Shown here: one piece after another, positions 1 through 48,985 of the stretch
How the letters are laid out: each line of letters opens with the position of its first letter
How positions within the stretch are numbered: position 1 is the stretch's first letter
Source of the DNA: Dehalococcoidia bacterium
GTDB taxonomy: Bacteria; Chloroflexota; Dehalococcoidia; Dehalococcoidales; G020351185
Assembly: GCA_020351185.1 (NCBI GenBank)
Contig: CP070729.1
Location: 1,314,077 to 1,363,061 of the forward strand
DNA length: 48,985 bases
Direction: 5' to 3'
Notes under the pieces: model-generated
The model's database searches: none
What the model was told of the DNA's origin: nothing
Seen by the model: only the letters and a program-made list of their open reading frames with translations
Position numbers and translations under genes: made by a program

Positions 1-225
1 TGCTGCGGTGGTGGTGGTGGACTTGTAGCCCAACCAGATATGGACAACCTAAGAATCGAAACAGGAGAAAAAAAGGTAGAGCAGATAAAAAACACAGGTG
101 CTGAGATTGTGGTTAGCCCCTGTGAAAACTGCCGTTTGCAGCTAGATTCATTGAATGAAAAATACACTCTGGGTATAAAAATAACCTCCATGATGGATCT
201 TGTAGCCGATGCTGTAACTAGTTAA
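1..225 (+). CDS. C-terminal fragment of a CCG (cysteine-rich) domain Fe-S oxidoreductase subunit (HdrB/GlcF/LutA-like); 5' end lies outside the window
   Basis: The frame is open from base 1. It reads CCGGGGG...SPCENCRLQL, the CCG-domain cysteine pattern, and ends at TAA 223-225. Confidence 0.5.
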   Translation, partial: CCGGGGGLVAQPDMDNLRIETGEKKVEQIKNTGAEIVVSPCENCRLQLDSLNEKYTLGIKITSMMDLVADAVTS

Positions 226-321
226 TATGTTACGAAAAATATAATAAATTAAGAAGGACGTGGTAAATCATTTGATATCTGACCGGATTTTTGATAAATA
301 CCAGCAATCGGAGGTGTTTCC

Positions 322-549
322 GTGAAAGCTACCCAAGTTCAAGCAGCAGAGTTTTTGGAGATTCATAATAGATATCGCAGGGTAAATGAAAGAATGCTAA
401 TCTTGCAGGCATCAGTGGCTGAGGGTATGCGCAAGATAGGGGAAGGTTGCACAACTGAGGAAGTAAAAGCGGAGTTTGTTTCTCTTAAAGAGGAGATTGA
501 ACAGATCCTGTCTAGAATGATGGAAATCTGCGAATCTATGAATAGATAA
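322..549 (+). CDS. hypothetical small helical protein (75 aa)
   Basis: GTG start preceded by GGAGG 7 nt upstream. No recognisable family. Confidence 0.35.
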   Translation: MKATQVQAAEFLEIHNRYRRVNERMLILQASVAEGMRKIGEGCTTEEVKAEFVSLKEEIEQILSRMMEICESMNR

Positions 550-586
550 ATTCATATCATCGTTTCAATATAGTTTATATACGGTT

Positions 587-1099
587 ATGACAAGAGTAAA
601 AGCTTTTCTTAACAGTGGCGAATTGACTCTGGCATTGCGATTGTTGATAGCCGCATTAGTTCTTTACGCAGCCATTCCTAAATTCGCTGATATTGAGAAA
701 TATTCGGTATTTATGCTTTATAGTTATCAATTCCCTTGGCTCATGCCGGATATGGCCCACACTCGTATCTTGGGTTATATTGCACCTTATATAGAAACAC
801 TCATAGGACTTGGTCTGATAACAGGTGTTCTTACCAGACTATCCGCAGTCGGTTGGGGGCTTATGTCTCTGGTGTATATTGTAGTAAAAGTTCAAGTAAT
901 ATTTATTCAGGGGAGAATAATCCCCTGTGGTTGTTTTCCCGGTCCACTATCTGAAATGCTAATGACACAATCAGTATTAATTGATATCGTGTCGTTGCTA
1001 GCGTGTACTCAGATTATTTTGGCTAAGGGACGGAAGTTTTTTACCCTTGGATCACTACTGCCAGAAAACTGGCAGTATAGATTGCGCTATATCTGGTAA
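587..1099 (+). CDS. MauE/DoxX-family integral membrane protein
   Basis: 170 aa with about 4 TM segments and a PCGCF motif typical of MauE/DoxX-like proteins. Confidence 0.5.
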   Translation: MTRVKAFLNSGELTLALRLLIAALVLYAAIPKFADIEKYSVFMLYSYQFPWLMPDMAHTRILGYIAPYIETLIGLGLITGVLTRLSAVGWGLMSLVYIVVKVQVIFIQGRIIPCGCFPGPLSEMLMTQSVLIDIVSLLACTQIILAKGRKFFTLGSLLPENWQYRLRYIW

Positions 1100-1203
1100 T
1101 TGCTATAATTTAAACGGAATACAAATATATAAGAATATATAATGTTTACCAGTATCTTTATAAGTAGATCAAACTTTAATGGCGCTATTGATTAGACAAA
1201 TTC

Positions 1204-2016
1204 CTATTCCTCTTGCTTTTCCACTTTCGGTGTTTCGTTAGATTTTAAAAACCGTACTCGGTTATATATTAGCAGACCAATGGCTATTACGAGTACAATG
1301 ATGCCTATAAATTGTGCTTGATGCAAACCCAAGAGGAATGGCTCATTAATCCTCAGGAAGCCGATACTAAAACGCCAAAGCGAATAGCTACTGAGGTAGA
1401 CAAGGAATAGCGAACCATCTGGTTTGAGTCTACCTTTTAGTAGCATAATAATACCGAACAGAAACAACAAGAACATGATTTCGTAAAGCTGTGTTGGGTG
1501 AACGGGTATATTCGTTATTTCGGCAGCGCAACTGGGATGTGTATAGGTTATACCCCAAGGTAGGGATGTTGGTGCCTCTGGGCCGTGACAACAGCCATTT
1601 AGGAAACAGCCCAACCTCCCTATTATCTGGGCTAATATAATGCCGGGTGCCACCAAATCGGTGCCAAAGCCGTAATTAAAAGGTCTGAAGCGGCTATAAA
1701 TCCAGGTTCCCAAAACTGCACCTAGGATAGCGCCGTAAATGGTAAGCCCTTCTCCGCCGATTATCTGACCAAGGTTCTGGCTGTAATACTCCCACTTATC
1801 GATTACATGTATCAGTCGAGCGAATATTATACCCGACGGTATTCCCACTATGGCAAGTGCTAGAATCCTGTCAGAGGGGAAACCGGGCCAATGCTTTCTT
1901 ACTTGCCAAAAGGTCCATAGTACGAGGACAAAAACCCCCAGTGCAATCATCAAACCGTACCATCTGATTTCGAGAGAACCGATGGTAAAGGCTATAGGGT
2001 CTATATTTATCTCCAT
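1204..2016 (-). CDS. lgt: prolipoprotein diacylglyceryl transferase
   Basis: Polytopic protein with the GRLGCFLNGCCHG motif. The ATG at 2016 has GGAGAG upstream and avoids overlap with the upstream helicase; the ORF track started at 2055. Confidence 0.85.
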   Translation of the reverse strand: MEINIDPIAFTIGSLEIRWYGLMIALGVFVLVLWTFWQVRKHWPGFPSDRILALAIVGIPSGIIFARLIHVIDKWEYYSQNLGQIIGGEGLTIYGAILGAVLGTWIYSRFRPFNYGFGTDLVAPGIILAQIIGRLGCFLNGCCHGPEAPTSLPWGITYTHPSCAAEITNIPVHPTQLYEIMFLLFLFGIIMLLKGRLKPDGSLFLVYLSSYSLWRFSIGFLRINEPFLLGLHQAQFIGIIVLVIAIGLLIYNRVRFLKSNETPKVEKQEE

Positions 2017-2035
2017 AATCTTCTCTCCGATCTTT

Positions 2036-4339
2036 CTAAAATACAAGCCCTTCAAGAATCAATCGGGCTGCTTTTTTGTCCAGTGGTTCATTGTTATTAC
2101 CACATTTGGGGGATTGGATGCAGCTGGGACATCCCTCGTCGCAAGGGCAATCTGCAATAATAGCAAGCGTTGCCTGCCATAGCTGCTGTATCAGATTATA
2201 TCCCTTTTCGGCGATACCAATACCACCGGGATAACCATCATAGATGAACACCTGGGGTTTACCTGAATCGGGGTGAAAGGGAGTGGAAACACCACCAATG
2301 TCATTGCGGTCACACATAGCGAATAGAGGCAACATGGCTATGGAAGCATGTTCGGTGGCATGTAAGCCACCGGCAAGATCAAGGTTTGCTCTGGCAAGTG
2401 AGGATATAACATCTTTCGGTAAGTCAAACCACAGGGCTATAGTGGGGAACTGGTGTGGGGGTAAATCTAGAGCCTCTTCACCGACTACCTCTTCAGTAAA
2501 GAGCGCCTTCTTTCTAAAGCTTACTATGGCGGTGGTGACCTCAACCTGACCTAGGTATACTTTTAAACGATTGAGCTTTTTCCTGTTGATGGTTTTTATG
2601 ATGCGTAAATCGGTTAAGTCCTTGGCAACAGTATAATAGGGAACTTTTACCAGTTTAGCATAGGCGGTTTTGCTGGTTAGGTCAAGACAATCCACCAGAT
2701 ACGATTCGCCTTGGTGAAGATAGATAGCACCAGGATGTAGTTGAAAAAGAGCAGTGTTTATCTCGACTGTCTCTAAAGGTAGATTCGTCATGCTGTTGAT
2801 AAGGGTGATTTTATCACTGGACGTAGCGCGTATGTTTATATCCTGTGCTGGGTAGGAAATAGATGTCGAAAGATATAGGCGGTTGTGTCTTTGTTTCAGA
2901 GCTCCTTGTTTTACAAGTATCTCAGTTTTTTCTGTTAATTCGTTACCAAAGAATTTTTCATCTGCAGTCGACAATGGTAGCTCCCAGGCAGCGCATAGTA
3001 AATGAGACCGCAATATGTAAGGATTCTGCTGGTTGATAATAGCGTTCTCGAAGCTTTTACTAAAAAAGAATTCCGGGTGATGCATCAGATACTGATCAAG
3101 CGGATTATCAACAGCGATTAAGATACTAAGGGAATTGTCATTACGTCGACCACTCCTACCTGCCTGCTGCCAGGTGCTGGCGATTGTTCCTGGATAGCCG
3201 GTAAGAATAGTCGCCTCAAGATCACCGACATCAATGCCTAACTCTAGTGCGTTGGTAGCTACCGCTCCGTTGAGTTTACCGCTAAAGAGCTCGTGCTCAA
3301 TAAGACGCCTTTCCTCCGGTAGATAGCCTGCCCGATATGCTTTTATTTTGTTTGCATGAGATGGGCTTGTTTCGTTTAACCTCTTCTTTGAATAACTAGC
3401 AATGAGCTCGGCAAGCCGGCGAGTACGACTAAAAGTAAGGGTACGGATATTATTGCTAACAAGTTCGGAAAACAATGCGGAGGCTTCACTGTTAGCACTA
3501 CGTCTTATGCTCTTAGCATCGTCGATTGTTGGTGGATTCCAAAAAATAAAATCTTTACTGCCCTTTGGTGAGCCGTCCTTATCCACCAGGTGGAAAGGGA
3601 GACCAACCAGCTCCTCGGCATGTTCCTGTGGATTATTAATTGTAGCTGAGCAACAGATAAAGAGGGGACTAGAACCGTAAAGAAGGCACAAACGACGGAG
3701 GCGACGTATTACCATTGCTACATGGGAACCGAAAACACCTCGATAGCTATGAGTTTCATCTATTACCACAAATTCTAAATGCCGCAATAACCTTGACCAA
3801 GAACGATGATTAGGCAATATGCCTAAATGTATCATATCGGGATTGGAGAGCACCAATTTGGCATTTTTTCTTATGGTTGAACGTTCTGATAATGGAGTGT
3901 CACCGTCAAAGGTGGCCACTTGTTCATAACGAACCAAATGAGGACAGAAAGTATCAGTAAAAGATCGAAGCTGGTCCTGTGCTAAAGCTTTAGTAGGGAA
4001 GAGGTAGATAGCACAACTTCTAGAATAAATAAGTAGCCTTTCTATTATAGGTATGTTATAGCAAAGACTCTTGCCACTTGCGCTCGATGTGGCAATTATA
4101 ACGTTATTACCATGGCGTGTGTGATTAATGGCTTGAGCCTGATGAGAGTAAAGGGGCAGTAATCCTTTTTCTTTAAGGCTTTTTTCTAAGGTATACGGTA
4201 GGGGATTTTCAAGATCAGCATAACTCGCATAGCGAGAAGAAATATGCTCGATATGAGCGATTTGGTTATCGTACTCATGTTCAAATGTCATTTGGTTAAC
4301 AAAGGTTGAGATATCCACCAAAGTTTCTCCGGCTAGCAT
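2036..4339 (-). CDS. DEAD/DEAH-box helicase with C-terminal DUF1998 Cys4 domain (YprA/MrfA-like)
   Basis: Walker A SSASGKS, a DETH box, helicase C motifs (QQAGRSGRR) and a terminal CPCDEGCPSCIQSPKCGNNN zinc cluster. Confidence 0.85.
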   Translation of the reverse strand: MLAGETLVDISTFVNQMTFEHEYDNQIAHIEHISSRYASYADLENPLPYTLEKSLKEKGLLPLYSHQAQAINHTRHGNNVIIATSSASGKSLCYNIPIIERLLIYSRSCAIYLFPTKALAQDQLRSFTDTFCPHLVRYEQVATFDGDTPLSERSTIRKNAKLVLSNPDMIHLGILPNHRSWSRLLRHLEFVVIDETHSYRGVFGSHVAMVIRRLRRLCLLYGSSPLFICCSATINNPQEHAEELVGLPFHLVDKDGSPKGSKDFIFWNPPTIDDAKSIRRSANSEASALFSELVSNNIRTLTFSRTRRLAELIASYSKKRLNETSPSHANKIKAYRAGYLPEERRLIEHELFSGKLNGAVATNALELGIDVGDLEATILTGYPGTIASTWQQAGRSGRRNDNSLSILIAVDNPLDQYLMHHPEFFFSKSFENAIINQQNPYILRSHLLCAAWELPLSTADEKFFGNELTEKTEILVKQGALKQRHNRLYLSTSISYPAQDINIRATSSDKITLINSMTNLPLETVEINTALFQLHPGAIYLHQGESYLVDCLDLTSKTAYAKLVKVPYYTVAKDLTDLRIIKTINRKKLNRLKVYLGQVEVTTAIVSFRKKALFTEEVVGEEALDLPPHQFPTIALWFDLPKDVISSLARANLDLAGGLHATEHASIAMLPLFAMCDRNDIGGVSTPFHPDSGKPQVFIYDGYPGGIGIAEKGYNLIQQLWQATLAIIADCPCDEGCPSCIQSPKCGNNNEPLDKKAARLILEGLVF

Positions 4340-4623
4340 GGTATGATTTCAGTTTCGTAATCGAGTATCTCAACCTCAAAACGCCCGGCTGTTATGAAGT
4401 TCATCAAATTCGCAAACATTTCATTTATATGCCGACTATTATTACTTATAGAGCAGACACCTATCGTTGCTATTTGCCACAACTGATTATCGTCAACTTC
4501 GGCGACAGCGATATTGAACTTGTTCCCAAGTTGGCTTACTATGGATTTAAGTACTCTCCTCTTGCCCTTAAGGGACATATTTTCCGCTATGCGAAGCTTT
4601 ATTTTACATACACCTACAATCAT
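4333..4623 (-). CDS. DUF503 (YlxP-like) protein
   Basis: MIVGVCKIKL...SLKGKRRVLKSI...NIAVAEVD...LWQ matches the DUF503 pattern. Confidence 0.8.
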   Translation of the reverse strand: MIVGVCKIKLRIAENMSLKGKRRVLKSIVSQLGNKFNIAVAEVDDNQLWQIATIGVCSISNNSRHINEMFANLMNFITAGRFEVEILDYETEIIPC

Positions 4624-4819
4624 AATATATAAAATTCAGTTATTGATATTTTACCCTGTGATATCTCACTTGGGGGATTAAAAACAATGTATTAAGAAAA
4701 GAAACTTACCAGTATTATAATTCCAATATAGAATATTTCATTTGCCAAGTCAAGGCTAGCTATATTTACAAAAAAGGATTACAGTTGGTGATTAAACAAA
4801 TATTATGATATAAAAACGT

Positions 4820-4848
4820 TTTACACTCACAGGCACTTATGCTATAAT
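4820..4848 (+). promoter_or_regulatory. putative sigma-70 promoter of rpsO-pnp
   Basis: TTTACA, 17 nt spacer, TATAAT, located 30 nt upstream of the rpsO start. Confidence 0.35.
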
Positions 4849-4877
4849 CGGCTGGATAGATAGTACAGGAGTTCAAT

Positions 4878-5141
4878 TTGGAGAAACAAAAAAAGGCAAG
4901 CATAATAGAAAAATATAAAACCCACGACGGGGATACAGGCTCTACTGAAATCCAGATTGCCATATTGACAGAAAGGATTAACCAGTTAACCGGTCATATG
5001 GCAGCTAATAGCCATGATTTCCATACAAAACGTAGCTTGCTCAAACTGATTGGCCAACGTAGACGTTTACTCGTTTATTTAAACAAACAAGATGTCAGCC
5101 GCTACAAAAAGCTCATCAAAAGCCTCGGTCTCCGTAAGTAA
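4878..5141 (+). CDS. rpsO: 30S ribosomal protein S15
   Basis: TTG start. DTGSTEIQIA...HDFHTKRSLLKLIGQRRRLL is the canonical S15 sequence. Confidence 0.9.
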   Translation: MEKQKKASIIEKYKTHDGDTGSTEIQIAILTERINQLTGHMAANSHDFHTKRSLLKLIGQRRRLLVYLNKQDVSRYKKLIKSLGLRK

Positions 5142-5176
5142 TCCCTCTATCGTTAATAAACAACAAGGAGCAAGCA

Positions 5177-7378
5177 TTGACAGTACCCCATTCTTTTAAC
5201 TGCACCATTAGTGGTAGGAAATTAACTATAGAAACGGGAAAGTTCGCGAATCAAGCTAACGCAGCGGTCACCGTTCGATATGGAGATAGCGTTGTTTTGG
5301 TAACAGCATGTGTCAGCCCACAGCCAAGGGAGGGAGTAGATTTTTTACCCTTAACTGTTGATTACGAAGAAAGATTATACGCTGCTGGAAAGATACCAGG
5401 TGGTTTTATTCGACGAGAAGGTAGACCCAGCGAGGAGGCGACTCTTACCAGCCGCCTTACCGACAGACCACTACGTCCGCTGCTACCTAAACATTGGCGC
5501 CGTGAAATCCAACTTGTAATTACCGTACTTTCTGCAGACCGTGAGAACGATCCAGATGTTCTATCCATCATTGGTGGTTCGGCTGCTCTATCGATATCGG
5601 AGATTCCTTTTTATGGACCAGTCGGTGCCGTTCATGTTGGTTATATTAATGGTGAAATTGTATTGAATCCAACGATGCCACAAATGGAAGAAAGTGCACT
5701 TAATCTGGTAGTCGTGAGCACTAAAGATACGGTGGTAATGTTGGAAGCTGCTGCTAACAATGTCAGTGATGAGGTTGTTAACCAGGCGATAGAATTTGGC
5801 CATAACGCCAATCGACAGCTTATTGACCTTCAAGAAGATATGAGAAAGGTTTGTGGTAAGCCTAAAGATGAAGTTCCCATTTTTGAAGTCTCACCGGAAC
5901 TTAAATCCGCAGTATCCGCTGTAGTAGAAAAGAAATTGACTAAAGCCTTGAAACAATCTGTAAAAAATCACCGCGAGGAAGCATTGAGTGAAATAAGGCA
6001 GGAGCTTGTAAATAGTCTAGGAGATTCATATTCTGAAGATGATATCCTTAATTATCTTGACAATCTTATTAAAGAAAAAATAAGAAAGACTATTTTAGTG
6101 AAGGGTGAAAGAGTAAGTGGGCGCAGTCTGGATCAAGTGCGGCCTATAGATTGCGAGGTGGGGCTATTACCACGTGTACATGGATCAGCCCTATTCACCC
6201 GCGGCGAAACACAGGTATTGACAATTACCACGCTTGGATCCATAAAAAAAGAGCAGCTGCTAGACGGACTAGGGATAGAAGAAACCAAAAGGTTTATGCA
6301 TCACTACAATTTTCCACCCTTTTCCACCGGTGAAGTAAAACGGGTCGGCACCCCCAGCCGACGGTCCATCGGTCATGGAGCGCTGGCAGAACGGGCTCTA
6401 ATACCGGTAATGCCACCAGACAACGATTTTCCTTACACCATACGCCTAGTATCAGAAGTATTAAGCTCCAGTGGCAGTACATCAATGGCAAGTGCCTGTG
6501 CTTCCAGTTTATCGCTAATGGATGCAGGGATTCCATTAAAAACGCCAGTAGCTGGCATATCTATTGGGCTTGTTACCGGGGAAAATGGAGAATATGCCCT
6601 TCTAACAGATATTGAGGGCCTGGAAGATAATTATGGCGATATGGACTTCAAGGTTGCTGGGACAGAACAAGGTATTACTGCCATACAGATGGATACAAAA
6701 ATAAAGGGCTTAAGTTTGGAAATAATTGGGAAGACGTTAGTTCAAGCTAATCAAGCTCGTTTGTTGATATTGAAAGAAATGAGCAAGGCAATAAGTACTA
6801 GCCGGTCGGAGATGAGCCAGTATGCACCACGAATGTATAAATTAGAATTACCACAAGATAAGGTCGGATCTGTTATTGGCCCTGGAGGCAAAACTATCAG
6901 GTCAATTATTGAAGAGACTAATACCACTGTGGATATCAACAATGATGGGATTGCCTTTATTGGTTCAACCGATGCCGAATCCGCCAAGAAAGCCATAAAA
7001 ATGATAGAAAACCTGATAAGGGATGTTGAAGTTGGCTCTATTTATACAGGAAAAGTAACCCGTATAATGACTTTTGGTGCATTTGTTGAAATCCTACCAG
7101 GTAAGGAAGGATTGGTTCATATAAGCGAGTTAGCTGACTACAGAGTTGATAGAGTTGAAGATGTAGTTAAGGTGGGTGATGAAATTACAGTTAAAGTAAC
7201 CGAAATCGACGGTCAGGGTAGAATTAATCTTTCGAGGCAAGCTGTATTTGAAAAGACAACCGCTTCAACGGCGGGCATGAGAACGGGATATTCAACCGAC
7301 AGACAATATAAAAAGAAGCGCGATTTTCGATCTCAGCACCGCCAACGACCCACAGAAAGTAAGCGACGTCATTCATAA
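5177..7378 (+). CDS. pnp: polyribonucleotide nucleotidyltransferase (PNPase)
   Basis: Two RNase PH domains followed by KH and S1 domains. Located just downstream of rpsO. Confidence 0.95.
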   Translation: MTVPHSFNCTISGRKLTIETGKFANQANAAVTVRYGDSVVLVTACVSPQPREGVDFLPLTVDYEERLYAAGKIPGGFIRREGRPSEEATLTSRLTDRPLRPLLPKHWRREIQLVITVLSADRENDPDVLSIIGGSAALSISEIPFYGPVGAVHVGYINGEIVLNPTMPQMEESALNLVVVSTKDTVVMLEAAANNVSDEVVNQAIEFGHNANRQLIDLQEDMRKVCGKPKDEVPIFEVSPELKSAVSAVVEKKLTKALKQSVKNHREEALSEIRQELVNSLGDSYSEDDILNYLDNLIKEKIRKTILVKGERVSGRSLDQVRPIDCEVGLLPRVHGSALFTRGETQVLTITTLGSIKKEQLLDGLGIEETKRFMHHYNFPPFSTGEVKRVGTPSRRSIGHGALAERALIPVMPPDNDFPYTIRLVSEVLSSSGSTSMASACASSLSLMDAGIPLKTPVAGISIGLVTGENGEYALLTDIEGLEDNYGDMDFKVAGTEQGITAIQMDTKIKGLSLEIIGKTLVQANQARLLILKEMSKAISTSRSEMSQYAPRMYKLELPQDKVGSVIGPGGKTIRSIIEETNTTVDINNDGIAFIGSTDAESAKKAIKMIENLIRDVEVGSIYTGKVTRIMTFGAFVEILPGKEGLVHISELADYRVDRVEDVVKVGDEITVKVTEIDGQGRINLSRQAVFEKTTASTAGMRTGYSTDRQYKKKRDFRSQHRQRPTESKRRHS

Positions 7379-7394
7379 AAAGTAGGTTTAGGCG

Positions 7395-8195
7395 ATGATA
7401 CCCACAAAAGTGATAGTGCATGGTGTTTTAGGAAGGATGGGTCAAGAAGTTGTTCATGCTCTATGTCGTGAACCTGGATTGCAGTTAGTAGGAGCTGTTG
7501 ACATTCAGGCTGTAGCCAATAGAATACCATTACCCAATAGCAAGGATTCAGTATTATTATCATCTGATCTTGAGAAAGTAATTAAAGAATGCAAACCTGA
7601 TGTCATAATAGACTTCAGCACGGCGAAAGCAGTATTACCAGCGGTCAGCCTTGCGGTGAGGTATGGGACCAACATGGTAATCGGTACTACTGGGTTGCAA
7701 ACCGATGAACTTAGAACAATTGATAGTTTGGCTAAAGAGTACGGTGTCGGGGTGGTAGTTGCGTCAAATTTCGCTCTAGGAGCTGTGATGATGATACACC
7801 TTGCCAAAACTGCAGCTAAATACTTTGATTCAGCTGAAATCATAGAAAAGCACCACCATATGAAAGTCGATGCTCCTTCAGGTACTGCATTAACAACTGC
7901 CAAAGCCATGGCAGATACTAGAGGCAAACCATTCAACAGACCAATTAGTAAAGAACCATCAGTCAGCAGAGGACAGCAGATTGAGGGAATTGCCATACAT
8001 AGTGTACGATTACCCGGTATATTAGCAAACCAAGAAGTAATACTTAGCAGTCCAGGGCAAACGCTTAGCATAAAGCATGATACAGTGAACCGAGAGTGCT
8101 ATATGCCAGGAGTTATATTAGCCACAAAGGAAGTCAATGGGAAAAAAGGCTTAATATATGGTTTGGAAAAACTATTAGGATTAAAAGGTGTTTAG
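7395..8195 (+). CDS. dapB: 4-hydroxy-tetrahydrodipicolinate reductase
   Basis: GxxGRMG Rossmann motif, EKHHxxKxDAPSGTA motif, and position in a dapB-asd-dapA run. Confidence 0.9.
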   Translation: MIPTKVIVHGVLGRMGQEVVHALCREPGLQLVGAVDIQAVANRIPLPNSKDSVLLSSDLEKVIKECKPDVIIDFSTAKAVLPAVSLAVRYGTNMVIGTTGLQTDELRTIDSLAKEYGVGVVVASNFALGAVMMIHLAKTAAKYFDSAEIIEKHHHMKVDAPSGTALTTAKAMADTRGKPFNRPISKEPSVSRGQQIEGIAIHSVRLPGILANQEVILSSPGQTLSIKHDTVNRECYMPGVILATKEVNGKKGLIYGLEKLLGLKGV

Positions 8196-9221
8196 ATGAA
8201 GGGGTATAGAATAGCCATCGTCGGTGCAACCGGAATTGTGGGGCAACAGTTTGTCAGGGTATTAGAGCAACGTAATTTCCCCATCGATTCGATTGCACTA
8301 TTGGCTTCGGACCGTTCAGTAGGCAAAAAATTGTTTTTTTTACATAAAGAGATTGTAGTTGAAGAGACAACCCCAGAATCATTTAAAAACATAGATATTG
8401 CTCTGTTTTCTGCTGGCAGTGAAGTCAGTCGATATTTTACTCCCATAGCTGCTCAGTCGGGAGCAGTAGTTATTGATAATAGCTCTGCATTTAGAATGGA
8501 TCCAAAAGTACCCCTTGTTGTTCCAGAAATAAATCCGGAGGATATTCAAAAGCATAGAGGGATTATAGCCAATCCGAATTGCTCCACAATCCAGATGGTT
8601 GTGGCGCTATACCCTTTACATAAAGTTAATAAAATAAAACGGATCATAGTAACTACCTTTCAATCTGTGTCCGGTACTGGAACAGCGGCAATAGATGAAC
8701 TCACGTTACAATCAAAACAAGTATTGGATGGCCAGTCTGTTGTTCCCCATGTTTACCCACACCAGATAGCATTTAATGTACTACCGGAGATAGATGTTTT
8801 CCTTGACAATTCTTACACAAAAGAAGAGTGGAAAATGGTGGAAGAAACAAGGAAGATTATGCATGCAAATGATTTAGCCATATCCGCAACATGTGCCCGT
8901 GTACCAATTTTTATCGGGCATAGCGAAGCTATAAGCGTGGAGTTTTCGAAGGCGATGTCTCCTGAGGAAGCCCGTCGTATTTTAGCTAAAGGACGGGGAG
9001 TAAAACTGATAGATGACCCAACGATAAGTCTATATCCACAGCCGTGGTCAGTTGCTGGCACCGATGAGGTTTTTATTGGTCGTATTCGTCGTGATTCATC
9101 TCATGAAAATGGTCTTGTCATGTGGGTAGTGGCTGATAATATAAGAAAGGGAGCTGCCTTAAACGCTATTCAGATAGCAGAGGTTATGGTAAAAGAGGGA
9201 TGGCTCCGTTTTGGAGGCTAA
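8196..9221 (+). CDS. asd: aspartate-semialdehyde dehydrogenase
   Basis: GATGxVG N-terminus and the active-site NPNCSTI motif. Confidence 0.9.
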   Translation: MKGYRIAIVGATGIVGQQFVRVLEQRNFPIDSIALLASDRSVGKKLFFLHKEIVVEETTPESFKNIDIALFSAGSEVSRYFTPIAAQSGAVVIDNSSAFRMDPKVPLVVPEINPEDIQKHRGIIANPNCSTIQMVVALYPLHKVNKIKRIIVTTFQSVSGTGTAAIDELTLQSKQVLDGQSVVPHVYPHQIAFNVLPEIDVFLDNSYTKEEWKMVEETRKIMHANDLAISATCARVPIFIGHSEAISVEFSKAMSPEEARRILAKGRGVKLIDDPTISLYPQPWSVAGTDEVFIGRIRRDSSHENGLVMWVVADNIRKGAALNAIQIAEVMVKEGWLRFGG

Positions 9222-9222
9222 A

Positions 9223-10113
9223 ATGAAGGATTTGGGACGTTTAATAACAGCCATGGTAACCCCTTTTGACGAAGACGGCTCGGTTGATTATAGACAAGCA
9301 ATACGTTTGGCATTAGCGTTACTAAATTCGGGAAGTGATGGCTTAGTAATAGTAGGTACCACCGGTGAATCACCGACGCTGTTTCGCGATGAAGAACTTA
9401 AACTTTTTACTGATATTAAATCTGCTGTTGGCGAAAAGGGCACAATAATCGCCGGTACTGGGAGTAACAGCACTGCCGAGGCTGTTGAAGCCACGAAAGC
9501 AGCCGAGCAAACGGGTGTTGATGCTTGTCTACTAGTTGTTCCTTATTACAATAAGCCCACACAAGATAATTTGTATTGGCATTTTAAGGCCATTGCTGAG
9601 AGCACTAATCTTCCCTGTATACTCTATAACGTGCCATCCCGTACCGCTATTAGTCTTACTGCTGATACAGTCATTAGATTAAGCAATGTTGATAACATTG
9701 TTGGAATAAAAGAAGCCAGTGGTAATCTGAGTGAAATCTCTAAAGTTATCGAAAATACAGGTAGTGACTTTACCGTCTGGAGCGGCAACGATACTGATAC
9801 ATTACCCATTCTGGCGTTAGGTGGTTATGGGGTTATAAGCGTCGCCTCTCATATAGTCGGCAGGCAGATAAGAGAAATGATTTATAGCTATATAGATGGA
9901 GAAATAAAAAAAGCTGCTGATATACACCGACATCTTATGCCACTTATCAATGCCCTTTTTATAATAGCCAATCCTATGCCAGTGAAATACGCTCTAAACC
10001 ATATTGGTTTTAAGGTTGGCAACCCACGCCCACCTCTTTTCGAGCCGGATGAAACCGTGGCATCTGTTATTAGAGAATCCTTGAAAGAATATAAGATCGA
10101 TTTGGTTAACTAA
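9223..10113 (+). CDS. dapA: 4-hydroxy-tetrahydrodipicolinate synthase
   Basis: VTPF...GTTGES...YNVPSRT motifs. The ATG at 9223 has GGAGG upstream; the ORF track TTG at 9211 is less likely. Confidence 0.9.
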   Translation: MKDLGRLITAMVTPFDEDGSVDYRQAIRLALALLNSGSDGLVIVGTTGESPTLFRDEELKLFTDIKSAVGEKGTIIAGTGSNSTAEAVEATKAAEQTGVDACLLVVPYYNKPTQDNLYWHFKAIAESTNLPCILYNVPSRTAISLTADTVIRLSNVDNIVGIKEASGNLSEISKVIENTGSDFTVWSGNDTDTLPILALGGYGVISVASHIVGRQIREMIYSYIDGEIKKAADIHRHLMPLINALFIIANPMPVKYALNHIGFKVGNPRPPLFEPDETVASVIRESLKEYKIDLVN

Positions 10114-11399
10114 ACATCAAGAACTGGTTTAACTTCAATAGTCTGCTCTCGTCTTGGGCCAACACAAACTATATTGGTGGGGCATCCAATGAGTTCTTCT
10201 AGTTTGGCTATATATTTTTTTGCTGCAAGTGGTAATTTCTCAAATTCCCGAATCCCCGTTGTATCTGATTGCCAACCATCAAGTTCTTCGTAAACTGGTT
10301 GACATTTTATAAGTTCGGTAGTATTTGCTGGAAAATAATCAATTATTTCGCCATCGAGTTTATAGCCAATACATACTTTAATCTGCGGAAGGATGTCGAA
10401 AACATCAAGGCGTGTTATTACCATACCAGTAAACCCGTTAATATGATGGGAAAAACGGGCAGCGACGGTATCAAACCAACCGCAGCGTCGCGGACGACCG
10501 GTGGTAGTACCAAATTCATGGGCTTTTTCACGGATAAGATTACCAACATCATCATTTAATTCGGTAGGAAATGGGCCACCACCGACACGGGTACAGTAAG
10601 CTTTAAATACACCCAGAATGCCGTCAATACATCTTGGGCTGATACCAGAACCCTGACAAGCACCTCCAGCGAGGGGGGATGAAGAAGTAGCGTAAGGATA
10701 TGTACCAAAATCAGGATCAAGTAGAGCTCCCTGTGCCCCTTCGAGAATAATAAGCTCATCGTTGGTAAGGCTATTTTGTATGATAAGTGGTGTGTGTTTG
10801 ATGTAAGGAGCTAATCGCTCGGCATATTCGATATACTGATGATAGATATCCTCAACAGAAAGCGGATCGGCTCCGTAAATTTTTGTTAAAATTTCATTTT
10901 TATAGTTCACAATCGAACACAAGCGATTAAAAAACCCTCTTTTATCGATAAGATCGCTAACTCTTATGCCCAGTCTGGCTGTTTTATCAGTGAAAGCTGG
11001 ACCAATTCCTCGCAATGTCGTTCCAATAGCCCTTTCGGCTTTCGATTTTTCCTCAAGTTGATCCAAAAGGGTATGATAAGGCATAACAAGGTGTGCACGA
11101 TCGCTGATAAAAAGATGACTGACATCTATTTTATTGCTGATAAGATTATCAATTTCATTGATAAGCCGGGCGGGATTGATTACAACTCCGTTGCCGATAA
11201 TGCAAGTAATATTGGGATAAAAAATACCTGATGGAACGATATGCAGTTTAAACTCACCATATGGGTTTATTACGGTATGGCCTGCATTATCACCTCCTGA
11301 GAAGCGGATGACCATCCTCGCTCCTTCAGAAAGTTGATCAACAACCTTTCCTTTGCCTTCATCTCCCCATTGGGCTCCAAGAATAGCGATGACTGGCAT
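10110..11399 (-). CDS. purA: adenylosuccinate synthetase
   Basis: GAQWGDEGKGK P-loop. Start MPVIAILG at 11399 overlaps the stop of the upstream gene by 1 nt (TAATG). Confidence 0.95.
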   Translation of the reverse strand: MPVIAILGAQWGDEGKGKVVDQLSEGARMVIRFSGGDNAGHTVINPYGEFKLHIVPSGIFYPNITCIIGNGVVINPARLINEIDNLISNKIDVSHLFISDRAHLVMPYHTLLDQLEEKSKAERAIGTTLRGIGPAFTDKTARLGIRVSDLIDKRGFFNRLCSIVNYKNEILTKIYGADPLSVEDIYHQYIEYAERLAPYIKHTPLIIQNSLTNDELIILEGAQGALLDPDFGTYPYATSSSPLAGGACQGSGISPRCIDGILGVFKAYCTRVGGGPFPTELNDDVGNLIREKAHEFGTTTGRPRRCGWFDTVAARFSHHINGFTGMVITRLDVFDILPQIKVCIGYKLDGEIIDYFPANTTELIKCQPVYEELDGWQSDTTGIREFEKLPLAAKKYIAKLEELIGCPTNIVCVGPRREQTIEVKPVLDV

Positions 11400-12016
11400 T
11401 ATTTCCTCCAATTATTTTTTATAATCTGCTGCCGTGTATAGACGAGTCGCTGCCCAAAAGTAAACAGACTAAATATACCAATAATATATAATGAAATATC
11501 GAGCTGGTTGATAAGAAGACCAATCGCCAGAACGATAACTCTCTCTGGGCGGGTAAAAAGACCTACGGAACATTCAATCCCAGCAGCTTCTGCTCTTGAC
11601 TTTATATAACTAACCGAAAATGAGATCAGAAGAACAGAACCGGTAAGCAAAATACCGATTACGGAGCCTTCGTTCGCATAAAAATACAGAATACCCAACA
11701 AGATGAATCCTTCAGCTAACCGATCTATGGTAGAGTCAAGTATGGCACCAAAATGTGTAATACGGTTTGTGTGCCTAGCAAGTGCGCCGTCAAGCATATC
11801 AAGGAAGCCTGCAACAAGAATCAAAATACCAGCGGCAAGAAAATTAGCAGTGACTAGTAGGGCTACTGATCCAGAGGCTAGCATTAGATTGAAGAGGGTA
11901 AGCGAATTTGGAGAAACTGGTGTTTTAGCCAATATTCTAACCACGGGATTGGTAAAATAGCAGGACATAGTTTTTCGAAAACGTGATAAACCTATCATAA
12001 AAATATTAACCTTCAA
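11399..12016 (-). CDS. CDP-alcohol phosphatidyltransferase (phosphatidylinositol-phosphate synthase-like)
   Basis: DMLDGALAR-x8-G-x3-D-x3-D signature in a multi-TM protein, clustered with an inositol-1-P synthase. Exact start uncertain. Confidence 0.75.
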   Translation of the reverse strand: MKVNIFMIGLSRFRKTMSCYFTNPVVRILAKTPVSPNSLTLFNLMLASGSVALLVTANFLAAGILILVAGFLDMLDGALARHTNRITHFGAILDSTIDRLAEGFILLGILYFYANEGSVIGILLTGSVLLISFSVSYIKSRAEAAGIECSVGLFTRPERVIVLAIGLLINQLDISLYIIGIFSLFTFGQRLVYTRQQIIKNNWRK

Positions 12017-12028
12017 TTTTGATGTAAA

Positions 12029-13201
12029 TCATACTGAGGACGGTATAGTATCATAATTATGAGAAACCTTTCGTTGTGGAGTCTGACCTTGTATCTGTTT
12101 ATAATAATTCACTACCTGTTGCGAGATCTCTGTCCAGTCATGTTTTTGAGCGGTTATGAAACCCTTAGCTCCCATTAGCTGTCTTAATTGTTTATCATCA
12201 ATAAGCTTTTTAAGCGCTTGTGATAATTCAATATCATTCTTAGGCGGAACTAAATATCCCTCCACTTCATTAGCCATAACACCAGCATAACCCTCTATAC
12301 TGGTTGCAACAACTGGTTTACCGAGTGCCATAGCTTCCAGAAGGACGATACCGAAGCTCTCTCTACCTGTAGCTGGTGTGCAGAATATATCAGCAGTTTT
12401 ATAATAACGTGGCAGTTCGTTATAATCCACCATACCTACAAAGACGACATCTGCTAGCTTATTGCGTCTAACATACCTTTCATATTTGCGACGAAAAATA
12501 ATACCGGGGCCGACAATGATAAGCCGACAATCTTTATATTCTCTTTTTATTCTATTGTAGGCTTTTAACAAGTAATCAAGTCCTTTGCGTTTTTCAAGGC
12601 GACCAACAAAAAGAATGTTTATTTTATTGTCAGCGAATTCTTCAATTGGCGCGATGTCCTGTGAGAAGTGTTTCATATTGATACCATTGGGAATAATCGT
12701 AAATGGCCCTCGAATATGCTTAATTGCATAGTCCGCAGCTGATTTTGAAACGGCAATTTTCCCTGCTAATTTATTTTGTCGGCGATCCAACATAAACTTG
12801 GAAATAGGCCAACCAAATTTATAACCAGGACTACCATGGCAAGCATGGAACGTGCCTATATTTACCGAATCCGAAAAGCGAAGTACGGCGCTACAGAGCA
12901 TTGGCATAAAAGGCTCGTGAAGGTGTATTATATCGAATTTTTCTCTTGATAGTACTTCTTTTATTTCAGATGCTAATCTCAAAGAAAAGCTAATACGAAT
13001 TGTAGTACCGCGGACAGGGAACGGTCGAGCCTTACCGATGTGAAGAAAGTTTTTATCTTCGTCTACTACGGACCGAGATGCTGGAGCGATTATCTTAACG
13101 TTATGCCCCATCTCGACGAGTTGATCATAGAGAGCTAGTATATGGTTGACTACACCTCCTGGGTGGACAAAGTCATAAGGAGAAACTAATCCGATCTTCA
13201 T
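12029..13201 (-). CDS. GT4-family glycosyltransferase (PimA-like)
   Basis: GT-B fold with the C-terminal E-x7-E region (ESFGIVLLEAMALGKPVV). Confidence 0.75.
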   Translation of the reverse strand: MKIGLVSPYDFVHPGGVVNHILALYDQLVEMGHNVKIIAPASRSVVDEDKNFLHIGKARPFPVRGTTIRISFSLRLASEIKEVLSREKFDIIHLHEPFMPMLCSAVLRFSDSVNIGTFHACHGSPGYKFGWPISKFMLDRRQNKLAGKIAVSKSAADYAIKHIRGPFTIIPNGINMKHFSQDIAPIEEFADNKINILFVGRLEKRKGLDYLLKAYNRIKREYKDCRLIIVGPGIIFRRKYERYVRRNKLADVVFVGMVDYNELPRYYKTADIFCTPATGRESFGIVLLEAMALGKPVVATSIEGYAGVMANEVEGYLVPPKNDIELSQALKKLIDDKQLRQLMGAKGFITAQKHDWTEISQQVVNYYKQIQGQTPQRKVSHNYDTIPSSV

Positions 13202-13249
13202 AAGAAAACGCTTTATATTCTGTAAATTATTTAAGCATTAATCATAAGG

Positions 13250-14362
13250 CTAGTATTTTTTATGTGTAGCCTTGGTTACCAGTTGAGATCCTTGTTGATC
13301 TGCGATGAAATCCTCGACCATACGACGGGCTTCGTTATCTGTATACTGAATTGGGGGAGACTTCATAAAATAGGAAGAAGGCGCCAATAGAGCTCCTTTT
13401 AATCCTCTATCTAGGGCTAGTTTGCAACATCGTATAGCATCAATAACGACACCGGCTGAGTTAGGGCTGTCCCAAACTTCAAGTTTCAATTCTAAATTCA
13501 GCGGAACATCACCGAAGGTACGTCCCTCCATTCGAATATGGCAGAATTTACGATCGGTGAGCCAAGGGACATAATCACTAGGGCCGATATGGATATCATC
13601 TGGATCCAATTTGTAATCAAGTTGAGAGGTTACTGAATTGGTCTTTGAGATTTTTTTAGATTCAAGGCGTTCTCGCTCCAGCATGTTTAGAAAGTCGGTA
13701 TTGCCACCGAAATTAAGTTGGTAAGTCTTCTCTACCTTGACACCGCGATCTCGGAATAGGCGAGTAAGCACCCTATGGACTATAGTTGCTCCGACTTGTG
13801 ATTTAATATCATCGCCAATTACAGGAAGTTTCTTTTTTTCAAAACGTTGCTGCCAGTATTTTTCTCGAGCTATGAATACAGGAACGCAGTTTATAAAACC
13901 ACAGCCAGCCTCTAGTATTTGTTCTACATACCACTTTGTGGCTTCTTCGCTCCCTACCGGGAGATAACTTATGACAACATCTGTCTTAGTATCCTTCAGT
14001 ATTTTCACGATATCGGCAGTTGGGCCTGGTGCTTTTTCAATTATTGTAGAAAGGTATTTACCAAGACCATCGTGGGTCATGCCCCGTTCCACTTTTATGC
14101 CACTGGGTGGTATATCACAGAAATTAAAGGTGTTGTTCGGTGAAGTAATAATTGCTTTAGCTAGATCTTGACCGACTTTATTCTTATCAATATCAAAGGC
14201 TGCAACAAAGTTGATATCACTTATATGGTAACCACCTAAATTTACATGCATTAACCCTGGAACGAATTCAACATCTTTGGTTTTTTTATAGAAATTAACA
14301 CCTTGCACCAGTGAAGAACAACAGTTGCCGATTCCTATTAAAGCTACATTTATACTACTCAA
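13250..14362 (-). CDS. myo-inositol-1-phosphate synthase
   Basis: About 370 aa prokaryotic MIPS pattern: N-terminal [12 protein letters not shown] Rossmann motif, SQVGATI and LNFGGNTDF motifs. Confidence 0.8.
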
Positions 14363-14496
14363 TTTTTACCCCTTTCCAGTAATACAGCATAATATAGTAG
14401 GTTTTCCTTTCATTGACGCCATTCCATAGCTTCATTCAATAAGTACACTGAACAATTAATAGTGCGGATTAAAATAGGAAATGTACTTTTATCTAA

Positions 14497-14637
14497 TCAA
14501 TTTTTTCCGATTCTGAATACCTTTGTATTGCATGCAGGACAGATACCCTGCGTGGCTGGTTTACCATTTTTGAGGGTAACTCGCTGCGGGTTTTTTATTT
14601 CAGTTTTTCCACGACATTATACACAGTAGGCTTGCAA
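14497..14637 (-). pseudogene. DUF5679-like double zinc-ribbon mini-protein interrupted by an in-frame TAA at codon 7
   Basis: AGGAGGAGG lies 9 nt upstream of a TTG start. Translation is MQAYCV*CRGKTEIKNPQRVTLKNGKPATQGICPACNTKVFRIGKN. The stop at 14617-14619 sits inside the first CxxC knuckle. Not in the ORF track because it is too short. Confidence 0.5.
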
Positions 14638-14717
14638 TATCTACTACCTCCTCCTAAACACTATTTGAACTATATCTATTTTCTAGGTAGGTTGTCAAGA
14701 TCTTAAAGCTGAATTAA

Positions 14718-15614
14718 TCATGCAAATACCTTTTGCGGCTGCCAATGCCCTCTGTCTGAATTAAGATATAGTACTGCCAAAAAAACTCCATTTTTATTGT
14801 AGGCACGGCATCTTTTTTCTTGGCTTTTTGAAATATAGGTGTCCTTAATATCTATAGAGCCGCCGTTTTTAAGAACCTTCTCTTGTTCATAATTAACTAC
14901 TACAGACGACAAGTGGTTAAGTACGATATCTATTGGGTATACAAATTGTTGCCAATTGCTATTAGAAAAAGCATGTTCTAATTGGCCTAATGAAGCAGCC
15001 TTTTCAATATCAAATGGTCCATAACTTCTACGAATCAGATTCTTTAGGTAAGCACCGCATCCAAGTAGCTCACCCAGATCAAATGCCAGAGAACGAATGT
15101 AAGTACCGCGGCTACATTCTACTTCAATCGAAATATAGGGTAACTTGAATTCTAATAACTCAAGTCGATAGATAGTGACGTTGCGCGTTTGGCGATTGAT
15201 AATAGCACCTTCTCTGGCGAAGTGATAAAGACGTTTACCTCGATACTTAATAGCACTGAACATTGGTGGCACTTGTTTTATCGAACCGCGGAATGAAAAT
15301 AGTGACTGCTCTATAAGATTAGGATTTATCGCTGAATAATCACATTTTCTAGTAATATTACCAAAAGCGTCAAAAGTATCAGTGGTAGTACCTAGTTCTA
15401 TCTGAGCACGATATACTTTACTTGCTTCGAGAAGAAACTCGATGACCTTTGTGCCTTTACCGAAACAAACCGGTAGAACACCGCTGGCCATAGGATCGAG
15501 AGTACCAGCATGGCCAACCCGACGATAACCGGTCAGGCGTCTTATGATAGAAATAATATTAAAAGATGTAGTACCTGAAGGTTTGTTGATATTAAAAATA
15601 CCGTCTATTATCAA
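14718..15614 (-). CDS. truB: tRNA pseudouridine(55) synthase
   Basis: GHAGTLDPMASGVL catalytic-Asp motif. Located in the nusA-infB-rbfA-truB context. Confidence 0.9.
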   Translation of the reverse strand: MIIDGIFNINKPSGTTSFNIISIIRRLTGYRRVGHAGTLDPMASGVLPVCFGKGTKVIEFLLEASKVYRAQIELGTTTDTFDAFGNITRKCDYSAINPNLIEQSLFSFRGSIKQVPPMFSAIKYRGKRLYHFAREGAIINRQTRNVTIYRLELLEFKLPYISIEVECSRGTYIRSLAFDLGELLGCGAYLKNLIRRSYGPFDIEKAASLGQLEHAFSNSNWQQFVYPIDIVLNHLSSVVVNYEQEKVLKNGGSIDIKDTYISKSQEKRCRAYNKNGVFLAVLYLNSDRGHWQPQKVFA

Positions 15615-15967
15615 TCAGGCTCTCCATTTTTTATTACCCTATCTATCAATCCCAAGATGCGAGATCCCTTTTCGATAGAATCGTCAAAACGAAAGTCTAG
15701 TTTTGGTATATGGCGTAGCCTGATGCGTTTTGAGAGTTCATTGTGGAAAAAACCGGAAGCAGAGTTTAGCGTGCTAATTATCTCTTTCTTTTCACTGTCA
15801 TTACATAAGCAACTAAAATAAACCTTGGCATATTTGAGGTCGCTAGATGTATTAACTTCGGTAATTGAGACTAAACTTTTAAGTCTTGGGTCTTTTATTT
15901 CCCGGCTAAGCAAGTTGCTTATCTCTTGACGGATGAGGTGATTCACCCGCTCTATACGATGAACCAT
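15611..15967 (-). CDS. rbfA: ribosome-binding factor A
   Basis: 118 aa, RVNHLIRQEIS...DPRL...ITEV pattern, immediately downstream of infB. Confidence 0.85.
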   Translation of the reverse strand: MVHRIERVNHLIRQEISNLLSREIKDPRLKSLVSITEVNTSSDLKYAKVYFSCLCNDSEKKEIISTLNSASGFFHNELSKRIRLRHIPKLDFRFDDSIEKGSRILGLIDRVIKNGEPD

Positions 15968-15975
15968 TCTTTTTC

Positions 15976-17805
15976 CTAGTCGGCTGCTTGGCGACTGAAG
16001 AATTCGAGAATATCACCAACCTGAAAATCGTCATAATCCTTGATTATGATACCACACTCATAACCGTTGGTTACTTCTTTTACATCATCCTTGAAGCGCC
16101 TAAGGTTATCGACTACGGATTCGATGGCTATTTTGCTGTTGCGAAGTACCCTTACAGGTGTACCACGACTTACCTTGCCTTCGGTTATATAAACACCAGC
16201 AACGCTCCTCTTTTTTCTACTTGGGAATAGCGCTCTTACTTCAGCTCGACCTACGATAACTTCTTTATATTCGGGTTCTAGCAAACCCTTAAGGGCTTTT
16301 TCTACATCATCTACTAATTCGTAAATAATATTGTAGTTACGGATATCTATACCTTCCGTTTCAGCCAGGCGTTTGGCACCTGTTTCAACACCAGCGTTAA
16401 AAACGATAACGAGGCCTTTTGATGCAATAGCCAGCATAATGTCGCTTTCTGTAACGTTACCAATACCGGTATGGATGAGTTTCACTTGCACCTTATCCGT
16501 ACTGAGTTTCTGTAATGAATTTTTAATTGGTTCGATGCTGCCTTGAACATCGGCTTTGATGACAATGTTGAGCTCCTTTACACGACCACTACTTATCTGA
16601 TCAAAGATATTATAAAGACTAACAGCTTTAGGCGTCTTTTCGTCTATATTCTTCTTTCTTTCTGCCAACTCTCTCGCCTTGCGTTCATCAGAAACAGCGG
16701 ATAGTGTATCTCCGACTTGAGGAACCGCATGCAAACCGAGAATGACAACTGGCATAGAGGGTTTTGCTTTTTTCACCTGCTTACCGGTATCATTATACAT
16801 AGCCCTAATTCGCCCCCAGGTAGTACCGACAACCACCGAATCACCGGGCTTCAAAGTACCATCATGAACGAGAATAGTAGCTAAAGGTCCTTTTGTTTTA
16901 TCCATTTCTGCTTCAATTACAACTCCTTTAGCCGGTTGATGAGGATCGGCTAATAGGTTTTCCATTTCGGCTACCAGAAGCAGGTTTTCAAGTAAATCAT
17001 CAATACCTTTTTTAGCCTTTGCGGAGGTTTGTACGCTAATGGTGTCTCCGCCCCACTCTTCGATAACAAGACCTGCATCAGCTAGTTGTTGCTTGACCGT
17101 TTCTGGATTGGCATCTGGTTTATCTATCTTGTTAATAGCCACTACGATAGGTACATTGGCTGCCTTTGCATGGTCAATTGCTTCTAAAGTCTGCGGTTTT
17201 ACACCATCATCGGCGGCTACGACCAAGACTGTGACGTCTGTAACACGAGAACCACGAGCACGCATAGCGGTAAAAGCTTCATGGCCTGGAGTATCAAGAA
17301 AGGTAATTTTCTGGCCGCTAACCTCTACTTGATAGGCACCAATATGTTGGGTAATACCCCCAGCTTCTGAATCCATTACGTTCGATTGCCTGATAGCATC
17401 TAATAGTCTTGTTTTGCCATGGTCAACATGCCCCATTATTGTTATTACCGGTGGTCTTGGTTTTAAATTACTTTTTTCTTCAGAGAGAAGCTGGTATTTC
17501 TTAATCTCGCTAATAACACTTGCTGTCTTACGTGTTACTTGCGGTTTAGGCAGAACTTTATAACTAAAGGCAACCGCCACAAGGGATGCTGCATCATAAT
17601 CAATAACTTGGTTTATATTTACCATAATGCCATTCTTCATCAGCTGCTTGATAATATCAACTACACTGACATTGAGAGTTTCAGCCAGCTGTCTAACACT
17701 TATATTGGGTGGAAGTTTTATTGGTTTCATCTCAGTTGAAGCCGAACTTTTTTTCGGTTTTTCTGGGGTTGTATCATCGCTATCAAAATTATTTAATTTA
17801 TCCAT
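15976..17805 (-). CDS. infB: translation initiation factor IF-2
   Basis: GTPase motifs [13 protein letters not shown] and NKID, plus the IF-2 C-terminal domains. Confidence 0.95.
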
Positions 17806-18111
17806 TTAATTTTCATCCAATAGCTCATCCTTAGATTTAACAAGCTGTTCTCTATTATAATTTGTAATGCTTGTTTTAAGGGCATGTTCTAAGCGATTGT
17901 TTTTAAAAACATTGTGCCAGCACTCTATCGATTGACAAATATAGGCACCACGCCCCGATTTTTTCCCACTAGAATCAAATTGTACACTACCATCGACATC
18001 ACGTACTAAGCGAATCATTTGTCGCTTATGCATTGTCTGATGGCAGGTAATACACATGCGTAATGGGATGCGTTTATTAGTATTCGTCTTCCTCGTCCCC
18101 ATAGTCATCAT
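17806..18111 (-). CDS. ylxR: YlxR/RnpM-family (DUF448) RNA-binding protein
   Basis: KRIPLRMCITC...GRGAYIC pattern, sited between nusA and infB. The true start may be the ATG at 18102. Confidence 0.7.
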   Translation of the reverse strand: MMTMGTRKTNTNKRIPLRMCITCHQTMHKRQMIRLVRDVDGSVQFDSSGKKSGRGAYICQSIECWHNVFKNNRLEHALKTSITNYNREQLVKSKDELLDEN

Positions 18112-19489
18112 AGCTTCGTCGCTGCTTCTTCAGTCGAATACCATCTTCAGCGGTCTCTTTCCTCTTGGAGGATTTCTTTTTCTTTTTCGCCTTGGATTCT
18201 GGTTTAGGTATTGATGTTGGTATTATTTCTTCAGCAAACCTCAACTCCTTTTTTACAGTTTTTAATTCATCTTTATTTAAAGTAGATGGTATTTTTAGTT
18301 CATTACCAATGGCCTCTATTGCATCACCCTTTTTATCCGAGTTATCTACAGGAGTAGGTGTTTCAACAGAGGTTTGAAGACCCTCAAGGGATAGTTCCTC
18401 TGCGGCACTGATGACATCATCATGCCTTTCTTCTATCTCCTTCAACCTCTCCTCCTCAACCTCAGAAGCGCTCTTGATATCTATTCGCCAGCCGGTGAGT
18501 TTGACTGCCAGTCTTACGTTCTGTCCCTCCTTACCAATAGCAAGGGATAGCTGTTTATCGGGGATTACGACACTAGCCGTCTTTTCGTCTTCATTTACGG
18601 TAACACTTGTAATTTTTGCGGGACTTAGAGCATTAGCCATAAAGTTGGTAATATCTGAATTCCAATTGACTACGTCTATCTTCTCGCCGTTTAGCTCGTT
18701 GACGATATTTTGTATTCTTATACCGCGCAAACCAACACAGCAACCGACAGGATCAATGCCTTCTTGACGTGCCACTACAGCAACTTTGCTACGAAAGCCT
18801 GCCTCTCTCGCCACAGCCTTAATCTCGACGGTGCCGTTGTATATCTCGGGCACCTCAAGCTCAAAGAGTCGGCGGAGAAGATTGGGGTGGGAGCGTGATA
18901 CTATAAGTAAAGGTCCTTTGACTGATTGACCTATTTCTAGAAGATAGACCTTTAGTCTCTGACCTATGTGATACCTTTCATTCGGAGCTTGCTCTGCTAC
19001 TGGCATCACTGCTTCAGCTCTACCTAGATCAATAAATAACTGACGGGTTTCGATACGTCTTACGACTCCTGTTATTATTTCACCTTCTTTATCAGTATAT
19101 TCTTCAAAAATGGCACTATGTTCAGCTTCGTGTAGACGCTGCAAAATAACCTGTTTGGCTGTCTGGGCAGCAATACGCCCGGCGTTGCGGGGTGTATCCT
19201 CAACACTGATAACGTCGTCAATTTTTGCTTTAGCATTGAATTTATACGCATCAACCAATGCGATCTCAGCGCGGGGGTCTAATACTTTTTCGACCACTGT
19301 CTTCTCTGCCCATACTTCGACCTTACCGCTGGACGGATCGATTTTAACAGAGATTTCCTGCGTAGGAGTGAAACTGTTTTTGCGGTAGGCTGATACTAGG
19401 GCAGATTCGACAGCATTTAACACTATTTCTCGCGGTAGGTTCTTTTCAGCTGCCAGCTGTGTGATAGCCAATAAAAAATCACTCTTCAT
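18077..19489 (-). CDS. nusA: transcription termination/antitermination factor NusA
   Basis: N-terminal domain, S1 and two KH domains (GxxGxNV), plus an acidic/basic C-terminal tail. Confidence 0.95.
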   Translation of the reverse strand: MKSDFLLAITQLAAEKNLPREIVLNAVESALVSAYRKNSFTPTQEISVKIDPSSGKVEVWAEKTVVEKVLDPRAEIALVDAYKFNAKAKIDDVISVEDTPRNAGRIAAQTAKQVILQRLHEAEHSAIFEEYTDKEGEIITGVVRRIETRQLFIDLGRAEAVMPVAEQAPNERYHIGQRLKVYLLEIGQSVKGPLLIVSRSHPNLLRRLFELEVPEIYNGTVEIKAVAREAGFRSKVAVVARQEGIDPVGCCVGLRGIRIQNIVNELNGEKIDVVNWNSDITNFMANALSPAKITSVTVNEDEKTASVVIPDKQLSLAIGKEGQNVRLAVKLTGWRIDIKSASEVEEERLKEIEERHDDVISAAEELSLEGLQTSVETPTPVDNSDKKGDAIEAIGNELKIPSTLNKDELKTVKKELRFAEEIIPTSIPKPESKAKKKKKSSKRKETAEDGIRLKKQRRSYDDYGDEEDEY

Positions 19490-19521
19490 GCTGGAGAAAA
19501 ACCTCCACTAAATCAATGATT

Positions 19522-19551
19522 TGAAATAAAAAAGTGGGATTTTAACCCACT
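19522..19551 (-). terminator. intrinsic-terminator-like hairpin in the nusA leader (possible attenuator)
   Basis: On the minus strand: AAGTGGG-TTAAAAT-CCCACTT followed by TTTTTATTT. It lies between the predicted promoter and the nusA SD. Confidence 0.4.
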
Positions 19552-19577
19552 TAGATTTCACATCTTCTACTTACTAT

Positions 19578-19606
19578 AATATATCACAAATTCCTATCCT
19601 ATGCAA
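19578..19606 (-). promoter_or_regulatory. putative sigma-70 promoter of the nusA operon
   Basis: On the minus strand: TTGCAT, 17 nt spacer, TATATT. Confidence 0.35.
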
Positions 19607-19708
19607 TACCCGTGTGAATAAGATAGTGTTATAATAGACGTAGCATATTTCATTACAGTACCCCTGTTCGATAAAAAAGGATGTTTATACAGAAAAGATA
19701 GTATACAA

Positions 19709-20425
19709 ATGACAGATAGAGAAGAACAATTTAGTTATCGTTTTTTAAAATTATTCAGAAGAAATTTCGTGGCCGGTATGCTAGTTGTTGTGCCACTGAT
19801 AATAGCTTCCTGGATTCTGTGGTGGGTGTTTTCAAGTGTAGATAGTATATTACAACCACTAATAGAAGCCGCCTTTGGACGGGAGATCCAAGGGCTTGGT
19901 TTTGCCATTTTTCTAGTGATTATATATATTACTGGCGTTGTTGCTAGCAACTATCTAGGGAAAAGAGCGATCAACTTTGCTGACACACTAGCTAGAAGAG
20001 TACCGATATTTAGACAACTTTACATAGGTGCCAAACAGGTAGTTGAGGGCTTATCGGGAAAGGGGATGAACCAAGCTGCATTCAGGGAGGTTGTATTCGT
20101 AGAGTTCCCCCGGCCCGGGATGACTACTATCGCCTTCGTAACCAACATCATAAAGGACAAAGATGGTAAGAAATACTATGGATTATATGTACCCACGGCA
20201 CCAGTACCGACTTCAGGTTACTTTGAGGTTGCTACCGAGGAACAGATTATCCATACCAGCATATCAATAGATGAAGGTATAAAGATAGTCGTTTCTAGCG
20301 GAATGATATTACCAGACAAGGTGGCTACGGGTAAATTAGAAGTCACGGGAGGACCTGAGAGTCTAGCAGATGCTTTTACATCATTAGGAAAGCCAGAAGG
20401 CAACACCCAGGATGAGTGTGAATAA
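19709..20425 (+). CDS. DUF502-family membrane protein
   Basis: Two N-terminal TM helices and a conserved PxPTSGY-like segment (PTAPVPTSGYF). Confidence 0.65.
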   Translation: MTDREEQFSYRFLKLFRRNFVAGMLVVVPLIIASWILWWVFSSVDSILQPLIEAAFGREIQGLGFAIFLVIIYITGVVASNYLGKRAINFADTLARRVPIFRQLYIGAKQVVEGLSGKGMNQAAFREVVFVEFPRPGMTTIAFVTNIIKDKDGKKYYGLYVPTAPVPTSGYFEVATEEQIIHTSISIDEGIKIVVSSGMILPDKVATGKLEVTGGPESLADAFTSLGKPEGNTQDECE

Positions 20426-20638
20426 TCCTAGAAGAACAGCGATCAACCCACCTATCTTCAGTCCACCAGGTTCAGGTCTTTCCGGTGTATGTTGGATGTA
20501 TTCCCGAACATCACTGCGGGTTGAAATGGCTTGATAATAATTTTTTTCTTCGTATCTACCCCAAATGAAAGCCACGATTCCGAGTAAGAGAAAAAAAAGG
20601 CCGAGGACGCAAACTATTATTAAGTCAACATCTGACAT
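20384..20638 (-). CDS. small two-TM membrane protein (hypothetical)
   Basis: 84 aa with two clear hydrophobic helices. Its 3' end overlaps the convergent DUF502 gene by 42 nt. Confidence 0.35.
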   Translation of the reverse strand: MSDVDLIIVCVLGLFFLLLGIVAFIWGRYEEKNYYQAISTRSDVREYIQHTPERPEPGGLKIGGLIAVLLGLFTLILGVAFWLS

Positions 20639-20734
20639 CAGTGAGCTGCTCCTGTTTATATTCTTTAAGCAAAAATTATAACCACGCTAGTAATTAGTTA
20701 CAATAGGAACGCTTGCTAACTTTACTATTTTTTA

Positions 20735-21262
20735 CTAATTTATTTCAGCGGTTGCACCAGCAGCTTCTAGCTTAGACTTGGCTGCCGCTGCATCATCCTT
20801 GCTGACGCCTTCTTTTACTGTTTTCGGAGCGGATTCCACAAGATCTTTTGATTCCTTCAGGCCGAGTGCGGTTAACTCACGCACCGCTCTTATGACGTTA
20901 ATTTTGTTGGCACCCACTTCTTTAAGGATAACGTTAAATTCTGTTTTTTCCTCTTCTTCTGCTGCAGTTGCCACTTCGGTTGGCGCTGCTGCAGTGGCGG
21001 CAACCGCAACTGGAGCAGCTGCAGTAACGCCAAATTCAGATTCTAGGGCTTTAACCAGCCGAGAGAGATCAAGCACTGTCATATTCTTTATTTTGTCAAT
21101 TATTTCCTGTGACAAATCCGTTATGTTAGCATCTTTTTCTTTGGCTTCACTGGCAGTTGTTTTTGTTGACTTGGTAGCTTTTTTTTCTGCAATTGGCTCA
21201 TCTTTCTTAGCTGCAGACGTAGTGATTTTTTTGGTTGTTGTTCCTTCTTTTTCTTCTGACAT
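20735..21262 (-). CDS. rplL: 50S ribosomal protein L7/L12 with a ~49-aa Lys/Thr/Ala/Glu-rich N-terminal extension
   Basis: The canonical L12 sequence begins near residue 50. The ATG at 21262 has GGAGG 8 nt upstream, inside the rplJ 3' end. Confidence 0.9.
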
Positions 21263-21787
21263 TTATTTTTCCTCCAATTGTTTTATTCTAGATTGTAGTA
21301 CCGTATTCAAATTCCTTAATGGGTGTGCGAGACAGTTAATAAGAACAGCGACGGGATTTTGCATACCAGTAACAATCTGGGCTAAAAGTATGTCTCTAGA
21401 CGGTATACTGGCGAGGTTCACAACTTCATTCTGATCCAACAACTGGTCGCCTAAAAAACCTCCCTTTATGCTTAGAATAGAGTCTGAAGAGCGTATATAA
21501 CCCGTAAGGACTCTAGCTGGTTCTGTTACATCATCATACCCGAAAGCAATTGCTACCGGACCCTTAAAAAGATTAATTAGGAATTCTTTACCCGCTTTCT
21601 CGGCTGCAAAACGAGCAAGAGTATTTTTAACTACTCGATATTCAATGCCGAGTTCACGCAACCTTCGACGTAAAAGGGATAGTTCGGCATTTGATAGCCC
21701 TTTGTAGTTGGTGAATATACCGCTACTACATCTAGCTATCGCTTGCTTTAGTTCTGCTACAATTTGGGCTTTCTGCTCCTTATTCAA
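21263..21787 (-). CDS. rplJ: 50S ribosomal protein L10
   Basis: The (M)NKEQKAQIVAELK N-terminus is typical of L10. TTG start at 21787 with AGGAGG 7 nt upstream; the ORF track start at 21808 is less likely. Confidence 0.9.
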   Translation of the reverse strand: MNKEQKAQIVAELKQAIARCSSGIFTNYKGLSNAELSLLRRRLRELGIEYRVVKNTLARFAAEKAGKEFLINLFKGPVAIAFGYDDVTEPARVLTGYIRSSDSILSIKGGFLGDQLLDQNEVVNLASIPSRDILLAQIVTGMQNPVAVLINCLAHPLRNLNTVLQSRIKQLEEK

Positions 21788-21808
21788 TGTTTTACCTCCT
21801 AAGTGCAC

Positions 21809-21950
21809 ATGTTAAAAAGTCCTTGTGCCAAGGGCTCAAGGACTTGAATGCATTGCCAAGATCCTCAATCCTCAGCAGGTAATATTTAAACCTAAAAAGG
21901 TACCTGCTCTCTCTGGATGAGACCAGTTGGTATTATTCAGTTGTTAATGC
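21809..21950 (-). promoter_or_regulatory. structured rplJ leader with terminator-like hairpin (L10-leader-like attenuator)
   Basis: On the minus strand: AGCAGGTA...TACCTGCT hairpin, then AAGTCCTTG-aGCCcttGGCa-CAAGGACTT followed by a T-run, just upstream of the rplJ SD (21812-21846). Confidence 0.35.
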
Positions 21951-22664
21951 CTATGCGGCACTCAACGCTAGTACCATTCTAAGGTCCAGTTTAATACCGG
22001 GACTCATTGTGGTTGTTAAAAAGGCACTTTTTATATACTGCCCTTTGACACTTGCAGGTTTCGCTTTTATGATGGCTTCGATAACCGCTGTTAAGTTTGA
22101 TAGTAGCTTATTAGTCTCGAAGCTTATCTTGCCAATGGGCAAATGTATAATGGCAGTTCTATCTAGTTTAAACTCAACGCGACCCTTACGAGCATCTTCG
22201 ATGACACGTGGTAGATCATCTACGACAACTACTGTACCTGCTTTAGGATTGGGCATAAGACCCTTGCGGCCTAAAATTTTACCCAATTTGCCAACTTTAC
22301 CCATCATATCAGGAGTGGCAATGGCAATATCAAATTCCAACCAACCGCCTTCAATCTTCTTTACAATATCTTCGCTACCGACTATATCAGCGCCCGCTGC
22401 GCTAGCAATCTTCTCGGCTTCACCCTGAGCAAAAACAAGAACCCTTATCGGCTTTCCTAATCCATGGGGTAAAAGAGCGACACCACGTACTTGCTGACTA
22501 GCATTACGGGGATCGACACCCATTCGCAGATGGAGTTCGACAGTTTCATCGAAATTAGCATAAGTAATTTCTTTCGCCAGTTTAATGGCTTCCTGTGGTA
22601 GGTATTCGCTATTTTTATCAATCTTATTTATTGATTCAGCATATTTTTTACCATATGTTGTCAT
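21951..22664 (-). CDS. rplA: 50S ribosomal protein L1
   Basis: Canonical L1 sequence in rplK-rplA order. Confidence 0.95.
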
Positions 22665-22667
22665 TTG

Positions 22668-23090
22668 CTATTCTACCTTTATACCCATACTGCGAGCAGT
22701 ACCAGTAATAATCTTCTCAGCGCTCTCATTATCATTGGCATTTAGATCACGTGCTTTTTGCTTGGCTATTTCTCGCAGCTGTTCACGAGATAAGGTGGCA
22801 GATTCGTCGTGGCTGGTGGAGCTAGCTCCCTTTTCAATGCCTAATGCTTTTTTAAGCAAATCGCTTGTTGGTGGAGTTTTTGTAATGAATTTAAAAGATC
22901 TGTCCTGGTATACAGTTATTTCAACTGGTATTATAGATCCAGCCTGTTTGGAAGTACGCTCATTGTATTCCTTACAAAAAGCCATGATATTAACCCCGTG
23001 TTGTCCAAGAGCCGTACCTACTGGAGGCGCTGGATTAGCCTGCCCAGCTGGTAGCTGTAATTTGATTATCGCCTTAATTTTTTTTGCCAC
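22668..23090 (-). CDS. rplK: 50S ribosomal protein L11
   Basis: [26 protein letters not shown] is canonical L11. Confidence 0.95.
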
Positions 23091-23116
23091 TTTCTCTCCA
23101 ATTGAGTTCTTATAAA

Positions 23117-23665
23117 TTAGAGCTTTTCCACCTGTAGAAAATCAAGTTCAACGGGTGTTTCTCTTCCGAAAAGCGAAAGAAGAACCTTCACCTTGCCTTT
23201 ATCACCATCTATTTCATCGACAGTACCAATAAAATCAATAAAGGGTCCATCAATAACTCTGACGCTCTGACCCTGCCTAAAGCCAACCTTAACCCGTGGT
23301 GCTTCTGCTTCCATCTGCTTCATTATTCTTTTAACTTCATCTTCTTCAAGAGGTACTGGTTTGTTGCCACTGGCTACGAAGCCGGTAACACCTGGTGTAT
23401 TGCGTACGATATTCCAACTGAGATTGTTTAATTTCATTTGGACAAGAATATAACCAGGTAATATCTTTTTTGTTACTGTTCGTCGCTGACCGTTCTTAAC
23501 CTCTACCTCATCCTCCGTGGGTATAACAACTTCGGTAATATCCCCCTCAGAATCCATTGATTTTATGCGTTGTTCAAGATTCTTCCTAACACGTTCCTCA
23601 TATCCAGAGTAAGTGTGAACAACGAACCAATCCTTCCTGTCCTCAGTTGTTTTAGTATCTCTCAT
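23117..23665 (-). CDS. nusG: transcription termination/antitermination protein NusG
   Basis: NGN domain ([11 protein letters not shown]) and KOW domain, in secE-nusG order. Confidence 0.95.
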
Positions 23666-23675
23666 AAAAGGTTAA

Positions 23676-23888
23676 TTATTCCCCAATTATTAATTCGTCT
23701 ACAAGAAAAGAGAAACCAAAATCTATAGCTCCTAGGATGGCACCTACAGTGATGGCTACTATTAGCACTAATCCTGTCAAGTAGAATGCTTCACGCCTCG
23801 AAAGCCAAGAAACCTTTTTAAGTTCAGCAACGGTCTCACTGATAAAACCTAACCTGGAGTTATTTTTCTTGGAAGTTGGATTTGCCAT
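23676..23888 (-). CDS. secE: preprotein translocase subunit SecE
   Basis: 70 aa, ELKKVSW motif and a single C-terminal TM helix, upstream of nusG. Confidence 0.8.
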   Translation of the reverse strand: MANPTSKKNNSRLGFISETVAELKKVSWLSRREAFYLTGLVLIVAITVGAILGAIDFGFSFLVDELIIGE

Positions 23889-23920
23889 AAGAAGTGCTCC
23901 CTTTACCGTGTTGAGAAGTA

Positions 23921-24088
23921 CTATTTTACCTCCCTGTGGAGTTTAACGGTACGACAGCGAGGACAATATTTCTTTAATTCTAGACGCTGTGGGTCATTCC
24001 TTTTATTCTTACTCGTAGTATATGTTCTCTCCTTGCACTCGGTGCAGGCAAGATGAATTATGATTCTAGCTTCGGTTTTCTTCGCCAT
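23921..24088 (-). CDS. rpmG: 50S ribosomal protein L33
   Basis: My own translation, not in the ORF track: [55 protein letters not shown]. It sits between tuf and secE. Confidence 0.85.
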
Positions 24089-24089
24089 G

Positions 24090-25292
24090 CTATTCTATTA
24101 TTTTTGTGACGGTACCAGCGCCTACTGTCCTTCCCCCTTCCCTAATGGCAAAACGAAGCCCCTTTTCCATAGCTACTGGGTAAAGGAGCTTTATCTTCAT
24201 TTTTGTATTGTCGCCCGGCATTACCATCTCGACGCCTTCAGGTAGTTCAATAGAACCAGTAACATCTGTTGTCCTTATGTAGAATTGAGGTTTGTAACCG
24301 TTGAAGAAAGGAGTATGTCTACCACCTTCTTCTTTTGTTAATACGTATACTTCGGCCTCAGCATATGTATGTGGTTTTATGCTACTTGGAGCTGCAAGTA
24401 CTTGTCCTCGCTCGATATCTTCTCTTTCAACACCTCGTAGCAATACACCAACGGCGTCTCCCGGTTCTCCACTGTCAAGGATCTTATGGAACATTTCAAG
24501 GCTGGTAGCAACTACTTTGCGCGATTCATGGTGTAAACCAACAATTTCAACTTCATCACCTGGTTTAATAATACCTCTCTCGACTCTACCCGTGGGTACA
24601 GTACCACGCCCCTTGATACTAAAAACATCTTCTATAGACATAAGGAAAGGCTGGTCTTTTGGCCGTGCTGGAATCGGAACGTATGCATCAACTTCACTCA
24701 TTAGCTTCAAAATAGGTCCACACCACTGACACTCTTCTTTACCACAACCACACTCAAGTGCTTTAAGGGCACTCACTCTAATTATTGGCACTTCGTCACC
24801 AGGAAATTCGTATTTGCTGAGCAGTTCTCTAACCTCTATTTCCACCAGTTCCAGCAATTCCTCATCGTCCATCATATCAACTTTGTTGAGAGCAACAACC
24901 ATAGCTGGTACCTCTACTTGATGGGCTAATAGAACATGTTCCCGAGTTTGAGGCATTGGACCATCTGGAGCACTTACTACTAGAATAGCGCCATCCATCT
25001 GGGCTGCTCCTGTAATCATATTCTTAATAAAGTCAGCATGACCTGGACAATCAATATGTGCGTAGTGTCTTTTTTCTGTCTCGTACTCAATATGGGCTAT
25101 GGCAATTGTCAGGCCCCTAGCTTTTTCCTCAGGTGCGTTATCGATGCTATCAAATGCACGATAAGAAGTACCTGTCTTTTTGGATAGGACCCAAGTAATT
25201 GCGGAAGTTAAGGTTGTTTTGCCGTGGTCGACATGACCGATTGTGCCAACATTGCAGTGTGGTTTTGTTCTTTCAAATTTCTGTTTAGCCAT
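24090..25292 (-). CDS. tuf: elongation factor Tu (with a Cys4 insertion)
   Basis: [33 protein letters not shown] lies upstream of the ATG at 25292. The ORF track start at 25370 reads through the tRNA gene. Confidence 0.97.
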
Positions 25293-25312
25293 TTCAGCCT
25301 CCCTTTGTTCTA

Positions 25313-25385
25313 AGCCCACAACCAGACTCGAACTGGTGACCCCGTTCTTACCAAGAACGTGCTCTACCAACTGAGCTAACGGCCC
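25313..25385 (-). tRNA. tRNA-Thr(GGU)-like gene; D, anticodon and T arms canonical, acceptor strands do not pair
   Basis: On the minus strand: GGGCCGT TA GCTC AGTTGGTA GAGC A CGTTC TTGGTAA GAACG GGGTC ACCAG TTCGAGT CTGGT TGTGGGC T. Classic position upstream of tuf. No encoded CCA. Confidence 0.6.
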
Positions 25386-25475
25386 TCAAATAGTTTAACA
25401 ACAACAAAGAATCAGTGCAAATGGTAATCGATATGCTTTCTCTGCATAAGCTTTGTGCTTTAGTAAGATTAATAA

Positions 25476-26621
25476 TTACTCAACAGTTGATTCATTACTG
25501 TATAATCGGTTTTTCCAAGCAACACTAGCACCCACTAACTGTTTGGCTATCGCACGAGTACAAATCAAAATAATGAAAAATAATCCAATAGGATGCAGTG
25601 GAGTTGATAATACAGATGCCTTAAAATGACTATCTACAAACCACCGCATAGCCAGAATGATTGCTACCTGCGACATAACAATAGCCTGCAAAACCAATGA
25701 AGTATCTATGAATAATACATTCCATAACCAATAGAACGGTGCAAGGAATAAAAAATAACCTACTATCAAAAGACCTATTAAAGCCATTGAAGATATTGCA
25801 GCTACTGAGAAAATACACCTAGTCAATCCTTGCCACATTAAGGTCAATGTCGAGTACATATTGCATGAGACAACCGAAGATAAATCAATGGTTAAATGGC
25901 GCCCGCCATGCTTGGTTGTTTCAATTCCAAGCCAAATATCCTCTAATATCTTAGACTTAACTGCTGCGTGACCACCAATCTTCCGATATTCTTCACTAGA
26001 AAAGAGGAGAAACTGTCCTATTGCCATTGATGGTTTGGGTTTTTTAAATTGCTTCAACCACCATAATGGAAATAAGCTGAAAATAATGAAATATATTACT
26101 GGGACTGCTATTTTTTGAGGAATTGAATCCGTTAGTTGGCAAGGGAAACCTGATAGCAACGCTGGTTTAAGCTTAAGAGCTTGAGACATTACATAACGCA
26201 ACATATTAGAAGCATGAATCGTATCGGCATCAACAAATAGCAACCAAGAGCCCTTGGCTTCTTCTGCTAACTGATAACAGGCAAAAGGTTTTCCTGTCCA
26301 ACCTTTCTCTAATGGCTTACCATGGAGTAGTCTGATACGGTTATCTTCAGCCGCTAATCGACTGACGATAGAAACCGTATTATCAGATGAATTATCATTA
26401 AGCACCAGAATTTCAAAATTAGGGTAGTCTTGTTTCCTCAGGGTTTGTAGACAGGTTACGATATTATTCTCTTCATCTCTTGCTGGAATAAGGATAGATA
26501 CTAGGGGGGCTGGTTTTTTTATTCTATTTTTTGGTTCCAAGGGCCTAATGCTTCTCAAGTTTAGAAGCAAATTGATCATCAAGATGACCAGGCAAATTAT
26601 TATTATTATTTGATATACCAT
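25476..26621 (-). CDS. GT2-family glycosyltransferase with C-terminal membrane domain (glycolipid-synthase-like)
   Basis: VSILIPARDEE...LNDNSSDNT...VDADT GT-A motifs followed by several TM helices. Confidence 0.7.
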   Translation of the reverse strand: MVYQIIIIICLVILMINLLLNLRSIRPLEPKNRIKKPAPLVSILIPARDEENNIVTCLQTLRKQDYPNFEILVLNDNSSDNTVSIVSRLAAEDNRIRLLHGKPLEKGWTGKPFACYQLAEEAKGSWLLFVDADTIHASNMLRYVMSQALKLKPALLSGFPCQLTDSIPQKIAVPVIYFIIFSLFPLWWLKQFKKPKPSMAIGQFLLFSSEEYRKIGGHAAVKSKILEDIWLGIETTKHGGRHLTIDLSSVVSCNMYSTLTLMWQGLTRCIFSVAAISSMALIGLLIVGYFLFLAPFYWLWNVLFIDTSLVLQAIVMSQVAIILAMRWFVDSHFKASVLSTPLHPIGLFFIILICTRAIAKQLVGASVAWKNRLYSNESTVE

Positions 26622-26644
26622 ATATATTATCCACTAATGACTAA

Positions 26645-27268
26645 TTAGGTTTCACTATTCTTTGACTGAAGCCAGTTTATTAATCTAGCTTTAAAACGCG
26701 GTACAGTTTGTAATCCATTATACTGTTTTATGACAAACAAAATTAGTATACACATCATAAACAGTGCTTCCCAAGAGCCCCCGCGTACTATTAGTAGATA
26801 AATCAATGTACCAATAGGACCAGGCATAACTGCCCAGGAATGCTGTTCGATTAATAAGAAACCAAATAAGGTTAGAAGTGTAAAGACAGCGAGTATGTCT
26901 ATATGGGGTATTGCTATAATGACACCAAATGTGACCGCTATTGATTTCCCGCCTCGGAATTTCAACAAAGGTGAAAAAGAATGTCCCAAAATCGCTGCTA
27001 ATCCAACGATTACAATAACCCATGATGAAAGATCAAAAACAGAATAAGTGATATAAACAAAAGGTATACCCTTGAGTATATCTAGAAGAACAGCTAGTAA
27101 ACCGAGTTTGATATCTCCTGCTCGAAAAACATTGGCTGCACCAGGATTCCCATCTCCGTATTTTGTTATATCTTTTTTTAAGAATAGGCGTCCTATCCAT
27201 ACCGAAAACGGACAAGAGCCAAGTAGAAACGCGGCTATAATCAGAAATATTGAATAATAAGTCTCCAT
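26645..27268 (-). CDS. plsY: glycerol-3-phosphate acyltransferase PlsY
   Basis: GDGNPGAANVFRAG motif and GGKSIA motif, 207 aa, polytopic. Confidence 0.85.
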   Translation of the reverse strand: METYYSIFLIIAAFLLGSCPFSVWIGRLFLKKDITKYGDGNPGAANVFRAGDIKLGLLAVLLDILKGIPFVYITYSVFDLSSWVIVIVGLAAILGHSFSPLLKFRGGKSIAVTFGVIIAIPHIDILAVFTLLTLFGFLLIEQHSWAVMPGPIGTLIYLLIVRGGSWEALFMMCILILFVIKQYNGLQTVPRFKARLINWLQSKNSET

Positions 27269-27391
27269 AGTGGCAACATATAGAACTTAACTTAAGATAA
27301 CACACATTAAACGACCTGACAAGACATGAAAACAATTTTTACAAAAAATATTGTACCAGTGGTATTTCAGACAAATTATGCTTCAATGGTG

Positions 27392-28879
27392 TTAGGTAGT
27401 ACGGTTGGCAAACAAAGAAACCGGAACAAGACGTTTTGGTGACTTGATACTATAATCTTCTATCAAAATAGCAGCCAGAATTATGATATCGAAATAAAAG
27501 AAATAGGGCCACAGGCTACGCCAAGCAAAAAATAACGGCAATACAGCCAGAAGTGGTCCTACATGTGGATAACGATTGCAATTATGATAGTACCATATTA
27601 TTGCTGTGATTCCGATAAGTAATTCCAAAATTGTGAAAAATAAAGGTGACTCAATGATTAAAACACCCCCAGTAACTAGAGTAATGATACCCACTCCCAA
27701 TGGGAAAAGATCATCAAATACTGGAGCCATTACTGATGTAAACCAAAGTAGAGGATCAATTATGATAAAAGGTAAATTGAACGCCAAGAATATAACAGCG
27801 ACAATAAATACAACTAACAGCGTCTTTTTCAAATCCATTATTCTAAAGATAAGTATCAGGTAATAAGGTATAAAGAACCAAGCTACCTGTTTGGTGGCTA
27901 TAGCTATACCCATAAATAGGGCAGATAACCACAGTTGCCTCTTTATGAGTATCCAAGCTAAGAGTAAAAATGGAAAGATAAGCGAACCTGTCTCGCCTGC
28001 GGCTATGCCAAACCATATTTCAAGACTGATTGAAACTGCACTAATGAAAAGAATTTTTTTATCCTTAGGGACTTTCCAGGCAACGTATGCCAGTATCGGA
28101 AGTACAAATATAAGAAGTACAATCCTGAAATCATCAATACCCAAAAGGAAAAAAATTGATGGTAAAATAAAACAACCAGCTGGATAATTGAGTTTGGATT
28201 CTAATTCCGGCGGTATTTGTTGTGGATTTTGTGACACTCTCTGCCATAATTGTTCCAATTGCGCATCGCTGGGATAAGGAAATATATCAGCAAACTCACC
28301 TTCCCGCAGAGGAGTTACCTGATCATATGAATTATCGTACAATATAGTAGCAGTAACTATATTTGGCATGGCATATGGATTATTACCATCTATTAAATTT
28401 TCGATAGCCTGGTGGCAAAGAGCTGTGCCATCATTATACGAGAGCACGCCTTCAAAAGAAGCCATCAATTCATTAGACTTCTTATTGGAGTCTTCGGCTG
28501 GAAACACTCCCACTCCAAATGAGGTTAATGTTATCAATAATCCCAACCCGGCAATAATAAATAGTGTTGAAATTACAATGGCACTCGGTTTTAGCCAATG
28601 TACCTGATTCTGTAGAAACTTGTCAGTCCTTGGCATTGCTATTAAAAAAAGAAGGATGAACCAGATAAGCCAAATAAAGGTACCGGTTACCATCATAGGG
28701 GTATCTTTCCAAACAAAACCTATACCTCCTAACAACGAGGCAACGAGTTTTACAAATATTGCAATGAAAAATAATAGTATTCTGGGTGTAGACTGTGTAT
28801 GGAAAAAGGCACGCATCTTTGAATGAAGATGTGAACAAATACGTGCTTTCTTTCCGGTGCCTTTTAGTTGTTCCATCAA
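27392..28879 (-). CDS. large polytopic membrane protein, possibly a GT-C-type (DUF2029/GT87-like) glycosyltransferase
   Basis: About 12 hydrophobic segments and one large soluble loop. The function call is a weak guess. Start uncertain. Confidence 0.4.
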   Translation of the reverse strand: MMEQLKGTGKKARICSHLHSKMRAFFHTQSTPRILLFFIAIFVKLVASLLGGIGFVWKDTPMMVTGTFIWLIWFILLFLIAMPRTDKFLQNQVHWLKPSAIVISTLFIIAGLGLLITLTSFGVGVFPAEDSNKKSNELMASFEGVLSYNDGTALCHQAIENLIDGNNPYAMPNIVTATILYDNSYDQVTPLREGEFADIFPYPSDAQLEQLWQRVSQNPQQIPPELESKLNYPAGCFILPSIFFLLGIDDFRIVLLIFVLPILAYVAWKVPKDKKILFISAVSISLEIWFGIAAGETGSLIFPFLLLAWILIKRQLWLSALFMGIAIATKQVAWFFIPYYLILIFRIMDLKKTLLVVFIVAVIFLAFNLPFIIIDPLLWFTSVMAPVFDDLFPLGVGIITLVTGGVLIIESPLFFTILELLIGITAIIWYYHNCNRYPHVGPLLAVLPLFFAWRSLWPYFFYFDIIILAAILIEDYSIKSPKRLVPVSLFANRTT

Positions 28880-28888
28880 TCCTTCTAA

Positions 28889-30283
28889 TTACCGTTTTAG
28901 GTGGATCGTTTCACCGGTAATGTCTAGGGTAGCCTCCCACAAAGCCTCTGAGAGAGTAGGGTGGGCATGAAGTGTGTTTTTAATATCGTCTAATGTAGAC
29001 CCAAGTTTAATGGCCATTGTGGCTTCTGATATCAGATCAACAGCACCGGATCCTATTATATGTACTCCGATAATCCTGTCGTCATCATTATTAGCGATAA
29101 TCTTTACCATACCTCTTCTCTCGCCCAAAATGTTTGCCGCTGAATTTGCCGCAAATGGAAATTTGCCGCATTTAATGGAATAATACTGCATTTTTGCCTT
29201 ATCTTCGGATATACCGACACTAGCTACTTCAGGTAAGGTAAAGATACATCGTGGTACCACTCTATAGTCCATCTTTACATGCTCTCCAAGAGCATTTTCA
29301 GCAGCGATACGCCCTTCAGCCATAGCTGTATAGGCTAACATTAATCTACCTGTTACATCACCAGCCGCATATATATCAGCAACTGATGTTTCCATATACT
29401 CATTCACTTCAATTCTACCATTGGAAACAGCTATGCCACATTTATCTAATCCTAATCCATCAAAATACGGTTCGTACCCCGAAGCTATAGCAATCATCTC
29501 CGCTTCTATAGATTTTTGAGTATCCTTGATTGTTATTAAAACTCGCTTGGATTTATGATCCGTATCAATTCTGTTGACAACCACTCCGGTATATATCCTA
29601 ACACCATCTCTTTTCAATGCCCCTGCCAAGATTGTTGTTATTTCACTATCTTCTTCAGGTAGAATATGTGGCATTGTTTCGATAAGACTAACCCGACAAT
29701 TCAAATTAGCCAATATTGTCGCCATTTCCACACCGACAATACCAGCACCAATGATGACAATGCTCTTAGGGATATAATTAAGATTTAGAATATCCTCAGC
29801 AAATATTATTTCCCGATGAGAAGCCCCAGGTATATCTAATTTTTTTTCCCTAGACCCAGTAGCCAAAATTATTTTATCCGCAACAATGGAATGGCTATCA
29901 CCCCCTTCATTAAATACCTCTATGCTTCCTTTTGATACTAGTTTTGCATGTCCTTTTATGACTTCGATGCCATTCATTTCTATAACGCTATTAAGCCCAG
30001 TAATTAGGGTAGATATAAGTCTATTCTTACTAGACTGCAATTTGGCTAAGTCAATGCAGTTAATGGAAGCATCAATGCCATATTTGGTAGAATCCTTGAT
30101 GAGCCGATATATTTCCACACACCTTAGAAGAAATTTAGTGGGTATACATGCCCTATTCAAACAGGCACCGCCGACTTCAATATTATCAATCATGACCACT
30201 TCGGCCCCAAGCTGTGCAGCTCTAATAGCAGCTGTATAACCAGCTGGACCACCACCAATCACTGCGACACATTTCCCCTTCAT
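28889..30283 (-). CDS. lpdA: dihydrolipoyl dehydrogenase
   Basis: GGGPAGY FAD motif, redox-active CLNRACIPTK, GAGIVGVE NAD motif and HAHPTLSE at the C-terminus. Confidence 0.85.
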   Translation of the reverse strand: MKGKCVAVIGGGPAGYTAAIRAAQLGAEVVMIDNIEVGGACLNRACIPTKFLLRCVEIYRLIKDSTKYGIDASINCIDLAKLQSSKNRLISTLITGLNSVIEMNGIEVIKGHAKLVSKGSIEVFNEGGDSHSIVADKIILATGSREKKLDIPGASHREIIFAEDILNLNYIPKSIVIIGAGIVGVEMATILANLNCRVSLIETMPHILPEEDSEITTILAGALKRDGVRIYTGVVVNRIDTDHKSKRVLITIKDTQKSIEAEMIAIASGYEPYFDGLGLDKCGIAVSNGRIEVNEYMETSVADIYAAGDVTGRLMLAYTAMAEGRIAAENALGEHVKMDYRVVPRCIFTLPEVASVGISEDKAKMQYYSIKCGKFPFAANSAANILGERRGMVKIIANNDDDRIIGVHIIGSGAVDLISEATMAIKLGSTLDDIKNTLHAHPTLSEALWEATLDITGETIHLKR

Positions 30284-30313
30284 TACACTATACTCTCCAC
30301 AACACGCAGTTAC

Positions 30314-30691
30314 TTACTTAATTAAATCAGAATATTCCTCGGCGGATAACAAGGAATCAATCTCATCGATATCGCTGATATCAATTACAAACATCCATCC
30401 CTTACCATATGGATCACTATTAATAATGCCAGGTGTTTTCTCTAGTTTTTTATTTATCTCAAGAACTGTGCCGCTAACGGGACTGTATAGGTCACTGGTA
30501 GCTTTGGATGATTCAATCAAACCAAACACACCGTCCCGGCATATATCAGCGCCTACCTTAGGTAGTTCGATAAAGACAATGTTTCTTAATTGCTCTTGGT
30601 AATAATGGGTTATGCCTATTGTTCCTCTATTATCCTCATCAATCTTCAACCAAGTGTGTTCAGTGCTGTATTTTAATTGACTAGGGTACAT
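30314..30691 (-). CDS. gcvH: glycine cleavage system H protein (lipoyl carrier)
   Basis: YSTEHTWLK...GLIESSKATSDLYSPVSG contains the lipoyl-lysine motif. The ATG at 30691 has GGGAGG upstream. Confidence 0.85.
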   Translation of the reverse strand: MYPSQLKYSTEHTWLKIDEDNRGTIGITHYYQEQLRNIVFIELPKVGADICRDGVFGLIESSKATSDLYSPVSGTVLEINKKLEKTPGIINSDPYGKGWMFVIDISDIDEIDSLLSAEEYSDLIK

Positions 30692-30869
30692 ACAATCCTC
30701 CCGCAAAATAAAACTAATAAAAACATTAAAAACTGACTATAGAATATCACATGGATGTTTTTACTTAAAGAACCATCCATCCACTACTTTGGATAATAAT
30801 CCATTATTTAGGTGAATGTTAAGCTTTTGTTAATAAACAGCAACAAACCCATTGCATAAATATTATGTA

Positions 30870-30898
30870 TTGACATTCAATCTTATTAAGTGTAATCT
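30870..30898 (+). promoter_or_regulatory. putative sigma-70 promoter of the Ala-rich protein gene
   Basis: TTGACA, 17 nt spacer, TAATCT. Confidence 0.3.
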
Positions 30899-31026
30899 CT
30901 ATTTTATATAGGAGTCTGCTTTAACTCAATATTATTTTTTAATATATTACTATGAATACTCATAGGACCATTGCTTTATTACCGCATTAGCTTTGTATGT
31001 TTTAACTAAATAAAAGGAGGCTATAA

Positions 31027-32970
31027 ATGGCCGAAAAAAACACTAGTAAAACCGACGCAAAAAATGTTGGACCACCGCCAAAAATACTAACGAAGCCATT
31101 GCCCATAATACTTGACGAAATGGAGGCTAACATAAAAGCAGCAGCTGAGGCAGCTAGAAGAGCTGAAAATGCTGCTATTAAAGCTAATGACGCAGCTAGA
31201 TCAGCTACGAAGGCCTCCAGCGAAGCTGAAAAAAGGGCAGAGGAAGCACGTAAAGCTGGTGAAACGGCAGCCCATAAGGCTACAGCAGCTGCTGCTAATG
31301 CTGCTGCAAAAGCCGAAAAAATAGCCCAAGCAGCGATAGCATCAGCTGAAAAAGCTGCTGCTGAAGCCGAAAAGGCAGATCGCGAAGCTCGAGAAGCAAG
31401 TCGAGAAGCTATAGAAGCGTCGGAGGCAGCTTCAAAATCAGCTGAAGAAGCTGCTCAGAAAGCCGAGGATGCGGCTATAAAAGCCGAGGATACAGCAAGA
31501 ACAGCAAAATCAGCCGCTGAAGAAGCTACCATAAAAGCTGAGGAAGCAAGTCGGGAAGCCATAGAAGCATCGGAATCAGCTTCAAGATCAGCCGATAATG
31601 CTGCACAAAGAGCCGAGGATGCGGCTATGAAAGCCGAGGATACAGCAAGAGCGGCAAAATACGCTGCTGAAGAAGCCACAGTGAAAGCTGAAGAGGTTGA
31701 GCTAGCAGCAAAAGAAACCGCAGCCGCCGCCTTAAAAGCAGCTGAAGATGCCGCCTTAAGGGCTGAAAACGCAGCCATTGCTGCAAAAGAGGCTGTAGAA
31801 CTCTCAATAGAAGCTGCCTCAACCGCAGGTAAGCATGCTGATGAAAGTACAAAATCAGCAAAAGCTGCGGGAGCAGAAGCTACCTCAACTTTAACAGTAG
31901 AATCTGCAAAAAAAGCCGATGAAAGTGGTAGGGAAGCCAAGAAAGCAGCCGCAACTGCCTTTCGTCTAGCCGAAGAAACAGCTAGAAAAGGTGAACTTGC
32001 CGATATAGCTGGTGATGAAGCCATTGATGCGGCTACTAGAGTTTCAGGGATCCTATCGGAAAGAATTGACGAAGCCGGTCAAGATGCAAAAACATCTGCA
32101 ATAAAAGCTGCTCGTATTTCAGATGAAATAACCAAGAAAGCCGAGCTAGCTGATATGGCAGGTGATGAAGCTCTAGCCGCGGCTGTTAAATCGATTGCCG
32201 AGCAGGCTGCTGGAAGAGCCACCGAAGCTGCTAAAATTTCAAAAGATGCAGCTGTCAGTTCTATCGAAGCTGCCAGAGCAGCAGCTAAGTTAGCAGAAGA
32301 AAAAATGCAGGCGGCTAAAGCAGCTGCTGAAGAAGCTGCTAAAAGCATGACCGTTGAAGCAGCTAGGAAAGCAGACGAAGCTGGTAAAGAAGCAAAAAGG
32401 GCAGCGGCAGCAGCTACTCGGTTAGCTCAAGAAGCAGCCAGAAAAGGCGAAATGGCCGGTATTGCCGGCGAAGAAGCCCTTGAAGCGGCAGCTCAGGTAT
32501 CCGGTGAACCAGCCGATAAAGCTGGTAAGGTAGGCAAGGAAGCCAAAGAAGTAGCAGCCGAGGCAGCTAGAGTTGCCGAAGAGACGGCCAAAATTGCTGA
32601 ACAAGCAGATCTGATAGCCGATGAAGCTATTGCAGCTGCTATTTCAGCTGCAGGAGGGCAAGCTATCGCCAAGGCAGAAGAAGCTAAGAGAGCAGCACAA
32701 CAGGCTACCGCTAGAGCCGAAGAAGTTGCTCGGGTAAGGGCTGAGGAAGCCAAAAAGGCAGCTCAGGAAGCAGCATCCAGAGCGGAAGAACTCGCTAAAG
32801 CAGCCCAAGAAGCTGCTGATATCGCTTTAGCCAAAGCTGAAGAAGCATTAGTAAAGAAGATAGTCAGGAAACTTACCCAATCAGAGTGGGTTGTATACGG
32901 AGCAATCATAATCCTAGCTATAATATTCGGTGCTGTCTTTCTTGCCGTAGCAATTGCTGGAGGTATTTAA
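31027..32970 (+). CDS. Ala/Glu/Lys-rich repetitive helical protein with C-terminal transmembrane tail anchor (647 aa)
   Basis: AAGGAGG lies 6 nt upstream of the ATG. There is no N-terminal signal peptide. About 600 aa of low-complexity A/E/K repeats end in WVVYGAIIILAIIFGAVFLAVAIAGGI. Confidence 0.7.
   Translation: MAEKNTSKTDAKNVGPPPKILTKPLPIILDEMEANIKAAAEAARRAENAAIKANDAARSATKASSEAEKRAEEARKAGETAAHKATAAAANAAAKAEKIAQAAIASAEKAAAEAEKADREAREASREAIEASEAASKSAEEAAQKAEDAAIKAEDTARTAKSAAEEATIKAEEASREAIEASESASRSADNAAQRAEDAAMKAEDTARAAKYAAEEATVKAEEVELAAKETAAAALKAAEDAALRAENAAIAAKEAVELSIEAASTAGKHADESTKSAKAAGAEATSTLTVESAKKADESGREAKKAAATAFRLAEETARKGELADIAGDEAIDAATRVSGILSERIDEAGQDAKTSAIKAARISDEITKKAELADMAGDEALAAAVKSIAEQAAGRATEAAKISKDAAVSSIEAARAAAKLAEEKMQAAKAAAEEAAKSMTVEAARKADEAGKEAKRAAAAATRLAQEAARKGEMAGIAGEEALEAAAQVSGEPADKAGKVGKEAKEVAAEAARVAEETAKIAEQADLIADEAIAAAISAAGGQAIAKAEEAKRAAQQATARAEEVARVRAEEAKKAAQEAASRAEELAKAAQEAADIALAKAEEALVKKIVRKLTQSEWVVYGAIIILAIIFGAVFLAVAIAGGI
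31393..31692 (+). repeat. 2 x 150-bp in-frame tandem repeat inside the Ala-rich gene
   Basis: Copy 1 starts at 31393 and copy 2 at 31543, both beginning gaagcaagtcg.gaagc.atagaagc. About 85% identity by eye. Each encodes a 50-aa unit, EASREAIEASE.AS.SA...AEDAA.KAEDTAR.AK.AAEEAT.KAE. Confidence 0.85.
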
Positions 32971-33039
32971 GTTAACGACATATAAAAAAATATAAATTTA
33001 CATAACAATAACATTTTTCTAAAATTTATTTTCCAGAAG

Positions 33040-33068
33040 TTGTTTCTAAAGGTAATAATTGCTATAAT
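33040..33068 (+). promoter_or_regulatory. putative sigma-70 promoter of thrS
   Basis: TTGTTT, 17 nt spacer, TATAAT. Confidence 0.35.
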
Positions 33069-33090
33069 TAAAACCAGTGGACCATAGGAA

Positions 33091-33126
33091 GCCTCTCGTT
33101 CCTTATTGGGTGAGGGGTTTTTCTTT
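33091..33126 (+). terminator. terminator-like hairpin in the thrS leader (possible attenuator)
   Basis: GCCTCTC, 14-nt loop, GAGGGGT, then TTTTCTTT. An alternative AGGAA/TTCCT hairpin (33086-33103) is mutually exclusive with it. Confidence 0.3.
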
Positions 33127-33166
33127 AAATAATCTTCAATAACTACTGTAAGATTACGTACAGGCA

Positions 33167-34897
33167 GTGAATATGAATATCGATACCATACGGCACTCAG
33201 CAGCACATGTAATGGCTGAGGCTGTACTTTCCTTATTTCCCAATGCTAAATTCGGCATAGGTCCTTCAATTAGCAACGGTTTTTATTATGACTTTGAACT
33301 GCCACGTTCTTTAACTACTGACGATATTCCAATCATAACTGATAAGATGAATGAAATAATAAACAAAGATTTACCTTTTAAAAAAGAAGAAGTAAATAAA
33401 GAAAATGCAAGGCAGATTTTTTCTTCACAACCTTACAAACTTGAACTTATTGATGAAATTGAAGAAAACATGGTAAGTCTTTATAGTCAGGGAGAATTCA
33501 CTGATCTATGTAGGGGTCCTCATGTTGAATCTACAGGCAAGATAAAGGCTTTTAAATTACTGAGCATTGCTGGGGCATATTGGCGTGGAGATGAAAACAA
33601 TCAGATGCTGCAGCGAATATATGGTACGGCGTTTGAGTCTAAAGATACCCTTGATGATTACATAAGAAAGCTGAATGAAGCCGGTAAACGCGATCACAGA
33701 AAGTTAGGAAAGGAACTCGATCTTTTTAGCATCAATGAAGAATGTGGGTCAGGGTTAGTTTTGTGGCATCCTTTAGGTGCAACCATACGCCGTATTATTG
33801 AACAATTCTGGAAGGATGAACATCTTAAAAGAGGTTATGACATACTTTATACTCCACATATAGCAAAACTGGGTTTGTGGAAAACGAGCGGCCATTGGAA
33901 ATTCTACCGGGATAATATGTATAGTCCGATGGAGGTTGATGAAGAAGAATATATCATCAAACCAATGAATTGTGTTTATCATATTCTTATATATAAAACA
34001 AGACTACGGAGTTATCGCGAATTACCATTAAGGTGGGCAGAGTTAGGTACCGTTTATCGCTATGAACGCTCAGGTGTACTGCATGGTTTGTCCCGTGTAA
34101 GGGGTTTTACGCAAGACGATGCTCATATATTCTGTCGCTTTGAACAGCTTGAGGATGAGGTTGTTGAAGTATTGGATTTAGCATTACTAATGATAGATAC
34201 TTTTGGTTTTAATAAATACAAAATTTTACTTTCCACTCGACCTGAAAAATATGCGGGTACAATAGATATGTGGCAGAAATCAACAGATATATTATCGATA
34301 GCTTTAGAGCGCAAGAAATGCGCCTATGAAATAGATCCCGGTGAGGGTGTATTTTATGGGCCAAAAATAGATATAAAGTTTGAAGATGCCATTGGTAGAG
34401 CGTGGCAAGGGCCTACTATACAAGTTGATTTTAACTTACCCAAACGATTCGAAGTTACATATATTGGTGATGATGGAAAGGAGCAACCTATAGCCATGGT
34501 ACACCGAACCGTACTCGGTAGCATGGAACGTTTCCTAGCGTCTTTAATCGAACATTATGGTGGTGCTTTTCCAACTTGGCTTTCACCGGTTCAAGTGACT
34601 ATCATACCCGTGGCTGACCGACATCTAAATTATGCTTACGAACTTGAGTCAAACCTCAAGAAAGATGATATACGCACTGAAATTGCCCACCAACAGGGTA
34701 CGGTGAATAATAAAATACGCCAGGCTCAAAATCGAAAAATACCATATATGCTCATAGTCGGAGATAGAGAAATGACCGATACTAACGTCTCCGTCCGGCT
34801 GCGAAATGGCACACAAAAAAATGACATACCCTTTAGTAAATTCAAAGAAGTGATAACCAAAACAATCAGAGAAAAAGGTAAAGAATTAAATATCTAA
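33167..34897 (+). CDS. thrS: threonine--tRNA ligase lacking the N-terminal TGS domain
   Basis: Begins directly at the editing-domain HSAAHVMAEAV motif, followed by class II core motifs and an anticodon-binding domain. Start is GTG 33167 or ATG 33173. Confidence 0.95.
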   Translation: MNMNIDTIRHSAAHVMAEAVLSLFPNAKFGIGPSISNGFYYDFELPRSLTTDDIPIITDKMNEIINKDLPFKKEEVNKENARQIFSSQPYKLELIDEIEENMVSLYSQGEFTDLCRGPHVESTGKIKAFKLLSIAGAYWRGDENNQMLQRIYGTAFESKDTLDDYIRKLNEAGKRDHRKLGKELDLFSINEECGSGLVLWHPLGATIRRIIEQFWKDEHLKRGYDILYTPHIAKLGLWKTSGHWKFYRDNMYSPMEVDEEEYIIKPMNCVYHILIYKTRLRSYRELPLRWAELGTVYRYERSGVLHGLSRVRGFTQDDAHIFCRFEQLEDEVVEVLDLALLMIDTFGFNKYKILLSTRPEKYAGTIDMWQKSTDILSIALERKKCAYEIDPGEGVFYGPKIDIKFEDAIGRAWQGPTIQVDFNLPKRFEVTYIGDDGKEQPIAMVHRTVLGSMERFLASLIEHYGGAFPTWLSPVQVTIIPVADRHLNYAYELESNLKKDDIRTEIAHQQGTVNNKIRQAQNRKIPYMLIVGDREMTDTNVSVRLRNGTQKNDIPFSKFKEVITKTIREKGKELNI

Positions 34898-34967
34898 TTT
34901 GCTAGCTACGCTAGATTATGCTATAGTCCATTACATATCTTGATTAAGTCAGGAGGTAACTGAAAAC

Positions 34968-35540
34968 ATATTTAAAGAGCTACGCGTTAATGAAATGATC
35001 AGGGCTAGAGAAGTTCGCCTGGTAGGGGAAAGGGGTGAACAGCTCGGTGTAATGCCTTTGTATCAGGCACGCGAAGTAGCACAGAAACATAGTCTTGACC
35101 TTGTTGAAGTAGCAAGAATGGCGGTACCACCAGTATGCCGTTTGATGGACTATGGTAAATATAAATACCTCCAAACAAAGAAAGATCGTGAAGCCCGAAG
35201 AAGCCAGAAGACTGCTACACTCAGAGAAGTCCGTTTGCGTCCGAAAATAGGTGAACACGATTTCAATGCGAAAGCTAGAAAAGCAAAAAGTCTATTGGAA
35301 GACGGAGATAAGGTAAAGATAACCATAATGTTTCGTGGTCGTGAAAATACCCATCCAGAAATCGGATTGAAGTTACTCGATAGAATGTGGGAGGGTTTGA
35401 AGGAGATATCATCAATTGAAAAACAGCCTACAAGAGAGGGAGCCAGACTTCACATAATCTTGACACCAGTTTCAAACAAGAAAACAAAAGCTAAAGAAGA
35501 AATGGATAAGGAACAAGATGCCAAAACTGAAAACACATAA
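34968..35540 (+). CDS. infC: translation initiation factor IF-3, probable non-canonical ATA start
   Basis: The conserved VNEMIRAREVRL block extends upstream of the first ATG (34995). The frame is open only from 34944. ATA at 34968 is the only AUN codon, and AGGAGG lies at 34951-34956. Confidence 0.85.
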   Translation: MFKELRVNEMIRAREVRLVGERGEQLGVMPLYQAREVAQKHSLDLVEVARMAVPPVCRLMDYGKYKYLQTKKDREARRSQKTATLREVRLRPKIGEHDFNAKARKAKSLLEDGDKVKITIMFRGRENTHPEIGLKLLDRMWEGLKEISSIEKQPTREGARLHIILTPVSNKKTKAKEEMDKEQDAKTENT

Positions 35541-35721
35541 GGGAGCTCAGAGTCGCTTTCATATTACTGGCAGTGGTAAAATTATGCGTACCAAAGGTGG
35601 CAAAAGCCACTTGAGAAGACGAAAATCGAGCCGCTCTAAACGGCTATTTGATGAGACAATACCCCTACACCCCCACGATAGAATACGGGTAAGAAGGCTC
35701 TTACCATACGGTGTTAAATAG
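35518..35721 (+). CDS. rpmI: 50S ribosomal protein L35
   Basis: MPKLKTHKGAQSRF is canonical L35. Overlaps the infC 3' end. Confidence 0.9.
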   Translation: MPKLKTHKGAQSRFHITGSGKIMRTKGGKSHLRRRKSSRSKRLFDETIPLHPHDRIRVRRLLPYGVK

Positions 35722-35734
35722 ATAGGAGGTCATT

Positions 35735-36085
35735 TTGTCACGAGTAAAAAAGGGTGTGACTAAACATAGAAGACATAAAAAAGTAATCTCAATGACGAAA
35801 GGCCAAAGAGCAACCAGACATTCTCTTTACAAACGCGCTCATGAAGCTATGCTGCATTCATTAAGTTATGCCTATAACCACCGCCGAGAGCGCAAGGGTG
35901 ACATGAGACGTCTTTGGATCTCGCGTATCAATGCCGCTAGTAGAGCCAATGGGATAACCTATAACAAACTGATAGACAGCCTGCAAAAAGCCAATATTGT
36001 AATCAACCGTAAAATGCTAGCTGAAATAGCTGTCAGAGAACCTGATACCTTTGCCTTGCTTACAAATCTAAGTCAGAAAAATTAG
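35735..36085 (+). CDS. rplT: 50S ribosomal protein L20
   Basis: TTG start after AGGAGG. SRVKKGVTKHRRHKK...YAYNHRRERKGDMRRLWISRINAA is canonical L20. Confidence 0.95.
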   Translation: MSRVKKGVTKHRRHKKVISMTKGQRATRHSLYKRAHEAMLHSLSYAYNHRRERKGDMRRLWISRINAASRANGITYNKLIDSLQKANIVINRKMLAEIAVREPDTFALLTNLSQKN

Positions 36086-36249
36086 ACAACCAACAACCTT
36101 AGTTTGACAGGGTCATAATTAATAGCCAATCTTGTTGTATAATCGGTTGCGTCAGTAAAGCTTTATTGATTCGAATATCTGCCCCATCCACAGCACACAA
36201 ATATTGACACCAAAAAACAGCCCACTTAAAATTAAGCTGGAGTACCATA

Positions 36250-37662
36250 TTGGCATCCAGTAAAGAGCGGATTTACGCTAAAGCTGTACGCCGCGCAATA
36301 ACTGCGGTTATCTCTGAATTAAATCTCAATGAAACATTAGCCGTTATTGTCAGGAGCACTGCCAGATCAATGAAAGCCGGCGCATCGTTGGTATTGCTTG
36401 ATGCTAACGGCAAAAAGTTGATGCACAGTATTACTTGGGGATTACCTCGTTTCTACATCCAAAAGGGCATACCAGATGCTCACCGAAGCCTCTCCGAAGT
36501 AGTTTGTGGAAAGACAATTATTATAGAAGATGTTTCACATGACAGCCGGATACAGTATCACCGCATGGCAATAAATGCTGGGATTGTATCCATCATCGGT
36601 ACTCCCATAATTATTGATGGATTACCTATAGGAAGTATCCGTGTTTATACGAAACAGCCCTGTGAGTGCAGCAAGCAGGATATCGGTTTTATTGAAACGA
36701 TCGCCAGTTTAATCGCAATAGCCTTTAAAGTGCACCTTCCAATTAAAGAAAAAAACCAAATAAAGAAAATAAAGCATGTACAACCGGTTACTTTTGCACA
36801 TCCCAGCGAAAAAGAGTTTGCCCGCATACTCGATTTCTATAACATGGAGTGGGTTTATGAACCGCGTTCTTTTCCGCTTAAATGGAATGGTGATAGAGTA
36901 ACCGAAATGTTTACTCCCGATTTTTATTTGCCAGGTCTTGATCTATACGTGGAAATAACGACACTAAAACAGAGCCTAGTTACAAATAAAAACCGTAAAC
37001 TTAGAAAGCTCAGAGAGATGTACCCAGATATTAATATAAACCTACTATACAAAAACGACTATAACCACTTACTAGCAAAGTACGGTGTTGGTCCGCTTTC
37101 ACAAACTAGAGCCCGCGGTATCAAGCGAATATTGTACTCAGCTGATGATATAAAAAGCCGAGTGATTGAACTAGCCGAAAAAATTTCAAAGGATTATAAA
37201 GATCGCCATCCGATTCTTGTGGGAATACAGCGAGGATTTATCTGCTTTATGGCCGACCTTATACGACAAATAACGGTTCCCCTTGATCTCGATTTTATTG
37301 CAATATCATACTACACTGGTGACGGTGATTCAGTGGTAAAAATTACTAAGGATATGGATTTGAAAATAGCTGGTCGGGATGTAATTGTAGTGGAAGACAT
37401 AGTCGATACTGGTATAACTTTGAATTATATCCTTAACCATCTAAAAACAAAAAAACCAACTAGCTTGGCAATATGTACTCTACTAGATAGGCAAATACGA
37501 CGGATTGTTAAACTACCAATCGATTATACAGGTTTCGAATTACCGGATGAGTTTGTGGTGGGTTATGGCCTAGATTACAAAGAGGAGTATAGAAATCTTC
37601 CTTTTATTGCTATACCCGATATAAAAAAGCCACAGCTAAAGAAAAACCACAATCCCCCGTAG
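36250..37662 (+). CDS. three-module fusion: N-terminal GAF-like domain, central PD-(D/E)xK-like domain, C-terminal hypoxanthine phosphoribosyltransferase
   Basis: The C-terminal ~175 aa align to Hpt, including the PRPP loop VIVVEDIVDTGITL and DEFVVGYGLDY. Residues ~20-160 resemble a GAF domain. Residues ~180-285 carry EFA..L...W.YEP...FTPDFYLP...LYVEIT. Confidence 0.75.
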   Translation: MASSKERIYAKAVRRAITAVISELNLNETLAVIVRSTARSMKAGASLVLLDANGKKLMHSITWGLPRFYIQKGIPDAHRSLSEVVCGKTIIIEDVSHDSRIQYHRMAINAGIVSIIGTPIIIDGLPIGSIRVYTKQPCECSKQDIGFIETIASLIAIAFKVHLPIKEKNQIKKIKHVQPVTFAHPSEKEFARILDFYNMEWVYEPRSFPLKWNGDRVTEMFTPDFYLPGLDLYVEITTLKQSLVTNKNRKLRKLREMYPDININLLYKNDYNHLLAKYGVGPLSQTRARGIKRILYSADDIKSRVIELAEKISKDYKDRHPILVGIQRGFICFMADLIRQITVPLDLDFIAISYYTGDGDSVVKITKDMDLKIAGRDVIVVEDIVDTGITLNYILNHLKTKKPTSLAICTLLDRQIRRIVKLPIDYTGFELPDEFVVGYGLDYKEEYRNLPFIAIPDIKKPQLKKNHNPP

Positions 37663-38031
37663 TCGCGATAGGGTCACAAAAAAGAACCCCAGGTAACCTT
37701 TGCTTCCGGGATTTCCACTTGAAACGCACTTTTCAGATCTCACCGAAGTGTTTCACTTACTCTGGCGCCCCTCAGGTGGTTATCACCAATGCTTCAACTA
37801 CCTGGAGCATAGAAAGTGTGTCATATCCTATTTAAAGAGTCAAAGTGATTAAGCTCATAAGAGGGGTATTGGGCGGGTTATTTTATTTTTAACTAATCTA
37901 CAAAACTCTCCCATTCTCCCTTTTTTGTAGAGCTTATGACCGATAAATTTTATAGTATTAAAATACAATAAATAAAACTGTCTATAAGCAAAAGCAATTC
38001 AATTATTTTTAGATTCACAATTCTTTTTGGT

Positions 38032-38979
38032 TTATATTAGAGACTCTATCGTCTTACTACACTTGATAAGAGTCTGTTTAATGTATTTATAAATTGCTTG
38101 TGGAATGTCGACTTCACAGCACTTTTCCAACCCCTGAAAACCGGGTGATGAATTAGCTTCGCATATCTTGAACCGCTTACCGTCAAATAACAAATCAATA
38201 CCGGCTACTTCTAATCCAAGAATCTTGGAGGCTTTGGAGGCTAATTTATTTATTTCTGGCGTAAGCTCAATTTTTTTCACAGAACTACCCTGAGAATAAT
38301 TTGCTTTAAGGCGTCCCCGTTTTGACTTTCTCTCCATACAAGCTATAGCATGGCCCCCAATGGTAAATACTCGCAAATCCCTTCCTTTGCTCAGCGAGAC
38401 GAATTCCTGCAGTATTATATTTGCTTTACTATTAGCCGCCTCTATAAGTTGCATAAGATCTTCAAAGCGAGTTTTAGAAACGGCTAGAAATACGCCTATA
38501 CCCTGCGCTCCTGAAAGGGGTTTTACAATTAGCGGAAATCCAAGGTATCTAGAAACTATGTCAGTATTAACTGGAAATTTGACCAGCATCGTTTTGGGTA
38601 CTGGTAGGTTGTGTTTTGCTAGTAACTGCTGTGTAAACAGCTTATCTTTGACTCTCTCTATACTTTCAGATGAATTAAAAGACCTAACTCCCAAACCTTC
38701 CAGGTGGCGTATTACAGCCAGTGTGAAATATGTGGTACCGGCGCCAGTTCTAGGTAGAATGAAATCAGGTAAAGGAACAGCCTCACCATCCACCAGTATC
38801 CTTTTTTCTTGCTCCTTATTGACAACCAAGTCAAATTGCTCCGGTCTGTAGGTTCGAAGTTCAATTCGTGCCCGTTCTGCTACTTGGGCAAGGCGTTTTC
38901 GGCTGTAAACATCCGGTTTTGCGCTGCCAGCGGTCTCTTGATAAAGAAGCCAACCTTTAATTTTTTGATCCTGTATCAA
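38032..38979 (-). CDS. RimK-family ATP-grasp ligase (alpha-L-glutamate ligase-like)
   Basis: VKPLSGAQGIGV, DLRVFTIGG, and NYSQGSS...AGIDLLF...EANSSPGFQGLE ATP-grasp motifs. Confidence 0.75.
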   Translation of the reverse strand: MIQDQKIKGWLLYQETAGSAKPDVYSRKRLAQVAERARIELRTYRPEQFDLVVNKEQEKRILVDGEAVPLPDFILPRTGAGTTYFTLAVIRHLEGLGVRSFNSSESIERVKDKLFTQQLLAKHNLPVPKTMLVKFPVNTDIVSRYLGFPLIVKPLSGAQGIGVFLAVSKTRFEDLMQLIEAANSKANIILQEFVSLSKGRDLRVFTIGGHAIACMERKSKRGRLKANYSQGSSVKKIELTPEINKLASKASKILGLEVAGIDLLFDGKRFKICEANSSPGFQGLEKCCEVDIPQAIYKYIKQTLIKCSKTIESLI

Positions 38980-39231
38980 TTATTTCCTTTAAAACCCTAA
39001 AACTAGCGAAGATATCCTAGTTCTAAAGTAGGGAATTGTCAATAGTCGCAATATCACAAATTCGAAAACCACATAAGGTGTAATGATGCTTGAATCCTTA
39101 GTTTTAACATGATTTCCCCGATCGTCGATGCATAAAAGGTTATCACTATGTTGTAAAATTAGAAAAATCCCTAGAAATCAAATGGATAAGATTCATGAAG
39201 AAAAGATTCTGTATATATTACTACACATTAC

Positions 39232-39260
39232 TTGACAAATCGATAGAAATGTTCGATAAT
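39232..39260 (+). promoter_or_regulatory. putative sigma-70 promoter of the ars operon, giving a leaderless or near-leaderless arsR mRNA
   Basis: TTGACA, 17 nt spacer, GATAAT. The -10 element ends 7 nt before the arsR ATG and there is no SD. TCGATA/TCGAA repeats overlap the promoter. Confidence 0.45.
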
Positions 39261-39267
39261 ACTAAAT

Positions 39268-39642
39268 ATGTCGAATAATCGAATTATAGATATTCATCAA
39301 CTTACTGAAATATTCAAAGCTCTTTCCAATACCAACCGTCTTAGAATCTTCATGCGTTTAACCTATTGTGCTGGACAAATACAGAATACTAAATCAGACG
39401 ATCAGATTTGTGAATGTGTTGGCACATTAGGCAACGACCTAGCAATTGCACCATCCACCATTTCTCATCACTTAAAGGAGCTTAGCCATTCAGGGCTTAT
39501 CACGATGACTAGACGGGGTCAGAATGTTGAATGTCAAGTAAATCCTGAGGCATTAAATTTATTAAATACTTTTTTTAACGAAGCTTGCGCCACATCAATT
39601 ACTATACAAAATGATCATGTTCCGGGCCAATTACAGGCCTGA
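39268..39642 (+). CDS. arsR: ArsR/SmtB-family metalloregulator
   Basis: Winged-helix HTH (PSTISHHLKELSHSGLI) preceded by CEC at the position of the ArsR CVC As(III) site. Confidence 0.8.
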   Translation: MSNNRIIDIHQLTEIFKALSNTNRLRIFMRLTYCAGQIQNTKSDDQICECVGTLGNDLAIAPSTISHHLKELSHSGLITMTRRGQNVECQVNPEALNLLNTFFNEACATSITIQNDHVPGQLQA

Positions 39643-39654
39643 AGGAGAGTGTAA

Positions 39655-39954
39655 ATGAATAAAAAGATAACTATCTATGAACCAACACTATGTTGTGACA
39701 GTGGTGTCTGCGGACCCAACCCTGACCAAGCGCTGATAACATTACAAGATACTATAGATAAAGCAAAGGAAAAGGGAATCGAAACTGAACGTTTTACCAT
39801 TACTTCACACCCAAAAAAATTCCAAGAAAATCCTGAGGTAATAAAACTGTTACAGGAAAAAAAGTTGAATGCCCTGCCCATTACTGCTTTTGAAGGACAG
39901 ATTATAAAAGCAGGCAGCTACCCAACTCTTGATGAATTAATCCGATATTTTTAA
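39655..39954 (+). CDS. arsD: arsenic metallochaperone ArsD (short form)
   Basis: IYEPTLCCDSGVCGP matches the ArsD Cys12-Cys13-Cys18 motif. Thioredoxin-like length and adjacent to arsA. Confidence 0.85.
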   Translation: MNKKITIYEPTLCCDSGVCGPNPDQALITLQDTIDKAKEKGIETERFTITSHPKKFQENPEVIKLLQEKKLNALPITAFEGQIIKAGSYPTLDELIRYF

Positions 39955-39997
39955 TTGACAATGGCAATATTTAGGAAATAAGTCGTTATAATTTTAG

Positions 39998-41878
39998 ATG
40001 GGAAAAAGCTTAAAAACTAGATTTTATTTCTTTTCCGGCAAGGGTGGAGTCGGTAAAACAACAATGGCTTGTGCAAGTGCTATCTACCTTGCCGCCCTTG
40101 GGGAAAAAACTCTTATCATTACGACCGATCCGGCATCCAATCTAGCCGATGTTTTCGAACAGAACATAGGGAACGAGATAACTACAATCAATACAACTAC
40201 TAATCTTTTTGCTCTTGAGCTGGATCCCGATAAAGCCACCGAAGAGTATAAGCAACGGACTATTGCACCACTACAAGGTATAGTTCCCCCTGAAAGTCTT
40301 GAAGTCATTGAGGAACAGTTAAACTCTCCATGCACAGCAGAAGTAGCTGCTTTTGAACGTTTTACCGATTTTCTACAGGACCCTGAATTCGATACTGTTA
40401 TCTTTGATACTGCCCCAACCGGTCACACGCTGAGACTAATTCAATTACCTGTTGAATGGAGCGGAGTTATTGAAGAAGCCGCTAGGAGCGGCACAGGTGG
40501 TCAAACCTGTGTTGGTCCAGCAGCATCACTAGCTGAATCGAAACTAAAATTTGACCGTGCCATCGAAGCTATGCGTAATCCCGATGAAGCAACCTTTATC
40601 TTTGTTTTACGCCCAGAAGCTACATCTATTTATGAAACGAATAACTCAATCACCGAACTTTCCAAACTGGGAATAAGGTCACAAGAATTAATTGTCAATG
40701 GCATTTATCCACAGAATATTTGTGATAGCCCGTTTATGAAAGGTCGTTATTCGCGTCAACAACAATTCTTGCAAACCATAAAAGATGACTTCTCTTTACC
40801 TACCACTTTAGTAGAACTAAAACCTAGCGAGGTAAAAGGGGTTGCAGCGCTATATGAAGTGGCAGAAGCGATTTTTAAAAAACCGATGAGTATGGATAAC
40901 TATTCACCGATTATATTAGAAAACATTCAAGTAACCTCCATACAAAATTATCCGTCCACAGACTTAGCCATAAACCAACTGTTAACACCTATTAACGGAA
41001 GAAGAACAATATTCTTTGCCGGCAAGGGCGGGGTCGGTAAAACCTCTGTTGCCGCAGCAACTAGTCTCTGGATAGCAAAACAAGGATACCGGACAATATT
41101 AATTACTACTGATCCAGCATCTCATTTAGCTCAGGTCTTCGAGCAAAATATATCCGACAAACCTACCCTCATAGAGGGTGAACAACACTTATGGATATCG
41201 CATATTGATCCGTCGAAGGCTGCACAGCAGTACAAAGAAAAAGTCTTGGCTGAAATACAACAGAAATACGATGAAAAAAGAGTTCTTGCCGTCGAGGAGG
41301 AGCTAAATTCGCCTTGCACCGAGGAGATGGCAACTTTTGAGAAATTCATAGAATTCGCTACCCTAAAGGATTACGAGGTTATGATCTTTGATACAGCACC
41401 AACAGGCCACACCCTTCGCCTGTTAAATTTACCAGTTGAATGGAATAGACAACTGGAAATAAAGATTTTTACAACCGTGGAGTCCAATGCAGATAAGATT
41501 ACCAAATCCCGCTTTCTTGAAGTTATCAACATGATGCAAGACCCAGAACAAACCACATTCAGTTTTGTTATGTATCCAGAAAAGACCCCAATCGAAGAAG
41601 CCAGCCGGGCAATGAGTGAATTATCAGAAATTGACATAAAAACCTCACTCGTTGTCGCTAACATGATATTACCTAATACAATAATAACAAATGATTACTG
41701 GCGACAGCGTCAGGCTATGCAAAAAGAATATCTAAAAGAAATGAAAAATAGATTCAAAGCACCCATTATACAACTGCCGCTTCTTGATGAAGATCTTATG
41801 GGTAAAGATAAATTAGTGCAGGCTGGAATGTTGCTTTATGGTATAAAAAACCCGGTAGCAGAAGGAGTAAAGAAATGA
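39998..41878 (+). CDS. arsA: arsenite-stimulated ATPase ArsA (two homologous halves)
   Basis: GKGGVGKT occurs twice and DTAPTGHTLRL twice. Equivalents of the R773 ArsA metalloid cysteines are present: NSPCTAEVAAF, GGQTCVGP, NSPCTEEMATF. Confidence 0.92.
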   Translation: MGKSLKTRFYFFSGKGGVGKTTMACASAIYLAALGEKTLIITTDPASNLADVFEQNIGNEITTINTTTNLFALELDPDKATEEYKQRTIAPLQGIVPPESLEVIEEQLNSPCTAEVAAFERFTDFLQDPEFDTVIFDTAPTGHTLRLIQLPVEWSGVIEEAARSGTGGQTCVGPAASLAESKLKFDRAIEAMRNPDEATFIFVLRPEATSIYETNNSITELSKLGIRSQELIVNGIYPQNICDSPFMKGRYSRQQQFLQTIKDDFSLPTTLVELKPSEVKGVAALYEVAEAIFKKPMSMDNYSPIILENIQVTSIQNYPSTDLAINQLLTPINGRRTIFFAGKGGVGKTSVAAATSLWIAKQGYRTILITTDPASHLAQVFEQNISDKPTLIEGEQHLWISHIDPSKAAQQYKEKVLAEIQQKYDEKRVLAVEEELNSPCTEEMATFEKFIEFATLKDYEVMIFDTAPTGHTLRLLNLPVEWNRQLEIKIFTTVESNADKITKSRFLEVINMMQDPEQTTFSFVMYPEKTPIEEASRAMSELSEIDIKTSLVVANMILPNTIITNDYWRQRQAMQKEYLKEMKNRFKAPIIQLPLLDEDLMGKDKLVQAGMLLYGIKNPVAEGVKK

Positions 41879-42435
41879 ACCAACAAGACATATCCGATCC
41901 TGAAAAACAAAATGAAGAATTGATATCGTCTTCGGTTCTGGGCAAGTGGTTCCCACGGGGTAAGCGCTGGCGTACAATAATTTTCACTGTTACCCTAATT
42001 GCAGCTATCGCAATCGCTACAAATTCAATAATTAGGTATGAGAGCAGCAGGGTAGTAGATGCACAACCGAATATCACGCCAACGATAACTACACCCCTAG
42101 AAGAAATCACTGCTCCCCAGTTTATTGAGGATCGCCAAGAGGCATACCTTTCCGATAATAAGCTTGTGCTTGTCATAACACCAGTGAATGATGACGGCCT
42201 AAATGAGCCTGTTACTGATACTGTAATTGAAGCAGCAAATAATATTCAGGATACGGATAATATTCATGTAGGAGTATATACACTACCAAAGGATGAATAT
42301 GCCACAAGTCCCAGTGTTACGGTTAGAGTATTGCATCATGATCCAACTAAACCAGACCTCTCTTGGACAATCCGCGAAGATATAACCACATCTAGCATCT
42401 ACGAAACCTATCTCAACTTTGTATTTATTCAATAG
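41875..42435 (+). CDS. hypothetical N-terminally membrane-anchored, cysteine-free protein (186 aa)
   Basis: Its start overlaps the arsA stop (ATGA). One TM helix (IIFTVTLIAAIAIATNSII) followed by a ~125-aa extracytoplasmic domain. Confidence 0.5.
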   Translation: MNQQDISDPEKQNEELISSSVLGKWFPRGKRWRTIIFTVTLIAAIAIATNSIIRYESSRVVDAQPNITPTITTPLEEITAPQFIEDRQEAYLSDNKLVLVITPVNDDGLNEPVTDTVIEAANNIQDTDNIHVGVYTLPKDEYATSPSVTVRVLHHDPTKPDLSWTIREDITTSSIYETYLNFVFIQ

Positions 42436-42443
42436 ACAAAGGA

Positions 42444-43181
42444 GTGGTAATAATGGAAGATTGGATAATGGAAATTCTCAAAGGTGACCAGTTTGGTCTG
42501 CTAGCATTTCTTGCTGCTTTTTTGTTCGGGATATCCAGCGCTTTCACTACTGCAGCCTGTGGTGGTATCCCCGCAATGTTGGTTATCGTCGGTTATACTG
42601 GTGCCAGTAAGGGTGGACGTCGACAATTATTTATTACGGCAGCTGCCTTCACAATAGCTTCAGTTACTGCACTAATGCTTCTTGGAGCGCTAATGAGTTA
42701 CTTCGGCGGGGCTATGCAGGATCTAACCGGCAGGTTAGGTTTTTATGCCTTGAAAGCAGTTGGTCTTATAGCCATATTTATCGGTTTTTTGGCACTCGAC
42801 ATTTTACCCTTTCGAGTCCCGGAATTCAAGCTAGCGCCGGAGAAGGTGCCAAGTGGTATTTTAGGTGCTTCTGTAATCGGACTTACCGCCGGCCTGGCAT
42901 CGGCCGGTTGCGCCGCTACTTGCTCACCTATACAACTCCCAGTCGTACTAGGGCTAGCAACACTTAGAGGTGAAATGTTGCAAGGTGCTTTCATACTCGG
43001 TTTATTTGCACTGGGATATACCTTCCCAATTGTGGCTATTATGCTTGGTGTAGGCATGGGTAAAGCTTCGAGAATTATGGCTAAAATTGACAAACCGCTT
43101 CGAATTATATCGGGAATCTTCCTTATTGGCGTCGGCTTTTATCTGATATCAATAATGAGTTTATCTATAAAGATTAATTAG
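42444..43181 (+). CDS. CcdA/DsbD-superfamily (DsbD_2-like) thiol-disulfide electron-transport membrane protein
   Basis: About 6 TM segments with one Cys-containing motif in each half (TAACGGIP and ATCSPIQLP). The ATG at 42453 with AAGGAG upstream is the likelier start. Confidence 0.65.
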   Translation: MVIMEDWIMEILKGDQFGLLAFLAAFLFGISSAFTTAACGGIPAMLVIVGYTGASKGGRRQLFITAAAFTIASVTALMLLGALMSYFGGAMQDLTGRLGFYALKAVGLIAIFIGFLALDILPFRVPEFKLAPEKVPSGILGASVIGLTAGLASAGCAATCSPIQLPVVLGLATLRGEMLQGAFILGLFALGYTFPIVAIMLGVGMGKASRIMAKIDKPLRIISGIFLIGVGFYLISIMSLSIKIN

Positions 43182-43205
43182 TAAAATTTATCGAGTCATA
43201 GATAC

Positions 43206-43958
43206 ATGTATCATAAGTCAGAAAAGAAAACAGCTGCGAGAAAGAGTAGACAAAAACAACTTCAATCTATAACCAGACGTCATTTCTTAAAAGAAGCCAG
43301 TATTATAGTAGGTGGAATAGCTTTAACCTCAGTACCATTAACATCAGCTTGTAGTGATTCTGGACACATTTCTACCTCGAATAATACAAATAATACTCCA
43401 ATTAGTACACTTACAGGCGAAAACACATCGACTAAAACAACAACTAAAGATACTTCAATTACATCAGTAAATACCGAAATTTACACTCCCAACGTGACAT
43501 GGAATGGTGAATATATTCCTCCTAATGAGGACCCCGAGGTGGAGCCAATACCTGGTTGCACTACGTTTGTAGCCGTGGACCGACTCTATGCTATAGAGCA
43601 CATGTGGATTAAGCCAATTGCTGAAGGTATTGTAGTTATTGGGATTACTGAGAAATTTCTTGAATTCCTAGAAGATGTATTTTTAATATCACTTCAAGAC
43701 GTTAGTACTACCATTACGCGTAATTCATACCTTGGGGATATAGAAGCAAAAAAAATGAACGTTGAAATGGTAGCTCCAGTCAGCGGAGTGATACTGCAAA
43801 ATAATGATAAAATTTTAGATGATCCAGATTGGGTCGAGAAAAGACCATATGTTAGTGGCTGGTTTCAGGTAATACAACTAAGCAATCCCAACGAGCTAAA
43901 TGAACTCCTTACAGCTGAAAAGTATATATCATATCAAGCCAAAGTTGTTGTCGAATAA
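43206..43958 (+). CDS. Tat-signal, possibly lipid-anchored, GcvH-like (lipoyl-carrier fold) exported protein
   Basis: TRRHFLK twin-arginine motif, h-region ending LTSAC, an S/T/N-rich linker, then a ~125-aa domain that aligns without gaps to the window's own gcvH, including the lipoyl Lys (K183, 43752-43754). Confidence 0.7.
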   Translation: MYHKSEKKTAARKSRQKQLQSITRRHFLKEASIIVGGIALTSVPLTSACSDSGHISTSNNTNNTPISTLTGENTSTKTTTKDTSITSVNTEIYTPNVTWNGEYIPPNEDPEVEPIPGCTTFVAVDRLYAIEHMWIKPIAEGIVVIGITEKFLEFLEDVFLISLQDVSTTITRNSYLGDIEAKKMNVEMVAPVSGVILQNNDKILDDPDWVEKRPYVSGWFQVIQLSNPNELNELLTAEKYISYQAKVVVE

Positions 43959-44336
43959 TCCTATTACTATCTGGAAATTAAAAACATAAAATCAATTACA
44001 AACAGGAAGAGTTTTCATATTCCAACTTTATTTTCTATGAAATATTTGTTTTGTTGTTGTATATCATTAATTCCTTGTGTAATTAAAGAGCTGATTAAAA
44101 TCCTGAAAGATTTAAGCAATAGCAACCATATTTCCTTCTAGCCAGTGTTTGATACCCGGAAATTCAGGACCTTATAATGTAACTCTTCTATTAAAAATTA
44201 AATCCTAAAAAGAAAAGTCTTTTGATGGGTTTGAACCCATACCCCATTGTTTAAAATAGCGTTAAGTACCGTCAGCCCGTAATACTTAAAAATTAAAAAT
44301 TGACGTTCAGCTAGTTGAAGTTTAAAAAAAATGGAT

Positions 44337-45935
44337 TTACACCGTCATAAAAACCTTCTGAATAATTGGATTCAGAGAGGGTCCGATTTTTTCAAGAGCT
44401 TTGTGACGAATATCGTTCAATTCTTTTTGCCCCTTTTCGAATTCAAACCAGCTGAAGAGTTTTTCTGGGTGCATATACATTTCATCGACTGTTCGGATAG
44501 CTTTTGGTACCTTGAAACCAGTTGGTGATGCCACCCAATCCTCTAAACCCCCTCTAAGCAGAGAGTCTAAAATACCCATAGTAGTATCAAGGCGTATATC
44601 TTGGTAATGTTCGCTATCGCCGATGCCTCCTGTATTTAATAGATAGTAGTTAAGAAAGGGAAATCTTTTGGTAACGTCGTAAAAGATGTTTGCATGTTCA
44701 GCCCGATCGCCAGCGACAAAAGGATCATAAAAGAATTCACTACGAATTTTTCCAGCTTGGGTGGGGTCACCAGCAGAGGACTCCATCGCCTGTCCTAAAA
44801 TCATCAAAGCCACAGCTTGCTCATGAGTTAATTTCGAAATAGCTGGTATTTGAGGACCTCGGGTGATAAGAATAAGATTGTCAACCTTATCGACATCAAT
44901 ATATGAACTGGCATGTAGAAAGAAAGACCTGGGTATTACCGCACGCCCATTGGAAGTTCTGGTGAAGTTATAAAAATCAAAATCACCATCGTCGTCAACA
45001 TGAACATTTTCGCAAACAGTCTCCTTGCGGTGCAAACCGAAATATATCTCCGTTTGATCACCGGGGTTTACCGCCTCTGTCTTTACAAAGATGCCTCCTG
45101 CTTCGAAACCATGGAAGGAGCCATCAGGCATGAGCACTCCACCATCATCCTGAACCAACCATGATTTTTCTCTTCCTTTCTTAGATAAAATACGTGATGT
45201 GGTAGTGGTCTTTCCATTTGCACTTAGGGCTACGAGCAAAGTACGCACCCATTGGTAGTCACCATGAACGTTCTGCAAATAATCCTCTCGACACCCAGCA
45301 TGCAGGAATATTCCACCCCTTTGAGTTTTAGCTACCCAATCTTCAGCCGCAAACACACCCTTCTTAAACTCTCCAATATAATTACCATTGCGGATTATTT
45401 TGACGAAGCGACCATCTGGTAACATGGCTAAACGAATAGTGATATCCTTTTCGGGAAGTGGCTTCTCTTTGTTAATTTCAAAGTTATTATCGGCAAAGAA
45501 GATGATTTGATATTTAGGTTTCTCCACCTCTTTATTTGCGGGGATAAATAGATTGCGACCACCATAAGCTACGTGAGCAAAGCGTTCTGGAACAATCAAA
45601 CGGACTGTTGTATCTGAATCAACGCTACCAACTATGCAATCAACTGATATTAAATTTTCCTTGGATAAAGACTCTTCGCATTGAGTAAGAAGTTGTATTT
45701 CTGTTTCACCGAATGCATTGTCTACACTGTTTTTAGTGAACATAGCTGAACGAGAAGTTGGTTCGCTTTGGGCAACGAAATTCCCATACCTAGTTTTTAT
45801 TATTCCAGGTTCTCGCTCGAGGATTTCTCTGAGTTTATCATTTGAAGGATTGTCCGTTAATCGATTCTCAATTAACGCTTTATCCCTAATTCTACTAGCT
45901 ACTTTATAAAATAACTCTAGATCGAACTTTGACAT
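44337..45935 (-). CDS. phosphoenolpyruvate carboxykinase (ATP)-like, divergent
   Basis: LSANGKTTTTS...LVQDDGG...FHGFEAGGIFVKT aligns with PckA GLSGTGKTTLS...IGDDEHGW...FNFEGGCYAK. Confidence 0.6.
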   Translation of the reverse strand: MSKFDLELFYKVASRIRDKALIENRLTDNPSNDKLREILEREPGIIKTRYGNFVAQSEPTSRSAMFTKNSVDNAFGETEIQLLTQCEESLSKENLISVDCIVGSVDSDTTVRLIVPERFAHVAYGGRNLFIPANKEVEKPKYQIIFFADNNFEINKEKPLPEKDITIRLAMLPDGRFVKIIRNGNYIGEFKKGVFAAEDWVAKTQRGGIFLHAGCREDYLQNVHGDYQWVRTLLVALSANGKTTTTSRILSKKGREKSWLVQDDGGVLMPDGSFHGFEAGGIFVKTEAVNPGDQTEIYFGLHRKETVCENVHVDDDGDFDFYNFTRTSNGRAVIPRSFFLHASSYIDVDKVDNLILITRGPQIPAISKLTHEQAVALMILGQAMESSAGDPTQAGKIRSEFFYDPFVAGDRAEHANIFYDVTKRFPFLNYYLLNTGGIGDSEHYQDIRLDTTMGILDSLLRGGLEDWVASPTGFKVPKAIRTVDEMYMHPEKLFSWFEFEKGQKELNDIRHKALEKIGPSLNPIIQKVFMTV

Positions 45936-46138
45936 ATTCTGTGCGACATCCTCATATTTATTAATAAAATATAAATCTTAATTCTTTTTAATATATAATA
46001 CGATATATTTAAGATAGTTACCAGTATTCAATCTCCGACATAATTCCCCATCAAGCTTTTCATCGTTGACTTGCACTCAATCACAACCCCTATTTTTATC
46101 TCACAGGATAAGTTTTTTGCTTTACTCTATTTTGGGGA

Positions 46139-46167
46139 TTGACACTTCCTATTCCAAGTATTAGATT
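46139..46167 (+). promoter_or_regulatory. putative sigma-70 promoter upstream of the GYD gene
   Basis: TTGACA, 17 nt spacer, TAGATT. Confidence 0.3.
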
Positions 46168-46274
46168 TATTATATACAACTGGATATTACCTGGGTGGGT
46201 GGATGAAGCGAAGGTATATAGGGCGCTAGTTCGCGACAAAGCTAGCGCTTATTATTTAATAAGGAGGTACTGAA

Positions 46275-46562
46275 ATGACAACCTATATCATTTTAAGTCG
46301 AGTGCATCCAGAGGTGTTAAAAGAGCCCAAGGAATTCAAGCAGCTTACTGAAAGGGTTTCTAAGAAAATCTTAAACGATTGTCCTGATGTCGTTTGGAAA
46401 GAAAGCTTTGGAACATTAGGGCGCTTTGATATTGTTGATATTATTGAATCAGATGACCCGAAACAAATAGCCAAAGCCGCTATGATTCTTAGTACCATGG
46501 GACATGAAACAACCGAAACTTTAACAGCAATTCCTTGGAAGGAATTTTTGGTAAACTATTAA
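46275..46562 (+). CDS. GYD-domain protein
   Basis: 95 aa. The pattern around GTLGRFDIVDIIESDD and the family-typical length fit. AAGGAGG lies upstream. Confidence 0.7.
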   Translation: MTTYIILSRVHPEVLKEPKEFKQLTERVSKKILNDCPDVVWKESFGTLGRFDIVDIIESDDPKQIAKAAMILSTMGHETTETLTAIPWKEFLVNY

Positions 46563-46716
46563 GTATCGATAAGCTGCATATTAAAAAGTAATCTAGGGCA
46601 TGCTTGCTATTATTATTTAACATATCAAATGGATAGATAGAAATGGCAAATGACTAAAAAATATAATAGGCATTGAAAAAAGAGATATCATAGGTTTATC
46701 TTATAGAGTTAATAGA

Positions 46717-46911
46717 TTATAGCTTCTCTAAGTCATAATGAGCTATTTGATCAATATTACAAGTCACCATTTGCCCATCTTTTAGTCTGACGAGATATTC
46801 CTTCTGTTTTCCATCTTGATTGTAGGTAATGTCTTTTATTTCTCCGGCATGTGGTTCTTGATTTTCGGTATGGTACAACACCCCATCCCCAATTTTAAAA
46901 ATATCAGTCAT
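46717..46911 (-). CDS. hypothetical small protein (64 aa, possibly SH3/Tudor-like)
   Basis: ORF only. The FKIGDGVLY...G.I beta-rich pattern is the only hint. No family assignment. Confidence 0.35.
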   Translation of the reverse strand: MTDIFKIGDGVLYHTENQEPHAGEIKDITYNQDGKQKEYLVRLKDGQMVTCNIDQIAHYDLEKL

Positions 46912-47135
46912 AATCGAGCTCCAATATTCATATTATACCATTAACAATAGGTAGAATTTATGATGAAACTATAATTATTCAATCAAATATTGATATAATG
47001 ACGGAGATACGTTAAGTGATATCTTCCAATATTTCAATATTTGCTTATCATGCCATTAGAATAATGGGTATGAAATTTTTCAGGGATGCAATGACATAGC
47101 AAAAAACCCGTACAACTAAAGGAGATAATAGTATA

Positions 47136-47942
47136 ATGAATAATACGAATATTCAGGTTTGTATTCGAGGAGCTGGCGAGCTTGCTACCGCAGTGGCTCA
47201 TAAACTTCATAAATGTAACTTTCGGGTGTTCCTAACCGAGATTGCTAACCCTAAGGCAGTAAGAAGAAAAGTTGCATTTTGCGAAGCTGTACACCTTGGT
47301 TCTATAGAAGTCGAGGGTGTTACCGCTGAACTGGTAGTAACTACTAATGAAATTAATGCTGTTTGGCAAAGAGGTAATATTCCCCTTATTATTGGCCCGA
47401 AGATTTCAATAATAGGTAATGCAAAAGTAGATGTATTCATTGACGCTATTATGGCAAAAAAGAATACTGGTGTTTATAAGAATCTAGCTCCCTTAGTCAT
47501 CGGTCTAGGTCCCGGGTTTTCTGCTGGAAGGGATGTAGATGTGGTTATAGAGACTAAGAGGGGGCATGATTTGGGTCGAATCATTCTTGAAGGAGAAGCC
47601 GAGCCTAATACCGGTATTCCCGGTGTCATCGGTGGTTATTCAAAGGAGCGTGTTTTTCGAGCACCTCAAGAAGGCACATTTAAGAATGTTAAAGACATTG
47701 GTGATATAGTAGAGGCTGGTGAGACGTTAGCCATAGTTGACGGGATCCCCGTTAAAGCTGAAATTAGCGGTGTGATCCGAGGTATGTTAGCTAATGGAAC
47801 TAATGTTCACGTAGGTATGAAGGCTGGAGATATAGACCCGCGTGGCATAAAGAGGTATTGCTATACTATCTCAGATAAAGGACGTACTATCGCTGGTGGC
47901 GTGGTAGAAGCCATCCTTTCATGGAATAAATTATATGAATAA
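47136..47942 (+). CDS. YqeB-family protein (selenium-dependent molybdenum hydroxylase system accessory protein-like)
   Basis: From memory of the TIGR03309-type N-terminus: IRGAGELATAVAHKLHKCNFRVFLTEI..P.AVRRKVAFCEAV...VEGVTA. AAGGAG lies upstream. Confidence 0.55.
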   Translation: MNNTNIQVCIRGAGELATAVAHKLHKCNFRVFLTEIANPKAVRRKVAFCEAVHLGSIEVEGVTAELVVTTNEINAVWQRGNIPLIIGPKISIIGNAKVDVFIDAIMAKKNTGVYKNLAPLVIGLGPGFSAGRDVDVVIETKRGHDLGRIILEGEAEPNTGIPGVIGGYSKERVFRAPQEGTFKNVKDIGDIVEAGETLAIVDGIPVKAEISGVIRGMLANGTNVHVGMKAGDIDPRGIKRYCYTISDKGRTIAGGVVEAILSWNKLYE

Positions 47943-48549
47943 TATTTTATTCGATAACAATCTTGAGTATATCAAAAGTATTAATCGATTATGGGTGGAT
48001 GTATATCCTTTTCTGGTTGATGCAATAATAGAAAAATATAGAAGAAACAGTGGAAGAGTGCTTGAAATCGGCCCTTTCTCTGGGGGTATAACTGTGGAAT
48101 TAGCTAGACGATACTCAAAGATGCAATTTAGTATCTACACTTGGCAAAAAGATGTCAAGGATTACATAAAGGAAGAGATCGATAAAGCCAAATTAAAAGA
48201 GAGAGTAAAGATATATATCGGCCCTAGTAAAACGTTTGAAATTTATAATAATTGTTTTGATTTAATAATTTCCCGAGGTGCCTTATTCTTTTTGGACAGT
48301 AATCTCTTTAAAGAAACTTACAGGATCATGTGCCCAGGGGGATTGGGTTATATTGGAGGAGGCTACGGTTATAAAACTCCTCAAGCATTGATTGATAAAA
48401 TACATGCTGAATCTCATTGGCTTAACCAGCAATTGGGGAAAAATTGGGTATCTAAGGATTGGCTTGAAAACCTTTTACTAGATGTTCAATTGTCAAATAG
48501 ATGTCATATCGAAGAAAAGGGTGGTCTATGGGTAATACTCCGCAAATAG
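47935..48549 (+). CDS. class I SAM-dependent methyltransferase-like protein
   Basis: VLEIGPFSGGITVELA (motif I) and DLIISRGALFF (motif II-like). Overlaps the YqeB-like gene by 8 nt. Confidence 0.55.
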   Translation: MNNILFDNNLEYIKSINRLWVDVYPFLVDAIIEKYRRNSGRVLEIGPFSGGITVELARRYSKMQFSIYTWQKDVKDYIKEEIDKAKLKERVKIYIGPSKTFEIYNNCFDLIISRGALFFLDSNLFKETYRIMCPGGLGYIGGGYGYKTPQALIDKIHAESHWLNQQLGKNWVSKDWLENLLLDVQLSNRCHIEEKGGLWVILRK

Positions 48550-48591
48550 ATTCAGTCTTACTAAAAATACAAGATAAATTACATCTATATT

Positions 48592-48936
48592 CTAGCCTAA
48601 AAGTTTTTCAAGAATTGCCTTATTGGCACCAAAATATACTTTCTCTCCTATGCGGATCACAGGTCTGCGTATGAATCGTGGTTCTTGCAACATTAATTTG
48701 ATCAGTTCTTTATTGTTCAACTTATCCTGTTTTAATCCCAATTTCTTTAAGCTAGGGCTTTTAAAATTAAACATCTTAGAAGCTGATTCGCCCTTTAATA
48801 GTTCCTCTATTTCATCCTTATCGAATGGGTATTTAAAAAAATCACGCTCATTTATTTTCACATTTTGTTGCGAAAGAAACTCTTTCGCTTTACGACATGT
48901 GTTTCATCTTACCCAGCAATAGAAGTCAACTTTCAT
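48592..48936 (-). CDS. ArsC/Spx-family thioredoxin-fold protein, probable selenoprotein (UxxC; in-frame TGA at 48904-48906)
   Basis: The ATG at 48936 gives MKVDFYCWVR-U-NTCRKAKEFLSQQNVKINERDFF..., continuous with the 89-aa track ORF. U aligns with the first Cys of the Spx CxxC. A hairpin lies downstream. Confidence 0.7.
48870..48888 (-). promoter_or_regulatory. putative bacterial SECIS hairpin
   Basis: On the minus strand: GCGAAAG-AGTTT-CTTTCGC, a 7-bp stem with GU in the loop, starting 15 nt after the in-frame TGA. Confidence 0.5.
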
Positions 48937-48985
48937 TTATGATATTTTCTCTTTCATAAATAAATTGTCACCAACTAAAAAATAA

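Follow-up and report, generated by a model that had tools for sequence, protein, structure and literature searches.

An ars operon that encodes an arsenite-stimulated ATPase with no pump alongside raises the question of how its arsenite is handled. Such an operon lies in the window analyzed here, a 48,985 nt stretch of a Dehalococcoidia MAG (GCA_020351185.1, contig CP070729.1, 1,314,077-1,363,061 of the forward strand), in which arsR, arsD, arsA, orf186 (orfX), a gene for a six-TM protein of the CcdA/DsbD superfamily (TM protein) and a GcvH-like gene form one operon on the + strand (Table 1). The six co-directional genes listed in the earlier note on this DNA were all recovered as ORFs, separated in operon order by 12, 43, -4 (an ATGA overlap of the arsA stop and the orf186 start), 8 or 17, and 24 nt. 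The locus points to undescribed thiol-based arsenite handling at the cell membrane in uncultured Dehalococcoidia. The preferred explanation, tentative and at somewhat less than an even chance, is that the cluster extends the ars system in a Dehalococcoidia-specific, ArsR-controlled form, which would handle arsenite across the cytoplasmic membrane and at its outer face through ligand exchange between thiols.

Table 1. Genes and putative control elements of the operon, in positions of the window
Feature	Coordinates	Strand	Length	Description and profile scores
Promoter-like site	39232..39260	+		TTGACA-17-GATAAT; 11/12 consensus positions, consensus match only
Imperfect palindrome	39252..39283	.	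16-nt arms	TTCGATAAT ... ATAATCGAA; arms 75% complementary
arsR	39268..39642	+	124 aa	ArsR/SmtB repressor; NF033788 59 bits (cutoff 55)
arsD	39655..39954	+	99 aa	Arsenite metallochaperone; PF06953 105 bits; NF033727 107 bits (cutoff 90)
arsA	39998..41878	+	626 aa	Two-domain arsenite-stimulated ATPase; PF02374 501 bits
orf186 (orfX)	41875..42435	+		N-in single-pass membrane protein; no Pfam or NCBIfam family matched in profile scans
TM gene	42453..43181	+	242 aa (245 aa if GTG 42444)	Six-TM protein, CcdA/DsbD superfamily
GcvH-like gene	43206..43958	+	250 aa	GcvH-like lipoyl carrier; PF01597 88.6 bits; TIGR01409 18.5 bits (cutoff 16.7)

The claim that all three cytoplasmic proteins, ArsR, ArsD and ArsA, truly act on arsenite is borne out by their family scores and by the retention of every arsenite-binding cysteine. 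The As(III)-sensing CxC pair of ArsR (C48-E-C50) is invariant in 12 orthologs from both cluster types, C13, C14 and C19 of ArsD are invariant in 8 orthologs, and in ArsA the P-loops lie at 14 and 342, DTAPTGHTLRL occurs at 137 and 465, and C112, C171 and C440 align with Cys113, Cys172 and Cys422 of R773 ArsA (PDB 1f48). Control of the cluster by ArsR is plausible from the invariant CxC pair and from the position of orfX-TM directly downstream of arsR in the second cluster type (type II). The promoter-like site shares the best + strand promoter score in the region with 44149-44178, and because 7 nt separate its -10 hexamer from the ATG of arsR, a transcript from it is probably leaderless. The palindrome, which overlaps both this hexamer and the arsR start codon, is a candidate ArsR operator, judged by its position only.

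The homology of ArsA to Get3/TRC40 (TIGR00345, 472 bits) and the overlap of the arsA stop with the start of a membrane-anchored protein gene would also suit a membrane-protein targeting ATPase whose task is to insert orf186 or other anchored clients and which has no role in arsenic transport; a candidate client, a tail-anchored Ala-rich protein, is encoded at 31027-32970. The earlier note thought a Get3-like role less likely, and we agree to the point of finding it scarcely credible, as the anchor of orf186 is N-terminal rather than a tail, all three ArsA metalloid cysteines are kept, and ArsD and a CxC-bearing ArsR always accompany ArsA.

The description of the operon as pump-less holds for the operon and the window, where a Pfam scan of the flanking ORFs found no Acr3, ArsB-type or ArsP gene in 49 kb and six-frame tblastn with Acr3, ArsP, ArsC and ArsM gave zero matches, but fails for several relatives with Acr3 beside the cluster. 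Type II clusters have a standard ArsA back-to-back with Acr3, and both there and in L003 ArsA has a genuine Acr3 next to it or within a few kb. ArsA may simply serve Acr3, in which case a second exporter would look redundant, and the pairing in type II clusters means that the CcdA-like protein need not be the partner of ArsA at every locus. The Acr3-paired enzyme is of the standard ArsA_halo type, whereas the window ArsA is one of a divergent subfamily ('type I') under both curated ArsA cutoffs (618-643 bits against 800 for ArsA_halo and 478-501 against 650 for TIGR04291 among type I ArsAs). Of the five type I loci tested, four have this ArsA immediately before orfX-TM; in the fifth, L003, arsR-arsD intervenes.

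The cluster was found at 27 sequence-distinct loci, all in Dehalococcoidia/Chloroflexota, with ArsA in 14/14 loci that have sufficient flank and with ArsD, ArsR, GcvH-like, LipB, LipA and FabG-like genes recurring in shuffled order. The gene association is not due to chance. The earlier note had considered that it might not be seen in any other genome, which these 27 distinct loci contradict, and their recurrence upholds its view that the extra genes belong to the system; a functional part for orf186, the TM protein and the GcvH-like protein is thereby supported. The orf186 gene is directly upstream of the TM gene in all 22 groups with upstream sequence. At the long locus L001/L009, no GcvH-like gene was found within 10 kb of the orfX-TM pair.

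Translation of the TM protein most likely begins at ATG 42453, with GGAG 8 nt upstream, homologs that begin MEDW/MDAW and an NCBI protein of 242 aa. Three intramembrane cysteines are invariant, C39 in TM1 and C156-x3-C160-S-P in TM4 (GTG numbering), the latter two one helical turn apart. Of the earlier DsbD_2/CcdA-like call, kinship at the superfamily level stands and family membership does not, since the DsbD_2 score of 18.6 is under the Pfam gathering cutoff of 24.9. Homologs give weak DsbD_TM/DsbD_2 matches, CcdA NCBIfam models are without a match at E <= 0.01, and the canonical CcdA PCxxP motifs, visible in the most distant members of the alignment (A4), are missing. The best curated match is ArsG (31 bits, E 1.4e-7), to which residues 20-237 align end to end (profile 5-223 of 225); against a cutoff of 200 this score does not make the TM protein an ArsG member. 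The top PDB match to its fold (model pLDDT 60) is the electron transporter CcdA 5vkv (prob 0.99, E 0.04). The TM protein resembles a metal(loid)-binding protein, but its layout of Cys in TM1 and Cys-Pro in TM4 also meets the needs of an electron shuttle.

Outgroup TM relatives are more Cys-rich, with CC in TM1 and CxxCCxP in TM4. Among the nearest, three (L019, L020 and L046) adjoin hgcA/hgcB (in L019, HgcA 441 bits, cutoff 275; HgcB 120, cutoff 99), and a fourth (L044) lies within a separate ars island of ArsR, a P-type ATPase, ArsC, an ArsM-like gene, Acr3 and ArsP. Their orf186-like partners have the external domain in common (HMM E 2e-9) and carry Cys-rich tails on either side of the membrane. 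In the Dehalococcoidia these tails are gone, and ArsD (inside) and the lipoyl protein (outside) are encoded alongside. The external domain of orf186 (~110 aa) is possibly thioredoxin-like, as thioredoxins recur among the weak fold matches of a low-confidence model. The earlier description of this protein as Cys-free is correct for the window subclade; elsewhere most orthologs have a TPCxD cysteine. With no cysteine, the window protein is unable itself to relay As(III), and with no CxxC and at most one cysteine across orthologs, orf186 cannot act as a redox relay.

The Tat-signal GcvH-like lipoyl-carrier domain recognized earlier is confirmed by TIGR01409, PF01597 and the lipoyl lysine K183, which is invariant among orthologs. 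The protein further has TRRHFLK (R24, R25), an S/T/N-rich tether, a conserved extra cysteine (C118) and a lipobox, LTSAC (C49), absent from the earlier note, that makes it a predicted lipoprotein; a twin-arginine motif, a post-signal lipobox cysteine and a tether occur in 19/19 orthologs with an N-terminus. As LipB (TIGR00214, 140 bits, cutoff 84) and LipA (TIGR00510, 329 bits, cutoff 310) follow the GcvH-like gene in relatives, where FabG-like genes likewise recur beside it, the protein is very likely lipoylated, with its lipoylation and export in vivo both predicted. Lipoyl enzymes are a classical target that arsenite poisons, and some bacteria have GcvH as an obligate lipoyl relay. On these grounds, and given the linked LipB, LipA and FabG-like genes, the operon could instead co-induce the extra H-protein, together with LipB and LipA in relatives, as a cytoplasmic lipoyl relay or decoy that backs up lipoylation, with the membrane proteins as unrelated passengers. 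That is very improbable, because the Tat signal, lipobox cysteine and tether argue for export, a canonical cytoplasmic GcvH is already encoded beside Lpd in the window, and the invariable linkage of the orf186-TM pair is not that of a passenger.

The preferred explanation joins these components in a single route. Dihydrolipoyl groups are classical high-affinity arsenite ligands, and As-S bonds swap readily among thiols. Binding of As(III) to the ArsR CxC pair would derepress the operon, and cytoplasmic As(III) would be caught by ArsD (C13, C14, C19) and passed to ArsA (C112, C171, C440). ArsA, or ArsD directly, would deliver it to a membrane unit of orf186 and the six-TM protein, where C39, C156 and C160 would hold it as a trithiolate. 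The site would then open outward by an alternating-access movement like that of CcdA in disulfide exchange, and the tethered lipoprotein would use its dihydrolipoyl arm on K183, possibly assisted by C118, to take the As(III) and release it to the medium. Passage from ArsD/ArsA through membrane cysteines to an external dihydrolipoyl arm is a tentative proposal, a little short of an even chance; the passage of As(III) instead of electrons by way of the TM cysteines, its direction and the coupling to ArsA are all inferred. The earlier note had offered two hypotheses, and the evidence tilts slightly to a version of the first, the CcdA-like protein as an ArsA-coupled membrane partner, because of the invariant membrane cysteines, the outgroup Cys-rich partners and Hg/As contexts, and the divergent ArsA tied to orf186-TM. 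Against it stand the CcdA 5vkv fold match, Acr3 near ArsA, the L001/L009 locus without a GcvH-like gene and the Cys-free orf186 of the window, and it is not obvious that a dithiol chelate would give up its As(III) favorably.

The second hypothesis, an external lipoyl protein kept reduced by CcdA, has a good known analogue in SoxV/SoxW/SoxY, where SoxV and a thioredoxin together service the carrier SoxY at its swinging-arm thiol. By analogy, the TM protein and a thioredoxin-like orf186 would draw electrons from cytoplasmic thioredoxin to keep the external lipoyl arm, and in some relatives a Cys-Ala-Sec rhodanese-like protein, reduced. Dihydrolipoyl would then chelate As(III) or methylarsenite and shield the outward-facing respiratory enzymes of these single-membrane bacteria, or alternatively act as reductant for extracytoplasmic arsenical reduction, while ArsD and ArsA would work with an Acr3 encoded elsewhere. 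We regard this as the main rival, though less likely than not. The weak DsbD matches and the 5vkv fold agree with it, as do the classical CcdA arrangement with an N-anchored partner that has thioredoxins among its weak fold matches, the Acr3 genes adjacent in several relatives, and the closest of the annotated plasmid relatives, which are CcdA genes of the SoxV type next to thioredoxins in sox operons. Both external partners, lipoyl and rhodanese, are two-electron dithiol-type centers, and CcdA and thioredoxin genes are known from ars operons (Castillo and Saier 2010, PMC2963123). However, orf186 lacks the CxxC of a redox relay, PCxxP and CcdA NCBIfam matches are missing, and electron transfer has no need for a third invariant cysteine or for the Cys-rich TM4 segments and partner tails of the outgroup. 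A surface lipoyl group should also stay reduced in anoxic habitats unless turned over catalytically, for which there is no conserved acceptor, and a stoichiometric chelator would give limited protection.

The rhodanese-like lipoprotein lies directly after the TM or GcvH-like gene in L014, L025 and L033 and is of the LYCAU selenoprotein family (Cys-Ala-Sec). Dihydrolipoate is a rhodanese sulfur acceptor that releases sulfide, and the orf186-TM-lipoyl unit could accordingly be an extracytoplasmic thiol/sulfane-sulfur system in which arsenic binding is not the main job of the lipoyl arm; sulfide made from thiosulfate or polysulfide by rhodanese and dihydrolipoyl would yield external thioarsenic species or As-S precipitates. 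A MauE/DoxX membrane protein in the L014 cluster is in keeping with this, as is L040, where a Psr/Phs-type molybdoenzyme (best match PhsA, a thiosulfate reductase, at 237 bits) takes the usual place of the lipoyl genes, accompanied by Fe-S, NrfD and TorD-like subunits. Such sulfur chemistry is nonetheless improbable, as the rhodanese occurs in only ~3/27 groups, the molybdoenzyme was seen once, next to a transposase and under every curated cutoff, and the window lacks these genes except for a MauE/DoxX gene 38 kb from the operon. It also leaves the invariant TM cysteines and the tight ArsD/ArsA linkage unexplained.

The closest known systems are arsRDAB (R773) and arsRDA-acr3, which have the same ArsR CxC, ArsD CC...C and three-Cys two-domain ArsA and the same order of arsR-arsD-arsA followed by one or more membrane components. 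Here, orf186 and the CcdA-superfamily protein fill the arsB/acr3 slot of that classical order, an exported lipoyl protein follows, and ArsA is under both curated equivalog cutoffs. CcdA-ResA and SoxV-SoxW/S (servicing SoxY) share the six-TM plan, the TM1 cysteine, the TM4 Cys-Pro, an adjacent N-anchored partner (here possibly of thioredoxin-like fold) and, outside, a carrier with a swinging-arm thiol; they differ from the present proteins in the sub-cutoff Pfam score, the lack of PCxxP, the third invariant cysteine, the partner without CxxC and a context of ars rather than cytochrome c or sox. CcdA homologues and thioredoxin genes in ars operons have had their function only guessed at, and the thioredoxins encoded there have CxxC, arsC is usually present, and a lipoyl protein, LipB/LipA and an orf186-type partner went unreported (Castillo and Saier 2010, PMC2963123); no earlier description of the lipoyl module was found in the literature.

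Trivalent aromatic aminoarsenicals are the described substrates of the efflux permease ArsG (NF040495; Chen et al. 2019, cited in PMC9144182). This arsenical transporter shares a superfamily with the TM protein, which falls far below its cutoff. ArsG is not known to act with ArsA, ArsD or a lipoyl protein. In the Mer relay, MerP -> MerT -> MerA, a soft metal is handed between cysteine pairs of external, membrane and cytoplasmic proteins, the same ligand-exchange idea, and the outgroup TM relatives are linked to hgcAB and have Cys-rich partners. There is, however, no sequence kinship to MerT/MerP, the direction here is presumably outward, and a lipoyl cofactor instead of CxxC supplies the thiols on the outside. 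LbpA of sHdr sulfur oxidation, a cytoplasmic lipoate-binding protein with sLpl(AB)/LipS1/LipS2, is likewise a GcvH-like single-domain carrier that has no part in the glycine cleavage system and is encoded together with dedicated genes for lipoate assembly, whereas the carrier described here is predicted to be Tat-exported and lipid-anchored and is linked to canonical LipB and LipA.

The six co-directional genes reported in the earlier note were recovered as six plus-strand ORFs at 39268-43958, in the order arsR, arsD, arsA, orf186 (orfX in related loci), the gene for a six-helix CcdA-superfamily protein (hereafter TM) and a gcvH-like gene, with gaps of 12, 43, -4, 8 (or 17) and 24 nt. Upstream of arsR is a strong promoter-like site, TTGACA-17-GATAAT, which agrees with the consensus at 11 of 12 positions, ends 7 nt from the ATG and is overlapped by an imperfect palindrome; no convincing internal terminator was found within the operon. 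The window is ordinary chromosome with housekeeping neighbours (ribosomal proteins, EF-Tu, IF-2, NusA, PNPase and ThrRS), its sole Rfam match is a partial tRNA, and the TM protein has 100% identity to the NCBI protein JSV74_07340, encoded on a 1.38-Mb contig. The evidence base throughout is MAG and metagenome sequence. Elsewhere in the window, a canonical GcvH gene lies next to Lpd with the glycine-cleavage P and T proteins not adjacent; the presence of this protein together with the GcvH-like one points to a genome with one cytoplasmic and one putatively exported H-type protein.

The association of these genes recurs well beyond the genome in which the earlier note described it. Related loci (handles L001-L046) were gathered by contig look-ups of TM homologs, by a scan of species-representative genomes (11 loci, all Dehalococcoidia/Chloroflexota) and by a metagenome scan with the TM-family alignment A1 (18 loci), and annotation by phmmer against the window proteins yielded 27 sequence-distinct groups. 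The orf186 gene is immediately 5' of TM in all 22 groups with upstream sequence, and ArsA is present in 14 of the 14 groups with enough flank. ArsD occurs in 15 of the 27 groups, ArsR in 14 and the GcvH-like protein in 17, often in two copies, accompanied by the lipoyl(octanoyl) transferase LipB in 11 (TIGR00214 140 bits, cutoff 84), the lipoyl synthase LipA in eight (TIGR00510 329 bits, cutoff 310) and a FabG-like reductase in four (276 bits on TIGR01830, slightly below the cutoff of 298). The position of the FabG-like gene suggests that octanoyl-ACP for lipoylation of the putatively exported protein comes from a dedicated source. Gene order is shuffled among lineages, which argues for selection on co-location beyond shared ancestry alone, and chance adjacency was rejected on this evidence of conservation.

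Two cluster types can be distinguished. Type I, arsR-arsD-arsA-orfX-TM-(gcvH-like), comprises the window, L001 (GCA_034413595.1), L008, L012, L022 and L003. Type II has acr3 divergent from arsA, followed by lipB-fabG-lipA-gcvH-like(x1-2)-arsD-arsR-orfX-TM-lipB-lipA; the complete layout is found in L015 and L039, and the arsD-arsR-orfX-TM core with lipoylation genes in L029, L031, L013, L014, L005/L016 and L036/L037. In L005/L016 the whole cluster abuts an Lgt-helicase-DUF503-S15-PNPase segment syntenic with window:1204-7378, so the cluster has moved relative to this anchor; the DNA 5' of the window could hold LipB and LipA. The syntenic counterparts of the window Lgt-like ORF in L005/L006 carry PF01790 LGT. 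In L034 (1248-1655) a degraded GcvH-like gene follows TM, retaining the h-region, an LSSAC lipobox, the S/T tether and IPGC before the frame is lost, such that the lipoyl gene can decay with TM persisting. In L003 LipA is followed by an MshB/Mca-like PIG-L deacetylase (11540-12397; below cutoff at 156 bits on mycothiol MshB), a hint of a pathway for a low-molecular-weight thiol. Minus-strand 'GcvH-like' hits in L012 and L022 matched only through the Tat signal and linker and were placed outside the system; the translations read there are of Tat-signal lipoproteins, and the ferredoxin-type one in L012 is beside an ORF resembling aldehyde:ferredoxin oxidoreductases.

Coordinates of features in the window and in related loci (L handles)
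Feature	Location	Strand	Remarks
MauE/DoxX-family membrane protein	window:587-1099	+	55% identity to one embedded in the L014 cluster
Lgt-like ORF	window:1204-2055		assigned by translation
Partial tRNA	window:25321-25378	-	42.6 bits; just upstream of the EF-Tu gene
Canonical GcvH next to dihydrolipoamide dehydrogenase (Lpd)	window:28889-30706	-	GcvH PF01597 141 bits
647-aa Ala/Glu/Lys-rich repetitive protein	window:31027-32970	+	predicted tail-anchored because its single hydrophobic helix is C-terminal
Fusion protein: N-terminal GAF, middle without family match, C-terminal phosphoribosyltransferase domain	window:36250-37662	+	unusual
FabG-like 3-oxoacyl-ACP reductase	L013:1218-1934; L015:4816-5568; L029:5607-6018; L039:6631-7347		between or beside LipB and LipA
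Tat-signal lipoprotein, zinc-finger-like and 4Fe-4S motifs	L012:1-2593; L022:4606-5415	-	upstream of type I clusters
TM relative with hgcAB	L019:1521-4333		HgcA 441 bits (cutoff 275), HgcB 120 bits (cutoff 99)
TM relative with partial HgcA-like ORF	L020:48-1295
TM relative with CdhD-type and ferredoxin genes	L046:674-2819
Rhodanese-like lipoprotein	L014:2824-3156; L025:1827-2159; L033:1340-1972		after the TM or GcvH-like gene
Psr/Phs-type molybdopterin oxidoreductase	L040:1540-8165		between arsA and arsD-arsR-orfX-TM; transposase downstream

The first three genes encode the arsenic proteins as read earlier, down to their metalloid-binding residues. ArsR (PF01022 26.5 bits, cutoff 22, the winged-helix HTH of the ArsR family; NF033788 59 bits, cutoff 55) does carry CEC in place of CVC, as C48-E-C50; this CxC As(III)-binding pair sits where the DNA-binding helix begins and is invariant in 12 orthologs, and the type II orthologs have the classic CCVCE. 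The chaperone motif claimed for ArsD (NF033727 107.5 bits, cutoff 90; PF06953 104.8 bits) was located at C13, C14 and C19, which are invariant and match the Cys12, Cys13 and Cys18 required in the family. ArsA (PF02374 501 bits in two stretches, corresponding to two homologous halves) has both P-loops (14 and 342) and both DTAPTGHTLRL signatures (137 and 465), and the claimed metalloid cysteines are C112, C171 and C440, which align to Cys113, Cys172 and Cys422 of the plasmid R773 ArsA in an alignment with 1f48.

The window ArsA falls below the curated equivalog cutoffs, with 643 bits on ArsA_halo (cutoff 800) and 501 bits on TIGR04291 (cutoff 650), and the only model it passes is that of the GET3/ArsA subfamily. 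The type I ArsAs as a whole reach 618-643 and 478-501 bits on these two models and thus lie outside both equivalogs; the type II ArsAs, which are the Acr3-paired ones, reach 893-905 bits. ArsA is not known to act other than as the energiser of ArsB or Acr3. The absence of a pump from the operon and the window was borne out, with neither ArsB nor Acr3 found in the 49 kb, which also encode no ArsP, ArsC, ArsM, LipA or LipB. Further, there is no Acr3 within 10 kb in L001 or L022 and none with the JSV74 tag among the best 120 of 8,000 homolog matches. Genuine Acr3 proteins (TIGR00832 410-443 bits, cutoff 283) occur within a few kb in L003, L015 and L039, a partial Acr3-like ORF is directly 3' of TM in L027, and an Acr3 on a contig that equals the L040 contig in length (16,907 bp) suggests co-location in L040 too. 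Coupling of the window ArsA to orf186-TM is favoured by the ATGA overlap of arsA with orf186, by the occupation of the arsB slot by orf186-TM, by the divergent ArsA subfamily and by the lack of a nearby pump. A Get3-like role, in which ArsA would serve a tail-anchored client, had already been considered less likely and is a minor alternative that we reject, being contradicted by the full set of three metalloid cysteines and by the N-terminal anchor of orf186.

The membrane partner itself was assigned by the earlier note to the DsbD_2/CcdA-like proteins, and this holds for its six helices and for the cysteines in the first and fourth of them (TM1 and TM4) but not for family membership, as the DsbD_2 score of 18.6 bits is below the cutoff of 24.9. 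Homologs of TM have only 'weak' precomputed DsbD_TM hits, and the profile of the family alignment A1 matched no PDB chain at E <= 1. The invariant cysteines, numbered from the GTG start, are C39 in TTAxCGGxP (TM1) and C156 and C160 in AGCAxxCSPxQLP (TM4), of which C39 and C160-x-P162 are conserved even among distant relatives. The canonical P-C-x-x-P is absent from TM, which has AACGGIP and ATCSPIQLP; the canonical APCTLP and SPCIGP are confined to the remotest members of the broad alignment A4. By the positive-inside rule, the K/R-rich loops 1-2, 3-4 and 5-6 are predicted to be cytoplasmic; LPFRxPxFK and DKPLR are conserved in the cytoplasmic loops. The family is small: among 1.84 billion representatives, searched exhaustively with its profile, only 14 proteins matched at E <= 1e-30, rising to 87 at E <= 1e-10. 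Nor does TM score as a member of the organoarsenical efflux permease family ArsG (NF040495), on which it reaches only 31.1 bits versus a cutoff of 200, despite a full-length alignment to that profile.

Structural models of the membrane pair were built with AF2 from 10 close homologs (alignment A6), and at pLDDT 52 and 60 their Foldseek results serve as hints only. The TM model (pLDDT 60) is helical throughout, and its top hit is a weak match to CcdA (5vkv; prob 0.99, E 0.044, TM-score 0.37-0.40). Its partner orf186, for which there was no family match, consists of an N-terminal tail in the cytoplasm, a single transmembrane helix and an external domain; its model, of low confidence (pLDDT 52), is beta-alpha-beta-beta-beta, and thioredoxins recur among the best Foldseek matches, with E of 0.03-0.2. 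The sequence also shows a YPTV/SPSV loop. There is no CxxC, the window protein is devoid of cysteine and most orthologs have a single TPCxD cysteine. The possibility that orf186 is an external ArsD-like protein was rejected, as hhalign found no similarity.

The last gene encodes a GCV_H domain (PF01597 88.6 bits, cutoff 22.2) that is below the cutoffs for the H-protein equivalogs (PRK01202 93.9 bits, cutoff 117; TIGR00527 71.3 bits, cutoff 115.9), has no P or T protein gene adjacent, and carries an invariant K183 that aligns with the lysine of the canonical GcvH of the window. The Tat signal noted earlier is present as TRRHFLK (TIGR01409 18.5 bits, cutoff 16.7), and [ST]RRxF[LI]K with an h-region is found in 11 of 11 aligned orthologs and in all 19 with an N-terminus in the wider locus set. 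The h-region is followed by a putative lipobox, LTSAC (C49), in which the cysteine is nearly invariant, with 15 of the 19 orthologs fitting a narrow lipobox pattern, and then by a variable S/T/P-rich tether. The only other cysteine of the window protein, C118, belongs to a PGC motif just N-terminal to the domain and is kept as GC, GTxC or SC in nearly all orthologs. The LipB and LipA genes beside the orthologs indirectly support lipoylation, and in combination the signal, tether, lysine and LipB/LipA/FabG genes argue strongly for a probably folded, lipoylated and Tat-exported protein with a tether at the outer face of the membrane. Lipoylation as a cytoplasmic back-up, which would place the protein inside the cell, is a minor alternative contradicted by the Tat signal. 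No description of a Tat-exported lipoyl protein, or of lipoyl genes in ars operons, was found in targeted full-text searches of the literature, and the Haft selenoprotein preprint yielded nothing on either.

The surroundings of more distant TM relatives suggest a link of the family to soft metal(loid)s. Six of these outgroup relatives were looked up (L018, L019, L020, L043, L044 and L046), and three of them (L019, L020 and L046; 31-37% identity) are directly upstream of hgcA/hgcB-type genes, with a Cys-rich membrane-anchored partner 5' of the relative in L019 and L020. A fourth, in L044 (34% identity), is part of a separate non-Dehalococcoidia ars island (2530-12371) consisting of ArsR(CVC), a 55-aa Cys-rich peptide, a P-type ATPase, a 253-aa partner and TM, then ArsC, an ArsM-like gene, a CMD protein, Acr3, a 573-aa unknown and ArsP; on the short contigs L018 and L043 only the Cys-rich partner is visible. 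The upstream partners in L044, L019 and L018 share the architecture of orf186 and its external domain (L044 HMM E 2e-9), and these three partners have Cys-rich tails at both ends, for example a cytoplasmic CCAGGSCC and an external SSCCPGGGGAC. All outgroup TM proteins keep C39, and C160-x-P is largely preserved, with almost no variation at P162; CxxCCxP is common in TM4 and CC in TM1. A Cys-lined membrane protein together with cysteine clusters on its two sides is the expected layout for ligand exchange of a thiophilic metal(loid), and the relatives beside hgcAB are candidates for carrying Hg(II) or methylmercury across the membrane in methylators.

The best-supported model for the cluster is a thiol relay for arsenite, which we hold at somewhat less than an even chance. 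Arsenite would pass from ArsD to ArsA, to the cysteines of TM, to an external dihydrolipoyl arm and into the medium, with orf186 as the structural partner of TM. The main alternative is a SoxV-like electron shuttle that would keep the external lipoyl group reduced, along with a Cys-Ala-Sec 'LYCAU' rhodanese in three loci, and this we regard as somewhat less likely than the relay. It would accord with the nearest annotated plasmid relatives, SoxV-type CcdA genes that neighbour thioredoxins in sox operons; these were the only matches in a plasmid tblastn and, at 27-28% identity, are analogues and not homologs in an ars context. Additionally, CcdA plus thioredoxin has been seen previously in ars operons by Castillo and Saier (PMC2963123). 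Conversely, a redox motif is lacking in orf186, the third invariant TM cysteine and the Cys-richness of the outgroup would be superfluous for electron transfer, and there is no conserved catalytic acceptor to explain a need for reductant in anoxic habitats. Sulfide-generating chemistry by the module is a further, minor possibility, to which the rhodanese, the MauE/DoxX protein and a Psr/Phs-like enzyme in L040 would lend themselves. The L014 rhodanese-like ORF ends ...VFYCA followed by a stop and matches the 'LYCAU' rhodanese-related selenoprotein family (NF041203), such that the stop may encode selenocysteine. The L040 molybdoenzyme, accompanied by Fe-S, NrfD and TorD-like subunits and a 2Fe-2S protein, has PhsA as its best hit (237 bits, below all cutoffs) and was rejected as the respiratory arsenate reductase ArrA (126 bits versus a cutoff of 1600).

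Should the thiol relay operate, it may represent a new class of arsenite translocation, in which a divergent ArsA/ArsD pair would deliver As(III) to three intramembrane cysteines of a CcdA-derived protein, and from there to a Tat-dependent, lipid-anchored GcvH-like acceptor with its own LipB, LipA and FabG supply, with the hgcAB-linked relatives acting as a soft-metal conduit. This extended reading is put forward tentatively, at roughly one chance in three; that the mechanism is categorically new has a substantial chance, though again well below even. If true, the acceptor would be the first known purposely exported lipoylated protein and a surface-tethered, new use of the lipoyl cofactor, and the TM family with its Cys-rich partners would be the missing soft-metal conduit by hgcAB in mercury methylators, a testable candidate for the membrane crossing of Hg(II) or methylmercury. 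A divergent ArsA wired to a Cys-based membrane unit would constitute a new transport principle in arsenic resistance, and the wiring of ArsA, orf186 and TM might likewise account in part for further ars operons in which ArsA is encoded but a pump is not. Dehalococcoidia are key organohalide-respiring, subsurface bacteria with outward-facing respiratory enzymes, and their handling of arsenic matters for bioremediation where arsenic and organohalides co-contaminate.

Compared with known systems, the arsRDA part of the cluster is already known, and the orf186/TM/lipoyl module, which fails the CcdA/DsbD_2 and ArsG score tests, is filed under no curated family. The orf186 proteins of the Dehalococcoidia have lost both of the Cys-rich tails of the outgroup partners, and the cluster provides ArsD for the inside and a protein with a dithiol cofactor for the outside. 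We infer from these sequences that the Dehalococcoidia cluster may be the outgroup relay with its end stations shifted to separate proteins.

Follow-up and report, generated by a model that had tools for sequence, protein, structure and literature searches.

A predicted Tat-exported, lipid-anchored H-protein paralogue of Dehalococcoidia encoded in ars-type gene clusters

A gene of a Dehalococcoidia bacterium (GenBank GCA_020351185.1, contig CP070729.1) encodes a protein, here called TatGcvH, that is likely an exported and lipoylated relative of the H protein. The gene is the last of an ars-type operon in a window of 48,985 nucleotides, by which we mean the whole stretch of DNA that was analysed. 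The H protein is a carrier of lipoic acid and is normally cytoplasmic, and all lipoylated proteins known to us (E2 subunits, H protein, LbpA and GcvH-L) act in the cytoplasm or in organelle matrices. As predictions, the export and the lipoylation of TatGcvH are well supported by inference. A role linked to arsenic or metalloid stress is probable, and the arsenic chemistry itself is put forward as a hypothesis. The complete proposal, that TatGcvH is a paralogue of the H protein of glycine cleavage, specialised for a task outside the cytoplasmic membrane and acting by the full mechanism described below, is tentative and is given slightly less than an even chance.

The TatGcvH reading frame comprises 250 aa, its translation was confirmed, and from the N-terminus onwards it consists of a Tat signal, a lipobox with Cys49, a linker that is rich in Ser, Thr and Asn and modelled as disordered, and finally an H-protein domain (Table 1). 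The NCBIfam model TIGR01409 (TAT_signal_seq) matches the N-terminus with 18.5 bits against a cut-off of 16.7. The n-region before the twin-arginine motif has a net charge of +6, and the h-region spans 18 residues with a mean Kyte-Doolittle hydropathy of 1.59. The L-T-S-A-C49 sequence fits the PROSITE PS51257 lipobox pattern, except that the long Tat signal carries the Cys past the position limit of that pattern. Lipidation at Cys49 is predicted, and since the window also encodes Lgt, the genome should be able to make lipoproteins. This Lgt is 50% identical to the one flanking the TatGcvH-LipB-LipA cluster of another locus, L030 (the loci compared are numbered with the prefix L). The twin-arginine motif and the lipobox had both been named in the initial annotation, and both are upheld by the signal matches, by Lgt and by the conservation of RR and Cys throughout the family. 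The annotation was also right in calling the linker rich in Ser, Thr and Asn, which make up 61% of residues 50-100; its length is about 50-65 residues, instead of the approximately 70 that had been claimed. This tether is modelled as disordered (AF2, pLDDT <50), and its sequence and length differ between homologues. Cys118, the sole Cys of the mature protein besides the lipidated Cys49, lies in a region that is modelled confidently as a beta-hairpin with strands at 112-114 and 121-123 (AF2).

Table 1. Features of the window, with positions counted from its first nucleotide
Feature	Position	Strand	Basis
Lgt, prolipoprotein diacylglyceryl transferase	1204..2055	-	Pfam LGT PF01790, 190.8 bits
DoxX/MauE-family membrane protein, unlinked from the operon here	587..1099	+	82% identical to L002 DoxX
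Dihydrolipoyl dehydrogenase (Lpd), adjoins canonical GcvH	28889..30283	-	TIGR01350, 477.5 bits vs 408.8
Canonical cytoplasmic GcvH, comparator, no signal peptide	30314..30706	-	TIGR00527, 150 bits vs 115.85
Sigma-70-like promoter match TTGACA-17-GATAAT, 11/12, upstream of arsR	39232..39260	+	Consensus match only
ArsR/SmtB-family metalloregulator, first operon gene	39268..39642	+	NF033788, 59 bits vs 55; Pfam HTH_5
ArsD arsenite metallochaperone, CC...C motif LCCDSGVCGP	39655..39954	+	tblastn, 76% identity to L002 ArsD
ArsA, two-domain arsenical pump-driving ATPase	39998..41878	+	Pfam ArsA_ATPase, E 1.3e-150, two stretches
ORF186, single-pass membrane protein, P/T-rich linker, ~100-aa outer domain	41875..42435	+	ORF, conservation
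DsbD/CcdA-superfamily membrane protein, W type	42444..43181	+	Weak Pfam DsbD_2, homologues, Cys conservation
TatGcvH, H-protein paralogue with Tat signal and lipobox	43206..43958	+	ORF, translation, Pfam, NCBIfam, alignment, model
Twin-arginine motif T-R-R-H-F-L-K, aa 23-29	43272..43292	+	TIGR01409, family conservation
Cys49, lipobox L-T-S-A-C, predicted lipidation/cleavage site	43350..43352	+	Conservation
Ser/Thr/Asn-rich flexible tether, aa 50-100	43353..43505	+	Composition, model pLDDT
Cys118, I-P-G-C-T-T motif just N-terminal to the H domain	43557..43559	+	Conservation, model
H-protein (GCV_H) domain, aa 127-243	43584..43934	+	Pfam PF01597, Foldseek
Lys183, predicted lipoyl-lysine, E-A-K-K-M-N-V-E	43752..43754	+	Alignment to window GcvH, conservation

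The C-terminal domain is matched by Pfam PF01597 (GCV_H) at 88.6 bits against a gathering score of 22.2 (E 3.7e-25). As the initial annotation had proposed, it aligns without gaps to the canonical GcvH of the window, over 113 residues and with 36% identity, and IEAKKMN of TatGcvH comes to stand opposite IESSKAT of GcvH, so that Lys183 is aligned to the lipoyl-lysine at the position that had been given for it; P191 and G194 follow on its C-terminal side. The kinship extends to the predicted structure. The AF2 model of the domain has a pLDDT of 88-97, and its top Foldseek match in the PDB is the bovine H-protein 3klr (E 2.8e-13, target TM 0.93, rmsd 1.3 Å), with target TM values of 0.86-0.93 to most solved H-proteins. 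The matches include holo-H-proteins, among them H-protein complexes with LplA and LIAS. By sequence models TatGcvH falls under the GcvH equivalog and subfamily cut-offs (71.3 bits vs 115.85 for TIGR00527, 93.9 vs 117 for NF002270), both of which the canonical GcvH of the window passes. Its scores also lie under the cut-offs of NF045810 (GcvH-related, Desulfobacterota type; 27.8 bits vs 150) and of TIGR03077 (not_gcvH; 59.7 vs 144.05). Biotinylation of TatGcvH was considered as well and was rejected on account of the H-protein fold and of LipB and LipA as neighbours.

The TatGcvH family consists of about 100 sequence clusters, and all members that bear names belong to Dehalococcoidia, a restriction based on these named members and on a genome scan. 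About 89 cluster representatives were found at E <= 1e-30, and about 70 of them matched over the full length. Across the 106 members that were aligned, the twin arginines recur in 97-99 of 100, a Cys at the lipobox position in 101 of 103, and the lipoyl-lysine in 104 of 106; P191 (106/106) and G194 (105/106) are conserved as well. Such conservation of RR, lipobox Cys and Lys is far more than chance would give. The residues flanking the lipobox Cys vary within [TSAL][STA][AGS]C, and 99 of 101 members have A, G or S at position -1. A Cys occurs within aa 112-124, at the position of Cys118, in 86 of 96 full-length members (~90%). The same genome also encodes a paralogue of TatGcvH, P0026 (JSV74_06430).

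In the window the gene order is arsR-arsD-arsA-ORF186-dsbD-like-tatGcvH. The arsR, arsD and arsA genes share one strand, with gaps of 12 to 43 nt or an overlap of 4 nt. A promoter-like sequence precedes arsR, in a region where such sites are no more numerous than in shuffled sequence. A terminator scan gave none after tatGcvH, and the sole match of an Rfam scan of the window was tRNA-like, with neither a riboswitch nor a leader close to the operon. The ArsD of L002, to which that of the window was compared, scores 102 bits on NF033727 (cut-off 90). The ArsA of the window reaches 472 bits on TIGR00345 (cut-off 135) and lies under the ArsA equivalog cut-offs of TIGR04291 (500.7 vs 650) and NF041417 (642.6 vs 800). 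ORF186 has no family match in Pfam or NCBIfam and no BLASTP similarity to the CxC lipoprotein that holds the same position in the G-type loci described below. It is conserved in L003, L006, L012, L024, L025, L026 and L030, invariably between arsA and the DsbD-like gene; its AF2 model, made from 10 homologues, was unusable (mean pLDDT 44.8). Neither ArsB nor Acr3 is encoded within the window, and no lipB or lipA lies near its tatGcvH locus, so that lipoylation there would have to occur in trans.

Elsewhere, the cluster that holds tatGcvH continues shortly downstream with lipB and lipA in 10 of the 14 informative loci (L001, L005, L006, L007, L008, L009, L011, L025, L028 and L030), and lipA alone is present in L010. 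The LipB of the clusters scores 147 bits on TIGR00214 (cut-off 83.6) and the LipA 333.5 on TIGR00510 (cut-off 310.25), while the LipS2 model reaches just 33 bits against 270. This clustering lends independent support to the idea that TatGcvH is lipoylated before Tat export. Same-strand ars genes (ArsR/ArsD/ArsA, Acr3 or an ArsP_1 permease) are part of 13 of 17 clusters, and in L030 arsD and arsR stand between tatGcvH and lipB-lipA, which joins the arsenic, lipoylation and TatGcvH themes in one cluster. The link is not universal: L032 consists of DsbD_2-TatGcvH-LipA beside AOR and BcrAD/HGD-D genes and has no ars genes, and L023, which adjoins ccmEFABC, likewise counts against it. None of the 17 clusters contains gcvT or gcvP.

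A DsbD-family gene with its membrane-embedded Cys kept lies directly upstream of tatGcvH in 14 of 17 loci. The other three have a DoxX/MauE protein and an exported rhodanese with a C-D-U motif instead; in L002, DoxX comes after TatGcvH and the rhodanese, and Acr3 is encoded (TIGR00832, 370 bits vs 282.8). The DsbD-like neighbours fall into two subtypes, the W type and the G type. The W-type protein of the window, whose true start is probably the ATG at 42453, has conserved Cys in TM1 (TAACGG) and TM4 (GCAATCSP). It scores 18.6 bits on Pfam DsbD_2, under the gathering score of 24.9, and close homologues carry PF02683 and are named CcdA in some sources. A PDB sequence search with both types gave no usable relative. 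On NF040495, the model of the ArsG permease, the W-type protein scores 31 bits and the L001-type neighbour 239.6 (cut-off 200). The G-type loci are arranged as ArsR, ArsP_1 permease, ArsE-family Trx-like protein, weak ArsF-like lipoprotein, ArsG-family DsbD_2 protein and TatGcvH. A cytoplasmic Trx-like protein (TIGR00412, 99 bits vs 62) and an exported CxC lipoprotein are thus both encoded ahead of their DsbD gene, and by analogy this gene set is the layout of a relay from Trx through CcdA to an outer acceptor. The neighbour of TatGcvH had been described in the initial annotation as a CcdA-type reductant transporter. It probably belongs to the DsbD/CcdA superfamily, on a match that is itself weak, and the transporter role is no more than possible, because one subtype scores as an ArsG arsenical permease. 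The ars operon, the conserved Cys118 and the division of the neighbour into two subtypes had escaped the initial annotation.

Several known systems share features with TatGcvH. With GcvH (PF01597; PDB 3klr, 3ab9) it has in common the fold, the lipoyl-lysine hairpin, Glu at -3 and the downstream P-x-S-G. Unlike GcvH, it possesses a Tat signal, a lipobox, a long tether and a Cys-containing motif before the domain, its Lys motif is K-[MLI]-N and not V-K-A, and it is encoded in ars- or DsbD-type clusters away from gcvT and gcvP. LbpA is reportedly a lipoate-binding H-like protein of sHdr sulfur-oxidation clusters, which is said to be cytoplasmic, to partner an Hdr-like complex and to be matured by sLpl(AB) and LipS1/LipS2. 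Both LbpA and TatGcvH are stand-alone H-protein paralogues diverted from glycine cleavage and co-encoded with lipoylation enzymes and rhodanese-type sulfurtransferases, but TatGcvH differs in its export signals, in its ordinary LipB/LipA maturation genes and in clusters that contain no Hdr genes. GcvH-L, from the SirTM/macrodomain/LplA2 operon of Streptococcus and Staphylococcus, is likewise an H-like lipoyl carrier in a stress operon with a dedicated lipoylation enzyme. Unlike TatGcvH, it is cytoplasmic, regulated by ADP-ribosylation, devoid of a signal peptide and found outside any ars/DsbD context, and the Foldseek match of TatGcvH to GcvH-L 5a35 (E 2e-7, target TM 0.84) is much weaker than those to true H-proteins. 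As in the CcdA/DsbD relays that lead from Trx to ResA, CcmG or DsbC, the gene of a protein with Cys in TM1 and TM4 adjoins that of an exported, redox-capable protein, and at some loci a cytoplasmic Trx-like protein is encoded upstream. Here, however, a lipoyl arm would stand where those relays have a CxxC protein of the thioredoxin fold, and the DsbD-like protein of the window scores under the Pfam gathering score.

Two further gene sets touch on arsenic or on selenoproteins. We know of no H-like protein and no lipB/lipA in the arsEFG set as described. ArsEFG serve to detoxify organoarsenicals in Shewanella putrefaciens (Chen, Zhang & Rosen 2019, cited in PMC9144182), and the G-type loci resemble them in having ArsE-, ArsF-like and ArsG-family genes (NCBIfam TIGR00412, NF040494 and NF040495). 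The DsbD-like protein of the window differs in its low score on the ArsG model. The other set is the 'three selenoprotein operon' neighbourhood, Tso (Haft & Tolstoy 2025, listed in the review PMC13188914), to which the NCBIfam models NF045694 (TsoB rhodanese/DsbD fusion), NF045707 (TsoR) and, as its adjacent accession number leads us to infer, NF045810 ('GcvH-related protein') belong. Going by the NCBIfam names and that review, Tso unites an ArsR-type regulator, a rhodanese with selenocysteine, a membrane domain of the DsbD type and perhaps a GcvH-related protein, all of which recall the TatGcvH clusters, but it belongs to a different phylum and has its components fused differently. All four Tso-type models give weak matches here, with scores far under their cut-offs (27.8 bits vs 150 for NF045810, 29.6 vs 805 for TsoB).

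The mechanism that we propose would begin in the cytoplasm, where apo-TatGcvH would fold and the co-encoded LipB and LipA would octanoylate Lys183 and insert sulfur. The folded, cofactor-carrying protein would be exported via Tat, a route that its being folded and loaded would account for. Lgt would then lipidate Cys49, the signal peptide would be removed, and the H domain would be held at the outer face of the membrane by its tether of ~50 residues. Going by the genomic context, the dihydrolipoyl arm may offer a dithiol there to which trivalent arsenicals bind or by which they are processed, with Cys118 probably giving a third sulfur to the site, and the upstream DsbD/CcdA-superfamily protein may keep the arm in the dithiol form, or return it to that form, with cytoplasmic reductant. 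Where, as at some loci, the DsbD-like protein is missing, its part would fall to a DoxX/MauE protein and a rhodanese-like lipoprotein that contains selenocysteine. ArsR would control the operons that express the whole unit, and these operons would also supply ArsD and ArsA, or else Acr3 or ArsP. Dihydrolipoyl dithiols bind As(III) and organoarsenic(III) very tightly, which is the classical basis of arsenite toxicity, and Dehalococcoidia are thought to place key respiratory enzymes on the cell surface; capture of arsenicals would shield the exposed face that bears these enzymes. It counts against this mechanism that a surface-bound chelator is purely stoichiometric, so that lasting resistance is hard to explain. 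Furthermore, the clustering with lipB and lipA could reflect arsenic damage to lipoyl enzymes, and the DsbD-like neighbours may be arsenical exporters and not electron conduits.

The constant core of the loci is a DsbD gene (or DoxX and a rhodanese), TatGcvH and the lipoylation genes, and the ars genes are frequent yet dispensable (L001, L023, L032). This would suit a redox carrier of general use outside the cytoplasm, which would accept electrons at the outer end of a relay from Trx through DsbD/CcdA or a DoxX equivalent and would pass reducing equivalents to the selenocysteine rhodanese lipoprotein, to the CxC lipoprotein or to cytochrome c maturation factors. Arsenic would then be merely one inducing stress, and the arm would bind it to no functional end. 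The ccm genes beside L023 and the proteins that flank the DsbD gene in G-type loci speak for such a carrier, as does the Lpd-DlaT-AhpD-AhpC relay of M. tuberculosis, in which lipoamide is a known electron donor. A carrier of this kind nevertheless seems rather unlikely: the ars genes share the strand in most loci, and arsD and arsR stand within the module in L030, the clusters have no conserved outer partner with a thioredoxin fold of the kind of ResA or CcmG, and we know of no precedent for a DsbD-family protein that reduces a lipoyl group.

Arsenic might also be handed on without any redox relay, from ArsD to ArsA, from there to a three-Cys protein of the DsbD superfamily and finally to the lipoyl arm and Cys118 of TatGcvH, which would end the chain with an As(III) site of three sulfurs. 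In that case the DsbD-like neighbours would serve as exporters, one subtype as a permease akin to ArsG and the other as a partner of ArsA in the membrane that is new, and As(III) would pass by thiol ligand exchange and be held outside or given there to, for example, sulfide or the Sec-rhodanese. ArsA requires a membrane partner, and L026 has a complete operon of ArsR-ArsD-ArsA-ORF186-DsbD(W) with no ArsB or Acr3 within 7 kb. The W type retains exactly three membrane Cys, and the two lipoyl sulfurs and one Cys of mature TatGcvH would supply the three sulfurs that usually coordinate As(III) in ArsR, ArsD and ArsA. The product of LipA is, moreover, a reduced dithiol and the hosts are anaerobic, so that an external reductant would not strictly be needed. 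The L001-type neighbour exceeds the cut-off of the model named 'aromatic aminobenzylarsenical efflux permease ArsG', but the function of ArsG is taken from NCBIfam names and from a citation of Chen et al. 2019 in PMC9144182. The W type scores low on that model and has homologues otherwise annotated as CcdA, L002 keeps TatGcvH despite having Acr3 and no DsbD gene, and the fate of the protein-bound arsenic is left unexplained. The chain, with its three-sulfur site as terminal acceptor, is regarded as unlikely.

It is very improbable that TatGcvH is exported but unlipoylated, or otherwise modified, with lipB and lipA present for the repair of arsenic-damaged cytoplasmic lipoyl enzymes. The Lys motif E-[GA]-x-K-[MLI]-[NST] does depart from the canonical E-S-V-K-A and has Met, Leu or Ile at +1 as biotinyl domains do, the protein scores under the GcvH equivalog cut-offs, and lipB and lipA are missing near the window locus. 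Around Lys183, however, the protein keeps Glu at -3, an acidic side chain at +4 and P-x-S-G from +8 to +11, features common to E2 lipoyl domains and H-proteins. The predicted structure matches holo-H-proteins, among them those in complex with LplA and LIAS, the use of Tat best suits a protein that is folded and modified prior to export, and repair alone hardly accounts for 10 loci in which lipB and lipA are linked to the gene at operon level. The idea that TatGcvH is an ordinary cytoplasmic glycine-cleavage H protein with an over-long, mis-called N-terminus, in keeping with the name 'glycine cleavage system H protein' that members bear in some sources, is effectively refuted by the N-terminal 120 residues, which, RR, the lipobox Cys and the PGC motif among them, stay in register across ~100 clusters, and it is further opposed by the separate canonical GcvH of the window and by the absence of gcvT and gcvP from all clusters.

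The reading preferred here thus remains that of an exported, lipoylated and lipid-anchored H-protein paralogue. A literature search found no description of an exported lipoyl protein or of a TatGcvH-like protein, in line with the initial annotation, to which no extracytoplasmic lipoyl carrier next to a CcdA-type transporter was known, and if confirmed, TatGcvH would be the first lipoyl protein working outside the cell membrane, as far as the literature found extends. With a lipid-anchored lipoyl carrier that leaves through Tat and has lipB and lipA to itself, lipoate biology would reach the outer face of the membrane, and cofactor loading before export would rationalise the use of Tat. TatGcvH also suggests that membrane proteins of the DsbD/CcdA type may have a novel kind of acceptor. 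The location of its gene in ars operons ties TatGcvH to the oldest known molecular target of arsenic, and an external dithiol cofactor as an arsenic-handling device becomes a testable idea. If the reading as a three-sulfur acceptor were true, the capture of arsenic by the lipoate dithiol, which is the cause of arsenite toxicity, would have been repurposed as resistance. Because the family is compact, with ~100 clusters, one lineage and conserved partners, experiments can be designed directly. For Dehalococcoidia, which play an important part in anoxic aquifers that are contaminated, such handling of arsenic outside the cell would be of consequence.

The TatGcvH reading frame is present in the DNA as the initial annotation had it, and its translation is the 250-residue protein described there; NCBI holds an identical protein, and the window itself comes from a metagenome-assembled genome of Dehalococcoidia. 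An n-region with a net charge of +6 precedes the Tat motif T-R-R-H-F-L-K (residues 23-29), followed by an 18-residue h-region of moderate hydrophobicity (mean KD 1.59) and by L-T-S-A-C49, which terminates the signal. The claimed Tat signal is recognized by the NCBIfam Tat-signal model (18.5 bits against a curated cut-off of 16.7), and the twin arginines are kept in the family. Ser, Thr and Asn make up 61% of residues 50-100, and an AlphaFold2 model based on the aligned family leaves residues 1-91 disordered but reaches pLDDT 88-97 between about residue 100 and the C-terminus. The C-terminal domain (residues 127-243) is covered by Pfam GCV_H (E = 3.7e-25) and aligns gaplessly to the window's own GcvH over 113 residues at 36% identity, placing K183 (nt 43752-43754) opposite the lipoyl lysine, both as had been claimed. 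The proposed H-protein fold is likewise borne out, since in a Foldseek search of the model against the PDB, H-proteins filled the top 21 ranks (bovine H-protein 3klr: E = 2.8e-13, target TM 0.93, rmsd 1.3 Å). E. coli holo-H (3ab9) and H-proteins complexed with LplA and with human LIAS are among the top matches, and GcvH-L (5a35), a stress-operon paralogue, occupies the next rank after the H-proteins with a weaker match.

A word-indexed search returned 36 clusters. When 1.84 billion representatives were searched exhaustively with a profile, 89 came back at E <= 1e-30, about 70 of which match the profile full-length at 210-290 aa. In an alignment of 106 members, the RR of the Tat motif is kept in 97-99 of 100, the lipobox Cys49 in 101 of 103, Lys183 in 104 of 106, Pro191 in all 106, Gly194 in 105, Asp125 in 102 and Arg126 in 101. 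Directly N-terminal to the H domain lies an I-P-G-C118-T-T motif whose Cys is present in 86 of 96 full-length members; in the mature window protein, C118 is the sole cysteine besides the one predicted to be lipidated. A mis-called N-terminus is excluded by the conservation of the N-terminal region. Because the Tat signal, the H-protein fold and a conserved lysine were all found, the earlier interpretation is supported, and it is extended here.

All taxon-named members belong to Dehalococcoidia, Dehalococcoidales or Chloroflexota; in a scan of species-representative genomes, all full-length matches are Dehalococcoidia, and matches outside the phylum cover the signal peptide only. Several genomes hold tandem paralogue pairs (loci L005/L023, L011 and L025) drawn from two subgroups that differ in the pre-domain, 'TWxGxY' in one and 'LPPAEGFVY' in the other; the window's genome has an unlinked second-subgroup copy (P0026, JSV74_06430) at 42% identity. 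The RR motif, h-region, lipobox Cys and Thr-rich tether also occur in other Dehalococcoidia proteins, adjoining an aldehyde:ferredoxin-oxidoreductase-like gene (judged by N-terminal sequence) in L003 and an ORF of 759 aa in L008. These account for the signal-only matches L013-L016, and to judge from sequence the tethered Tat-lipoprotein design is a habit of the lineage.

By domain and by fold TatGcvH is an H-protein. It nevertheless scores below both NCBIfam glycine-cleavage H-protein cut-offs, no gcvT or gcvP was found near it in the mapped clusters, and its signals predict a location outside the cytoplasm, so that NCBIfam's definition of a functional glycine-cleavage-system member does not fit it. 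The canonical cytoplasmic GcvH adjoins dihydrolipoyl dehydrogenase, and gcvT/gcvP are absent beside this pair among the annotated window ORFs; a neighbouring 495-aa ORF has no Pfam or NCBIfam match.

In the window, tatGcvH is the last gene of a closely packed same-strand operon with gaps of 12 to 43 nt, a 4-nt overlap between arsA and ORF186 (a single-pass membrane protein gene of no known family) and a promoter-like site directly upstream. Seventeen distinct tatGcvH-bearing loci were gathered and mapped with one shared reference set, using tblastn; at 13 of these loci the cluster includes ars genes. ArsR-ArsD-ArsA is found in the window, L002, L003, L024, L025 and L028, joined by Acr3 in L002 (370 bits against 282.8), as is probable also for L025 and L028; ArsA is visible in L012, whose contig ends early; and ArsR, an ArsP_1 permease and an ArsE-family thioredoxin-like protein occur in L004, L007, L008 and L011. 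Among the 14 loci with long enough contigs, 10 have lipB and lipA closely downstream in the same cluster (TIGR00214, 147 bits against 83.6; TIGR00510, 333.5 against 310.25), and one further locus has lipA without lipB. L025 presents the complete set in one row, ArsR-ArsD-ArsA-ORF186-DsbD-TatGcvH-TatGcvH-LipB-LipA, and in L030 arsD and arsR lie between tatGcvH and lipB-lipA, the cluster being flanked by Lgt.

A DsbD-family gene directly precedes tatGcvH in 14 of the 17 loci; in the other three, which lack it, genes for a rhodanese-like lipoprotein and a membrane protein of the DoxX/MauE type lie downstream instead. The suggestion of a CcdA-type neighbour may hold for the window-like (W) type, whose homologues carry PF02683, are in some cases named CcdA and keep Cys in TAACGG (TM1) and GCxxxC (TM4), whereas the second subtype, at other loci, has GPC and FCP motifs and passes the NCBIfam ArsG cut-off (239.6 bits against 200). 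In this second cluster type, TatGcvH is preceded by ArsR (CVC motif), an ArsP_1 permease, an MTH895/ArsE-family thioredoxin-like protein, a C-F-C lipoprotein with a weak ArsF-like match and an ArsG-family DsbD_2, an arrangement resembling both an arsEFG-type set and a relay from Trx through DsbD to an outer thiol. BcrAD_BadFG activator genes and two HGD-D genes (2-hydroxyacyl-CoA dehydratase or benzoyl-CoA reductase type) turn up repeatedly next to TatGcvH/LipA, downstream of the module in three loci and upstream in one, there with AOR and a 384-aa ferredoxin-like protein. Apart from the operon, the window has a DoxX/MauE gene, 82% identical to the copy in the L002 ars-TatGcvH cluster, with the C-terminus of a CCG-motif (Hdr/GlcF-like) protein before it and, facing it, Lgt and a DEAD/MrfA-type helicase; the same Lgt-helicase pair adjoins LipA in L030.

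Coordinates of features in the window and in the compared loci
Locus	Feature	Position	Strand	Score
window	CCG-motif protein (C-terminus)	1-225		
window	DoxX/MauE	587-1099	+	
window	Lgt	1204-2055	-	PF01790, 190.8 bits
window	ORF overlapped by tRNA-like match	24090-25370		
window	tRNA-like match	25321-25378	-	42.6 bits
window	495-aa ORF	27392-28879	-	
window	dihydrolipoyl dehydrogenase	28889-30283	-	TIGR01350, 477.5 bits against 408.8
window	canonical GcvH	30314-30706	-	
window	arsR	39268-39642	+	
window	arsD	39655-39954	+	
window	arsA	39998-41878	+	
window	ORF186	41875-42435	+	
window	DsbD-superfamily membrane protein	42444-43181	+	
window	tatGcvH	43206-43958	+	
window	YqeB	47136-47942		343 bits against 220
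window	ArsC/Spx-family ORF	48592-48936	-	
L026/L027	ArsR-ArsD-ArsA-ORF186-DsbD (W type)	3881-7714		
L003	tethered Tat-lipoprotein	1769-2593	-	
L008	tethered Tat-lipoprotein	14200-15009	+	
L004	second cluster type	748-3689		
L007	second cluster type	6157-9195		
L008	second cluster type	7017-9981		
L011	second cluster type	4712-7498		
L001	rhodanese-like lipoprotein	8762-9250		
L002	rhodanese-like lipoprotein	3724-4209		
L005	rhodanese-like lipoprotein	about 11580-12080		
L010	rhodanese-like lipoprotein	635-1150		
L001	BcrAD_BadFG and HGD-D genes	13044-15423		
L023	BcrAD_BadFG and HGD-D genes	15996-18693		
L025	BcrAD_BadFG and HGD-D genes	8339-10842		
L032	BcrAD_BadFG and HGD-D genes	2635-5854		

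In four loci, the gene directly after TatGcvH encodes a rhodanese-like lipoprotein (signal ...L-T-A-C-G-G) with an in-frame TGA in a conserved (F/W)-C-D-TGA-P-D-D. The frame is conserved for about 45 codons past the TGA, and a conserved hairpin, UCUGCC...GGCAGA, begins about 17 nt after it, with G-C to G-U changes between loci. The product is probably a selenoprotein of the C-x-U type, akin to 'rhodanese form 3', a name given in PMC13188914; it scores 54 bits on NF041203 against 115. In the window, the ArsC/Spx-family ORF reads M-K-V-D-F-Y-C-W-V-R-TGA-N-T-C-R-K-A, where the in-frame TGA (48904-48906) stands in for the first Cys of the usual CxxC; its product is therefore probably a selenoprotein of the UxxC type (TIGR01617, 70.7 bits against 75; NF041106, ArsC family (seleno)protein, 43.9 against 85). 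YqeB, a selenium-dependent Mo-hydroxylase maturation protein, is also encoded there. Rfam matches the window at one place only, a partial tRNA-like element (model positions 8-63 of 71) overlapping the start of an ORF.

Taken together, sequence, conservation and context give good support to TatGcvH as an H-protein paralogue that is predicted to be lipoylated in the cytoplasm by LipB and LipA, exported folded by Tat with its cofactor already loaded, and lipidated at Cys49, so that a flexible tether would keep it at the membrane's outer face. Export of a folded, cofactor-loaded protein would explain why a Tat rather than a Sec signal is conserved, and since Lgt is encoded in the window, the lipoprotein pathway is available to this organism. 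Trivalent arsenicals are bound very tightly by dihydrolipoyl dithiols. From this affinity, the ars-operon clusters and the additional conserved thiol Cys118, we hypothesize that TatGcvH serves as an extracytoplasmic arsenical-handling dithiol, which would capture or process trivalent arsenicals while the neighbouring DsbD-family protein (or DoxX with rhodanese) maintains its dithiol state. The redox part of this model is supported by the loci with an ArsG-like DsbD_2, which encode a Trx-like protein of the cytoplasm, a DsbD-type protein of the membrane and an exported lipoprotein with CxC, arranged as in a classical transmembrane thiol relay. TatGcvH may act as a redox carrier, an arsenic acceptor or both. 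Because the arsenic link is not universal, a general extracytoplasmic redox carrier is a serious rival: in L032, which lacks ars genes, DsbD_2-TatGcvH-LipA sits next to AOR and BcrAD/HGD-D genes, and the L023 locus adjoins ccm genes. Alternatively, the DsbD-like proteins may be arsenical exporters from which TatGcvH takes As(III) by ligand exchange, making a redox relay needless. One DsbD subtype scores as the ArsG permease family, and L026 holds a complete, self-contained ArsR-ArsD-ArsA-ORF186-DsbD(W) operon with no TatGcvH nearby and no ArsB or Acr3 within 7 kb (L026/L027; the same gene order occupies 39268-43181 of the window). The W-type protein, with its three conserved membrane Cys, may thus be ArsA's membrane partner, and would then be an undescribed one. 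That TatGcvH is not lipoylated is unlikely: its lysine motif is K-[MLI]-N where the canonical one is V-K-A, and lipB/lipA are not near tatGcvH at the window locus, but the residues around the lysine are conserved and lipB-lipA are linked to the gene at other loci.

The closest functional analogues of TatGcvH, LbpA of sHdr systems and GcvH-L, are also diverted H-like lipoyl carriers, but both are cytoplasmic whereas TatGcvH carries export signals. Its clusters are similar in composition to the arsEFG gene set, as given by PMC9144182, which cites Chen et al. (2019), and by the NCBIfam names, and to the Tso selenoprotein neighbourhood as given in a review (PMC13188914, listing Haft and Tolstoy, 2025). 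The Tso models include a rhodanese/DsbD fusion and a regulator of the ArsR type; a "GcvH-related protein" probably belongs with them, to judge from its neighbouring accession number. Both likenesses are leads and not memberships, in the case of Tso because all scores to its models fall far below the cut-offs. A full-text literature search found no exported or Tat-dependent lipoyl or H protein described, and public annotation of the family goes no further than "Tat signal domain-containing protein" or "glycine cleavage system H protein". TatGcvH would thus take a known carrier domain, with its cofactor, into a cellular compartment new to it, where its partners are new and its use probably is too. 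An extracytoplasmic lipoyl protein would be unexpected to a lipoate specialist, the link to arsenic makes compelling chemical sense, and so well defined a family lends itself to direct experiments.

Follow-up and report, generated by a model that had tools for sequence, protein, structure and literature searches.

An in-frame TGA predicted to encode selenocysteine in an ArsC/Spx-superfamily gene of a Dehalococcoidia bacterium

The minus strand between positions 48936 and 48592 of the window (the whole stretch of 48,985 nucleotides analyzed here) very probably encodes a 114-residue ArsC/Spx selenoprotein, likely an oxidoreductase, in which the UGA at codon 11 would be decoded as selenocysteine (Sec) by means of a downstream hairpin. 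From comparison of sequences, we give this reading a probability of about 0.9. Translation would start at the ATG and the ribosome would meet the UGA at the eleventh codon. An 8-bp hairpin with a GUU loop, located 15 nt further inside the coding sequence, would act as a bacterial SECIS and recruit SelB.GTP.Sec-tRNA(Sec), Sec being inserted instead of termination, as the conservation of the element suggests. In the product, U11 would occupy the N-terminal end of helix alpha1, i.e. the site of the attacking Cys in CxxC thioredoxin-fold proteins, and C14, one helical turn later, would probably serve as the resolving residue through formation of a selenenylsulfide; C7 would adjoin this site from the end of strand beta1. 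Judging from the fold and the motif only, the most likely role of the product is that of a selenol/thiol oxidoreductase. The features discussed below are collected in Table 1.

Table 1. Features of the predicted selenoprotein gene and of its surroundings in the window
Feature	Position	Strand	Evidence or remark
ArsR-like HTH gene, ArsA, weak ArsG-like permease	39268-43181
yqeB, selenium-dependent molybdenum cofactor maturation	47136..47942	+	TIGR03309, E 1e-102, 343 bits (cut-off 220)
SAM-dependent methyltransferase-like gene	47935..48549	+	Pfam Methyltransf_25/11; overlaps the end of yqeB
Full-length selenoprotein CDS (predicted)	48592..48936	-	114 codons + TAG; Pfam PF03960; same architecture in orthologues
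89-aa GTG-start ORF	48592..48861	-	Mechanical ORF list; public 89-aa equivalents
SECIS-type hairpin within the CDS (predicted)	48870..48888	-	Fold, covariation, synonymous constraint, bSECIS criteria
Cys14 codon TGT, second position of UxxC, predicted resolving cysteine	48895..48897	-
In-frame TGA, predicted Sec codon, residue 11, first position of UxxC	48904..48906	-
Cys7 codon TGC, third conserved redox residue, end of strand beta1	48916..48918	-
ATG start codon	48934..48936	-	TAA in frame just before
Weak sigma-70-like promoter match GTGACA-16-GAAAAT	48944..48971	-	Ends 8 nt before the ATG; doubtful significance

The gene and the conservation of its TGA codon

An earlier note on this DNA had pointed out that the ORF track shows only an 89-aa GTG-start fragment and that an upstream ATG opens a 114-aa frame interrupted by a single TGA. 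The ORF list indeed contains just the shorter frame, and translation confirmed the longer one: it reads MKVDFYCWVR*NTCRKAKEFLSQQNVKINERDFF..., with the TGA as the one internal stop and a terminal TAG, which gives a product MKVDFYCWVRUNTCRKAKEFL...EKLLG whose UxxC motif is U11-N-T-C14. Since a TAA directly precedes the ATG, an N-terminus located further upstream is impossible. In 63% of the orthologues an ATG stands at the corresponding place (-10 codons), the rest beginning a few codons earlier (e.g. MAxK...). The promoter scan upstream of the ATG gave one sigma-70-like site for 2.5 expected in shuffled sequences, i.e. chance level.

When U is written as C, the protein matches the Pfam ArsC family PF03960 (E 1.7e-16, 60.7 bits, cut-off 24), and the 114-residue product is predicted to be a thioredoxin-fold protein of the ArsC/Spx superfamily with a C7-x3-U11-x2-C14 site. 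The AlphaFold model of a Cys form that is 68% identical to the window protein (P0009) has a pLDDT of 93.9, with residues 2-7 forming beta1 and residues 12-23 alpha1, and superimposes on the structures of Spx, ArsC and YffB (1Z3E, 1I9D and 1RW1) with TM scores of 0.83-0.84. According to this model, the N-terminal extension would be structurally required. The 89-aa GTG-start ORF, which lacks beta1 and alpha1, is a truncation artefact.

Orthologous loci were obtained from two unbiased collection scans, which provided 80 GTDB species loci and 80 metagenome loci originating from Dehalococcoidia, Syntrophales/Smithella and sediment metagenomes. A TGA is located at exactly the codon-11 position in 158 of these 160 loci (78/80 GTDB species loci and 80/80 metagenome loci) and a TGC in the two others, so that the tally with the window included is 159 TGA and 2 TGC among 161 orthologous genes. 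Five further genuine Cys forms were found via protein matches, bringing the TGC/TGT orthologues to seven in all; homologues at this position therefore carry Cys or Sec.

The 30 nt upstream of the TGA also evolve as coding sequence: these ten codons are conserved as protein, F, C and W being 97-100% conserved, and synonymous choice is free in them (TTT/TTC, GAT/GAC, AAA/AAG). The in-frame coding sequence is kept on both sides of the TGA (FYCWxKUxTCRKAKEFL). Cys7 is present in 80/80 GTDB loci when these are listed with the ERDFF motif as the sole anchor, and its position is occupied by Trp in a more distant subgroup. Cys14 is found in 143/143 Sec forms, for which the collecting pattern itself required a Cys at this place, and is also invariant in alignment A3. 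In the more distant subgroup (L169-171), the Sec codon position likewise carries TGA, and the stem, though different, is complementary (GUAAGAG/CUCUUAC).

The SECIS-type hairpin, the Sec machinery and other readings of the TGA

The hairpin that the earlier note had placed 15 nt after the TGA, at the distance of a SECIS, was found there, as GCGAAAG(A)-GUU-(U)CUUUCGC; together with the TGA it recurs in about 160 orthologues. Its stem comprises 8 bp (GCGAAAGA/UCUUUCGC) and its apical loop, located at 48880-48878 and 23 nt from the UGA, can be read as a 3-nt GUU or as A-GUU-U fitting the N1-G-[G/U]-N-N2 pattern. The MFE is -8.6 (19 nt) to -10.1 kcal/mol, and the folding energy of a 61-nt stretch is -14.7 kcal/mol (z = -3.9), none of 200 shuffles folding as well. 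The bSECIS model specifies a loop of 3-9 nt with a G in its first two positions, an upper stem of 4-16 bp, a distance of 16-37 nt from the UGA and an MFE <= -7.5 kcal/mol (PMC13188914); the GUU loop, the 8 bp, the 23-nt spacing and the MFE of the hairpin fall within all four criteria. As in the E. coli fdhF-type SECIS and the bSECISearch consensus, the stem-loop lies inside the ORF directly after the UGA, its apical loop is small with G then U first, and its spacing is within the 16-37 nt range. Unlike the fdhF SECIS, to which its sequence is unrelated, it has neither the conserved lower helix nor the bulged U.

Across 81 sequences, 95.5% of the stem cells are paired, with compensatory changes at 21:35 and 23:33; the latter pair is AU in 44 sequences, GC in 33 and GU in 4, and is unpaired in none. 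On a tree of 143 sequences, each side of 23:33 underwent about 14-15 independent changes and only one sequence is left unpaired. Synonymous sites of the stem and loop are frozen, whereas codon usage is roughly even elsewhere in the gene: Glu+8, the third base of whose codon is the loop G, is GAG in 142/142 sequences, Ser+11 is UCG in 102/106 and Ala+6 is only GCG or GCA. Furthermore, the median local dG is -5.6 kcal/mol in Cys forms vs -9.8 kcal/mol in Sec forms (p = 5e-4), and the full stem is found in 2/7 Cys forms vs 106/143 Sec forms (p = 0.019). Part of the stem conservation is at the protein level since the stem also encodes the conserved peptide AKEFLS. From these comparisons, the hairpin appears to be under RNA-level selection and to behave as a SECIS. 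It does not open any new mechanism but would show clearly how a SECIS can overlie a conserved peptide and measurably constrain codon choice at the RNA level.

An outer helix that appears in the MFE fold of the window sequence (nt 5-10/44-49 after the UGA) has 69% of its cells paired and no consistent covariation; it is therefore not part of the element, and the inner helix alone is supported. The Rfam scan gave no family at gathering thresholds and no match spanning the whole gene. The best weak match on the element was NmsRb (48774-48855, 17 bits, gathering threshold 52), and the matches at E <= 10, including potC on the opposite strand (24 bits), were at chance level. As no bacterial SECIS family was matched, this result says little.

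Within the 49-kb window, ARAGORN and NCBIfam scans of 30 ORFs detected none of selA, selB, selC and selD: ARAGORN found tRNA-Thr only, the matches to the SelB model are IF-2 and EF-Tu, and the NCBIfam scans showed housekeeping genes. Likewise, tblastn of 1.58 Mb of loci with approximate E. coli SelD and SelA queries gave no match. As signs of selenium use by the organism and its relatives, the window contains yqeB, two Smithellaceae genomes (L046 and L071) have a tRNA-Sec at 7.7-8.8 kb from the orthologue, and Dehalococcoidia with 46-49 selenoproteins have been listed (PMC13326102). As to a second selenoprotein gene in the window, none of 33 in-frame-TGA candidates was convincing, the only large one (11399-13201) corresponding to two adjacent genes.

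The absence of the Sec machinery from the window, together with the 89-aa form reported by ORF finders and public annotation, would be in line with a genuine stop, the locus being a pseudogene or a truncated gene from which only the ORF 48861-48592 is made. However, a nonsense mutation would not have become established at one and the same codon of about 160 orthologues belonging to two phyla, and the ten codons upstream would not have stayed in frame under purifying selection. The 89-aa product would, moreover, lack the entire redox motif, along with beta1 and alpha1, of the fold that was modelled at the high pLDDT given above, and we consider a genuine stop very improbable. Somewhat less so, but still improbable, is the reading of the TGA as a standard amino acid (Trp, Cys, Gly or Arg) through a reassigned code or SECIS-independent suppression, which would yield a full-length, selenium-free protein. 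Some gene callers did use TGA as Trp in orthologues: for instance, P0001 shows W at the Sec position and its DNA reads TGA. However, TGA terminates 4 of the 23 family-confirmed genes of the window, Trp is encoded by TGG 78 times, and the TGA at 48906-48904 is the sole one in frame among these 23 genes; there is no reassigned genetic code, TGA being a normal stop elsewhere in the window.

Besides, the site is the nucleophile position of CxxC and Cys orthologues exist, and the RNA-selected hairpin, which decays in Cys forms, fits a SelB-dependent model; tRNA-Sec is present in two genomes carrying an orthologue. The hairpin could also be viewed as an attenuator or translational coupler of the 89-aa ORF, with ATG...TGA as a 10-codon leader peptide, since regulatory regions are commonly built in this way, with a stable hairpin behind a short upstream ORF. 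This explanation is the least probable of all: the leader is in frame with what follows the TGA in every orthologue, the joined parts reproduce the ArsC/Spx beta1-alpha1 unit including the redox motif, the Cys forms read the same codons continuously and no terminator-like T-run follows the hairpin.

Relation to known proteins and selenoproteins

Read through as a selenoprotein, the product has Spx of Bacillus subtilis (PDB 1Z3E and 3GFK) as its closest solved relative in both sequence (E 2e-11 to 5e-11) and fold (TM 0.83-0.84). Spx is a redox-sensing regulator that binds RNA polymerase. HMMER aligns C/U11-N-T-C14-RKAKEFL of the window protein with C10-T-S-C13-RKARAWL of Spx, C-x-x-C-R-K-A being at the same place in both; U11 thus falls on Cys10 of Spx, and also on Cys12 of ArsC, in agreement with the previous proposal that the TGA corresponds to the first Cys of CxxC. 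Identity with Spx is about 26%, its Cys10 being replaced by Sec. Spx has 131 aa vs 114 aa for the window protein and the alignments end near Spx residue 110, so that the C-terminal extension of Spx appears to be absent. The Spx/MgsR models score below their cut-offs (TIGR01617, 70.7 vs 75.05; NF002459, 55.7 vs 123).

The fold also matches that of ArsC of plasmid R773 (PDB 1I9D, TM 0.83), which is a glutaredoxin-coupled arsenate reductase. In the alignment, U11 corresponds to the catalytic Cys12, R91 to Arg94 and C7 to His8. BLASTP puts Arg60 on Asn57, with a K/R two residues later (position 59), and the alignment stops before Arg107, which has no aligned counterpart. The model of glutaredoxin-coupled ArsC (TIGR00014) gives 41.9 bits, below its cut-off of 106. 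A canonical glutaredoxin-coupled arsenate reductase and an Spx transcription factor are both poor fits.

ArsC-like selenoproteins have already been reported, as the earlier note suggested (PMC1088965, PMC1794560, PMC2398784, PMC13188914). UxxC selenoproteins of the ArsC/Spx type entered the catalogues in 2005-2008, and neither the concept nor the class of protein nor its motif is new. For instance, the GOS survey of 2008 described 'Arsenate reductase 2' or 'Arsenate reductase-like protein' selenoproteins with a UxxC motif (cd03032 ArsC_Spx; PMC2398784). These proteins, or NF041106 'ArsC family (seleno)protein', belong to the same superfamily as the window protein, have Sec as the first residue of UxxC at the start of alpha1 and a SECIS immediately downstream and, like the window gene, were predicted by comparative genomics alone (PMC2398784, PMC13188914). 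However, the window subfamily differs from them by an additional conserved Cys7 (C-x3-U-x2-C), by its habitat (Dehalococcoidia and Syntrophales from anaerobic sediments vs marine plankton) and by its Sec content (158/160 in the near family of the window gene vs 42 Sec and 238 Cys homologues in the GOS family). The window protein reaches 43.9 bits with NF041106, below the cut-off of 85, and among three relatives scanned two have 30.9 and 32.2 bits and the third has no match at E <= 1e-6. In the Sargasso Sea/GOS 'Arsenate reductase (ArsC) 1' selenoprotein, Sec is at the position of the catalytic Cys12 of ArsC (PMC1088965); this TIGR00014-type protein shares the superfamily and the Sec position but has UxxS instead of UxxC.

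Genomic neighborhood and annotation of the family

The earlier note had also drawn attention to a YqeB-like selenium marker 650 bp away and to an ars operon at about 4.6 kb. Both distances hold: a true yqeB, convergent with the ArsC-like gene and not sharing its operon, reaches to within 650 bp of the stop of the latter, and the GcvH-like gene that follows the ars-type genes ends at 43958, about 4.6 kb away. The suggested associations do not extend to the family: outside the window, the yqeB/methyltransferase neighborhood is found in its closest relative L002 (= L083) alone, and the conserved neighbor families of the other ~160 loci include no ars genes. A functional link to the yqeB or ars genes thus finds no support, this proximity not being conserved across the family. 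The methyltransferase-like and ArsC-like genes converge with a 42-nt tail-to-tail spacer, and the same arrangement is found in L002.

In many Dehalococcoidia, a gene of the Staygreen family (Mg-dechelatase-type) is located directly downstream on the same strand, and the ArsC-like gene itself often adjoins a heliorhodopsin gene. These neighbors, the near-obligate use of Sec (~99% of close orthologues) and the Cys-x3-Sec-x2-Cys triad suggest that the function could be unrelated to arsenic. We tentatively consider, as a possible though rather unlikely case, a separate and so far unmodelled ArsC/Spx selenoprotein subfamily with a function of this kind. If so, its members might be selenium-dependent redox partners involved in tetrapyrrole handling or in the response to light or oxidative stress.

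The predicted gene adds to the ArsC/Spx superfamily a branch that uses Sec near-exclusively. The claim that standard pipelines mis-annotate it is borne out by UCE97746.1 (P0003), a 99% identical NCBI entry recorded as an 89-aa 'hypothetical protein'; KPK22972.1 (P0040) is another public equivalent of 89 aa. About 160 orthologues are wrongly deposited in public genomes and metagenomes, either as fragments of 87-102 aa or as full-length proteins in which Trp stands for Sec. A model dedicated to the subfamily and derived from the present alignment would correct many of these records, which NF041106 does not capture, and would enlarge the selenoproteomes of Dehalococcoidia and Syntrophales by one selenoprotein. 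The fragments are named 'hypothetical protein', 'ArsC/Spx/MgsR family protein' or 'arsenate reductase-like glutaredoxin family protein'.

Reading frame and conservation of the codon-11 TGA

On the minus strand (48985-48400), an ATG opens a frame of 114 codons (cataa ATG AAA GTT ... AGA TGA AAC ...) that translates as MKVDFYCWVR-stop-NTCRKAKEFLSQQNVKINERDFF...EKLLG-stop, its single internal stop being a TGA at codon 11. Since the triplet directly before the ATG is TAA, a longer N-terminus is impossible. The mechanical ORF list holds only an 89-aa GTG-start ORF in this region. With the stop written as Cys, the 114-aa protein matches Pfam ArsC (PF03960, E 1.7e-16) and, among proteins of solved structure, is nearest to Spx (E 2e-11 to 5e-11); the stop aligns with Cys10 of the Spx CxxC and is placed by BLASTP on catalytic Cys12 of ArsC R773. 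The extended frame and the hairpin behind it are therefore confirmed, and the coordinates and descriptions in the earlier note (ORF call, 114-codon frame, lone TGA, Cys alignment, hairpin) were all correct. Its reading of the TGA as selenocysteine (Sec) is supported by the conserved TGA, the existence of Cys forms and the properties of the hairpin, and we give it a probability of about nine in ten.

The protein search returned 329 relatives. The stop column is C or W in the closest full-length ones; many others are fragments of 87-102 aa that start just past it, and one of these short proteins (P0030 from JGI, 89 aa) has the identical ATG...TGA extension upstream in its DNA. Scanning a single genome per GTDB species yielded 80 loci (by record titles, about 24 from Dehalococcoidia/Chloroflexi, about 54 from Syntrophales/Smithella/'Deltaproteobacteria' and two unclassified). 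Listed by the downstream ERDFF motif alone, 78 of the 80 carry the same in-frame stop in the context (M)KVDFYCWxKUxTCRKA[KR]EFL; it is always TGA, and the two exceptions have TGC. The metagenome scan added 80 loci, with TGA in 80/80, and protein hits led to five more genuine Cys forms (TGT/TGC). Hence homologues do carry Sec or Cys at codon 11 (seven Cys forms), a point on which the earlier note had made its claim depend. TGA also occupies this codon in a more distant GC-rich subgroup (P0051; contigs up to 4.1 Mb), within FYWWPR-TGA-SSCRKVRELL. A single Dehalococcoidia MAG (isolate W425) has TAG in place of the conserved Trp8 codon (FYC-TAG-VK-TGA), giving two in-frame stops three codons apart, perhaps through an assembly error or in a pseudogene.

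The TGA could also mark a pseudogene or end a ten-codon leader peptide. The ten codons 5' of it are, however, kept as amino acids in 143 distinct Sec-form sequences (F 97%, C 100%, W 98%), although the pattern that collected these sequences demanded the Cys and an almost fixed Trp; the ERDFF-anchored listing, free of this bias, has the upstream Cys in 80/80 loci. Synonymous codons vary freely in the same 143 sequences (TTT 71 / TTC 68, GAT 62 / GAC 45, AAA 60 / AAG 51). Such a pattern marks translated sequence, a further point on which the earlier note had staked its claim, and it excludes both readings. A reassigned code in which TGA specifies an amino acid is likewise excluded: among 23 family-confirmed genes of the window, TGA terminates four, Trp is encoded 78 times by TGG, and the codon-11 TGA is the sole in-frame TGA.

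Coordinates of the features discussed (window unless a locus is named)
Feature	Coordinates	Strand	Remarks
ArsC/Spx-like gene	48936-48592	-	114 codons
Internal TGA	48906-48904	-	codon 11
Listed ORF	48592-48861	-	89 aa, GTG start
Hairpin	48888-48870	-	candidate SECIS
Promoter-like match	48944-48971	-	GTGACA-16-GAAAAT, 8 nt 5' of ATG
ars-type run	39268-43958	+	
ArsR-like HTH gene	39268-39642	+	ars-type run
ArsA	39998-41878	+	best model NF041417, 643 bits, below cut-off 800
ORF without family	41875-42435	+	186 aa, ars-type run
Membrane protein	42444-43181	+	weak ArsG-like hit only
GcvH-like protein	43206-43958	+	250 aa, N-terminal extension ~120 aa
ORF	27392-28879	-	495 aa
ORF	31027-32970	+	647 aa
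ORF	36250-37662	+	470 aa
Inositol-3-phosphate synthase and adjoining GT4 glycosyltransferase	12029-14362	-	synthase: best model 'mycothiol_INO1', 519 bits, below cut-off 638
tRNA-Sec, L046	1126-1223	-	98 nt, anticodon TCA
tRNA-Sec, L071	2165-2262	-	identical to L046
ArsC-like orthologue, L001	243-587		DNA of P0001
Trp8-to-TGA region, L017	~10016-10033		isolate W425
GCV_H-domain gene, L002	3633-4352		upstream of ArsC-like orthologue
Staygreen-family gene, L165	3353-3814		
Staygreen-family gene, L166	3121-3615		
Staygreen-family gene, L123	423-884		

The hairpin as a candidate SECIS

The stretch 3' of the TGA folds as GCGAAAGA-GUU-UCUUUCGC; its 61-nt context reaches -14.7 kcal/mol (z = -3.9), a stability matched by none of 200 shuffles. 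The hairpin lies within every limit of the bSECIS consensus model quoted in PMC13188914: an apical loop of GUU (3 nt) or A-GUU-U (3-9 nt required), an upper stem of 8 bp (4-16 bp), the required G within the first two loop positions, as a rule with G or U after it (here G then U), a UGA-to-loop spacing of 23 nt (16-37 nt) and an MFE of -8.6 (19 nt) to -10.1 kcal/mol (27 nt; -7.5 or below required). A-GUU-U is also an exact fit to the N1-G-[G/U]-N-N2 pattern. The outer helix of the window's own fold was rejected as part of the element, being not conserved across sequences.

Pairing, covariation and synonymous constraint are evidence of selection on this structure. In a set of 81 sequences, 95.5% of inner-helix cells are paired and the loop bases G27 and U28 never vary; the counts are GC 49 / AU 17 / GU 14 for pair 21:35 and AU 44 / GC 33 / GU 4 for pair 23:33, which is never unpaired. 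A neighbour-joining tree of 143 sequences, made from the remainder of the protein, implies about 14-15 changes on each side of pair 23:33, and the pair is kept in 142 of the 143. Because the stem overlaps the conserved peptide AKEFLS, we examined synonymous sites: Glu+8, whose third base is the loop G, is GAG in 142/142, Ser+11 is UCG in 102/106, Ala+6 is only GCG or GCA and Leu+10 only CUU or CUC, whereas at other positions of the gene codon use for these amino acids is near even (normalised synonymous entropy 0.51 in stem codons vs 0.86 elsewhere, p = 0.03). Furthermore, the hairpin is weaker in the seven distinct Cys forms than in Sec forms (median local dG -5.6 vs -9.8 kcal/mol, p = 5e-4), as expected if the structure is needed only with a UGA codon; the complete stem occurs in 2/7 Cys forms, a small sample in which two keep it, vs 106/143 Sec forms (p = 0.019). 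The distant subgroup has a different yet complementary stem (GUAAGAG/CUCUUAC) at the same place. The promoter-like match upstream of the ATG is no better than chance (1 found vs 2.5 expected); if real, it would make the mRNA leaderless or nearly so.

Protein family and public annotation

AlphaFold models a Cys form of 68% identity with pLDDT 93.9 and with beta1 at 2-7, alpha1 at 12-23 and beta2 at 27-32; residue 11 thus stands at the N-terminal end of helix alpha1, and both beta1 and alpha1 would be missing from the 89-aa fragment. Superposition of this model on Spx, ArsC R773 and YffB gives TM 0.83-0.84; therefore sequence models, not the fold, separate the subfamilies. The window protein stays below the curated cut-offs of TIGR01617 (Spx/MgsR-related; 70.7 bits, cut-off 75.05), NF002459 (Spx; 55.7, 123), TIGR00014 (ArsC; 41.9, 106) and NF041106 ('ArsC family (seleno)protein'; 43.9, 85). 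NF041106 gives 30.9 and 32.2 bits with two other family members and no match at E <= 1e-6 with a third. Unlike Spx, the protein has no C-terminal extension; in the alignment with ArsC R773, Arg94 is kept as R91, but Arg107 has no aligned counterpart and Arg60 no exact one. Cys7, which does not vary in the close family, is aligned with ArsC His8, an active-site residue. Together these features point to a selenol/thiol oxidoreductase with a C-x3-U-x2-C site rather than a canonical arsenate reductase or an Spx regulator. Elsewhere in the window, the inositol-3-phosphate synthase gene adjoins a GT4 glycosyltransferase gene with BshA/MshA-like hits. The pair may make an inositol-linked compound or a low-molecular-weight thiol, and such a product would bear on what reduces thioredoxin-fold proteins in the source organism.

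ArsC-like selenoproteins have indeed been reported before, as the earlier note said: 14 Sargasso Sea sequences with a UxxS motif (PMC1088965), 'ArsC-like' proteins in Desulfotalea and Desulfuromonas genomes (PMC1794560) and, in the GOS survey, 'Arsenate reductase 2, cd03032, UxxC', with 42 Sec sequences vs 238 Cys homologues (PMC2398784), which a 2026 review equates with NF041106 (PMC13188914). The window gene shares the architecture and UxxC motif of the latter family, and its kind is therefore already known. It differs by its score under the NF041106 cut-off, by the extra Cys7, by its anaerobic Dehalococcoidia and Syntrophales hosts and by a family almost always in Sec form, and is arguably a distinct subfamily within this kind. 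The result is of real value for annotation and of only moderate scientific surprise.

The expected mis-annotation by standard pipelines is seen throughout the public records. Three entries are shortened: UCE97746.1 (an 89-aa 'hypothetical protein', 99% identical), KPK22972.1 (89 aa) and MDP7588962.1 ('ArsC/Spx/MgsR family protein', 96 aa). Several ENA and Logan calls place Trp at the Sec position; on short contigs these are P0001, P0002, P0004, P0007, P0010, P0013, P0022, P0026, P0027 and P0032. For instance, the W of P0001 is TGA in the DNA, the gene caller having used a TGA = Trp code. Such calls appear full-length yet conceal the recoding.

Sec machinery and genomic neighbourhood

The only tRNA gene in the window is tRNA-Thr, and selA, selB and selD were not found within its 49 kb. 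Two Smithellaceae/'Deltaproteobacteria' genomes carry identical tRNA-Sec genes 8.8 kb (L046) and 7.7 kb (L071) upstream of their ArsC-like orthologues. The window gene converges on a yqeB-methyltransferase pair (TIGR03309 hit for YqeB, E 1e-102), an arrangement that recurs only in the closest relative, L002; yqeB is a marker of a SelD-dependent trait. For Dehalococcoidia MAGs, counts of 46-49 selenoproteins have been published (PMC13326102). These tRNA-Sec genes, yqeB and the published counts lend indirect support to a putative Sec machinery in the source genome.

Neighbouring ORFs of 170 loci were grouped into clusters, and the main ones were assigned to Pfam families; heliorhodopsin and DegV were named from precomputed Pfam hits and reading of the sequence. 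A Staygreen-family gene (PF12638, E 1e-49) lies directly downstream on the same strand in 56 loci (between L003 and L167), mostly Dehalococcoidia and sediment metagenomes. A 177-aa membrane protein is encoded upstream in 47 loci, and heliorhodopsin (18), DegV-like (18), PNPOx-like (17) and DUF3783 genes (14, mostly Smithella) are found nearby. Glutaredoxin-type genes adjoining heliorhodopsins were noted in a published survey (PMC8612252). The earlier note had also pointed to nearby ars genes. Their position is as it stated, but the conserved neighbour families of the 170 loci include no ars genes, and the proximity is therefore probably coincidental.

Two long ORFs of the window, of 495 and 647 aa, match neither Pfam nor NCBIfam; long Ala/Ser-rich shadow ORFs opposite the 647-aa one suggest a compositionally biased coding sequence. 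In the 470-aa ORF, a hypoxanthine phosphoribosyltransferase (TIGR01203, E 9e-54) makes up the C-terminal 160 residues, and the N-terminal 290 gave no NCBIfam match at the chosen threshold; this ORF may be a TilS fusion or have a mis-set start.
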